Source of the DNA: Branchiostoma belcheri
Taxonomy: Eukaryota
Direction of reading: 5' to 3'
DNA: 64,000 nt
Assembly (NCBI RefSeq): GCF_001625305.1
Contig: NW_017802379.1
Location: 4,341,479 to 4,405,478, forward strand
Shown here: piece after piece, positions 1 through 64,000 of the stretch
How the letters are laid out: every line of letters starts with the position of its first letter
How positions within the stretch are numbered: position 1 is the first letter of the stretch
Notes under the pieces: model-generated
Databases searched by the model: none
Seen by the model: the letters and a program-made list of their open reading frames with translations, nothing else
What the model was told of the DNA's origin: nothing
Made by a program: the position numbers and the translations under genes

Positions 1-3000
1 TCTTATTTTGGAGGGAAGAGACGTGGCATGTAGTTAGAAAGGAAGTCACAGTGTTGTTTTTTCTTTTATCTCTGTCATGTCTGTGTCCTCTATCATTGCC
101 TCTTTGTCGCAACCTTCTAATCAAGTCGGGGCCGACATTATCATTAGGGCGGAGAATGACGACATTTGCCGAGCATGACGTCACCTGCAGACGATCTCCA
201 GATCACTGTTCTCCTCAGAAAATATCAAAGACAGATATTCCAAGGCGCTTCCCAAAGACCTTCCTATACCATACGTCCTTCGTAAGAAAATCAATGAATC
301 TGTTAAATTTGTGTTAGGAAACAAGAAGATGAATGGATTTTTAAAGTATTTCCATGCGGATCGGTTGTTAAAATGGAGACATGCGTAACACCGACTTTGA
401 TACATTATATGCTGGTAAACATACAGCACTTTACGTGTTTGGTTAACTGAATCTAAAACCACTTTTAGGAGATTCATAATCCGCAGTTCCTGTCTGATAC
501 GGGATAGCCAGTTCTGGTGCGTATATGGGGCATCAGTGACGAACGCGTTTTGAATTTAAGTCTCGCGTTTCAGGTAGCCAGCCCGGTAGCTCTTCAGTGT
601 TCCTTCCGTTGCGAAGAAACAATGAACAACACATCTTCTGTCACTAACTAACCTGCGTCTGCACTAATGTGTGTTTCTCTTTTAAAACTTCATTTCCTAT
701 GATGGCGCCACGCGATCAGACCTAACGTAAAGGAAGGTGGGCGCTGTGTTTCCTTTTCAGATCTAGACATTATGATAATCTGTTTAGATTGAGAATGTCG
801 CCTTATAATGTAATCTAATAACTAGAGGGCGACCGAAACGCGTCCCTATACCCCTCAGAATCAGTCAAGTAGTCAACGTATATTCATTGAGTAGTGTTGA
901 CGTCACGACTGTAGAGTAACGTGAATCTGCCATTTTCTAATTGAGGGGCATCTTATCTCCTTTTCAAGAGATCAAACCTAAAGATAGCTAAAATACTACA
1001 TCTAAACGTCATCAACAGCTTTTTCTTTATTTTCTTAGAGTTTCGCAACTACACGTAATTATATAACAGTGGGAGTTGAAATGGCAATTGGAATGCCCAC
1101 GTTGTTTGAAGCTCATGTGGTTCAAACAACCACATGACATACCTTCTTTTTCATATTCTTTACGATTGCCCATTTAGCCCCCCTCCCCACATTTTGACTC
1201 TAATAGAAGTCCAGTTATGCTCGACTAGCTCTTCCCAAACCACAGACATGACGGTACAGCCACTAAATTAACCACAAGCATTACCTCATCTTTTCAACAG
1301 GTGCACACAAAAACGGCCACTCCTCCAAACACAAAGCCACAAAAAGAAAAAAAAGCACGTCCTCGTTTCCTCATCTGAACATAATTGGGCTGTGCACTGC
1401 CCTCTAATTATTCATGTCATCGGACATGTCAAATCTTTAATCATGCGGATTAACTTTTCCTGTCAGAAACGCGGGGAGGGAGTAATTTTATTTCAGGCTT
1501 AATGAATCTAGTCTGAAAGAGTCGTAGCAGGAGGTTTTGCGTCAGCTTCCCTTCTAAAATCTCGCCCAATTACCGGTATCTTTTGGTATACAGAGTAGCT
1601 CTGTGATTTCTGGCTTGATGTGGTTCTTTTGGAGACTGTCAGGAGCCCCACAGTGATTGTTACAGGAGACTACGGGTCTGGGGTTTGTCCTGGGGACTTG
1701 GGAAAAAGTCGTCTGACGACAGAACGGGGTCGACCTGAGATAGCGGCGGCACAAACCCTGTGTTAGAACACATCGACCGTAAAATTGATAATCCAGAAGA
1801 ATTAAAAACTGCTCAATTTTTACGCAGCTGGGGACTGGACACTCAAAAAGAACTCTACTTGTACGTTTGGTAATTAAAAAGGGTCAGAGAATTATGTGAC
1901 TCTATCGGTGGACAGGTAACGTTATAGTTATACAATAATGTCGACATGTCATTGTTGGTTTTAATCATTATCGTCGTATCACCAGAAGAGCTAACCCTCT
2001 GGATTTTTGATGAGGATTGAGTTGAAGTTTATGATAGGATCTACGTAGCACTGGTGACAGAACCTTGCTAAATTTATATGCAGCACCGAGATCCCAAACA
2101 AAGCCACCGTCATTATGTCAGCTAGATTATAGGTGTACCTCCAGACAGGAGCCTTAAACTATGGCCTCCCCGCGGTGAGCCGAATTATGAGATTTGGAAA
2201 GGTTCTGTCTTCCTTTCTTTCGTGACGCCAAAATCTCCCCACCAGCCTAAATATTATCTATTGGTGGTCATCCCGTATTGTCGTCCGAAGAATACTGACG
2301 TAAATGTTGCCCCGGAATGAACCCCTGTTGTGAGAATCTTTTCCCGTCCACAAGTCGAGATTTTCTGTCGCTGCTTTGATCTTGTAGCTACAGTAAGGTT
2401 TGACATCCGCCATGTTTAAAAAATCTGACCGGGCCGGTCAAGGTCATGCAAAGAACATGCTTGAGATTCTAGGTCAGCAGTTTAACTGCCTAGACAGTGC
2501 AAAACAATTGCTGAAGACTTAAAATGTCACTTTGTAAGACCATATACGAAAACAAAACATCAAAGGAAAAAAGATCATTAAAATTGTTTGTCATCAGTAT
2601 TTGACAAGTCAATTTGTCAAGATTTTGCTCAGGAAACATTTATCGCAGATTTTAATTTGATTGTCCACACAAACCGAGAAAGACTTTGATGTCTTGCCCA
2701 CCATAATAACAATATTGTACGAGTTGTTTTTGACTGTGTGCAAATTAGCGGACAAACCGGTACTATTCACTTAACCTGTCACCCTACATACCGCCTGACT
2801 GGCGCGCGTTCTTTCATCCACTGCGACCTTCCACCTTGGAGTCACAGGTGTGTGAGGAAACCCTGCACACCTGTCCACCATCAATGTACCCACTGTGCCC
2901 CAGACCCTCCCCTCCCTCCTATGTACCCTCCGGGCTTCCCAACGAGAGTCTTAAAACTAATAACTCTACCCAAAAATTAAAAGGAGGATTGTCTCAAAGA

Positions 3001-3830
3001 TAATTAATCATCGCCTTTGTGTAGACGTTTCCTCAGTTTGACAGGTCGTGTAGAAGTAGTGTGGTTAGCCTTGAAATCAGGTCATTCGGTGGTTTTTATT
3101 TAGTTAGCCTCGAAATCAGACCACGGGGCATCAATGTGTATGTCCACAAATATCAGTGTAATATTCTAAACACCTTATATTTAGCGAAGTAAGATTGATT
3201 TGCTTCGGTATATATTATCATTTCATCACAGAGACATTGTTAATGAGAACGGAGGAACAAAAGAAAATCAAATAAAACAACATAAAATTAAATAATATAA
3301 AAAGGACGATCACAAATGAGTAACTAAACAGAAATAAAGGTAACAGATGATTTGGATACTCATCAAACTTCACAGTACACAACAGATAAACTTCTTTGTC
3401 CATTTTATATATCCTGGTACATCTAACATTTCTTTCTGCACATAATTGACGTTCACATTTCTTTATTTCATCTTACTTGACAAAACATCCACTTTTGCTA
3501 TGATCATGTTCTTTCCGTCATATTCTTTGTACGTCGCAAGATAGTGGAAATATTTGACAATCTCTATATCATTCAAAATACATTTATTCTATCTAAATTA
3601 CTAGTTTTATTGTTTTCACCCACACGGTACACTGAAATTGATACATATTTCCTGGTGTCAGACTTTTTTCCCGTCTTATCTTATTCTCTTCTTAATAGGT
3701 TACGCGATTTTGATGATTTGAATGGATGATTGAAATACTAAAATTAACGGACGAATTATGGACTACAGGAAGAATCAGAAAATCCCCCAGGACCATTTAG
3801 ACTGTTTCAGTGGTTTAACTCTGCTACACG

Positions 3831-21581
<17,751 letters not shown>

Positions 21582-22313
21582 AACTGGTGGACAAAATGGC
21601 ACAGCAGCTGAATGATGCACTACAGCAAGAGGTTCTTGAGGTAAAGAGGGGATGGATGGTCAACCTGTTGAAGAAATCCACGTTTTCATGGAGGTGTCAT
21701 GCACCGTCCAACCGGCCTGACAATCCTTGTGATGCAGAGACTGAGCACCTGGTGTAGCACCTGATGAGTGATCAGAGTTAACTTCAGGAATTCGCAAAGG
21801 TGAGGACAATCACGTATATACCTGCAGTGCGGGTATAAGACGCCAGGAGCCACCCAAAGACGGTCATCTATTTGGAATTTGAGCAGATCTCGACTTCAAA
21901 CGAGCGATCATTATGACAGGAAGTGGACATTAAAGAACATTTACTTGGCACATGATTACATCTGCTCCTTTGACCTTCGGGCGACATATGTCGTTGCCAC
22001 TCATTGTAGTAAAGTCATGTCTGTTCTTTGTCGACGACTACCTCGACGAAAAGTTTGTTCCAGAACGTGTCACCAAAATAAGTTGCACGGTATCATGTTT
22101 CAAGTAGTTTAGTTATTCTGGAATGAAGTTGCGTGAGTGCGAACAGTGGAAATATGTATTACACAGTAATGACAACTGTCCATTCCTACAAAAACGTATT
22201 GAACCGGCCTTTTATGACGTTGTATGAGTCATTCTGTGACGGAGGAAAACGTTTCTGACAGTGACAATGAAAACAAAATGAAAACACGCTAGTGCTCTAA
22301 TAGGATCTAAAAC

Positions 22314-22480
22314 ATGGGTTCCTTCCCGTCAAAGAGTAAAAAGAAAGAAGAGAAGCAAGGAAAGAATCAATCCCCGAAAAGTACGCCGGAAGAAGTTCGG
22401 CGCAAGGTACCCAGACGGACGGCCAGGAGAGCGTCGGCCGTGCCGGGGCTGGACACGATTCGGGACGATCCTGATGAAGA
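22314..22480 (+). CDS. Candidate alternative first exon of the same small gene (MGSFPSKSKKKEEK...)
   Basis: ATG at ~22314. It encodes MGSFPSKSKKKEEKQGKNQSPKSTPEEVRRKVPRRTARRASAVPGLDTIRDDPDEE, with a myristoylation consensus, a polybasic cluster and an RRAS site. It ends at GATGAAGA|GTAGGT, a strong donor at phase 2, which matches the phase needed by the shared exon at 25433. It could alternatively be a stand-alone 56-aa ORF (stop at 22482). Confidence 0.25.
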
Positions 22481-25078
22481 GTAGGTTTTTCACGTTCAGG
22501 CTGTTCCATGCATGTGGCCTATATGTGTGGCATTTGCATTTAGTTAGTGTTCCTAGTTCTACACCCATCCTCAGCGACACCAAGGGCCTTGGCTTGCATA
22601 AAAAAGCCCATGAACCCGTCTGGATCTTCTAACTTTTCAGCCTGTACATCGTAATTAGTGGGAGCCTGACAAAGGCTCCCAGGTCCCTTCCTCTCTGTTG
22701 GCTAATGCTATAGAACTAGCTGTAGCTAGGGCTGTTGTGTTTAAAAGCGTCCTCTAAATTCACAGCAGTCTTGTGCTTTGTTGCCCCACTTTTGAGCCAT
22801 AGTGTTGCGGGTTCGAACCCCATCCTAGCGTTAGTGTTCTGAGAACCGATTTGCAAGGTAAGGGTTAGAGATCCTTGGAGGGGCTAAGCCAGAGATACCT
22901 TGTTAAACACATCAAGAACTAACCTCATATCAAAATGCACGTTAGCATCGCACCAGACTAAGCAGAGTATAACCAAGCATACCGACATTGTCTCACAGAG
23001 ACGCCGGTAGCTGGGTCTTCGGCGGCGGCTCATCGGAGAGGGCGAACATTAACATCCCTGACGTCACGGAGGGGGCGGACGTCTCCGACTGGAGCAGATC
23101 ATCAGATCATAGCATCACACCGGACATTCCTACATCTAGATCATCAGAACAGGTCTAGGGAGGGAACCAGACAAAACTGTACCGTTCCAGTATGACAGAA
23201 CTGGATAGGAACTGTTAGTTTGTGTGCACCTATCTTATTTTCTTGCCCATGGTACACAGAATCCAAAACTGATGCGATTTATGGTTTAGACTATGTAAAG
23301 ATCCGTCAGCAAATATCAGAATGCTTTTTTAAACGGTACTATAATGCCACTGTCTATCTTCAATATTGGTCAGCTGAGCTGAGAAGGATACAACTTTTTA
23401 CATTTTTCGGTACGCGGTGGGAACATTTGTCTCGAGCCATTGTACACGTTGTGCCCCGTGCAATTATTAGACATCAATGAATCAGTGTATGTGAATATGA
23501 TGTAGTAGGAAGAGTTAAAAAGGAAACCTGAAAACGAACTGATTGAGTGTTAAACACCTTTCTTTTGTCGGCATCTTGTCGGCACATGGACGTCTTGAAG
23601 ACCAGTAAATGTCAGTCATCTACGCACATCCCAGTCTTGTGTTTTCGGGGGCCAAAGTCAGTTACTAGTATTTAGTTAGCGCATGTGTCTATGAACCAGT
23701 TGAAGTGACTTATTGGTGTATGGGGAATGAATTTCCGTACCTTCATATTCAACCGTCATTGTATGCAACAAAACATAACTTCCAATTGGAGCCTCACATA
23801 TGTCATTACCGGGCAGTTTACTCACCAATTCACGAAGCAGCGTTTGGCAGACATCGTCACAGAGGAGGCAGTAATGTGTAGGAATCAAACTTGATTCCAT
23901 CCTTCACTAGCCTCCCATTTCTTGCCCAGGTGGGGCACTGTCATGACTGGTCTCCGTCCACAATGGCATCAGTGTTCTAGCGTGCCATTGAACATAAAGA
24001 GACCCCTAATGGTTAGGGCAGGATTACATTCTTTCTAGTAGATAAAATCAATGAATGTACAATACATGTCCTTCGTTACTTCATATCAAGCACTTCAGAT
24101 ATACTAGTAAATGCGATGTCCTTGCATCAGGGGCCATTGCTACAGAAATACCACCGTCGAAAATCCATTTCAATTTGTCAATACAGATGGGCCTAATCTA
24201 AATGACAATATTGTACACATTGTACGGTTTGCACCTAGATTGTAGTCATGTCACCACTAATAGCTAGGTCAAATCGGTATCAGTTGAACTTGAATCTCAC
24301 GTTTTATCGTATACCAGTCCCACTGGCATTTCAACAGTGCGAGCCAGATGTAAAGTTAGTTTCAAGATAAAACCAATCGAGTCAGTGATCATATCTAAGC
24401 TCTAATGTAACTGTAGTCCTAACAATAACTAATACATGTGCAACGGACTAGCGAGGAAGACAAATTCAGTTCTTACCCAGACAACTTTGTCGATCATGGA
24501 GCTGGAAATGATCTACCCAACTTTTGTGTGGAGCATAAAATGGCACACTTACTTCTGTTCTCACTGAGAAAGTCCAAACGTCATAGAAGTGAAAATGGTA
24601 ACGTCATAAGATAAGATGACCACTAAATGCGGTGACCCTCCATTGACCGCAGATGACCCTCGTGTCCTCAACTGACCCCAAGAGCAACTGCCCTGCATGT
24701 TATCGTAGAACGCCACATCTAAATATAACGTTACGTTATGTTGTAGTAAACAAGTCCTTATTCTGTAAAATAACACTATGACAGTCACTATAATTTTTGC
24801 TGTAATGGGTTTTGCCAAGCACAACCATTCAGACATATCTCCAATGTGGTTGAATCTTCAACCATCTGAGATCACGAAGACTTTCAGCTTGAAATTTATT
24901 TTCGATTTCTACCAAACATACATCAACGTCACAAAGAAATATGACGAAACAGCGGAGCTATTCGCTTGACAGTGTAGCCTTGGTCAGAGCGCAACGCCCC
25001 CGAAGAAAAAGGGCGCCTCTCTTGAAGATTTAACATGGGCAGACTTGTCAACAAGCATCTTGCTGACACGTGATCAAA

Positions 25079-25658
25079 ATGGGATGTACGATCTCAAAAA
25101 AAGCCTCTTCTATCCACCTGCTAAAACGGGCGGAAACAATTTCATACGGCCCAACGATCACCGTGGAAGACGACGACGATTTCACTATCTCTCCCCAAGA
25201 AGAGCTACAGAGGATGAACAGGGCCCGAAGACGGTCTCGCAGACGGTCTTCCATCGCTCCAGGGGTGGCCGCAATCGCCGAAGAACAAGAAGAAGGGTGC
25301 GAAAAAGAACTCCTTTCTTGTTGTTTCCTACGCTTTTTATAATAAGCAATTCTGACAATTCTTGGCTTCATTTTAGTTTTTCTTCTCTAAAATGGAAACA
25401 AACTACCGGTACAATTTTTATTCCCCATGCAGATCAGCAAGTGACCATGCTTTTGGCGGGAAGGGCCTTGTGGCTGGCCCGTTCTCTTCACCACGAGGCT
25501 CCATCTCACTAGACCCCGGCACAGGACCGCTAGTAGGAGCTGTCACTCCGGACTCGCTGAGACCGGACTTGCTGAGACCGGACTTGCTGAGACCGAAAGG
25601 GCCTACCGAACTCCCAAGGCTCTCAGAAGACTCACTGGACGAGGACGAGAGCTGGTGA
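25079..25658 (+). CDS. Hypothetical small N-myristoylated acidic/disordered protein, two exons (25079-25296 and 25433-25658)
   Basis: Exon 1 begins MGCTISKKASS, which has an N-myristoylation consensus (G2, S6), Cys3 and a polybasic tail. The donor GG|GTGCGA at 25296 is phase 2, and the acceptor ccccatgcag|ATCAGC at 25432/25433 is phase-compatible. Exon 2 ends ...SEDSLDEDESW then TGA. The joined product is ~148 aa. I recognise no family. Confidence 0.35.
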
Positions 25659-26696
25659 AATGTTCAGGCCGTGGTTGGACAATGTTATTGCCACTGACTG
25701 TGATCATTTCTCATGGCAGAATTTATAGAGTATTATTATGACGTCACGATGAACATGTGATCAACAACTTCTGAGAACATATATCATAAAATTCATTTCA
25801 TAAAGTTGCTTAACTTCTGTGAAGTTTTTATTTTCACAATATACAAAAACAGAATTGTAATCAAATGATGAACCCGCACGAAAAGGATCTTAGATGACTG
25901 GCAAAAGTGAAGAAAATCAGACCCACAAAAAGTACAAAATGGTGTCACTACAGTGCAAAAGGTAACACTGCGGAGCAATATTGCACAAAGAAGCAAGACA
26001 ATGTAGCTTCTGAAACTATATCTGTAGCAGTACAGCAGTGTTCAATACATCTCTATACATGTCCTATAATTGTAATCTCAAGGTTTGCAATATAGAATCT
26101 ACTTCTTCATTTGTGGAGTTTTCATCATGTACAGGAAAACGTTACAACAGTACCAAGCCAAAGTCAATTTGTTTTTGCATCAAACCTACAATCTTCAGTT
26201 GCTAATTCTATACAACCACAACCACCAAATCATGATAGAATATCAACAACACAATATAAGCCAGAATGGTGCATATCTTTTGTTTTTCATATCTTTTTGT
26301 CCCACCACTTTCCACCATAGAAACAAGATCACAGTATCTTAAAAAAAATACACCCTTTACCCCATCTTCTTTGGTAACTCATTTGCCCAGCATTTGCATT
26401 GTATATGTTGATTACAAGTAGTGTAAGTAGCACTTTAAATCTACAGTTATATTCTCTCCCCTACCCCATTAGCAGGGATTGCAGCTATACTGGCAAGGAA
26501 GGTCCCTTTCTGTTTTTAACACTTGAAATAGAACAATTTATAGTAATTCTTTGTGAAAGTAGAATCTACTTCCATTCAAGGAGCTTACAGGGAAAAGGTC
26601 TCCCTTGGTCCATTCTATGCAGTTGTCATTACTCTCCAAGGAGCACTACAGGTCTTATAAAAGATGGACTATTCGAAGATGGTTGAATTGAGCTTC

Positions 26697-29600
26697 CTAG
26701 TCTTCTGAGGAACCAGAGTCGCGGCGCACACGTGCAGGTGGGCCACTGGCTGCCCCACCCATGGCCCCGATCAGACCCCCGGCAGTGTTGAAGAGGTTGA
26801 TGGGAGAAGAGCCATCTGTGATCAGGGTAGAGGTCAGACCCAGACCCTTCAGTAGTTTGACCTGTGGATGGGGAGATAACATCATTAGTGACATTGTAAA
26901 TAATCATAGCATGTGTTAAAGGCATCAGGTGGTTTTTGTGAAACAAAACAGGACAACACATAGAGAAATATAAGAAAAACCCTGACCTGTAGCTCGGGCC
27001 CAGCCAGGGCGATAGACTGGATAGTCTGAGCACCAATGGCATCCACCTGGTTCTTGAACTTCTGTGTCTCGATGTCGGCCATTTCCCTTAGCTTGGCCAC
27101 TTCCATGTCATTCTGCTCCCGCAAGTACTTTAGCTCAGCCTCACGTGCTGTGGTCAGGCGCTCAAGCTCAGATTCCTGTAGAATTAAGATGAGGTCAAGT
27201 TAAGTATATTCCCATGGCTGATATTTATTTTTGGACACAGGCATTTAAAAATCTATAGTCTTCTGAAAATGAGCAAATTCTAAATGACCATTGAAAAATA
27301 ATTTTTCATTCCGGCATGAGATGTCATACAGAAAATCAAGTTTATGAAGCCTAATACAACAAGTTTGGGGCCTTGCCCAGTACGATATATAGATATAGAA
27401 GGGAACCTACAGCTTCAATCTTGGAGGCCTGTGCCTTGAGCTTGGCCTGCTCCACCGCCGCCTCTCCTTCGATCCTGGCAGCCTCGGCGCGAGACTGGGC
27501 CTCTGCTTTGGCCTGGCCTGTACTTTCCACTGCAGCACTGAAGAAGGAAGGAACCATAATCAAATTCAGTGAAGTTAACAGTCAGGCATTCGTGGAAAGA
27601 CGAAATAAAATCTTACGAGTTAGTAGCACTTACTGTAGATGTTATATGAATGCAAGTTTGCACTTAGTGGATTCTTTGATGACCATAAATTGTATCATAA
27701 ATGATAGTAAAAAGTGCAATATTTCATTCCAATTGGAGAAAAAGTCTCCTGTCTCTTGTTGTGTAAGGAGATTTCTAACTCTACAGTAATAACTGTAATT
27801 TCAATAATCAACACTCAATCAAAAGAGAGAATAGTCCAAACCTCTTGGCCTGCAGTTCCAGCAGGTCTCGGCGTGAATTCTCTGCTTCCGCCTCATCCTG
27901 GATCTTCTGACGCTCCAGCCGACCTTTGGCTTCCTGTTCCACGCGCTCGGCCTCGTGCCTGGCCGCAGCCTCCTGGGAGTTGGTGGTGATCTCGATGGCG
28001 AGGGTGACGGACTTCTGCAGCGAGTCTCGCGTGCGCTGGTCCACCGGCTCCACGGACTGGATATCTACACTGGTAATCACCAGGTTGTTCTGGGGGAACT
28101 GGAAACTGTAACAAACAGAGGGAAATGGTTAGTGATTATCACCAGGATATTTAAGGGGAACCTGAAACTGCAACACATCTTTATACAACAACTATCCAAA
28201 ATAACCTCATAACTGTTGAAATGTGGAAAAGGTAAGGGAGGGTACTCACACATCGCGAACCTTGTTGTTCTCATCCAGACCAAATACCGATGCCCTGATG
28301 ATACGAGCAGAGTTCTGGAATGACAAAATAATTTATTGAGATTACAATCAAGATTGTGATGAAAATTGCAATGGGAAGATCAGAAGAGTGAATAACATGC
28401 CCCTGAAGGCTAGGACCTGCTTTACCATGTGTCTAAACTTAAAACACTGCTAATTAATACCTGCCTACTGCAAAGTCAAATGTATGCAACCATACAAATC
28501 TACAGTGCATCTCACCTTGTGGAAATCATCAAACTGAACACCGGCAACAGCCCCACGGACACGGGAGGCCACAGCCTTGCAGGCGTCGCCAACAAAGTCG
28601 GGAACACTGAAAATCTTCTTGCCATCCTTCTCCTTGTCCTTGACATCAAAGTGCCTGGTGGTCACAAAGATGAATGAAGGAAAAAATGATAGGTAATGAT
28701 ACAGAAATGTCAAGCAAACATAACTTTTGTAAATCCAAACAAAATATTACTGTTGATGGTAGAGAAGGCCCAAACTGCTCCTATCAAACAACAGGGTTGG
28801 GTGTGAGTTGGAAAGTTCCATTCTACAGACAGGAGAGACAGGACATGAACCACCTACCAGTTGTAGCTCATCTGCAGCTGCAGACGGGCATGGTCGGCCG
28901 TTTCTATGGTGATGATATCGGTGCAGAAGTCGGGCCCGAGGAGCAGGCACAGGGACTTGATGACGTTGGGTCGCTTGGGCTTCCCGCCGGACAGACTGAG
29001 CTGGGTGAACTGTTCATCAGGTCCCAGCAGCACCAGTTCAGGCCCAAACACAACCCTGAAATGTACGGTTAATATAGGTCATTGTTTGTAACCTAGAGAT
29101 TTAGCAATTCAACTTAAGGAATCAAGGAATATCAAACATCTGTGAACTGTTCCAACTGCAAAAGGAAAATTCTGCTTGACTGAATCAGAAATTCATATTT
29201 GCCATTTTGACATATTAGATATAATGCTTACATGTCTTTACTTGTAAGTTTGTACCAATATCCACTTGTGTTGAGACTTGTTTATTTGGTCTTGCTTCTT
29301 AATTCCACACTTTTCGAAAATAAAATCACGTAACCATCATACACACCTGGCTTTCTTCTCCTTGTAGTCGTAGATCTGGACAGCAGCGTTGTGAGGCACG
29401 CGGAAGGTCACGACCTTGGTTTTGTCCCGCGGCTGGTCCGAGCGGGGACGGGGCCCACGGTCACTTCGGTCCGCGAGTGGATCCTTAACGGACAAAATTC
29501 AGAACAGTTCAGGAATAGATTTCAGAGTATAGCTCTGTAACAGTGTAAGGAACCTTTTGAGTTTTATTCTTTGATTACAGAATGCCTAAGTCTACGTCTA

Positions 29601-32600
29601 GATCTGGCATATCCCCAAGTCCATCATACTGGTACAAATGTAATTTCACAAACTGTTGTGGACGTGTTATAAAGTGTGATGCAAGCATGTGCAGCTTTAT
29701 TTCAGCTATATGGCTGCTACTAGCTTGAAGCTAATATAGCATGCATGCAGCAACAACAAGTAGAATGTGACTTTTCATGCAAATGCACAAATTGAGCAAA
29801 TATGCCTAACTTAAACACATACAAGCTGTGAATGATGGTCACAGCAATTCCTAAGACTTACAAGATCCCCCAAATTAGTGTAGGCCTGGCAAGCCATGCC
29901 AAGTTCGGCAGGTCGGAACCGAGGCTGAGGCCTCTGCTGATTTTGAACTTGAACCTGTGGTAGAATGTCCTGTTCATCGGGGCATATGTTCATCATACTC
30001 CCAAATGCAGGCCTGCCTGTGTCTATCACCTATATAGTGGGGTAACAAAGGAATAAATTTGACTGGCATTAGAATGAATTAGCTCACCTGTGTTGGAGGG
30101 TGATATAATCAATGACAGCAGTATAAACCTTCTTTCCAATGCGAGTAAAATCCATTCACTGAGCATTACTAGAACTTTTGATGAGTGTATTTTACTCATG
30201 TTGGAAAGAAAATTTAAACTTTGATCAAAGATCTTGGATTAAAGGTAGAATTAGAATATTTAGCTGATTTGGTGTATCAAGGTTTTGATTCATTCCTTTG
30301 TGTCCCCACTTGTGCTCAGCATGTTACCTGGTTTTAAGAATGACCATCATCTTCACACATGTACATATGAAACTGCACAAGCCTTTTGAAGAACAGTCAT
30401 GTTTGGGTTCCTGATATTTTGGTTGTCAATGCCTTTTCTTTATGCACCATTTTCCTCGAGTTTGAGTTTTCCAGTTTATGGATGTACCTACCAAGTTCTG
30501 TGTGAGGAGAGACTCCACCGCTGGCGGCAGCTGTTTCTCCCAACTCTCCTCATCCTGGTCCAACATGTAGGTCTGTCCACAGACCGCACGAACCTGCAAG
30601 GTCGAAGATAACAGGTTAAGGTCAAACTTTATGCTTCAGACATGCAAAACAGTCATGAATGGGAACTTCTTTTGCTGTATTCTATATTCAGATTATTACT
30701 ACTACAAGAGACCTTGAAAACCTCAAAATATCATGATTTACAACAATGTGAAAAAGGTTTGCAGCATTTGAAGGCCTTTCAGTACCATGGACAGCAGGGT
30801 AGCTCTTTTAAACAACTAACCAAATGTAAAAACCAAATTGTTCACCTTGCCAGTTTTGATATTCCGGATGTAGATGCCCTCATTCTCGTCCAATGGGATG
30901 GCCTTCCTCTTCATCACCACGGTAACCTCCACGGGAGGGACGTACTCCTTCGGGCCGCGGATCATCCAGCGGTCACCAGGCTTCCGCTCAACTCCTCCGT
31001 CCTTCTGCTGCACAGAAAATTCCATGTTACATTAAATGTTATTTAGAGATGACAGCATGTCAAAGTGGTAGAGATTATAGTGCGGTAGAAGCATAGAAGT
31101 TGAGGGCGATAGATAGTGGCACAATAATCAAAAGCAGTGACTGGCATGGTTGAATGTGCACTCATAAGAGTTAGTTAATTCACAGCAAATATAGAATCCA
31201 CAGAAAACATAGAATCCACAGCAATCTACAGGGGGCATATCTTAACAGCTTTTATATCCTTGAATCATCACTTGACACTGTTGTTCTAAGCAAATCCAAA
31301 GAATTCACTAAAGAATTGCTATTCAAAGTTCACCTGGCAGCTGTAAAAAAAAAACACCAGGCAATCAAAACCCTCAAAATTACCTTGCAGTTCATGCTAA
31401 ACTTGACATACAAAAGAACACTATACAATCAAACAAAATTAGTTGCAATTGCCAAGAACCATGAGTTTTATTTTTCCATGCCCTCACACCGCAAACTCAA
31501 GCAAAGCTAGAGAGGTTCAGCTGCTGTAGTCACCAGTGTTTTCTGGGCACCAGGTTCAGACGACACTTCTTCAGCTTCTTCTTCATCATTCTAAGCAAAA
31601 CAGACTCGCTATGAAATACCTCACAGGAAACCTTTTACTGAGGTGAAATCCTGACTAAAGTTCAGTCAAACATGAATTGGTGATCAGATGGGAAAATATT
31701 GTTTCTGACATATTTCTTTAATGCAAAAATAAACAATTGGTGTTCTTACAGCGTCCTTGTCCTTAAAGGCTTCATTAGCCTTAAGGATGAGTCCTTCATC
31801 CTCCTCCAAGATGTACATGGGCTGGATCCCGTCTTCAAGTGTCTCTCCTGGCTGCAGGAAGAAAGACTTCTCTCCCTGAAACAAACCCAAACACCTTTAT
31901 TACATCCTTGATGAAAAGCGGGGCTCAATACGTAATTCCTTGCTTTTCCTTGAGTTGACAAACCCTGAACAGTAGTTCATTATGCACCTGAATTGGTCAC
32001 CAAAAATCATGTTGGTTATAGAAGGATAGTTGGTATTGTTTCATTGTTGCTAACTTTTCCACAGACATACACAGGCTCACAGGCTCATAGCTAGTTAAGA
32101 GTTGCCAACATCATGAGCAATTCTTTGACTATCTGAAAAGATATAAAACTGTCAGTACTGACCTTGACGAGCTTCCGCTGGCCCAGCTGGGGTTTCCCAT
32201 CCTCTCCTACAGGGTCTACAATCACGGCGTATTCACGGTTACTCAGGGTGGTGATGTTGATCACCCCAACAACCTGCAACATTAACATGGAAACTGAAGT
32301 TTAAAGATCTATTAGCTTGATTTTCATATTGTATGAAGGTTAGAATTCTAGTGTACATGCCAAATATCTAAATAACTATTTACCTACTAATTACTTTCTC
32401 AGCTTTTTCCCTTCAAAACTAGCCTTTAGGCAGGTTTGTTAGGCTCAATGATTGTGTTGATATTTGTACAGCCTCTGTTGTCAAGCATGCACTATAACTA
32501 CAGTGAAAACGGTGTGTTCAGGGTCTTGTACCTCTTCATAAACATCAGGAATGTGCGTCTCTGTGTCCTCCATGGTGATGAGCCACTCCTCACCACTCTT

Positions 32601-35598
32601 CCTCGTCTGGTTCTTGAAGTCCTTGAAGGTCCTCAGTGCTCTCATGTGCAGGGCTTTCTGTAACAATTACACAGACAAACACATGGTCAGCGGTGTTATT
32701 AATCAAATTCTGGTATAGTGAAAGATGTCAAAGCAACAAAAACATACTTTGACGGAGATAGGTCAGGAAATGGGTGCAAAGGGGAAAGTTTGAAGGATAG
32801 TGTTTGCTAGGAAAATGGTTGAAAGGAGTGTTTCCTACACACCTTTTCTGTCAGGACATAGGCGTTCACCACATCCACAACCTCCTCATACGCACCGGGC
32901 AGATATGCTCCAACCTTCTTCACTACCCATTCCTCGCCTGAAGGGACAAAACAATTGTACATTAATTTTCAAATTACACACTGTTATCAGTAGGCTTTCA
33001 TAGAAAAACTACTAGTATTACTGCAACATGTTAAACTTGTGACTCGTACATATTTTGTACAGCTATGTGTTGACAGAGACTCATCATACTTTAGATTGTG
33101 GCTTATATTTTGTGAAAAACTCAGATCATAATACCCACAGTAGTAGTCTTCATGCTTCATTTAAAATAAAAAAAATTTAACATTTTGTGCAAAAATGTCT
33201 TGAATCTTGAGATTCACCTGTGACCCTGTGGTTGCCATCCCGATCTTCTGTCTCCTTGCGCGCCCTCAGTTTGATGGCCTGGTTTGGCAGGATAACGGTC
33301 GCACGGACAGTCTCATCAACTACAACCTCCTTCCTTGGAATGTAGGTGCCTGTTCAGGGGCAAGAAAAGCAGTGTAAGACATAGTGGCATCTGTAGAAAT
33401 TAAGTGTTAGAGATCTTAAAACAACGCGTTTTCAATCTTTGAATTTTTATGCAGGAATTGGTGATATTCAGCTTTGGGAGTGTGCCTGTGAACAATTTAT
33501 AAAAACAAAAATATGCTTCTGGAATTTGTGAGTACTCTTGAGAGTGTATTGAGCAATGACACTACTAGCTCTATGTCACTAGAATCCAGAGTATCTCACC
33601 AGGCCCTTCAAACAGCCACTCATCTCCGGCCACTCTCTTCTGTCCAGTCTGGTCCTCAAAGTCCAGCACTGCCCGCAGCCTCAGGGCCGTGTCTGCAGAG
33701 ACCACCTTCAGGGGTGTGACATTCTGGAAGGGGGATGGCAGTTTTAGAACAATGTATCTTTTAACCTGTATCTTGCTGAGGTAGCCGTTTGGCACCGAAT
33801 TGGCATGACTACTTGGTTATGCAGCAAGAAGGTAATACATGCACTTGTATCTGCATCACAATTGTACAATATTTTTTTGAATCAAAGTGTAAACCTTAGT
33901 ATAATTCAGAAATGAAAACTTTATCAACTCTGCAACTGATCTGCTGATCTGATATTATTATAGGGTTCCAAAATTTAATTAGCAAAGAAATGTTGTTATT
34001 GAATCTTGACAGTCCGAAGTAAGGATATTCTAGAATCTCTGTCTGGTAACCTTAATTACACATGACCATTTTGTGCAATACAACCTTTGGGAAGAGGACA
34101 AAGGGACATTCTACATTGTATATCATATCACAATTGATTTTATCACCCTTAATGTACTTTGAATCTTTACCCTTTCAACAGTAATCTAATAGTGGATCAT
34201 ACACTTCTATGTACCCAAAGTAGTTATGGTATTGCTGTAACAGTATACTACATGTACTAGATCATTTAGATAAAACCCAACTCAAATATATGTGTACATG
34301 TATTACTACATTGTGTATTCTAAGAACTGATGCTATCCTGCAACCTTAGAATTTAATGATAATTTTTTGTATTGCAATTGACTGGTAAAAGCTAAGTAAA
34401 TACAAACAAAGGTTATGATATCTCCTCTTTAATGATCCCTTTGCAGAAACATGTCAGCCACCTGTTTGAGTGTTTCCCCCGGGTACAGCGGGAAGGGGTC
34501 CTGTGCCAGCCGGATCTCCAGGTCTGCGTGGACCAGCTTCACCTGTCCGCTGGTGTCGTACACAGGCGCGCCGTCCTCCCCGCGCACCACCGGGTTCTCC
34601 ACCACGCAGTAGTGACGCGGCGGAACCGTGATCATCTTCTCTGGAGGCAGCACAACTCTGATGACAATTAACATATTTTACTTCAATGCCAAAGTCACAA
34701 CTACACAGTAGCAAAGTAAAAAAAAACAACTGCCATACATTAGTGATCACCTCAAAAGGAAGCAATCTGGAGACAACAAAGCCATGTGAGCATAATTTTA
34801 TTTTACTGACAATATTACCAGTTTCTTAATGAATTAGTAACTGGGTTTTCCAAGGCATAATTAAGTATCAGTTGTAAATGACTGATATGCAAAATATATG
34901 TTTACTTGGGATCTCTACTGGTTGAATTGCAGATCGGAGTCTCTACCCTAAAATATACATGTCATAACACATGTACATGTATATTGGAACTTTATAATGA
35001 TTATGACAGGGTTTTGTCAGTGAGCAATTGTTCTTCATAGTAGTCCTTTAGTAACAAGGTTTTCTCAAGGTCTGAGAAAAACCAGTTCCCAAAAATGTCA
35101 TTCATCAAATTCTATTAGCAAGATGGCATCGACTGCAGAACAATGTAATGTTATTACGCAATGAATTATTCAGTATGCGAATTCAAGCAACTCTTCAAAA
35201 AACCTTGGGTACCAAAATTTGAAGGTTATACCAAGAAGCTTTCAGTAATGTTTCTTATAGCTCTGGGTACACAATTCATGATCCTACATGTCCTTTACCT
35301 ATATGTAGTTAGGAATGACATCTTGTGTAGTGCTCATTGTACTGATGACTCTTTCAATAAGTGGGCGTGTGCATGTTTGCCACTGGCTCTAGGGTTAATG
35401 TTGATTGTACTGTGGAGGTCTAAAGAGTAAAGTCACATACTTCTCATTGTCCTGTCGGATGTAGGTTTTGGGCCCAACCTCTGTCCTGGTGACGTTGAGG
35501 TTCTGGTCCAGCACGTGCATGTAGTAGAACGGCGGGATACGGAAGATGGACTCCTCCGAGTTCCCTCCCGTGAACCGACCCTGCTTTCTGTCCGTCAT
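26697..35598 (-). CDS. MVP: Major vault protein, about 18 coding exons
   Basis: Colinear with human MVP along its whole length. Anchor peptides are [267 protein letters not shown] and [18 protein letters not shown]. Approximate exons on minus: 35441-35598, 34462-34663, 33609-33723, 33228-33350, 32843-32937, 32532-32660, 32163-32273, 31750-31875, 30846-31007, 30492-30596, 29347-29484, 28859-29051, 28516-28653, 28252-28314, 27842-28105, 27411-27538, 26987-27174, 26697-26853. Confidence 0.95.
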
Positions 35599-38295
35599 CG
35601 TTGCTGATTTTTGTCGAGACTATGATACTGTAAAAAAAAAAAGTAGAGGGATTTATTTTGTATGTGTGGTGTGAGCATATCAAATCGTGTAATGTAAAAA
35701 ACAGTCACAATAAAACGTCTATATTTGTCAGGTATTGTCATGTCAAATGTTTGGCCATATTTAGTCTTAACGTTTCTGGCCAACATGGCTGGATGTCTGG
35801 CTAGTACATACCTCTGTCTCACCAAGATAGCCTTGTACTAACTGACCTGTATCTATCCAATGATGCTTGACCAACCTAATCTTTTCCCTGTTGCTGCAAC
35901 TAAAGGAGGCCTGGAATGGCATGCACAAAGCCGTCCTTTTGTGTCTTTAACACAATCAGGTCCTGTGACCAGCGTACTCTACACAAAGGTGTGTGTGGGC
36001 GGGGCTTGCCTTTGCAAATAACAAATATCACCTGTTTGTCTTGTGGAACAGATAGGGCAAACATGGCTCAGTTTTTTACCTGTACCTGTTGTTGGATGTT
36101 TTTCAGCATAGAATGTCTTCCCAATGGTTGGTGTGAATGCTAACATTAGGAATATTCAGTATTTACAGTTGTAGACTAATAACGAGTGTAACATTATATG
36201 TATTACGGCTTGTCCTTGAAAATATGTACCAAACAGCCCATTAACATCCCAAACATATAAATCTACAGATAATTGACTTAGGGTTAATAAATACATAGGT
36301 TGGCAATCGTAAAACTGCTGTTCATCCTCTTTTATATCCTCCAATGGACATGACAAGCAAATTTACTGTTTTTAAATGATTTAAAAGCATGACAGTACAG
36401 ATCACAACTGTATTGTCAGTTGTTTGATCAGTGAGCTTCAAAAACATTGCCCTTTACCAATAGATATATTTTAGTTTATAAGTTATTAAGGTTAAGAGAA
36501 ATGATACCCTGGAATCCGATTTGCATATGAATAAGGGAGCATGTCAATGCCTCTTATCAGAATTAGTAACCACTGACATCATGAGCTAAGCTGGGTTGTG
36601 ACATTTCAGTTTAAGCTTTAGTCCCGCACAACTGTCAAATTTTGTTGAGCTTGGGGGCCTTCAATGATTTTCTCAACACTGTCATTTTTCCCAACTTTTG
36701 TTGCTTTGCATCCCCAGTTGCATTGGCAATTAAGAATCATTACAATAAAATGTTATGACCAAAAATGCTTTATTCTTAAAATCATGCCTGCCTTTTAAGT
36801 TTGATTATCTCCTTTCTTGTGGAGTGAAGCACTTGAAAATTCCACAACAGTTTTCTGGTTGATTTTAAATGGTTCACAAAATGTAGCAGCTATTGCATAA
36901 ACACATGCAACACCTTAAATCTCTCCAAGCAAATTGTCTGGCACAAAAAACATTTGACGCCACATCGTTTGACGTCATCAGGATTCAACTTGTTCAAGAT
37001 AACTTCCTGATCCTGATAAGATCAAGATAACCTGAAAAATAATTGTACAGCTACAATAGGTGGATCGTTGAAAATATGCAATTTGTTGACTTTATGCACG
37101 TTGCTTGATTTTGAAAGTTGTTGGTGAAAAAAAAAAAGAATTCCCGTCAAGAAATAACCTGTGCTACTTAGTATTTAAAACTAACATCATACTTCACAAC
37201 GAAACACATGTCATAAAGAAGGATTATTATACTTATAACAAATCAGCAGAATTCAGTGTAACAGACTGGTACGAAACAGGAACTATTCGCATTCAGCATG
37301 CTAGAGAGAAATGTACTACGTCCAAAAGTCTAATATCTAACCCAGTCTGTTCCTCTTTTACGTACATGAAGTCATGATCATCAAGATACAGAATAATCAT
37401 GGTCGAGCAAGTCTGGAGTACATTTCGTATCCAGGAGGGTTTGCCACCAAACAATGCACGTTAGATCCACGTCCTATCTCAAGTAAGGACCTTAACTACC
37501 TTATGTCAATGCTACTGTAACGTCTACCGCAGAAATACGGCAAGGAGAGTAAGAAAACTTGCTCAAACCTGCAGCGTTTCAGCAGCTCAGCCCGTCCTAA
37601 CACACCCCACAAGGAAGTAATATAGATACAGCTATGGGGGCGTGGCAGGTCATCTGCTACTGACCAATAGGAGTTTCTGATTTTGATCACATGGTTATAA
37701 GATCGTGGCGTCATTGGTCGAAGGGTTAATTGGGTTAAACCCCCGACACTGCTACGCAAGTGGTTTTGGGTTTGAGTCATCGACCTGAATAGAACTTGCA
37801 ACTTGTTGTGCAACTCCTGCCAGCATGGCTGATGTTAACACTTCAACAAAACAGATTACATGTTGTCATCAAGAAAGAAAAGGAAACCTACGCATACATG
37901 TGCTATGATTGGGTGTCCAATTCATGAGCAGCATGGGTGTAAACAAAAACTGACATGTGGTTGCTAAGGGGCTATCTGCAGATGTGATGTTGTGTCCAGG
38001 ATAATATGTGACTAACACAAAAGTAGCAAACTCTGCAAAACAATTTCAAGAGTTCAAATTTTAAAGGCATGCATTTCCCAGATAATTTCTTGTTTTATTA
38101 TCAGTAATTAGGAAATGCAATATTACTCAGTAGTATCATGGTATGGTAAGAGCTGCAGCACTTATCATGTATTATGTACAGCTACATTGCCATGCATAAG
38201 TAACCTCCAGTTATACTTATTAAGTAAACCTGCACCCCACAATAGATACATGTGGTGAGTCATTTTTTTATGCTTATGCATTACAGTGACTGAAC

Positions 38296-38760
38296 ATGGC
38301 TATTGATTTTGCCTCCCAACATCTGCTTGCAGGATTGTCCCGGTGGCTCGATGCTCCCGCCGCATCAATCACACTCAAACATTGCAGGCCATCGCGAGCA
38401 GAACCAACTTCTACAGGCTCTCGTTCTTCCCCCGTACCATCAGGGAATGGAACGAACTTGAGCCTGGTGCGGTGGAGGCGGGGTCTCTCGCCCAGTTCAA
38501 ATCTGAACTGGCGAGGACCCTGCTGCATTGAGTCACCCCATCATGTCTTGTATATATGTAAATATTACTAACGCACTAATGCACTTGTCCTGTCTTTAGC
38601 ACACACAAAATCAGTTGTCTTATGTTCCTTTCTCAGTTATCCTTGTTTTTCCCTTTGTTTTTTTATGTACCGGGCACAATTGTTACTAACAATACTGCGT
38701 AACGACTGCCAATAATACTACTCTGTAGTGCTGGGCAGTAACGAAGAAGAAGAAGAGAAG
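38296..38760 (+). mobile_element. Probable 3'-terminal fragment of a LINE (C-terminal ORF2 remnant plus 3' UTR)
   Basis: The ORF tail ...TNFYRLSFFPRTIREWNELEPGAVEAGSLAQFKSELARTLLH ends at 38531. The SFFPRTI..WN.LP block resembles the conserved C-terminal motif of CR1/jockey-type ORF2 proteins. This identification is from memory and is uncertain. Confidence 0.35.
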
Positions 38761-39379
38761 AACTCTAGGTACCTTAGTACTACCAAGGAGGCTATAGGGG
38801 TATTACTACTACTAGTAAACTATGTCTCAACACAAAATATACACTCACCAATTTTCTCCAGGATCGAAGCACCATTCACTTTGGAAAGGTGAGCTTACAG
38901 GCATGCCATGTCAGCAATCTGTCAAAAGTACCAGGATGCAATACCTCTCCCCTCTCTTGATGAATGATTGTTGGTGATGGTGGTTAGTTGGTAGTGCTCA
39001 TACCAGGGTACAGAACTCTGATGGCTAGGCTGGGATATGGACCCTCAAACACTCAAGATTGTTAACACTGGACTACAGCACGCTACAAAGATTGCTGCAG
39101 ATATCTAAAGTACAGTACCTTAAAAGGTTTTAGACAAAATCATCTCCTTGAACAACTGTGAAGTGGGATACCTTGTTAAATGATTACCAGTACTCATTAA
39201 AGCAATGGAAACAATATTTAGGTTGTAGTACATGCAATTTATTCCTGGCACTATACATATATTTTCAGTCACAGTTCCAGATGTTTATAATCCTGTGCCA
39301 CCAGGTTGTTGCTGTTTTCTTTACACATTTTTGCCTGCTTATCAAAAAAGTCAATGTTTGTTGTTTTCTATAGCCTGGT

Positions 39380-41196
39380 CTATGCTTTCATGTTTTCCTC
39401 CTTTGTGTTATAATCTTCTGCATCATAATCTGTGGACTTGTGCAGATGTTTGTGATCATAGATTCTCCTTGGTTCTGACATCATCATGCCTCCATCTACC
39501 ATGGCCTGCTGGAACCTCTGGACCTGTGGGGGAGGAACAGTGTATGAAGTACTGTATCAACAATTCAAGCTTAAGGAGAAGAAACACAACTGTAAACAAG
39601 GGAATGAAAGGGCATTGATGATGTAAATCTTAGGAAAGGTCATCTGAATAGAATAGTGCAGAGCAACACTTTATACATGAGAAAACCTGAATATGTTGAT
39701 TTATTAAAAATTGTTTGTATCAAGGAACAGACTGTACACTCAGACATTCACTACAGTATTCTTTTAAATCAAATAACCAACAAGTTAATTGGTGTTACTT
39801 TGTCCAATTTGTTTTGTAAATCATAACTATGGTATCTGCAGTGTTACAAGTCTGTAGGATGGCTGTCTTACCGTTTCTGACTCTAACTTGTGTGGAACCA
39901 TGTCAAACTCCATAAAGTGGATCCCGGCCTCTAAACACCGCTGTGCCAGGACATGTCCGATGTTCTCTGCTGCAGAAACATCACTGAAACAAGAAGAGCC
40001 ATGTTTTAACGCTTCAATATTCAAGTACACTTCAATATTCAAGTGCAGCTGATTGATGATGAAAGGATTCAGAAAGGCTAAAAAGGAAGCTGCAGATTTA
40101 GGCCAATCCTGATATACATGTACTTAACTTTACAACTTGTTGGAAAAGGAAAATTGTTCACAAGGTATTAAAGCTATGGGAACATACCTGGTGCTATAGA
40201 GGTGTTTCCTTATGGGCCACTCAAAGGACGAGGCAGATGCAACAATGTGACCGTTGTGGTGCTGAACATACCCAGTCATATAACGCTTACTCTTCACAAA
40301 ATGACACCTTAAGAGTGAAGAAAAAACATAATAACATTACATTACATTACATTACATAACATGTTATTTTTCAACCTTTAGCAAACTGAAGTACTTAGCT
40401 GTTTGGCTACCAATTATCTATTGACTACAGTGTTAGGCAGCAAAGATAAGGTTAGACACACGTTTTCTACAGAAATGTAGCTATGTAGGTACAAATGTAC
40501 CTGTGCCAACACTCTTTTTTTGGCCAGGTTGTTTTCCAGCCCCTCTCCTTCCTCCCTAGACCCATCCTCTCCAGGTTCCGAGGGTTACGGTTGATGAAGT
40601 TTGGGTTGATGATGTCATTGTCCTCAGTGTCGGGTACACCATAGTCTGGGGTCTGTGTTGCTAGCCGTCTCACTGTAGGGAATTGAACATTGTAGACAAA
40701 CAAATAGGGAACATTTCCACATTACAGCTGCATACTACATGTATCATAAAATTATTATACAAGGACAACAACTGACATAGCCTTCACTGTGCAAGAAAGC
40801 TAAATTGCATGGACTTTTAAAAAGAACGTATAATTCCCTTTTATTATAGTAAAACTATACCACTTCTACTATGTATATTAATTCTGAAGGGTTAGGTGCT
40901 TAAAACGGTTATTATTCTCTCAAAAATTATATGCCTCACAAATTATTTTGTTGTGGACGCCCCCCTCCCCATATGCGCCACAAATTATTGCTAGAGTATA
41001 TTTCTGAGGTTCATAGAGTATTCTGGGCATCAAAATACTTTACCTGCAAATAGTCTCAACGTGGGACAGTAATGCTGAGTACTCTGCAACCCGTCAGAGG
41101 ACAGGACTTGGCGAAAAATCGTCGCCGACTGGACGGCAAGTGAAGGACATGTGGGTCGCAAAAACGAGGTCCTAACAAAGTTCACACAAGCAGCCA
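39380..41196 (-). CDS. MRPL18: Mitochondrial ribosomal protein L18 (uL18m), 5 exons
   Basis: Approximate exons on minus: 41035-41196 (MAACVNFVRTSFLRPTCPSLA..., a presequence), 40511-40671 ([30 protein letters not shown], compare human [24 protein letters not shown]), 40188-40307 (GYVQHHNGHIVASASSFEWPIRKHLYST), 39872-39983 ([24 protein letters not shown], compare human [23 protein letters not shown]) and 39380-39523 (QRFQQAMVDGGMMMSEPRRIY..., stop TAG at 39380-39382). All junctions are GT-AG and in phase. Confidence 0.85.
40335..40358. repeat. (ATTAC)n microsatellite
   Basis: Direct read, in an MRPL18 intron. Confidence 0.9.
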
Positions 41197-41712
41197 TATT
41201 AAACAAACGTTGAGCCAAATCAAGCTTCCAAAGATGCTCTTGTAGTACTAGAACCTGCTGAAATCCACGTGAAGCTTCAATGTGTTTTTTGTAAACGAGA
41301 TTTGTGGCGGAATGTGATATGAATGAACTACCACTGATTCCCAAGTCGTTCTATCTGCTTCCGGGTCATCGGTTGTCACCGACCTAGCAAAAGCGCCGCC
41401 TATCGATTCAGTTTCAAAGTGCAGACTGAGCCTCCTCGAGGTGTTCCAACATGGCGGCCAGTAGTTGTTGTGTTGGCATTATGTTTGCCTAGATATCGCC
41501 AGTATCCAAGCTTCTGTTGCATCAAAATTGCCATGTAACACAATTCCCATTGTGTGAAAGGCTGCAGAAGCAGTAGAGAAGGTTTCGTGAGTGACAGAAC
41601 GATTTATTGTAGTTGAACGGAGGGTGTAACGTTACCAGGTCAAACATAGCCTGTTTGATAGTGATAGGTGAAGTTCTTCGAGCCACAACAGTTTTGTCGG
41701 ACTGAAGCCAAA
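41197..41712. promoter_or_regulatory. Shared bidirectional promoter region between MRPL18 (minus) and GPR89 (plus)
   Basis: The two ATGs are divergent and 516 bp apart. The region contains CAACATGGCGGCC (~41449-41461), which matches the YY1 core AAnATGGCG, and no TATA box. Confidence 0.5.
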
Positions 41713-44359
41713 ATGTCGTTCTTCGTGGATTCCTGCATTATGTTTACTACCCAGGTATGTATGTGTGTATGTTTAATACATCACTGGTGTAGACCCATAA
41801 CACACGTAACACAAGTTAATGTTAAGTTACCTGTTCATTCATGAAAATGTTGATCACAGCAAGGAGTCTTCATCCCGGTTCACACCAAATAAAGCTCATA
41901 AGAGTAACATTACAAAATATTTCATTGCAGTATGTTCAACCACATCGCTCCCATGATCTTATGATTTCAAGTTAACAACTTTTTGTCTTTAGTGCTTGGC
42001 TGAAATGTTATAGTATGTTACAAACAGAACCATGTTGATTTCTTCACCACAGGCTTTCTTCTTTGGGTTTGGCTGGTTGTTCTTCATGAGGCAACTCTTC
42101 AAGGACTATGAAATCCACCACAGGTTAGACAAACACATCTCATTAGATTTAGAGTCAGTGTAACCATGGTAACTGGTTCTCTTCTTGCTGCATGATGTGT
42201 TATGTGTAATGTTACTGATCATATAATAAACTGACCAAGGCCCTATACTGTGCTAAAGGAACAGGAAGATAAAGAGCAAATTCCTGATCTCCAAACATGT
42301 TTAATAAATGAATAGGGCTGTGTCATCATATAGGGTGAGAGGTGCCAGTGATGTACAGAACAACCTTTGAACTTTGACTCATGTTCTTGTTCCAGGGTGG
42401 TGCAGCTGACCTTTGCTGTGACCTTTGCCCTATCCTGCACCATGTTTGAACTCATCATTTTTGAGATTGTGGGATTTCTGAACTCCAGCAGCAGGTGTGT
42501 ATTAAAAAATCTCAAAATGGGTATGGTACAGGCTAAGTCATTAAACCATTGCTAGGTTGTTGGCATCCGTATCTGAAGACGATGGAATCCGTGCCATGGA
42601 TCAGTAGGTAAATGTATTTCTTCCAGTCTATTACCTTTTAATCATGCATCATTGCATGTAGGTTTATACATTTGGTGCACTAAACTGTTGCATTCAATCG
42701 TTCCTTTTGTTTCAGATATTTCCACTGGAAGTTGGACCTGTATGCAATGCTGTTTTCTCTCATCTTCCTGCTGCCATTTTACATTGCCTACTTCATAGTC
42801 AGCAACCTAAGGTGAGAGAAGTACTGACCAATGGAGAAATTGTAGCCAAACGGCTACAATGGTGTGCTAAAAGTTAAGTTTAAACAAAACTGCAAATATC
42901 CAATCAATGTTCGTGTATCAAACTTGAAAAAATTGTCTATTGCCACTAATCATATGACTTCTCTTCCCATCCTATCTGCCAGGTTTGTCCAGTCCTTTCA
43001 GCGCAGACGTCTGATTGTGTGGCTCACCGTGGGGGTTTGGCTCACCTTTATGTACTTCTTCTGGAAACTTGGAGACCCCTTTCCTATCCTCAGTGCCAAG
43101 CATGGCATCTTCTCAATTGGTCAGTTTAGTTTGCTTATCATAAATTATCAATAGTGTTGCAATCAATAACTACTGAACTGTATCAGTCCTGTAATACCTG
43201 TCCAATTTTCGGATATTTGTTTAACGTAAATTAAGGAGGATTGTGATGATAGTGTATTTGGTATGTGGGTAGGTCTTGGGAAGATGTCTAAACTACTGTT
43301 GTCCTTATGGATGATAGGTCCTTTACTTTTGCCATTGGATCAAAGCCCAGATATGTATATGTATTGGATAATATTGTTTAAAGAATCACACCCTACATCC
43401 CTATTGTCCCTCCAGAACAAGGCATCAGCCGTGTGGGAGTGATCGGTGTGACCCTCATGGCCCTGCTGTCAGGGTTTGGTGCCGTCAACTGTCCCTACAC
43501 CTACATGGAGTACTTCCTCCGCCACGTCACCGACACCGACATCCAGTCCCACGAGCGCCGTCTCCTCCAGAACATGGAGATCATCCTCACCAAGAAGAAA
43601 CGTATCGCGCTGGCGAAGCGGGAGACGAGACAGGCGGGTCCCGGGACGCAGCGGCAGGGAATCTGGGGGATGCTGAAGAACGTGACGACGAGTTTGCCCG
43701 CGGGAGAGAACGTGCGACAGCTGCAGCAGGACGTGGAGGCGCTGGAGGAGCTCAGTCGGCAGCTGTTCCTGGAGGTCGTCGACCTGCACGAACAACGGGA
43801 GCGCATCGCGTACTCCAAAACCCTGAAGGGGAAGTACTTCAACATCATGGGGTACTTCTTCTCTCTGTACTGCATGTGGAAAATCTTCATCTCCACGGTG
43901 AACATCGTGTTTGATCGCGTGGGGAAGACGGACCCGATCACCCGCGGGATCGAGATCGTGGTGGTCTACCTGGGGTTCCAGTTTGATGTGAAGTTCTGGT
44001 CACAGCACATCTCCTTCCTGCTGGTGGGCATCCTCATCGTCACGTCCATCCGCGGACTTCTCATCACCATGACCAAGTTCTTCTACGCCATCGCGAGCAG
44101 CAAGTCTTCCAACATCATCGTGCTCCTGTTTGCAGAGATTATGGGCATGTACTTCATCTCCTCCGTCCTCCTGATGAGGATGAACATGCCTGAGGAGTAC
44201 AGACTCATCATCACAGAGGTGTTAGGAGACCTGCAGTTTAACTTCTACCACCGATGGTTCGATGTGATCTTCCTGGTCAGTGCCCTGTCCAGTATAGGAT
44301 TCCTGTACCTGGCACACAAACAGGCCCCAGAGAAACACATGATGCAGAGCATGTATTGA
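41713..44359 (+). CDS. GPR89: Golgi pH regulator / GPR89 family protein, 6 exons, ~455 aa
   Basis: Approximate exons: 41713-41754 (MSFFVDSCIMFTTQ), 42052-42122 (FFFGFGWLFFMRQLFKDYEIHH), 42387-42494 (VVQLTFAVTFALSCTMFELIIFEIVGFLNSSS), 42716-42811 (YFHWKLDLYAMLFSLIFLLPFYIAYFIVSNL), 42983-43119 (LIVWLTVGVWLTFMYFFWKLGDPFPILSAKHGIFSI), 43416-44359 (GVIGVTLMALLSGFGAVNCPYTYMEYFLRHVTDTDI...LAHKQAPEKHMMQSMY, stop). The protein is about 75% identical to human GPR89A where aligned. Confidence 0.9.
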
Positions 44360-45832
44360 CAAGAAAAAAGATTTTCTCTTTATATGGTATCATGTACACT
44401 GTTATAAAGTTGGATGTTGGGTCTTGACTTTAACTTTTCTAGGAATTAAGTGGCATCAGACCTTGACAATGTCTATGAATGATGGTAATTACTCTTGTGC
44501 CAGAAGAAATAAAATTCTCCAAACTATACACGAAAGTAGCAAAGCGTGAATACCACTATGAAGAAATACAATTTACCTGGAAGTCTGATTGAACAATAAG
44601 GAATCAATCACAAATAACTACCAGAACAATGTCAAGCACAATGTATTCATCACACTTTATTCAATAAACCTGTTTCCAGGTAGCCCTCTCCCCAGGTCCC
44701 TACACTGACACACTGTCCAAGTCTCTCAACAGTTGATGAACATCAAAACCAACCATGAATGGTTTTATTTTTTTTTACCCAACTTCCACCACAGCATGTT
44801 TAAACCATGGGAGCATTCTGTGAGGCCAATAAATCTTTTAAATTAACTTATAGTGGTAACAAAATCACAGGAAAGAAGCCCCTAATGCTCTAGTTAATGG
44901 AAGCATATGCAACACCGGCAAATATAAAGAATTATTAGTTACTTTATGATAATTTATATAACTATAAATTAAGAACCTGAGGACTTAAAGTGCGGGCTAC
45001 CCAAAGGAACCAAATAAATAAGTTTAAACCAAACCCAAGAATTTCATAGCAGTGCTTTAATATTTATGACTTGTACCTTTCACAAAATGTTTGCTGTAGA
45101 AGTTTAATATTCTAGCAGCGAAAAGATATGCTGAATAACTTGACGTATCTGCTCCCATGAATAAACTGTGTATTCGTATCTATTTGACGTATACAAAAAT
45201 CTGTATGACGATAAAGGAACAGCAAATATTGTTACGTCTGACACAAAAGGCGAAAATGGACATTTCAAATCCATATAAATTTCTGGCTCAACTTCTGTTG
45301 CAGTATCACCCCATCCATGTCAATGTATTATGATTATTGTCAATCATTAGACAATGCCAATGTTTGCCATTAACATCTTACTATCGATGTTCAGAAACAT
45401 TGACTTCAATTCATCTTGTTATATTAAACACTTGGGGCTAAGAAGTTTGTAAATTTTAGTTCAGTTGAGAGAATTTTTGCCACTTTCCCCGCCTTGCCAG
45501 CAATGGATATAAAATTACAACAATCTAATAGATACATTCTGTACACATTCCCTCCCTTCCCAGCATTCATTGCTAGTCCCAGCATTCCCTGCTAGTCCCA
45601 GCATTCTTAGCTCCACAATTTTCCTGGTAGAGGATGAATCCATGTCCAAAAACAACCAATATTTCATGATCGACTGGTTAGTCTTTGAAAACACCAAGTT
45701 CTGTGATCAAGATGTGTAAAATGTCACTGGTGTTTGGATAGTTGCATGTACTTGCTCTGGAAAGTGTGGACTAGTCTACTGATTTGTAGGGGTGTTGTGT
45801 GATGGCAGCGAATGCTGGGCCCTCCCCATTCG

Positions 45833-48800
45833 TTAGTACTCTTCATCTTCATTACAGTCTTCTGTCCAGTGGCCAAAAACTGTAAGTGAAAGAGAATGCA
45901 AATGTATTGAGAAAAAGTTGAAAAACAAATTATTTTCAACAATAACCAAGTACATAATACACATATACAGTATTATGCAATGGTATAAGAAATTTATTAC
46001 TAACTTGTAGTCTCAGGACATTCACAACAAATGTTCTTAACGAAGGACAATACAGCATAATGTAAAACATTTCTCCACCTTTATGTTAAAACTTAAAAAG
46101 TCCCCCCCAAAACTAATGAAAAATTTATGGTAGTATATGACTGACCTTCACAGTTATCGCAGAAGGCTCGTTCCTCGTGCCTGTCCCCGTGATACTGTGA
46201 GTGGGAGGCGTACTCCTCATACTCCGTGGCCTGTTTGGGGCAGTCGTCTGTGTCGTGTTCGTCAAATACGTCACAAATGTCGCAGAAGAGTCGGGGAGGG
46301 GGGAGTTGTCTTAGTCTCTCTTCCCTGGTGGGGGAAAGAAATTAAGAGAAAAAATTGTTAGAATGTCCCACTCATCAAGTTTTCACTGTTTTGTATCAAG
46401 CATGTAGTACCAGAAAAAAAAAAGATGTACAAATGTCAAGATGTTAAAAAAAACTTGTTGCAATATGTCAAAATGTGGTCATGAGAACAATGAAGATTTC
46501 TATACTGTACTTCAATTGTGTTGGAACAACAGAGTATAGGTTCACATGTGGCAAACAATGTGATTTTATAAATTCCTGGATCAAACAACTGAAAAATCAA
46601 CACTGATAAATCCTGTACACAACTCTATTTCATCTTTTATTTCATCTTCTAATAAATTTCAACTTGCTGCTACAAATGTTTCAACAAGGATTTGAGAAAG
46701 ATACTACAGCAAGGACCCAACATTAGTAAGTAATACAGAACAATGACTAGAGATATTAACATTTCCTATCAATGACAAAACAGCCAACTTCCAGTCTCAA
46801 CAATATAACCATGCTGAATGAAATCCATCAACTCTCCTAATATGGGGGACACCAAATGGCCCAGAAACAGAACATTAGATGAATGGGGACTTGAACTCTA
46901 AGTTTTACAGAACATTCAACAGCTTCAAAAAGACCTGTGTGAATATACTTGTGCAGGCAGTCTGGTCTGATCATGCTTAACTGCAACACAAGAATGTAGA
47001 TGCAGTAAAAGTTAATGTTTGACATCTACCATACTCTTAGTTCCACAGCAGTGGGTTGGGTGGCAAGCTGTGTTTGCCTACCATGTAAAGTAGAGTTTAC
47101 AGTGAAAAAAAAGTCAATATAAAAACATCTTCCTAAAGTCTAAGTGGGGAGGAGGTACTGTTACATTGTACACCTCCTACCATTGTACTCCTGTAATTGC
47201 ATATTTAGCAACTAGGGGGCACTGTTCAACCATTTAGTTCCACTCTCTTGTAAGGGGGATTAGAGCCCCAAACAGATACTCACTCTTCATCGAACAGGTC
47301 CTCCCCATTCACACCACTCTCCAACTGGTCAATACGGCGGATCAGCTCATCGTTCTTCCTCTGTAGATCCACAATCACCGAGTTCAGGAAGTCAATCTGA
47401 GAAAAAGGGAGAAAAAAACGTCACATTGGCCAAGTTGTCCTTGTGTAGAGGTGGTCTCTTGTACTGGTTTGATTGTATATCTACAAAGTTTATTCAAGAC
47501 TTGAGTTGCATGGCTCTTCAGAAAAAAAAGGTGATTTAAAGAGGGCTGATTCTTCAAAAACATTCTTAGATCTGTTCATACAAAGTTCTGCAAACATGCT
47601 CCAAACTGCTGAAGATCTTTCAAATGCCATGAAAAAGGAACAAACTGAAGTGATGTTAGTTCCAACATGAAATGGTTTAGATGTCGTGTCATGGGTGAAC
47701 ATGGTCGTCTGTAGTTACCTTTAACCGAATTTCTTTGGTCTGGAGTCACCGGCCATACAGAAGAAATCCCAAAAGCCGTACAAAGAGTAGGAGTTAAGAG
47801 ACACAGGGAAGAACAAAAGGGAGACACACATTGAGATGGAGTGAAGCTAGAGAGACTTCCAAGGAAGGTACAAGTCACATTTGTTGCACAGTTATCAAAC
47901 AGTAACTATATTCTTAGGATAGTCATACATGTACATGTGTCGTATGAATTCAACTGTTTTGTGACAACGGCTGCCTTAGATCTTTGCCAGCAGTTGGTTC
48001 TGTTATAGTCTGCCTGAAAGTTCTACAACATAAAAATCGTACAATGATCTGCAACAAATGTGACTGAACCTGGTAACCGTATACCACTGTAGCATTTACA
48101 AGGAGAATTAGTGCAAGACTGACAAGACAGTTTGGGAAAGACTTGGGACACAAAAGGAAGCTGCTTGACAAGTTGACAGGGTCACATCCATATTTTGTGC
48201 ACAAGATCTATGGACACCGCATGCATCATCTGAATTCGAGGTTAAAATGAACCTGAAGAACCCCCTCCTGAACACTTACCTGGCCTTCTGCTTCTTCCTT
48301 CTCTTTTCTCAGCTTGGCCGTTATGGGATCGCCTGGAGGGAGACAAATTAAAAAGGCTTTAAGTTTGGACAGGTGGATCCAAATAATACTGAACAAGTCA
48401 GGGTCTTGTGGTAAAATTTTCCTTCTGGATCTGGTAGTAAAATTTTCAGGACAGCCATTGCATTTCTCGTGTGTTATGCCTAAACATAGCTTAATGGCAA
48501 CAAACAAAAACAGTAGTTTCCAGATGGATCCATGTAAAACTTCCACTGTTTTGAACAGAGATTTAGCGAATCATGTTTCTCAATACCACATTAAGCTATT
48601 ACATGTCCTGTAAGACAATCATACAATGATTGTACTTAGGCCTAGAAAATGATTACATATTCCAAGTCATTTTGACCTGTAATAATGTAAAAAAATACCA
48701 ACTACCCAATCTTTCTTCTGATCAAATAACGTTACCAATGAAGTTTAGTGGTTAGCTTCAAGAATGGTGATAATAATCACATGTCTTGGCATTATACAGG

Positions 48801-51800
48801 AACCTGTTACAGAAGGCATAGAAAATGTTGGTTAATTATCATCACATGAAGCACAGCAGAAGTTGAAGCATTCTTGAGCAGGATGTCTAGAATCTGTTTG
48901 AGAAAATATCTTGTTAATTGATCCTGAAGAGATAATGATGGTTAATGACAGCACCTTCTGAATACCTTAACCCAAATGTAGTACAGTTCAAGTTTGAGAA
49001 AGAAGAAAGATAATCTAACACTACATGTACCTTGGCTCCCAGCAAGAAAGTTGTACATTCGTACATACATGTAATTTACTGGTCACTTAAAATTCAGAAA
49101 GAAAATTCAATATTCAAAGTTTTGTCAATACCATACACATGTAACATTGTGTCAGAAGTCAATTCTTTTAACCTTTTCCCTGCTGACTAAGTCTCAAAAC
49201 TGATACAAATTTGGAGCCAAATGAGAACCTTGGCATCCTGGAGGTTAATGACAACATAAAGAGGGTTTTGAAATGAGAGGATTCCAAAAAGCATGTTGTG
49301 GTGCTGAGACTTTAAAATTGAAACAAAATCAAGACTTTCTGAATGTAAAGTGACCTTTGTTTTGTCCTGTTTGCTCACAAACCTGTGGGGACCTTCTCCA
49401 TGTCCTCATGCAGGTGTTCCGCATCTGTATTCAAAACAAACCCAAGCCAAGACCCCATAGGTGCTTTGCACAGAACTGACTGTTGCAGTTAGCAGGGACA
49501 TACCTGTCAAGCTGTCAAGATGACTAAGTCTTGCAATCTTTGGGTAAATCCGAAGTCATACTTCTTTTACATGCCTAAAGAATGTGCATTTTGTTTTTCT
49601 CCTCAACAAGCATGTGGTTTTCACAAGACTTTGCTGAAATTATGAGACAGAAATGTCTGTACAGTTATGTTTGTCATCAGCATACAATGTATTCTGCAAA
49701 AATTAGGCAACTTGACAGGAATGCACATTGCTAAATTTTCTATAACACAGAAGTTCTACAGCCAGTTACATACCATTTAAATGATCATTTTGTGACAAAG
49801 ATTTGGCTAATCTAGCATGTTTTAACAATAGCTCAATTAGTAGCACCAAGGACAACACCACATTTCCCTTCACCTTACAAAACCAATTCAAAACACACCA
49901 AAATTAGTTGTTCTTCCAGATTGACACTGATGTTTAGAACTGAAGACACTCTACACTGTGTAAGATCCGCACTATCAGTGGTTAAGTTTCAAACACTGCC
50001 TTTGTTTTCATGCAAGTGTCGGTATGCTGTCTTTGTCTCGTGTTGTCTGGTGGTGTTGTGAGAAGGACCTACCACACTTGAGTTCATCTAGCCTGGCCTG
50101 CATGAGCTCAAAAGAGGAGTTCAAAATGGACAGCTCATCCCCATCCTCCAGTAAGTCTGGAACTGGGGTACTGACTTTGGGGCTATACCTCGGAACACTG
50201 TCTTCAAGTTCATGTTCAAGATCGGGGTCCTTATCTAAGACATCACCATAAACGTGGTAAATTTCATTCGCCACGTATGAAATGTGCTCTAAAAAGGGAA
50301 GAAACAAAACACATCAGCTGGGATAGAAGTTCTAAGACATCAATAAGATCAAAGAAGTGTAATCATGAAATATTCCATCCATTGATTCTGCTTGAAGACT
50401 GCTTCAGAAAGCCTATGTTTAAACCACATGTAGCGTTAAAAAATCAAAAGTGGGAATCATTCAAACAATAAACTTCATAATAAATAGATTCATAACAAAA
50501 TTCAAAACTAAAGACTGCAATCCCGTACAGGATATACACAAGTACATGTTATACAGCATAATTCTGATTACACGTTTAGTACTTTTTGAAAATTGCTCAG
50601 AATCTTTAGAACACTCACCAGCTGTCATGGCGTCCATGTCTTTTTGCATCTGCTCCAGTGCTGTGTTTAAGACGTTCACCTTGTCTTCAAGTTCTTCATT
50701 GACTTCTTCCAAGGCAGAGATCTTAAGCTTCAAGCTCTCTGCAAGGTGGCTTTCACCCTTCAAATCTGTGATCTGTGAAAAGTTGAAAAAGAAGTGTTTT
50801 TCTCAGACATCTTTCTCATACAATGAGGATGATTATAAGGACAACATAGACAATTGAGCTTGTCATTGCTATAATCAGTTATGCATCCCTACAAAGAAAT
50901 GTTTACTGCTATGCACAATGATATCACTTTGGTTACCTGTGATTGGTACTTGGTAAGCTCCTCATCCTTTTGTTTGACCAGTTTCTCGGTGATGTCCACT
51001 GCTTTCTGCAGCGACTCACGTTCACCTTCAAACTCTCGCTGTAAGGTGTTCTCCCTAAAACCAACACAATGCATTAGCAAAGAAATGCACATTACAATGT
51101 CCTGGCAGCTTTTAAAAGACTGCAGTTCATATGTGATACCAATAGCTCCTACTGAGGAGGTTCCATCCTAAACTAATTAGGCAACAAACATTTCATTTTG
51201 CACCTTTTTTAATATTAAAAATCCACAATAAAGTCACAATAAGTTCAAGGGAGACACTCTTGTGAGAAGAAGCTTAGGAGTCTATATTTTTTGTGTAGGT
51301 TAAATCCTTACCTTTTTGTACTGGAGGAAGGAAGGCAAGAAAATAGGGAGCAGGCAGCTGTCAGTTACAAGCTTTTGACCCATATATAGTCTGCTAGGGG
51401 TGACTTAACACCCCTTCAGAGTTACTAATTGTGTCTGGTGATAGCTAGCAGCATGTCATTCAGAGGCAAAGCCAAGAGCAAGTGCTTAAAAAGACTAAAG
51501 CTTGTGGCACATGCTTATAAAATCATCTACATTTGGTCTAGTAGTGAGACCATGGACTGTAAAACAAGAACATATCACAAGTTGCTTAAGAACAGTACTG
51601 GATACACTGCAGCAAATTAACGATCACATTAGACACTACAGAAACTCCACTTACCGTGATTTGTAGTCGTCTAGTTGTTGCTTCAATGAGTTTTGAACTT
51701 CAGATAACTGTTCATGAACAAAAGGATACAGTTAGAATGTAATTCTGTGAAATGTTACTTTCAAAAGTAGCCAGAAAAAGTCAAGAGACAGTCTTTCAAC

Positions 51801-54800
51801 AAAAAGATAGAAACAAGTCAAGTTGTGAAGAATCATAAAACGACAATCACAAGAAGGCAACTAAAACAAACCGAATGCTTGGGAAACATTTTTATAACTC
51901 AGGAATCATACAAGATAGAGGGATCTCAGATACAAAAGACATACTTTTGGTGGCAACAATTACCACAACTCAGGAAACACAAGAAACAACTTCAGCATGA
52001 CAGAGACAATTCAAAAGAAAGTCCAAGGTCACCAACAAGGTCAAACAGGTCAAAAGATGAAAGATCAGTAAAACACAACACCAAGTCAATCATGGTACAA
52101 AACCATTCAACCATCTAGTTAGAAACTTCAAACCACCAGACATCCACCAGTGAATATCATATCTCATTCAAACACTTGCATTAAGAAAAACAGCTGTTGT
52201 TCAACCTCATTGAAAAATAGAACAGATAACCTCCACACATGCCATGCCATGAAAACACGAGTGACAGACCAAACAATCACACACCCAGGCAACACACCTT
52301 GTTCCCAATGCACACCAGGTTAGTGGTATTTACATTGTATAAACAAACAAACAAATAAACAAACAAACAGACAGACAGACAGACAAACAAACAAAATACA
52401 AGGTGTGTGCTTGTGTCAGAAAGTAGTGCACATCTGGTATAAAAGCACAGAAATAGCTCAATAGGGAACAAGAGTACTATTTAGTTGCTTCAAAATGGTC
52501 AATATTTGTAAAACGTATGGGTCAATATGTGTAAAGTGTATTTTAGAGACAATAAAAAACTGTAGGGGCAGTGCAGCAGTGAAGTACATTTGCATCAAGT
52601 TAGCCAGGACAAGTGTACAGGAAAATCATGTAATATTATGGTCATCACTAGAAAGGACTATCAACATTATGGGGCAAAAGGGTCATGAATACACCAGGTC
52701 ATCTTATAGAATATGCTTAGATCCCTTAATGTCATTCATAGATATGGAAAAAAAGCATCATTATTACTGACAAAGTTGCCAGGTTGACACAGTACACCAC
52801 AGACAGCAAAGCATGAACGAAGTTCTGCATTTGACCAAGTGGAACATGTAAAAGGTAGTTGTACACAATGTATGTAGCCCTAACCACTGACATAGTTGTT
52901 ATACTGTGCAATCCATGCAAAGAGTATGAAAAAATCTCTCCAGCATTTGTATGGGTTAGTACATGAGCAACCTTTGACCCCAAGCCTGTACACCTGAATG
53001 GAGGAGGCCTCCGTGAGGCTTGTACCTGAGATCGCTCTAGATTGAGCCTAACAGACAGGCCTTCTACCTCGGCTCGCAGACTGTTGTTCTCTGCCTGTGC
53101 CTTGGAGAGGGAAGCCTGCGTTTCTGACAGGGTGGATTGACCTTGCTGCTCAGGAGTGGGGAGGGGGGTGAGAGAGTACAAGTTGAACTTGCCTGTTCTT
53201 ATATACACTACTATAAAGTTGCTATACAATGTACAAATAACAGTCTTTCAACTGTATCTGCCTTGAAAACTGTTAGCTGATGGTCAAGGTTTGAAGAAGT
53301 TGGGAGAAGTCATTGGTTAGGCACAGTTACTACACATGCCAGGACCAAATTATAACTGCAACACAAAAGACCATGACATCTGAGTTAAGCTTAAAAGCAC
53401 GATTCTCAGCTAATATGACACAGACATTAAGCTGACACAAGGCAAAATTTCAGGCATGAACAATTTCAGTGCTGGATCCTTTTTGTGTCACGTGCATGTA
53501 CTACAAGCACTATTGTGTTATAAACAAGACAACTACCAGGCAAAAGAAAAAATGTTTTGCTACTTGCAAATAATTTAACACACCAAGAAAATCTGTTTCC
53601 ATCACAGAGAGGCCAGAAGTGGGCTTATGCAAAGAGAAGCATGCTAGTCCACATACATGTATCAGTTAGAGAACAACAATGGGGTCACAGACAAAAGCAC
53701 AGCCACATGCACATTCAGATACATGTATGTTAGACATGACATTGTTACAGAGAACATAGAAAAAACCTTCCATGGAGTATGTTGAAATCTCTGCAAAATT
53801 ATTGCACATCATAATCAACAGGTATTCTCATCAGGATCATTAACAAATGACCTCACTGCATTATTACACTATTTGTACACAATCATTAGTAATATACAAT
53901 GTAGATTATTGTCACCTTGGTCTCACTATGTCAGTGTGTAACATAATAACTTAAGTAAAGCTACCATTTTGATTATGGCTTTCCATTGTTTTTAAGACTC
54001 AGCAATATTCACAAATTGATTTAAAATGACACCATTTGTATGGTTTTGTGATGATTTCTTTTTGCCTAAGACTTGAATCTGTATTGTCTGACTTGCTCAG
54101 GCACCTTTTGCGTTTCTGCTGCCTGGGACTTAGTAGTTTCTAGCTCAGTGTTGACATTTTGCACTTCCTTTTGTAGGTCCATGATGGTTTTGGACATCTC
54201 AAAGACTTGAGATTCTGCTTGCTGAAAGGTGAAAAAAAAATTGGATATTAAACCCAGGGTGAACAAAGAAAATACTGTTACAGATGTCATCAAATATTGA
54301 TGGTAAAATTGCACCTATATTTACCATTTGAGAATAATTAATACCCAATATGCTTAATATCCAATAATCCATACCTTCACAATGTCTGCATTCTCTTGTT
54401 TCTTTGTTTCTACATCAGTTTCTAGTTGTGTCTTTAGTGACTCCAGTTCTGTGATTTTTCCCTGCAAACTTTCAGCTTCCTTTTCCTTGTTCTGTATTGA
54501 AATAGAAATACAAACACTTATTCACATGTACAGGACTAGTGCATGTATTCCTACAAACTACAAAGTCCAATAAAGATTCATAGGGAAGTATGAGACTGTG
54601 ACAACATCACACATTTAAACATATTTAAACTTTCTGGAAGTATATGAGGGTCCTTCATGCAATCCTTGACTTCATGAATTCCCCATATGAACCTCTATAA
54701 TAATTCCTGCTGGCTTCCAGCCACAGCCATTTCCAGAGTCCTTTTGACATTTCTGCTGGTCAACCTTCCCCCACCCATGTGCTGTCAAAACTACTGTGTC

Positions 54801-57800
54801 CGGATAAACAAATCCACAGCAAAGCCACCCAAAACAATACTTCCAGGAAAGAAAAAAAAAACAACACAAACAATACAACTTAAGTCTTTTGATATCGAAA
54901 ATACCTGAACAATCTGTGCATTCTGTTGTTGTTTGGTTTCCATGTCTTTTTCTAGCTGTGCCTTGATAGATTCCAGCTCTTTGATTCTTCCTTGCATGGT
55001 TTGAGACTCTTTTTCCTTGTTCTGTTCAAGAAACATTGTGTAGAAAAAGAAATTAGTTGTGTAAAGTAAGGATGTTGTTGAACACATTTTGTACAGGTGT
55101 TACTTAACAGCATTGACCAACTGTCAATAGTCCCAAATTAACATTTTACAAACCTTAGAGAGTTCCACAGCCTCCTGTTGCTTGGACTCCACATTTTTCT
55201 CCAGTTGTTTCTTCACAGTTTCAAGTTCCGACAATGAGCCCTGTAAACTTTCAGTCTCTTTTACTTTTAGCTGTGGACAAGAAAATGTTAGGAAGATAAG
55301 CACTATGATTCAATTAAACAGTAAAAACTTACAGCACATTTGTCAAATCCAGCTGTAACTATACTTCTAGGAAGTGCAGAATCTGATTTATGATAATATA
55401 TGTATCAAAACTTAAGGCATGTACAGCTGACCTCTAGTTTACTGGAGAAGTCCTCCTTAGCCAGCTCCAGGTCCTGGTAAGCCTGGGCCTTCTGGGACTC
55501 CATGTCTGCGATCTTCCTCTGGAGCTTCCCAGACTCCATCTGGTATTGCTGCACAGGAAGTCAGAACACTGGTGTGAGATCTATGGCAACAAGCTATGAT
55601 GATGATGATGGAGTGAGACCATATTATTAAACTTGGCATGCTTATGCCTTGCTCTAGTTGGAACAATCTGGTAGTTTTTTCCAATATTTTTTTAAAAATG
55701 AAATACAGCCATTCACTTTGATGCTAATGTATCAACTTTAGAATTTTATTACTGGAACATGACCACTTGAGTAGCAAAACTCGCAACAGAAGCCTTGATC
55801 ATTTTACACTGGCCTTTTTACTTTCATTCTACTATGAGATTGGACGTTAGATGTTAATCTGACTATATCAGTAGCAATGTTGATGAGAGTTGAACATACT
55901 TGTTCCTTGTCCTCAGATTCCCTCTTGAGCTTCTTGAGTTCTTTTTGCATCTCCCTTTTCTGGGTCTCGGACTCGTTCAGTCTGGTCTGGAGGTCACCTG
56001 ACTCCTTCTGCCCTGCCTGGGGCATCATGGGAACAAATCATGAACATGACCACCCCATACATGTACATCAATACCATGCATCCAACAAATCTATACTTTA
56101 TAAATACAAATGTAAAGGCATAGAAACTTCACCTTCAGTTTTGTGTCCAGGTCACTTCTAGCTTGCTCTAAATCTGACTCCAGATCAGATTTCTCAGCCT
56201 CCAGCTCAGAGATCTGTCTGCTCAGGGCCTCCTGTTGGTCTTGAGCTTTCTAGAATGGAAACATCAGGAAGGGAAAAAATAAGGCCATGTGCTCTACAAA
56301 AATCCAACTGTCTTCAAAGTTGTTATAAAAAAGGCTGTCTTAGATCCTTGTAGGTGGTTGGTTCTGTCACAGCCTGCTTTAAAATCTATGACATATATCT
56401 ATGACATCAAAGTTGCATGACAACCTACAATGAATGTGACCTCACCCTAAAAATACAAATACAAGGTATGAAAAACATAAAATACCATAATCCTTCTTAC
56501 CTCTGCTTTTTCTTCAGAGTCTATCTTGAGTGCCTTGAACTCCTTATGGATCTTGTCCTTGTCCTCCTCCACTTTGGTAAGCTTCTTCTGCAGTTCTGTC
56601 ACCTCTCGTTCTCCTTGCTGTCAACATCATAAACAACATAGTTCCAAATTTCACTTCACTTATTTATGAGTTTTCAATGAAAATTCTTATGATCTCATGC
56701 AGTATGCATATGGTATGTGCATAAAGTATATAAGTTCATAAAGTATATAATGTATTATTACTACAACAGGGCATGTATTATTACTACCACAGGGCAGGAG
56801 ACTCGACAACATTCAGACTTCTGGGTAATCCTTGGCTTCCTGAATTCCCCCATGTCCACATTCCTGCTGGCTCCTGGCCAGATTCTGAGACCTTTCTGTC
56901 ATTCTGCATGTCAATCTTCCCCCCACCCATGTGATATCAACCTAGTCTATCCAGACAAACCCACAGCTAGCCACCCCAAACAATACTTCCATACCTAGCA
57001 GGGTTAGACAAGTCCCATTGCCCACTTGCCCAGGGCAAGTAAAAGTACTGTTCGGGCAAGTAAATATCCCCCTGCACTTGCCCGATTGGGCAAGTAAATT
57101 TTAGGATGCAAAGTATAGCCCCTGCATTATTTCGATCAAATTTTAAACAATTTTGATGAATAAAGCATCCAATAAATAAACTCTTCTATAATAAAATAAT
57201 TTCCTTTCTGCTAGTAAAATGAATAGAAATGTGTCATATTTTGGGCAAGTGAAAAGTTGGTTCGGGCAAGTGAAAATGACCAGGTACTTGCCCGGTAGGG
57301 CAAGTGGATTTTTGAAAACTTGTCCAACCCTGCCTAGAAGTTAAGGTTTCTCACCTTGGTGACCTTGTTTGTTTCAGCTTTGGAAGAGTCCAGATCCTTC
57401 TGAAGTTGGTCTCTCTCTGTTTCTGTCTCAGAGAGTTTCTTCTGAAGTTCTTCTTTCTCTGACTGAGCTTGCTGTAAGAGTGTAAGAAAACATCCACTGA
57501 ATTCATTGTACCACATTTCATTACTGGAAAATGCTTGTATTAAAATGTGAAACAACGAAACAAAATGTATCATTCAAAATTGAGACATGATATACACTAG
57601 AGAGAAAAGCTGCACCAACCTTTGTCTGGTTTTCTGTTTCCTCCTTGAACTCGTCAAACTCCTTCTGAAGATCTTCCTTCTGAGACGTGACAGTTTTGTT
57701 GTTCTTCTGTAGATCAACTATCTCCTGCTGGGCTTGCTAAAGTTCAAAATAACAACATTAACATGTAAGTAAACACTGTGTTATCTGTGACACTTAAATC

Positions 57801-60800
57801 AACTTTGCTATGATGGCAAGATTTTTTAGGCATTTTTGTGCTTTTTATAACACAGCTGAGTCCTTGAGTCATTTTATCTTCAAGTTGACATACCTTAAGT
57901 TTCTGGTCAGTAGTGCCCTTCAAAGCCTCGGTTCCCTTCTGCAACATGTCCTTCTCAGCTTCAAGGTCAGATATTCTCTTCTCAAGGTCAGAGATTTCTG
58001 ACTGGCTTTGCTGTAATGCAAAAAAGTACAACAGTTTAGCAGACTCTTGACATTACATTTAATCTTCTCTCCACTGCATAACCCCATAACAAGTAGAGAA
58101 TTGGTAGCCAAATGTCTACTTCGGTGTGCTAAATCTTTTAAGTAACTGTTTTTAGACTTACACTTTCTTAGACAAATGATTTTAAGATGTTCTAACCTTG
58201 GTTTGGTCTTCAGAAAGGTTCTTAATTCTGTCCAGTTCTGTCTTCAAGTTCTCAATTTCAGCATCTCTGTCAGCAACCTCTCTGGCGGCTGTAGCGGTGG
58301 CCTTTTTCTCCTCCTGTGGGAGAAACAAACACTTGTCATTACTGCACATCTTCATCTTTCTTTTTTTCAGTACAATTTTTCAACATCAAGGTCTTTCCCA
58401 TACCAGATGGTGCATAGGTGCAATGGTGCAATCTCCATTCCAATAGACCTTGGGCCACACAAGTTTGTGCAATCTAGACAGCAGGAGGCTAGTCCAATGG
58501 TATTGGTGTGTGTTCCACTCCCATACTCTTTCACAAGTGCTAAGCAGAGAAAGCAGTAGGTACCATGTTTAATATCTTTCTACCATGTTTAATATCTTTG
58601 ATATGACTCAGTCAGGGATCGAACAATCTACTAAATGCAAGGCAGACACTCCACTCACTTGGTCATTGCACTGGTTCCAATTAGTTAGCATACATGGTAA
58701 GAGATCACGGAAAAGGAAGAAAACCCCAGGTTTTAGACAGGAAAACATGCACTTCAAAGTTTATGATGAAAAATAATTGCAATATCTTACAGCTGACCAC
58801 ATTTGAAGAAGCCAGGAAAAAGTTTTCAAAAAGAAATATGACTAAAATTTAGAAACAACAGAAAATGAATACAGCCTTACCAATAGAGTTGTAGTAGCCT
58901 GAAACATTTGGTCCTCTGCCTCCTTCCTTAAAGTCTCAAAGTCTTCCAGTACTTCCTTCTTCTCTTTCTCCAGGTTAGCAATGCTCTGCAGGTAGTTGTC
59001 AGTCCTTTCTTTCTCAGTCTAAGAGAGGTACAATAGACATGTAGTTGGTGAGGTGTGTGGAACCCTATGTATGGATCTTCATTGTTCTCACTGTATCAAC
59101 TGTTGCTATACATGCAGTTACCACATTCTCTTTACTACTATGTCTGGATTGTATAGTTAGCAAGCAAACAAGCAACATTTTGACATTTTATGATTTAGTA
59201 TAAAAATGGTTCAAGCCATTAATACTCCAAAACATGTTTTGTGGTAAATAAGATGTAGGAAAAATCCTGTTACATATGGCCATGTAAAGAAAATTTTATG
59301 TGAAGATTCAAAAACAGTGACTGCATATAGGTTACATAAGTAACAGTTGGGAGTGATGGAATAAAGCTATATCTCAAGATGTAGACTGATACACATAAAG
59401 TACCTTTTGTGCAACATTTGTGTCTTCTTTCATTGTCTTGATCTCGTTGTTAAGTTTCTCTTTCTCGGTCTCAAGGGCTGTGATCTTGCTTTGGAGTTCC
59501 TGACTGGCTTCTTGATGTTGCTGGAGAATAAACATCAAGCAGGTCAGTAACAGAATGAACATGTTGTAGATCCCAGGTTTTCCTTTCATAAAACAAGAAT
59601 GCTGGGCTGACATCCAATCAGCACCTAGTTATGACAACACCAACCAGCCAATCAGCACCAAGGACAGGTACCAAAGCCATAGCTGAAATGACCCAATCTG
59701 CAAAATGCTGAGGTTGACCAATCAGTACCAAGAACAATGCTACCTTTTTACACCTGGAACATCATTAGCATTGGCCAATAAGCCACATGGTCTTGGAGAA
59801 GAGCAACCAATCAGCGCCAAGGTAAATACTGACCCTGACCATCACTATCGATAGCCGACACAGATGCAACTCATCATAACCTTTGATAAACCATCATGTC
59901 AAACTAATCTTTAAAAAAAGGATTATTTCAAACTTACAAAAATGAGTGAGAAGAAAAGATCGGTACTCTATTCACCTCAGTTTTCTCTTCTGTTTCCTTC
60001 TTGAAGGAGCTAAGCTCCCCCTGGACCTGTTCTTTCTCAGCTTCCACAGCCTGGATCTTCTTCTGGAGGTCAGCATTGGTTTCATCTCTTTTCTGTAACA
60101 GAAAGGCATGTGTTAGAAACTTCAACAGGACTTAAAATACTGATACCTCAGAAATGACATTACTTCACACATGGTCTTGTGTCAACAGATTTTTAAAGTT
60201 TCAAACAGGTAAGGAACAGAAAGACTAACCTTGATCTTGTCGTCAGATTTCTTCTTGGCAGCCTTCATGTCTTCTACGAGCTTCTCTTTGTCTGCCTCTG
60301 CCTTGGTGATCTTCATCTGCAGTTCTTCTCCCTTCAGTTTCTCTTGCTATTCATCAATGCAAAGAAAAACAGTCTATAATTTCATTCCCTTACTTGTGCT
60401 TTTACACAGACATCTAAGAGATAGAACAATATTATGAGTGTCTTCGTTCTTGTTGCTGATAATGTTGAAATAGATATGAGATGAAATCTAACAACAGAAA
60501 AACCTCACCTTCAGGTTTTCCTCCAGTTCTTCTTTAACATTCTCCAGTTCTTTCTGTACTTTTTCCTTTTCAGCCTCCACTTCAGAGATCTTGTTTTGTA
60601 ACTCCCAGGTCTCCTTCTGGCCTTGCTGTTTGATAGAGAGGGCAACAAAATAAGAAAAGTTGCTTCGGATATTTCCTGTTTTAACATACCAACTAATCAA
60701 CTAATATGTAAGAAGAGATCAGCTTTATGTCTATGGTGACAATTGACAAATCAACATCAAGCTACTAGCTAATCAGCAGCAAGGCCATAGCAGAGATCAC

Positions 60801-63800
60801 TCAATTAGCAAAATGTTGAAGTTGACCAATCAGCACCAAGGACAGAACAGTAGTAGCCACTCAGCATCAAGACCATAGCTGAGACCAGACCAGTTAGCAA
60901 CAGAAAAAAGTTGACCAATCAGCACCAAGGACAAGGACAATGTAATTGCTTGCATTGTCCAATCTGCTTCAAGGTTTTGGAAAAGGGCAACCAATAAGCA
61001 CCAAGGTAATTACTGACACTGTCTTACCTCCAGTTTTCCCTCCACCTCTCCCTTCAGCCTCTCCATGGTTTTTTGCAGGTTACTGTTTTCTGTTTCCATC
61101 TCAGCAACTCTCTTCTGTAGCTGGGCACTCTTCTTCTGTTCTAACTGTTCAGAAAGGTAAGAAACAGTTAAAACTCTCCCAGTCATTTACAACTTCCAAA
61201 CTTTTAGAACATCAACTAACTTTTTTTAGACTACCCCTTGCAGGAAAACACAGCAAATGCAGAACACAGAAAATCACCACGCAAGAAAACTAGGCACACT
61301 TACGTCAAGTTTTCCTTCATATTCGCCCTTGAATCTGCCCATGTCCTTGTGGAGGTTCAGGTTTTCTGCTTCAAGTTCTGTTATTTTAGCCTAGAATAAA
61401 AAGTACAAGAATTAGCTTACGTTGGGGGAAGGCAAAATACACCCATCTTGTAGATTCACAACTTTGTATCAAACTTTTTAACCTTCTCACTGCTGAGTAA
61501 CACAACACATAACAGCTACATTAGCATGGTGAAGGTTAATATATGGAAGCATTTTTCCCTACCTGGAGTTGTTCTCCGTCCTGTTTCTCCTGAGACAGTT
61601 TACTCTCCAGCTCCCCTTTAGTGCTGCCCATGTCCTGCTCCAGCCTTTTGTTCTCATTTTCCAGCTCAGCTATTCTCTTCTGGAGCCCCTTGATGTCTTT
61701 CTTAGCTTGCTGCAAAGACAAAGGAGATTTTAGAATACTGCATCTTCTGACATCTTTTGACAAGCCTGTACAGTAAGACTTATAGAACAAGAAATCAGAG
61801 ATTTCAGGAGGTATTTTGGGCAAACTTTGTTGTGACCTTCAAACTCAAAGACACAAACCCATAAGTCATCACTTTTCTATCCAGAAGTAACAAGACCATA
61901 AATGATACATCTAAAGTTTTAACTCACTTCATTTTTCTCCTCATACTCCTTCTTCCTCTCCTCCAGTTGTTGTTGAAGTTTGTTGATGACATCTTCCAGG
62001 TCCTTGGTCTTCAGCTGGAGTTGCTCAGACTCCTTCTGGCCTTTCTGAAAACCCAACCAATCCACTCTATTCAGTCTACATTTTCATTCAGTAACGACAT
62101 TGCCAAAGTGTGGGCCAGAGCAATAAATATGTCTCTGTTTTATTTTGTAAAAGGTCACCACAACTGAAGCTTATGTTCTAGAAACTAGTCAGGCTAGGCC
62201 CTGCTCAAAGACTTCTAAAAGCTTACAAATTGAAAGTCACAAAATATGACAAAGTCACAAAATATGACTATTTTAGGCTTGGGTATGGCAAACTGAGACA
62301 AATAGAATATGTACCTCCAGATTGCCCTCTAGATTACTCTTCATGTTGCTCATCTCTTCCTGCAGCTTGTTTCTGTCAGCCTCCATGTTGGATAGCTTCT
62401 TCTGGAGGTCCTCTTTCTCACGCTGTTCTTGCTATTGTCAGGGATGGAAAAATGCCTTTTAAACATAAATGCATAAATGTCTATGGTGACAACATCAAGG
62501 TGGTAGCCAATCAGCACCAAGGTCAGAGATGACATCATCCAATCTGCAAAATGTTTGGGTTGACCAATCAGCACCAAGGACAAGAACAATGTTACAGCTG
62601 AGGTTTTGCACCTATTCTATTATTCAGTATTTTAAAAAAGTTAAAATTTACAATTTCAAGTATCCCAGATATACAATTCATTCCTTTTTTTGTCATCATT
62701 GCATCTACTGGTCTTTACAGAGAAAACATGACCAACCTCTGACTTGACTTTGAACTCTTCCTTCATGATTTCGATGTCTTTCTCCAGTTTTTGCTTAGCA
62801 GCCTCCAGCTCTGCAATTCTTTTCTGCAGACCACCGCTGTCCTTCAGTTGTTGCTGTTGAAGTAAACAGGTTTCAAATCAAAGTATGTACATATGTAACT
62901 GATAGAAACTTAAACAAAGCCCAAAGCTGAAGAGCATTTGAATGGTTACAAAAGAATCATTATCTGTGTAACAGAACATGTTTTTTGTTTGTTTTTCAAG
63001 GTAATTTCAAGGTGAGATTGTGATATGACTTTTTCTTTTCAATTCACTACTCTTAACTGTATTGCTTGCATATAAATAATTTTTGGTATGAGCCATCAAC
63101 AAACGAATGGCAACACAAGGCTCTTGTTGATTTGATTTAAAAAAAAACCTGTTGCTATTTTCAAATTTACATGATACAATGATGATGATTACATGACACA
63201 TGTTCAAGACTACATAGTGATACACACTTACCTGCACATGCACAATACACCTTTGATATCATGCAAAGTTCTACATCTAATGTACAGAGATGGAAAATCA
63301 AATCACACAGGACAGCAGATTGGGAGATGAAATGGTTTTCTTTATTGGTAAAGTATATGAAATGTTACATGCTGATGATATTTCAACAGCTTACTGCAAA
63401 ACATAACTCACCAGAGCCGTGCAACTACAAATGATGAGAAAAGATGAGGGGTACAGCCATCACAGGAAGAGGAATGTAATGCCATGCAGAGATATTGGCA
63501 GAAAATAATGCACCATGCAGAATGATGATGTATTACAGCAGATGACTTCCCATCATGCATCAGGGAATGACAGAACATGCTCTGAACTGCTCCCATCATG
63601 CAATAGTGACAGAAAGGCACATCAACCAAAAGACAAAAGAACAAACCGCTGTCTTCTCCTGGACTTCTGTCTTGAAGGAGGTCATCTCTTTCTGGAGCTG
63701 TTCGCGCTCAGTCTCCATCTCAGACACCTTGGTCTGAAGCTGTTCTTTTTCCGACCTTTCTTGCTATTAGAAGGAAAATGTTTAAGAAGCTTTAATACAC

Positions 63801-64000
63801 AACCTGAGTATCCTGAAACACAGCGATACACCTTTTCAAAAATGAATTTTGTAGGACGCATGCTGATCCAAAGAATGCACGAAGGTGGCGATTGAATGAC
63901 GATCGTACAACATATTTGATCTGGCTCTTACATGAGTGTCATGCAAATGTCACAATGTCCATTACTAGTTTTTAAAGCCCCAGAACATGGCCATACTGTT
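45833..64000 (-). CDS. CLIP1: CAP-Gly domain-containing linker protein (CLIP-170/restin homolog), 3' portion; the 5' exons with the CAP-Gly domains lie beyond the window edge
   Basis: The C-terminus matches CLIP-170's tandem CCHC zinc knuckles. Exon ~46146-46326 encodes [19 protein letters not shown]...FCDNCE (human: CDICDCFDLHDTEDCP ... [21 protein letters not shown]). The last exon 45833-45880 encodes [14 protein letters not shown] then TAA. Upstream are about 25 phase-0 exons of 117-123 nt, each encoding a ~40-aa heptad-rich unit of the form QQxQxExxELQxKIxxLExEKExLxxEL... Examples are ~59403-59519, 60497-60620, 57893-58015, 54382-54490 and 53029-53150. Further 3' exons are ~47284-47396, 48279-48331, 49384-49425, 50074-50291, 50598-50752, 50940-51057 and 51653-51706. 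Confidence 0.8.
52339..52396. repeat. (CAAA)n/(CAGA)n compound microsatellite
   Basis: Direct read, in a CLIP1 intron. Confidence 0.95.
54660..54880 (+). repeat. Dispersed SINE-like repeat, copy 1 (a ~75% identical copy at 56812-56998)
   Basis: The shared core is CTGGCTyCnGCCA...TTCTGC...TGTCAAnCTTCCCCCACCCATGTG...ACCCACAGCnAGCCACCCnAAACAATACTTCCA. Copy 1 ends in an A-rich tail (GAAAGAAAAAAAAAACAACA). Confidence 0.4.
56812..56998 (+). repeat. Dispersed SINE-like repeat, copy 2, truncated at its 3' end by the MITE-B insertion
   Basis: Homologous to 54660-54850. It ends exactly at the MITE-B target site. Confidence 0.4.
56999..57340. mobile_element. MITE family B (342 bp) in a CLIP1 intron
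   Basis: The 15-bp terminal inverted repeats are CAGGGTTAGACAAGT...ACTTGTCCAACCCTG. It is flanked by a 5-bp direct repeat CCTAG on both sides. The interior has repeated palindromic GGGCAAGT(A/G)AA...ACTTGCCC motifs and is AT-rich in the centre. Confidence 0.6.
59590..59860. repeat. Intronic minisatellite-like array of a ~55-bp unit carrying TTGACCAATCAGCACCAAGGACA (further arrays at ~60740-61010 and ~62480-62600)
   Basis: Two to four degenerate copies per locus, all containing CCAATCAGCACCAAGG. They are found in alternate introns of the CLIP1 exon array and not elsewhere in the window. Confidence 0.5.

Follow-up and report, generated by a model that had tools for sequence, protein, structure and literature searches.

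Two tandemly duplicated genes for small, probably lipid-anchored proteins in the amphioxus Branchiostoma belcheri

Gene content of the locus

The window analyzed here, a stretch of 64,000 nucleotides of DNA from the amphioxus Branchiostoma belcheri, contains two small two-exon genes on the plus strand, gene A (22314-22480 joined to 22999-23158, 108 aa, LOC109467578) and gene B (25079-25296 joined to 25433-25658, 147 aa, LOC109466394). The pair is flanked by a minus-strand LDLa/trypsin gene on one side and a minus-strand major vault protein (MVP) gene on the other. Both proteins are already present in public annotation as uncharacterized, and the locus is real and fairly ordinary. As judged from their sequences, both genes probably encode small, disordered, lipid-anchored proteins. 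An original prediction, made from the letters of the DNA, had listed a number of sequence features here, all of which are present where it placed them. The parts of the locus are the following.

22211..22313, plus strand: conserved 5' flank of gene A, 5'UTR or promoter-proximal region (blastn, sequence)
22314..22480, plus strand: gene A exon 1, CDS of 167 nt, phase 2 (sequence, RefSeq identity, orthologues)
22481..22998, plus strand: gene A intron, 518 nt (blastn, sequence)
22999..23158, plus strand: gene A exon 2, overlooked in the original prediction (sequence, RefSeq identity, orthologues)
23159..23640, plus strand: putative gene A 3'UTR (conservation; transcript end inferred)
24543..24778, no strand assigned: conserved non-coding block between genes A and B (blastn)
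24986..25078, plus strand: conserved 5' flank of gene B, 5'UTR or promoter-proximal region (blastn, sequence)
25079..25296, plus strand: gene B exon 1, CDS of 218 nt, phase 2 (sequence, RefSeq identity, orthologues)
25297..25432, plus strand: gene B intron, 136 nt (sequence comparison)
25433..25658, plus strand: gene B exon 2 (sequence, RefSeq identity)
25548..25595, plus strand: in-frame tandem repeat, 15 bp, unit CCGGACTTGCTGAGA, 3.2 copies (TRF)

Gene A has the start context AAAACATGG, with an in-frame TAA two codons 5' of the ATG, and blastn aligns the block 22211-22486 with B. floridae and B. lanceolatum at 74-76% identity. Exon 1, whose ATG at 22314 opens MGSFPSKSKKKEEK, encodes MGSFPSKSKKKEEKQGKNQSPKSTPEEVRRKVPRRTARRASAVPGLDTIRDDPDE(E) and ends in the donor GA/GTAGGT; its product is identical to residues 1-55 of XP_019621159.1 (P0010), and its orthologous exons lie at 4105-4283 of the B. 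floridae locus (L001) and 6278-6456 of the B. lanceolatum locus (L002), with dN/dS of 0.16-0.58. Exon 2 begins at the acceptor TTGTCTCACAG/A, with the same phase-2 junction, and encodes (E)DAGSWVFGGGSSERANINIPDVTEGADVSDWSRSSDHSITPDIPTSRSSEQV followed by the stop TAG at 23156-23158. Its product reproduces the C-terminal half of XP_019621159.1 exactly, and its orthologous exons (L001 4980-5100 in B. floridae and L002 7012-7156 in B. lanceolatum, dN/dS 0.31-0.38) are related by in-frame indels only. The intervening intron is unalignable between species, with no blastn block from 22497 to 22968. It includes a tRNA-like GCGGGTTCGAACCCC stretch at 22807-22830, for which there was neither a tRNA call nor an Rfam match. 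Downstream of the stop, conservation extends to about 23605-23640 and then falls, and AGTAAA is found near this end at 23604 in B. belcheri, with AATAAA in B. floridae. Region 23159..23640 is thus the probable 3'UTR of gene A, its end being placed by the drop in conservation and the variant hexamer.

Gene B has the start context TCAAAATGG, with an in-frame TGA five codons 5' of the ATG, and the block 24986/25020-25301 is 82% identical by blastn in both B. floridae and B. lanceolatum. Exon 1, whose ATG at 25079 opens MGCTISKK, encodes MGCTISKKASSIHLLKRAETIS...EELQRMNRARRRSRRRSSIAPGVAAIAEEQEE(G) and ends in the donor GG/GTGCGA; its product is identical to XP_019619670.1 (P0007), with orthologs P0002 and P0003 and dN/dS of 0.14-0.33. 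The intron measures 136 nt in B. belcheri, 671 nt in B. floridae and 279 nt in B. lanceolatum. Exon 2, entered through the acceptor ...CCCCATGCAG/A at 25432/25433, encodes (G)SASDHAFGGKGLVAGPFSSPRGSISLDPGTGPLVGAVTPDSLRPDLLRPDLLRPKGPTELPRLSEDSLDEDESW and closes with the stop TGA at 25656-25658 (dN/dS 0.36-0.44). It is acidic (net -5), with abundant Ser, Pro and Gly, and its 3.2-copy, 15-bp repeat at 25548-25595 encodes DSLRPDLLRPDLLRP, i.e. (D)[SL]LRP repeats, in agreement with the acidic, Ser/Pro-rich tail with LRPDL repeats described in the original prediction. Three copies are present in P0001 and P0007, four in P0008, and one in B. floridae and B. lanceolatum; the expansion is specific to B. 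belcheri and its copy number varies between haplotypes.

The non-coding block between the genes (24543..24778) aligns by blastn at 82% over 173 nt with B. lanceolatum L002 and at 72% over 235 nt with B. floridae L001, and Rfam and tRNA scans across the interval gave no match. In B. lanceolatum, its counterpart is located just past the annotated 5' end of the minus-strand LDLa/trypsin model.

Tandem duplication and the origin of the two first exons

The original prediction described a single gene that uses either 22314-22480 or 25079-25296 as its first exon and splices each of them to 25433-25658, producing two isoforms with a common body. The coordinates, ATGs, phase-2 donors, 25433 acceptor and stop on which it drew are all present in the sequence; both donors are in frame with the 25433 acceptor, and the joined ORF of 130 aa is open. 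However, a conserved 3' exon with a stop of its own, 22999-23158, belongs to the exon at 22314 and is reached through a nearer strong acceptor at 22999 in the same phase. This 3' exon shares homology with the beginning of exon 25433 (EDAGSWVFGG compared with GSASDHAFGG); the frame compatibility is therefore a legacy of the duplication and says nothing for a shared exon. The fit of both first exons to the 25433 acceptor, correct as far as it goes, is a trivial consequence of the identical intron phase of paralogs, and the frame compatibility of paralogous exons in general gives no ground for inferring that an exon is shared.

Public annotation agrees with two genes. The gene A join is exactly RefSeq XP_019621159.1 (108 aa) and the gene B join exactly XP_019619670.1 (147 aa). 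Two genes with one protein each are called in every public annotation, comprising three independent ones (RefSeq B. belcheri, GenBank Bbelb_146140/146150, and the RefSeq B. floridae x B. belcheri hybrid), whose 108-aa and 147-aa products are the same as the joins or differ from them by a handful of residues and a single repeat unit. By contrast, the exact 130-aa chimeric product of 22314-22480 and 25433-25658 was not found among about 15 billion public proteins, in which the 108-aa and 147-aa products are present. Gene B also has its own conserved upstream block. On the other side, no canonical AATAAA or ATTAAA occurs on the plus strand from the gene A stop to the gene B ATG, so read-through between the two units, and a rare transcript joining the first exon of gene A to the second exon of gene B, is conceivable. 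The canonical hexamer is equally missing 3' of gene B, so that its absence cannot discriminate between the models, and independent 3'-end formation of gene A rests on the variant hexamer and the drop in conservation. Taken together, a single gene with a shared 3' exon is very unlikely.

The B. floridae (L001) and B. lanceolatum (L002) loci are collinear with that of B. belcheri: genes A and B, each with its own exon 2, keep their order and orientation. Gene A could be reconstructed in both species; its donor there is an identical AGAGTAGGT, its acceptor is of the TTTGTCT(C)ACAG type, and the phase is unchanged. The two proteins are 34% identical, and alignment of the A profile with the B profile by hhalign gave E=1.5e-5 over A21-68 / B36-83, crossing the exon junction and placing the split codons opposite each other (A residue 56 and B residue 73, both introns being phase 2). 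Because the profile alignment spans the junction and the intron position is homologous, genes A and B are, on this comparison, paralogs with an intron at a homologous residue. As read from the alignments, duplication of the complete two-exon unit preceded the divergence of the three sampled Branchiostoma species, and both copies have since been kept under purifying selection.

The possibility that one or both units are non-functional, i.e. chance ORFs or decaying duplicates caught by ab initio gene finders, gains some support from the lack of homologs beyond Branchiostoma, of a domain and of a fold, and from the missing annotation of gene A in both B. floridae and B. lanceolatum. Against this, the three species share intact ORFs, start codons and splice sites, all indels in both genes are in frame, exons align by blastn whereas introns do not, and similarity between A and B has been retained from before the species split. 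At dS of 0.3-0.8, dN/dS is 0.25-0.45 for gene A and 0.23-0.36 for gene B, with each exon within 0.14-0.58, values which come from three closely related Branchiostoma species only and have few substitutions behind them. Non-functional units are very unlikely, and the original prediction was right to regard the exons as real coding exons of small proteins: their ORFs are intact and conserved in the two related species, and their joins are identical to RefSeq proteins.

The two-gene layout, the conserved separate copies of exon 2 and the paralogy of A and B together show that the locus is a tandem duplication and not a case of alternative first exons. This corrects the record: what looked like one protein body with a choice of lipidated N-termini is the product of a tandem gene duplication, and the locus does not challenge current understanding. 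Two separate, tandemly duplicated, two-exon coding genes on the plus strand, combined with the acylated-phosphoprotein working model set out below, form the best explanation of the locus, with a probability of about 0.85.

N-terminal signals and protein body

The N-termini MGSFPSK (A) and MGCTISK (B) fit a PROSITE PS00008-type myristoylation signal, with Gly2, a small uncharged residue at position 3, Ser/Thr6, Lys7 and no Pro7, and are invariant within each orthologue set as MGS[FV]PSK and MGCTISK, respectively. The MG starts, polybasic at 22314 and with Cys3 at 25079, which the original prediction had singled out, are thus N-myristoylation-type N-termini conserved in three species. An in-frame stop lies 2-5 codons 5' of both ATGs with no intervening AG, so that in these frames, if they are used, nothing but the initiator Met can precede Gly2. 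By itself, the myristoylation pattern is weak evidence at the sequence level: a PROSITE-style pattern is found at 20 of the 2659 ATGs in the window, and the strict form MGxxx[ST]K at 3 of 2659, two of which are the gene A and gene B starts.

In the working model, A and B form a pair of disordered, lipid-anchored phosphoproteins at the inner leaflet of the membrane, and their motifs suggest that both would be co-translationally N-myristoylated on Gly2. The second signal would be a polybasic stretch in A (residues 1-42, net +10), as in c-Src, and a palmitoylatable Cys3 in B, as in G-alpha-i and Lck/Fyn. These different second signals would send the paralogs to different membrane domains.

Common to A and B is a conserved basic cluster, RR-[TS]-x-RR-[AS]-S-hydrophobic-x-PG, after which come an Ile that never varies, a run of acidic residues and the motif FGG. 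Because its Ser is preceded by Arg at P-2, P-3 and P-6, the cluster resembles an optimal basophilic phosphorylation site (PKA/PKG/AGC-kinase type); motifs of this kind are short and are frequent in Arg-rich disordered regions. Phosphorylation of the cluster may alter an interaction with the membrane or a partner, either as a MARCKS-type electrostatic switch or with the protein serving as a kinase substrate or decoy. The duplicated genes would thus have diverged in the second signal (polybasic versus palmitoyl-Cys) and kept a common basophilic phosphosite core. If the proteins are kinase-regulated membrane switches, they offer a small, tractable system for anchor subfunctionalization.

The family proteins are hydrophilic and poor in aromatic residues, with segregated basic and acidic segments, and are predicted to be intrinsically disordered. 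The AF2 model of gene B has a mean pLDDT of 54.5 and a pTM of 0.15, its sole helix (39-56) being of low confidence. Composition and this absence of a confident fold are consistent with the acidic, disordered bodies proposed in the original prediction.

Several candidate motifs were near-misses by eye and were set aside. The PP2A-B56 motif LxxIxE is approached by L..I.D in A and V..I.E in B, and 14-3-3 mode I by a site whose Pro is at +3 instead of +2; SxIP, RVxF and acidic dileucine motifs, and the reading of ...DEDESW as an Arp2/3 'acidic-Trp' tail, were dropped likewise.

Relatives and resemblance to known systems

So far as is detectable, this family of small disordered proteins is confined to amphioxus. 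No relatives outside Branchiostoma were found in 5.8 billion proteins (word-indexed search, first with a profile of two sequences and then with one of six at E<=10), and HMMER, run exhaustively over 1.84 billion representatives, gave no credible relatives beyond the genus. Two bacterial repeat proteins were rejected as homologs, their multi-stretch matches through Gly/Pro/Ser-rich repeats being spurious. A PDB sequence search returned only noise (E~0.5, SnoL), and among six family members searched against Pfam at E<=10, the only match was to PF16643 (cNMPbd_u2) in one protein, at E=0.059 and with 14 bits where the cut-off is 27. The original prediction's statement that no family could be assigned holds for both genes, which are without a Pfam or PDB match and have relatives detected only in Branchiostoma. 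Literature searches with the locus identifiers, protein identifiers or PF16643 found no papers.

Among known proteins, MARCKS and MARCKSL1 resemble A and B in being small to mid-size, disordered and acidic overall, with an N-terminal MGxxxSK signal, a two-coding-exon gene, and a separate, highly basic, Ser-containing cluster targeted by basophilic kinases (predicted in A and B). However, there is no sequence similarity and no PF02063 match at E<=10 in the six proteins. The A/B cluster is Arg-rich (RRxxRRxS), lacks the Phe/Lys-rich effector domain, is encoded by exon 1 and not by exon 2, and presents a PKA/AGC-like site (RRxS-hydrophobic) rather than a PKC site, in a family restricted to cephalochordates. 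BASP1 (NAP-22/CAP-23) and GAP43 are likewise disordered, acidic proteins of the membrane periphery, whose N-terminal segment is basic and which carry a lipid anchor such as is presumed for A and B. The N-terminus of BASP1, MGGKLSKKKKGY, is similar in logic to the MGS..SKSKKKEEK of gene A. Yet the A/B family has no match to PF05466, PF06614 or PF10580 at E<=10, and GAP43 carries palmitoylated Cys3/Cys4 without myristate and an IQ motif, whereas A and B have neither an IQ motif nor a CC pair. The original prediction had also likened its arrangement to that of GAP43 and BASP1, but alternative acylated first exons are not known for either protein, and the arrangement therefore does not define them.

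Myristate plus a polybasic stretch and myristate plus Cys3 are the two classical 'two-signal' solutions to membrane attachment. The putative signals of gene A correspond to the first, as in the Src-family SH4 region (cf. c-Src MGSNKSKPKD), and those of gene B to the second, as in Lck/Fyn and G-alpha-i (cf. MGCTLS). In contrast to the Src-family and G-alpha-i/o proteins, A and B (108 and 147 aa) have no SH3, SH2, kinase or GTPase domain, and the SH4-type likeness is one of anchor logic over 7-20 residues only, convergent rather than homologous.

A more specific function is suggested by resemblance to PKI and to the inhibitor site of the PKA RII subunit: the proteins may be dedicated membrane-tethered PKA/PKG regulators, with RR-T/S-x-RR-x-S-hydrophobic docking in the catalytic cleft. 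In the family alignment, P-6, P-3 and P-2 are Arg, P-4 is small, P-5 is Thr or Ser and P+1 is hydrophobic, positions matched by PKI(14-22) RTGRRNAI and the RII RRxSV site. The basic motif is followed by an acidic run, as in RII linkers, the proteins are small and disordered, of the heat-stable type, and the sub-threshold PF16643 match is to a disordered region of cNMP-binding proteins. Nevertheless, this match concerns one of six proteins, and PF16643 was discarded as a PKA RII linker family, since a PRKAR2B sequence gave no PF16643 match. Neither PKI (PF02827) nor RII gave a Pfam match at E<=10, and the likeness is limited to a few basic residues. The P0 residue is Ser in A and B, making them substrate-like as in RII, whereas it is Ala in PKI; A and B have no PKI-type N-terminal helix, nuclear export signal or conserved aromatic residue at P-11, the Phe10 / amphipathic-helix determinant of PKI is not conserved, and a lipid anchor such as that predicted for A and B would be a further difference from PKI. 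Dedicated kinase regulators of this type are therefore improbable, and the working model of a lipid-anchored phosphoprotein pair is preferred. A related reading makes the pair a novelty of cephalochordates that, tethered to the membrane, would act as docking sites or decoys for AGC kinases, cyclic-nucleotide-dependent or other, and so as a lipid-anchored functional analogue of the PKI/RII inhibitor site with an independent origin; it is speculative and decidedly improbable. If it were true, one paralog would sit on acidic-lipid membrane through its polybasic stretch and the other in palmitoylation-dependent microdomains, with PKA/PKG activity buffered or reported in spatially separate places.

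Gene structure and conservation

The locus, in sequence of eukaryotic origin that protein searches place in Branchiostoma belcheri (Chinese amphioxus), holds two tandem genes, here called gene A and gene B, that are lineage-restricted, uncharacterised and already present in public annotation. The original prediction described a single gene in which alternative first exons at 22314 and 25079 join one common 3' exon. All of the elements listed there (both first exons, their donors and the 25433 acceptor) are present, but the account was incomplete, as the exon at 22999-23158 had been overlooked.

Coding exons of genes A and B and the repeat in gene B (a slash marks the splice boundary)
22314-22480, plus strand: gene A exon 1; ATG at 22314 opens MGSFPSKSKKKEEK; 167 nt, phase 2; donor GA/GTAGGT
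22999-23158, plus strand: gene A exon 2; acceptor TTGTCTCACAG/A at 22998/22999; 160 nt; TAG stop at 23156-23158
25079-25296, plus strand: gene B exon 1; ATG at 25079 opens MGCTISKK; 218 nt, phase 2; donor GG/GTGCGA
25433-25658, plus strand: gene B exon 2; acceptor TTATTCCCCATGCAG/A before 25433; open frame to TGA at 25656-25658
25548-25595, within gene B exon 2: 15-bp in-frame tandem repeat ('LRPDL repeats'), 3.2 copies

The strong acceptor of gene A exon 2 lies about 520 nt 3' of the exon 1 donor, in the same phase. The joined exons encode proteins of 108 aa (gene A) and 147 aa (gene B), identical at every residue to the B. belcheri RefSeq entries XP_019621159.1 (LOC109467578) and XP_019619670.1 (LOC109466394), respectively. 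Near-identical allelic forms are annotated as neighbouring genes elsewhere too: Bbelb_146140 and Bbelb_146150 in a second B. belcheri assembly, and LOC144915679 and LOC144915678 in the genome of a B. floridae x B. belcheri hybrid. The start contexts of both ATGs are strong, with A at -3 and G at +4. An in-frame stop lies 2-5 codons 5' of each, and no AG intervenes, so translation of these frames would necessarily place Gly2 directly after the initiator Met.

Orthologous loci in B. floridae (L001) and B. lanceolatum (L002) were reached via their gene B orthologs (P0002 and P0003). The three loci are collinear by nucleotide alignment, and each has gene B flanked on one side by an LDLa/trypsin gene and on the other by the major vault protein (MVP) gene, both on the minus strand. 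Gene A is unannotated in the other two species; tblastn found both of its exons 5' of gene B, and the DNA there retains an intact ATG, an identical donor (AGA/GTAGGT), an acceptor of the TTTGTCT(C)ACAG type and an unchanged phase, with a stop soon after. Across the three loci, identity is 65-82% in exons and directly adjoining sequence, while the intron of neither gene can be aligned. At dS 0.3-0.65, pairwise Nei-Gojobori comparison of the three species put dN/dS in the range 0.25-0.45 (gene A) and 0.23-0.36 (gene B); gene A exon 2 alone gave 0.31-0.38, and every indel in it is in frame. By these ratios and the alignment of exons but not introns, genes A and B are real, conserved coding units, with both predicted frames kept in the related species (dN/dS 0.23-0.45). 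The LRPDL repeats, though present as originally noted, are not a family feature: they are a young, microsatellite-like, copy-number-variable expansion specific to B. belcheri, whose haplotypes carry 3 or 4 copies against 1 in the other two species.

Tandem duplication and the proposed exon sharing

Proteins A and B are 34% identical. Profiles built from the three orthologs of each align by hhalign (E=1.5e-5 over A21-68 / B36-83) across the exon junction (DDPDEE/DAGSWVFGG vs EEQEEG/SASDHAFGG), with A residue 56 paired to B residue 73, the two codons that the introns split. Because the alignment crosses the junction in this way, it argues that the entire two-exon unit was duplicated in tandem. 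The phase-2 donors of both first exons do fit the 25433 acceptor, as predicted, but this follows from the intron phase common to the paralogs and lends exon sharing no support. Splicing of both 22314-22480 and 25079-25296 to 25433-25658 would accord with the lack of a canonical AATAAA or ATTAAA on the plus strand 3' of either gene. It is nevertheless very unlikely, as gene A exon 1 has its own same-phase, stop-containing exon, the two genes are separately annotated, and the 130-aa chimera of the gene A first exon and gene B last exon is absent from ~15 billion public proteins, as is the reciprocal chimera. The 3' flank of gene A is conserved to ~23.6 kb and then decays, at a point reading AGTAAA in B. 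belcheri and AATAAA in B. floridae, and ~60-90 nt directly 5' of the gene B ATG are also conserved; these conserved flanks suggest a separate transcript end for gene A and start for gene B. A minor read-through isoform from gene A into gene B may exist.

Predicted acylation and relation to known proteins

A PROSITE-style myristoylation pattern is matched by 20 of the 2659 ATGs in the window and is therefore weak evidence by itself; the strict form MGxxx[ST]K is found at only three, two of them the gene A and gene B starts. The motifs MGS[FV]PSK (gene A) and MGCTISK (gene B) have the form of textbook N-myristoyltransferase substrates, and myristoylation of the predicted Gly2 sites is probable. 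The second membrane signal is polybasic in c-Src, and a palmitoylated Cys3 in G-alpha-i/o, Lck and Fyn; gene A has a polybasic run of the c-Src type after its motif, and gene B has the Cys3 counterpart, whose palmitoylation is slightly favoured. The core common to all six aligned sequences reads (S/T)PEE(V/L)xR … RR-[TS]-x-RR-[AS]-S-hydrophobic-x-PG-x-x-x-I-(acidic)4-5 … A-x-x-x-x-FG. Its RR-x-x-RR-x-S-hydrophobic segment, with Arg at P-2, P-3 and P-6 (RRASV in B. floridae gene A), is optimal as a PKA/PKG-type site for basophilic AGC kinases, and PKA-type phosphorylation of the basic cluster has an even chance.

Both proteins have the composition of disordered polyampholytes with segregated charge. 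Protein A carries net +10 in residues 1-42 and net -11 in residues 43-108; in protein B a mildly basic N-terminus is followed by an acidic block at 21-44 (-7), an Arg cluster at 45-60 (+8) and an acidic tail (-9). For protein B, AlphaFold2 gave a mean pLDDT of 54.5 and pTM of 0.15, with a single low-confidence helix (residues 39-56). What is conserved, both in each paralog and from one to the other, suggests lipid-anchored phosphoproteins. In the proposed model each protein would be disordered and held at the membrane by myristate, its basic cluster would on phosphorylation alter its interaction with acidic lipids or a partner in a MARCKS-like switch, and different membrane environments would receive the two paralogs. 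The small acylated disordered protein of the original prediction is retained in this form; its alternative N-termini on a shared 3' exon are not.

Neither profiles of 2 and 6 sequences, run up to E=10 in a word-indexed search of 5.8 billion proteins, nor an exhaustive HMMER scan of 1.84 billion representatives found relatives outside Branchiostoma; two bacterial matches in the HMMER scan were spurious and repeat-driven. No Pfam family or PDB sequence was matched, in line with the earlier inability to assign a family; the sole sub-threshold Pfam match (PF16643, E=0.059, one protein) established no tie to PKA R subunits. In its proposed mode of action the pair resembles MARCKS, BASP1 and SH4-anchor proteins. 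It belongs to none of these families, since profile matches are absent (MARCKS and BASP1 included) and hallmark features are lacking: the effector domain of MARCKS, the IQ motif and Cys-Cys pair of GAP43, and the kinase domains of Src. A membrane-tethered PKA/PKG decoy, akin to the PKI/RII inhibitor site, is improbable; the pseudosubstrate Ala and Phe10 of PKI are missing.

Surrounding sequence

Exons of the LDL-receptor-class-A/trypsin-type protease gene occupy 20001-21935 (minus strand), with a probable signal-peptide exon near 21.5 kb that would place this gene head-to-head with gene A, ~0.7 kb apart; the annotated B. lanceolatum model reaches past gene A, which would put gene A in its first intron. 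Downstream, MVP 3' exons (~26370-28000 and beyond, minus strand) lie tail-to-tail with gene B. The sole AATAAA near the gene B 3' end, at 25827 on the minus strand, probably belongs to MVP, so the two 3' ends may lie within a few hundred bases. Between genes A and B lies a conserved non-coding block (24543-24778), 82% identical to B. lanceolatum over 173 nt. It carries two ACGTCA half-sites and no conserved ORF, and may act as a regulatory element, shared or bidirectional, or serve the minus-strand protease gene as an alternative promoter.

The gene A intron contains a tRNA T-arm-like stretch, GCGGGTTCGAACCCC (22807-22830), and the B. lanceolatum intron a comparable one (L002 ~6780-6810). ARAGORN and Rfam assigned no tRNA or RNA family, and the window holds no second copy; it may be a tRNA-derived SINE remnant. 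The CRE-type palindromic octamer TGACGTCA occurs 8 times in the window against 0.68 expected from shuffles (176, 898, 20398, 20515, 20757, 23059, 25739 and 36970). Three copies (20398-20764) lie in or near LDLa-coding exons, that at 20515 reading CDV on the minus strand; one is within gene A exon 2 and another 80 nt past the gene B stop.

Elsewhere, short-tandem-repeat ORFs at 16456-16788 (HTYI repeats) and 17079-17522 (CSAKEL / RRGCVQ repeats), both plus strand, are almost certainly non-coding minisatellites from a mechanical ORF list. An intact 1107-aa ORF at 6415-9738 (plus strand), coinciding with a GC-rich stretch at 6-10 kb, encodes a non-LTR (LINE-type) retrotransposon with apurinic-type endonuclease and reverse transcriptase (Exo_endo_phos + RVT_1). 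An uninterrupted 308-aa ORF at 43433-44359 (plus strand) matches Golgi pH regulator / GPR89 (GPHR_N + ABA_GPCR), and is either a single coding exon of unusual length or a retrocopy.

What the first reader, a model, noticed from the sequence alone, without database searches (positions are those of the whole stretch)
51600..64000. CLIP-170 coiled-coil rod encoded by a tandem array of ~25 equal-sized, phase-0 exons, with evidence of exon-pair duplication
Nearly every exon from ~52 kb to the window edge is 117-123 nt and in phase 0. Each encodes a ~40-aa coiled-coil unit with the same register, QQ.Q.E...LQ.KI..LE.EKE.L..EL.... Adjacent units are near-duplicates, for example 54382-54490 versus 54903-55020. 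A CCAAT-containing ~55-bp minisatellite recurs in alternate introns (~59.6, 60.8 and 62.5 kb), which suggests the duplicated unit was two exons plus one intron. Such symmetric exon arrays allow length variation of the rod by exon skipping or unequal crossing-over.
Basis: seen in the sequence. Interest (0 to 1): 0.55.

Follow-up and report, generated by a model that had tools for sequence, protein, structure and literature searches.

The report
Amphioxus CLIP-170 rod: one-repeat-per-exon array
The window holds the 3' half of a lancelet CLIP-170 (CLIP1) gene whose coiled-coil rod is built from at least 25 ancient copies of a 39-amino-acid repeat, each on its own in-frame 117-base exon; this is a tidy case of growth by exon duplication, but the proposed duplication of exon pairs is not supported.

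Summary
The main observation holds. On the minus strand, 63763-53026, there are 25 consecutive AG...GT exons, all phase 0-0. Twenty-one are exactly 117 nt. The others are 147+87 (=2x117, intron displaced by 10 codons), 138 (+1 heptad) and 123 nt. Twenty-two single-exon units align without gaps in 39 columns. Protein self-identity is 0.30 at lag 39 against a background of 0.10.

Seven further exons of mixed phase end in two CLIP1 zinc knuckles and ...NEDEEY-stop. The best homologues are Branchiostoma CLIP1-like models, so the CLIP-170 call is right. The CAP-Gly heads lie outside the window.

Each unit is 4 heptads plus 1 hendecad. The hydrophobic period is 3.545 = 39/11, not 3.5.

The duplications are old: mean identity is 48% nt and 29% aa, and third codon positions are saturated at 0.33. 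Only U22/U23 (74% nt) and U21 are recent.

The CCAAT repeat lies in introns 2, 7 and 10, not in alternate introns. Its copies are 75-82% identical while the flanking exons are at background similarity. It looks like later insertions of a repeat element rather than a relic of exon-pair duplication.

Verdict: real but ordinary in kind. Alternative splicing and total exon number remain untested.

The parts
63647..63763 (-). Rod exon U1, 117 nt, phase 0-0 ([39 protein letters not shown]). The sequence upstream, 63764-64000, is intron, so the array continues beyond the window edge.
62737..62853 (-). Rod exon U2, 117 nt, phase 0-0
62315..62431 (-). Rod exon U3, 117 nt, phase 0-0
61928..62044 (-). 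Rod exon U4, 117 nt, phase 0-0
61563..61709 (-). Rod exon 5, 147 nt. It holds unit U5 (39 codons) plus the first 10 codons of unit U6. There is no GT at the canonical unit boundary.
61304..61390 (-). Rod exon 6, 87 nt, holding codons 11-39 of unit U6. 147+87 = 234 = 2x117, so the intron is displaced by exactly 30 nt.
61028..61144 (-). Rod exon U7, 117 nt, phase 0-0
60509..60625 (-). Rod exon U8, 117 nt, phase 0-0
60230..60346 (-). Rod exon U9, 117 nt, phase 0-0
59976..60092 (-). Rod exon U10, 117 nt, phase 0-0
59404..59520 (-). Rod exon U11, 117 nt, phase 0-0
58881..59018 (-). Rod exon U12, 138 nt (46 codons = 39 + 7, one extra heptad). Divergent unit.
58197..58313 (-). Rod exon U13, 117 nt. 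The second most divergent unit (8-28% aa identity to the others; only U24 joins the unit tree later).
57894..58010 (-). Rod exon U14, 117 nt, phase 0-0
57620..57736 (-). Rod exon U15, 117 nt, phase 0-0
57355..57471 (-). Rod exon U16, 117 nt, phase 0-0
56501..56617 (-). Rod exon U17, 117 nt, phase 0-0
56133..56249 (-). Rod exon U18, 117 nt, phase 0-0
55900..56016 (-). Rod exon U19, 117 nt. Its junction to U20 is reproduced in the B. belcheri model XP_019614194.1.
55432..55548 (-). Rod exon U20, 117 nt, phase 0-0
55154..55270 (-). Rod exon U21, 117 nt. 58-62% nt identical to U22/U23.
54905..55021 (-). Rod exon U22, 117 nt. With U23, the youngest duplicate pair (74% nt, 64% aa).
54375..54491 (-). 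Rod exon U23, 117 nt. Partner of U22.
54105..54221 (-). Rod exon U24, 117 nt. Divergent.
53026..53148 (-). Rod exon U25, 123 nt, phase 0-0. Last unit of the array.
45833..51707 (-). C-terminal part of the same gene. Seven exons: 51707-51655 (53 nt), 51054-50937 (118), 50772-50619 (154), 48332-48280 (53), 47396-47284 (113), 46324-46146 (179), 45879-45833 (47, includes the stop). Phases are mixed. They encode two CLIP1 zinc knuckles and the tail ...NEDEEY*.
62477..62600 (+). CCAAT-box repeat element, copy in intron 2 (between U2 and U3). Lacks the 3' part.
60727..61021 (+). CCAAT-box repeat element, copy in intron 7 (between U7 and U8). Contains an internal ~83-89-nt direct duplication and ends 7 nt from the donor site of exon U7.
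59605..59837 (+). CCAAT-box repeat element, copy in intron 10 (between U10 and U11)

Best explanation
The region is the 3' half of an amphioxus (Branchiostoma) CLIP1/CLIP-170 gene on the minus strand.

Shown: its coiled-coil rod is a tandem array of a 39-codon unit, one unit per 117-nt exon, with every exon starting and ending in phase 0.

Inferred origin: the array arose by repeated tandem duplication of a single exon with its intron. Nearly all of these events are ancient, because silent sites are saturated. Only U21-U22-U23 record a comparatively recent local round.

Inferred constraint: exon length has since been held exactly, because each unit is a complete coiled-coil module of four heptads plus one hendecad (11 core positions per 39 residues, period 3.545). 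An indel would break the register, whereas adding or removing a whole unit would not. The one +7-codon exon adds exactly one heptad.

Inferred later events: the introns evolved independently. One intron moved by 10 codons. Several introns were enlarged by repeat insertions: the CCAAT element three times, a second element twice, and one MITE-like element.

Function, by homology with CLIP-170: the rod dimerises the protein. It also spaces the microtubule-binding CAP-Gly heads (outside the window) from the zinc-knuckle tail, which mediates autoinhibition. The 984 residues seen here would span about 146 nm as a continuous coiled coil.
For: Exon structure:
- All 25 exons have AG/GT boundaries and are phase 0-0. 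Twenty-one are exactly 117 nt, and the CDS reads through 1222 codons to a stop.
- Two rod or C-terminal junctions (U19|U20, X1|X2) and three further C-terminal junctions are reproduced in independent B. belcheri gene models.

Repeat:
- The 39-column alignment is ungapped.
- Self-identity at lag 39 is 0.30 against 0.10 background.
- In-register nt identity is 0.484 against 0.30-0.37 shifted.

Age and selection:
- Pairwise identity by codon position is 0.49/0.63/0.33.
- There are no stops and no prolines in 984 aa.
- U22/U23 are 74% nt identical, and U21 joins them.

Coiled-coil module:
- Hydrophobic columns are 9, 13, 16, 23, 27, 30, 34 and 38.
- The Fourier peak is at period 3.545 = 39/11 (power 15.9), against 0.1 at 3.5.

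Identity:
- CLIP1_ZNF matches twice, E=7.6e-18.
- PDB 3e2u and 2hqh, both CLIP-170 zinc knuckles, match.
- The best hits are Branchiostoma CLIP1-like proteins at 85-86% identity over the aligned part.
- The CLIP-170 domain plan (CAP-Gly heads, dimerising coiled coil, two zinc knuckles of which the first mediates autoinhibition) is taken from PMC8664194.

Intron elements:
- Only introns 2, 7 and 10 share the CCAAT element, and only introns 16 and 22 share another.
- Every rod intron longer than about 400 nt for which shared repeats were found (introns 7, 10, 16, 22) carries such an element.
Against: - No transcript data were available. Exon boundaries are predictions from sequence, supported for only a few junctions by another species' gene models, one of which is chimeric.
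- The N-terminal CAP-Gly half and the start of the array lie outside the window, so neither total unit number nor full family membership was seen.
- Coiled-coil formation is inferred from sequence periodicity and composition, not from a structure.
- Single-exon duplication is inferred from the youngest cluster only. Older events are too diverged to resolve unit size: lags 1 and 2 are equally enriched.
- The profile of the unit found no other CLIP1 protein among 1.84 billion representatives. No full-length amphioxus CLIP1 was recovered either, so the comparative picture is thin.
Confidence: 0.8

Rival explanations
1. One reading: the array grew by duplication of blocks of two exons plus the intervening intron. 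The CCAAT minisatellite in every second intron would be the relic of that intron.
For: - The CCAAT element recurs in three introns of the array, always in the same orientation.
- Units two apart are as similar as adjacent ones: lag-1 identity 0.597 and lag-2 identity 0.598 on codon positions 1+2, both p about 0.002.
Against: - The element is in introns 2, 7 and 10, a spacing of 5 and 3 units, not in alternate introns.
- There is no alternation in similarity: lag 3 is 0.567 and lag 4 is 0.554. The adjacency excess loses significance without U21-23 (p=0.14).
- Exons flanking the three introns are at background similarity (0.44-0.60, third positions 0.26-0.44), while the element copies are 75-82% identical. 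The element is therefore far younger than the exons.
- In the similarity clustering of units, U2, U8 and U11 group together. That mixes 'upstream' and 'downstream' flanks.
- The copies share a discrete start, and two share an end, with unrelated flanking intron sequence.
Confidence: 0.06
2. The exons are not all constitutive. The array is a set of cassette exons, and skipping them produces CLIP-170 isoforms with rod lengths quantised in 39-residue (~5.8 nm) steps.
For: - Every exon is symmetric (phase 0-0) and a multiple of 3 nt.
- Each unit is register-neutral, at 39/11 periodicity.
- 7 of 25 donors have a pyrimidine at +3, which are weaker sites.
- From my own knowledge, not checked here: vertebrate CLIP-170 has rod-region splice variants of 11 and 35 residues.
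Against: - No transcript evidence was available.
- All 25 units keep intact ORFs and splice sites despite saturation at silent sites, which implies each is used and selected.
- The one independent model covering two units joins them consecutively.
Confidence: 0.25
3. The array is a cluster of mutually exclusive exons, in the manner of Dscam or myosin heavy chain, with only one or a few used per transcript.
For: Tandem duplicated exons of identical size and phase are the typical substrate for mutually exclusive splicing (PMC9741552, abstract listed).
Against: - Joint inclusion is in frame, so nothing enforces exclusivity through the reading frame.
- Introns are 116 nt or longer, so there is no steric block.
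- The only conserved intronic element has no complementary partner on either strand of the window.
- The units are only 29% identical, and together they give a rod of the length expected for a CLIP-170.
- The B. belcheri model includes U19 and U20 together.
Confidence: 0.03
4. The regularity is an artefact: an assembly duplication, or decaying pseudo-exons picked out of a coiled-coil-like background.
For: None beyond the general risk of predicting exons from sequence alone.
Against: - The units are 48% identical at nt level, so they are not collapsed or duplicated reads.
- All have open frames and canonical splice sites, and third positions are less conserved than first and second.
- The frame continues into conserved CLIP1 zinc knuckles.
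- Some junctions are confirmed by another species' models.
Confidence: 0.02

Closest known systems
CLIP-170 / CLIP1 (restin) and Drosophila CLIP-190
   Same: - Two C-terminal CCHC zinc knuckles (CLIP1_ZNF).
- An acidic tail ending in an aromatic residue (...DEEY against human ...DDETF).
- A roughly 1000-residue proline-free coiled-coil rod upstream of the knuckles.
- The best hits are annotated CLIP1-like proteins.
   Different: - Here the rod is an overt 39-residue tandem repeat with one repeat per exon.
- A profile of the unit found no other CLIP1 protein at E<=0.001 among 1.84 billion representatives.
- The CAP-Gly heads were not seen, because they lie outside the window.
Repeat proteins built from symmetric duplicated exons: nebulin (~35-residue modules), titin PEVK (~28-residue exons), fibrillar collagen (54-bp exons). 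Cited from general knowledge.
   Same: Equal-sized, in-frame exons, each encoding one structural repeat. Growth by tandem exon duplication. Length is potentially adjustable by exon skipping or unequal crossing-over.
   Different: - The fold is a two-stranded coiled coil, not an actin-binding helix module, a disordered spring or a triple helix.
- The unit is 39 residues (4 heptads + 1 hendecad).
- No super-repeat was detected.
Mutually exclusive tandem duplicated exons (e.g. human events reviewed in PMC9741552; insect Mhc, PMC2257972)
   Same: Tandem homologous exons of identical length and phase.
   Different: - There are 25 or more units, all compatible with joint inclusion.
- No feature enforcing exclusivity was found.
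- The units are far more diverged (29% aa).
Non-heptad coiled-coil periodicities (stutters, hendecads; e.g. lamin and intermediate-filament rods, PMC6704074, listed)
   Same: A 4-residue insertion relative to heptads (a stutter, equivalent to one hendecad) interrupts heptad continuity.
   Different: Here the stutter recurs strictly every 39 residues, close to each exon junction. The whole rod therefore has a 39/11 period rather than an isolated discontinuity.

Membership tests
CLIP-170 / CLIP1 family | Two C-terminal CCHC zinc knuckles (Pfam CLIP1_ZNF) | tested here: met
   PF16641 E=7.6e-18, two stretches, score 64.3 against a cutoff of 25. PDB 3e2u_E CLIP1 E=8.5e-11 and 2hqh_E restin E=1.2e-5.
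CLIP-170 / CLIP1 family | Long central dimerising coiled coil | tested here: met
   By sequence only. 984 residues with 0 Pro; composition E 18.8%, K 15.8%, Q 11.3%, L 10.2%. Regular a/d-type hydrophobic columns. Sharp hydrophobic period of 3.545. No structure or dimerisation test was done.
CLIP-170 / CLIP1 family | N-terminal tandem CAP-Gly microtubule-binding domains | not testable with these tools
   The 5' part of the gene lies beyond position 64000. A full-length amphioxus protein could not be retrieved.
CLIP-170 / CLIP1 family | Acidic C-terminal tail ending in an aromatic residue (EEY/F-like) | tested here: met
   The CDS ends ...CNEDEEY*. It aligns with the human tail ...CNDDET(F) in 3e2u.
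CLIP-170 / CLIP1 family | Closest relatives are annotated CLIP1 proteins | tested here: met
   128 hits. The top hits are Branchiostoma CLIP1-like proteins at 85-86% identity, followed by CLIP1 of many animals, nearly all with PF16641.
Tandem exon-duplication repeat array (symmetric exons) | Consecutive exons of equal length and identical phase | tested here: met
   21 of 25 exons are 117 nt, and all 25 are phase 0-0.
Tandem exon-duplication repeat array (symmetric exons) | Exons homologous to each other in register | tested here: met
   Ungapped 39-column alignment. In-register identity is 0.484 against 0.30-0.37 shifted. Self-identity at lag 39 is 0.30 against a shuffle maximum of 0.148.
   Mean identities at lags 1/2/3/4 are 0.597/0.598/0.567/0.554. 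The shared element is in introns 2, 7 and 10 only. Flanking exons are at background similarity.
Mutually exclusive exon cluster | A mechanism enforcing exclusivity: frame incompatibility, steric hindrance from short introns, or competing complementary intronic RNA elements | tested here: not met
   All exons are multiples of 3 in phase 0. The shortest intron is 116 nt. No reverse-complement partner of the conserved intron motif exists in the window.
Minisatellite (regular tandem repeat) for the CCAAT sequence | Head-to-tail copies of a constant unit | tested here: not met
   TRF at minimum score 30 reports no array at 59.6, 60.8 or 62.5 kb. Motif spacing is 31-89 nt. Only intron 7 has an internal 83-nt direct duplication, at 79.5% identity.

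The most novel reading that the evidence does not exclude
The 39-residue exon is a register-neutral coiled-coil cassette of 4 heptads plus 1 hendecad, with the stutter located near each exon junction. Any whole exon can then be added, lost or skipped without disturbing the hydrophobic seam. Under this reading, amphioxus would tune CLIP-170 rod length in ~5.8-nm quanta by alternative splicing or copy-number polymorphism. That would be a coiled-coil counterpart of the nebulin and titin 'ruler' exons, and a lineage-specific rebuilding of the CLIP-170 rod.
Probability: 0.2. Interest if true: 0.5.

Novelty: new member of a known kind. Interest (0 to 1): 0.3.

Why it matters
This is a clean natural example of exon structure coinciding with a coiled-coil structural module: one exon equals four heptads plus one hendecad. 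It is useful for three things: teaching and testing ideas on how long rods grow by exon duplication, studying how register constraints freeze exon length over long times, and asking whether rod length in a microtubule plus-end protein can be tuned in discrete steps. It also flags a locus that automated annotation in at least one amphioxus assembly has broken into small or chimeric models. It does not reveal a new kind of system.

Tried and rejected
Searches that led nowhere:
- A homologue search with 663 aa of rod plus C-terminus returned nothing, because the 8000-candidate word list was saturated by generic coiled coils.
- A search with the distinctive U11-U14 stretch also found nothing. The amphioxus rod is therefore not retrievable from that database.
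- The look-up of encoding contigs for the three Branchiostoma models (P0001, P0002, P0124) returned 'not on record'. No orthologous locus, and no sequence beyond 64000, could be obtained.
I used the 39-column unit alignment instead. Its 103 hits are unrelated repeat or coiled-coil proteins, apart from one B. belcheri fragment.
- An exact scan of metagenome contigs for the 24-nt core of the CCAAT element gave 0 hits. This is uninformative, because the collection is not expected to hold amphioxus DNA. Genome-wide copy number of the element remains unknown.
- Literature searches for CLIP-170 plus amphioxus (0 papers), and for tandem exon duplication or stutter/hendecad plus exon, found no description of this architecture.

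Ideas considered and rejected:
- A higher-order block duplication, for example U1..U5 against U16..U20. The lag-15 mean is 0.57, p=0.27.
- Concerted evolution. The units are too diverged.
- An RNA docking/selector system. No complementary motif was found.
Full report
**What is in the sequence**

The region is eukaryotic, about 39% G+C, and the gene lies on the minus strand. I looked for stop-free stretches bounded by AG and GT and then fixed four boundaries by hand. This gave 25 consecutive exons between 63763 and 53026. Every one has a canonical AG acceptor and GT donor and begins and ends in phase 0.

Twenty-one exons are exactly 117 nt. The exceptions are 61709-61563 (147 nt), 61390-61304 (87 nt), 59018-58881 (138 nt) and 53148-53026 (123 nt). 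Upstream of the first exon, 63764-64000 is intron, so the array continues beyond the window. Rod introns are 116-956 nt, median 234.

**Is it a real repeat?**

The 22 units that each sit on a single exon align in 39 columns without a single gap.

- Self-identity of the 984-residue rod is 0.30, 0.31 and 0.28 at lags 39, 78 and 117. The mean over lags 1-130 is 0.10, and the maximum in 200 shuffles is 0.148. Multiples of 7 reach only 0.06-0.13.
- At DNA level, in-register identity is 0.484 against 0.30-0.37 for shifted registers.

**What gene is it?**

The same frame continues through seven more exons: 51707-51655, 51054-50937, 50772-50619, 48332-48280, 47396-47284, 46324-46146 and 45879-45833. 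Their sizes are 53, 118, 154, 53, 113, 179 and 47 nt, with mixed phases. The frame ends at a stop, giving 1222 codons in the window.

The last about 70 residues carry two CLIP1 zinc knuckles (Pfam PF16641, E=7.6e-18, two stretches). They align to the solved human CLIP-170 zinc-knuckle peptides 3e2u and 2hqh. The protein ends ...NEDEEY.

A database search with the non-coiled C-terminus returned 128 proteins, nearly all with PF16641. The top hits are 'CAP-Gly domain-containing linker protein 1-like' from Branchiostoma belcheri and from a B. floridae x B. japonicum hybrid (85-86% over the aligned part), followed by CLIP1 of many animals. The host is therefore an amphioxus, and the gene is its CLIP1/CLIP-170.

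The CAP-Gly heads would lie beyond 64000 and were not seen. Independent B. belcheri models reproduce the predicted U19|U20 junction, the X1|X2 junction and three C-terminal junctions. Those models are short (139 aa) or chimeric (325 aa), which shows that this locus is poorly annotated there.

**Anatomy of the unit**

Strongly hydrophobic columns are 9, 13, 16, 23 and 27. Columns 30, 34 and 38 are weaker, and column 20 is mostly Lys. The spacing 4-3-4-3-4-3-4-4 followed by 7-3 into the next unit amounts to four heptads plus one hendecad, that is, five heptads plus a 4-residue stutter.

A Fourier transform of hydrophobicity over the whole rod has one sharp peak at period 3.545 = 39/11 (power 15.9). 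There is essentially nothing at 3.5 (0.1) or 3.667. The rod has no proline in 984 residues and is 56% E+K+Q+L.

The polar stretch from column 35 to column 8 of the next unit spans the exon junction. The 138-nt exon is 39+7 codons, exactly one extra heptad.

I infer that each exon is a complete coiled-coil module that leaves the register unchanged, and that this is why exon length has been frozen. As a continuous coiled coil, the 984 residues would span about 146 nm. This is my calculation, using 0.1485 nm per residue.

**Age and mode of duplication**

- Mean pairwise identity of units is 48% nt and 29% aa.
- By codon position it is 0.49, 0.63 and 0.33. Silent sites are thus at the out-of-register background, while the protein pattern is conserved.
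- The only young relatives are U22/U23 (74% nt, 64% aa; 14 identical, 11 synonymous and 14 non-synonymous codons) with U21 (58-62% nt).
- Neighbouring units are more alike than distant ones. On all positions the lag-1 p value is 0.0009, but it rises to 0.14 once U21-23 are removed. On codon positions 1+2, lags 1 and 2 are equally enriched (0.597 and 0.598) while lags 3 and 4 are at background.

This is a neighbourhood effect of local duplication, not a period-2 superstructure. No longer-range block duplication is detectable.

**The intron repeat**

The motif CCAATCAGCACCAAGG (up to 3 mismatches) has 12 hits in the whole 64-kb window against 0.66 expected. All are on the + strand and all lie in three introns: after U10 (59.6 kb), after U7 (60.8 kb) and after U2 (62.5 kb).

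These are introns 2, 7 and 10, not alternate ones. TRF calls no tandem array there, and motif spacing is 31-89 nt.

An all-against-all intron BLAST shows that only these three introns share this sequence, at 75-82% identity. Only introns 16 and 22 share another element of about 187 nt, at 73%. The alignment shows a common discrete start (ATGTCTATGGTGACAA...) in introns 2 and 7, and a common end (...CCAAGGTAAnTACTGAC) in introns 7 and 10, with unrelated flanks.

The exons flanking these introns are at background similarity. U2/U7/U10 are 0.44-0.60 identical and U3/U8/U11 are 0.50-0.59, against 0.53 +/- 0.05 for U1-U11. Their third codon positions are 0.26-0.44 identical.

A neutral intron segment cannot stay 75-82% identical while silent sites of the adjoining exons are saturated. 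The copies are therefore much younger than the exon duplications. The simplest reading is three insertions of a repeat-family element, or, less likely, intron-to-intron conversion.

Introns 7, 10, 16 and 22 owe their length above 400 nt largely to such elements. Whether the element is dispersed genome-wide could not be tested, because no amphioxus genome is searchable here. A metagenome scan found nothing, as expected.

**A displaced intron**

Exon 5 (147 nt) is unit U5 plus the first 10 codons of U6, and exon 6 (87 nt) is the rest of U6. The reconstructed U6 aligns in register, at 54% aa identity to U5 and 51% to U7. No GT exists at the canonical boundary.

The new intron sits after the conserved Leu-Gln at columns 9-10, at CAG|G. 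Sixteen of the 25 exons likewise end in AAG or CAG. The sum of the two exons is preserved at 234 nt.

This could be intron loss followed by gain at a proto-splice site, or a 30-nt slide. I cannot distinguish between the two.

**Comparison with what is known**

The CLIP-170 domain plan is CAP-Gly heads, a dimerising coiled coil, and two zinc knuckles of which the first mediates autoinhibition (PMC8664194). The part of it visible here fits.

A profile of the 39-residue unit, searched against 1.84 billion representative proteins, gave only 103 hits at E<=0.001. The top hits are unrelated repetitive proteins, and the only relevant one is the B. belcheri fragment. No CLIP1 from any other animal appeared. 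The overt 39-residue repeat is therefore not a general CLIP1 feature at this sensitivity. The comparison is weak, however, because full-length amphioxus proteins were themselves absent.

In kind, this resembles other proteins made of symmetric duplicated exons, such as nebulin, titin PEVK and collagen (general knowledge). It does not look like a mutually exclusive exon cluster. Joint inclusion is in frame, introns are 116 nt or longer, and there is no complementary intronic element.

I found no paper describing this architecture.

**Verdict**

The exon array and the CLIP-170 identity are confirmed. The claims of near-duplicate neighbours and of an exon-pair duplication unit are not, except for the single young cluster U21-U23.

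The feature is a genuine and neat lineage-specific elaboration of a known gene by a known mechanism. Its potential interest lies in a possibly length-tunable, register-neutral rod, which needs transcript and population data to test.

Noticed in passing
window 61304-61709 (-): The intron position is shifted by exactly 10 codons within one repeat. The exons are 147 + 87 nt instead of 117 + 117, with no GT at the canonical boundary. The new intron sits at the conserved LQ| (CAG|G) site. This is a candidate case of intron sliding, or of loss followed by gain.
   Followed up: partly
window 56999-57333 (intron 16): A MITE-like insertion of about 335 nt. It has terminal inverted repeats (CAGGGTTAGACAAGT ... 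ACTTGTCCAACCCTG, read directly from the sequence) and CTAG-like flanks. Internally it has a 70-nt direct repeat (57033-57102 / 57243-57312, 76% identity) and GGGCAAGT palindromes.
   Followed up: partly
window 56827-56991 (intron 16) and 54661-54845 (intron 22): A second dispersed repeat of about 187 nt at 73% identity, shared by two otherwise unrelated rod introns. It contains ...CCCCCACCCATGTG... and may be a SINE-like element.
   Followed up: partly
window 59605-59837, 60727-61021, 62477-62600 (+): The repeat element carries several perfect CCAAT boxes in an NF-Y-like context (GACCAATCAG), all antisense to CLIP1. Whether they bind NF-Y or drive or modulate transcription is unknown.
   Followed up: no
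window 43433-44359 (+): A 308-codon open frame encodes the C-terminal two thirds of a Golgi pH regulator / GPR89-type protein (Pfam GPHR_N E=1.3e-22, ABA_GPCR E=8.2e-42). It is convergent with CLIP1, with the two stop codons about 1.5 kb apart.
   Followed up: partly
window 50011-50313 (-): An open stretch in CLIP1 intron 28 encodes an acidic, Pro/Ser-containing peptide (...[55 protein letters not shown]). It is not present in the B. belcheri C-terminal model. It could be an alternative exon or could be chance.
   Followed up: no
B. belcheri models P0001 (139 aa) and P0124 = XP_019614194.1 (325 aa): The orthologous locus in B. belcheri is annotated as short or chimeric models. P0124 joins U19-U20 to about 200 unrelated residues and then to the post-rod exons. 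P0001 has a 7-residue insert (TKEIRLK) that is absent from my exon chain. This suggests an assembly or annotation problem over the repeat array.
   Followed up: partly
window 52341-52395: An (AAAC)n/(AGAC)n microsatellite of about 14 copies in the intron between the last rod exon and the first post-rod exon.
   Followed up: no
window 6001-10000: A stretch with raised G+C (0.51-0.54 against about 0.40 elsewhere) and strong positive AT skew (0.13-0.19). I did not examine it.
   Followed up: no
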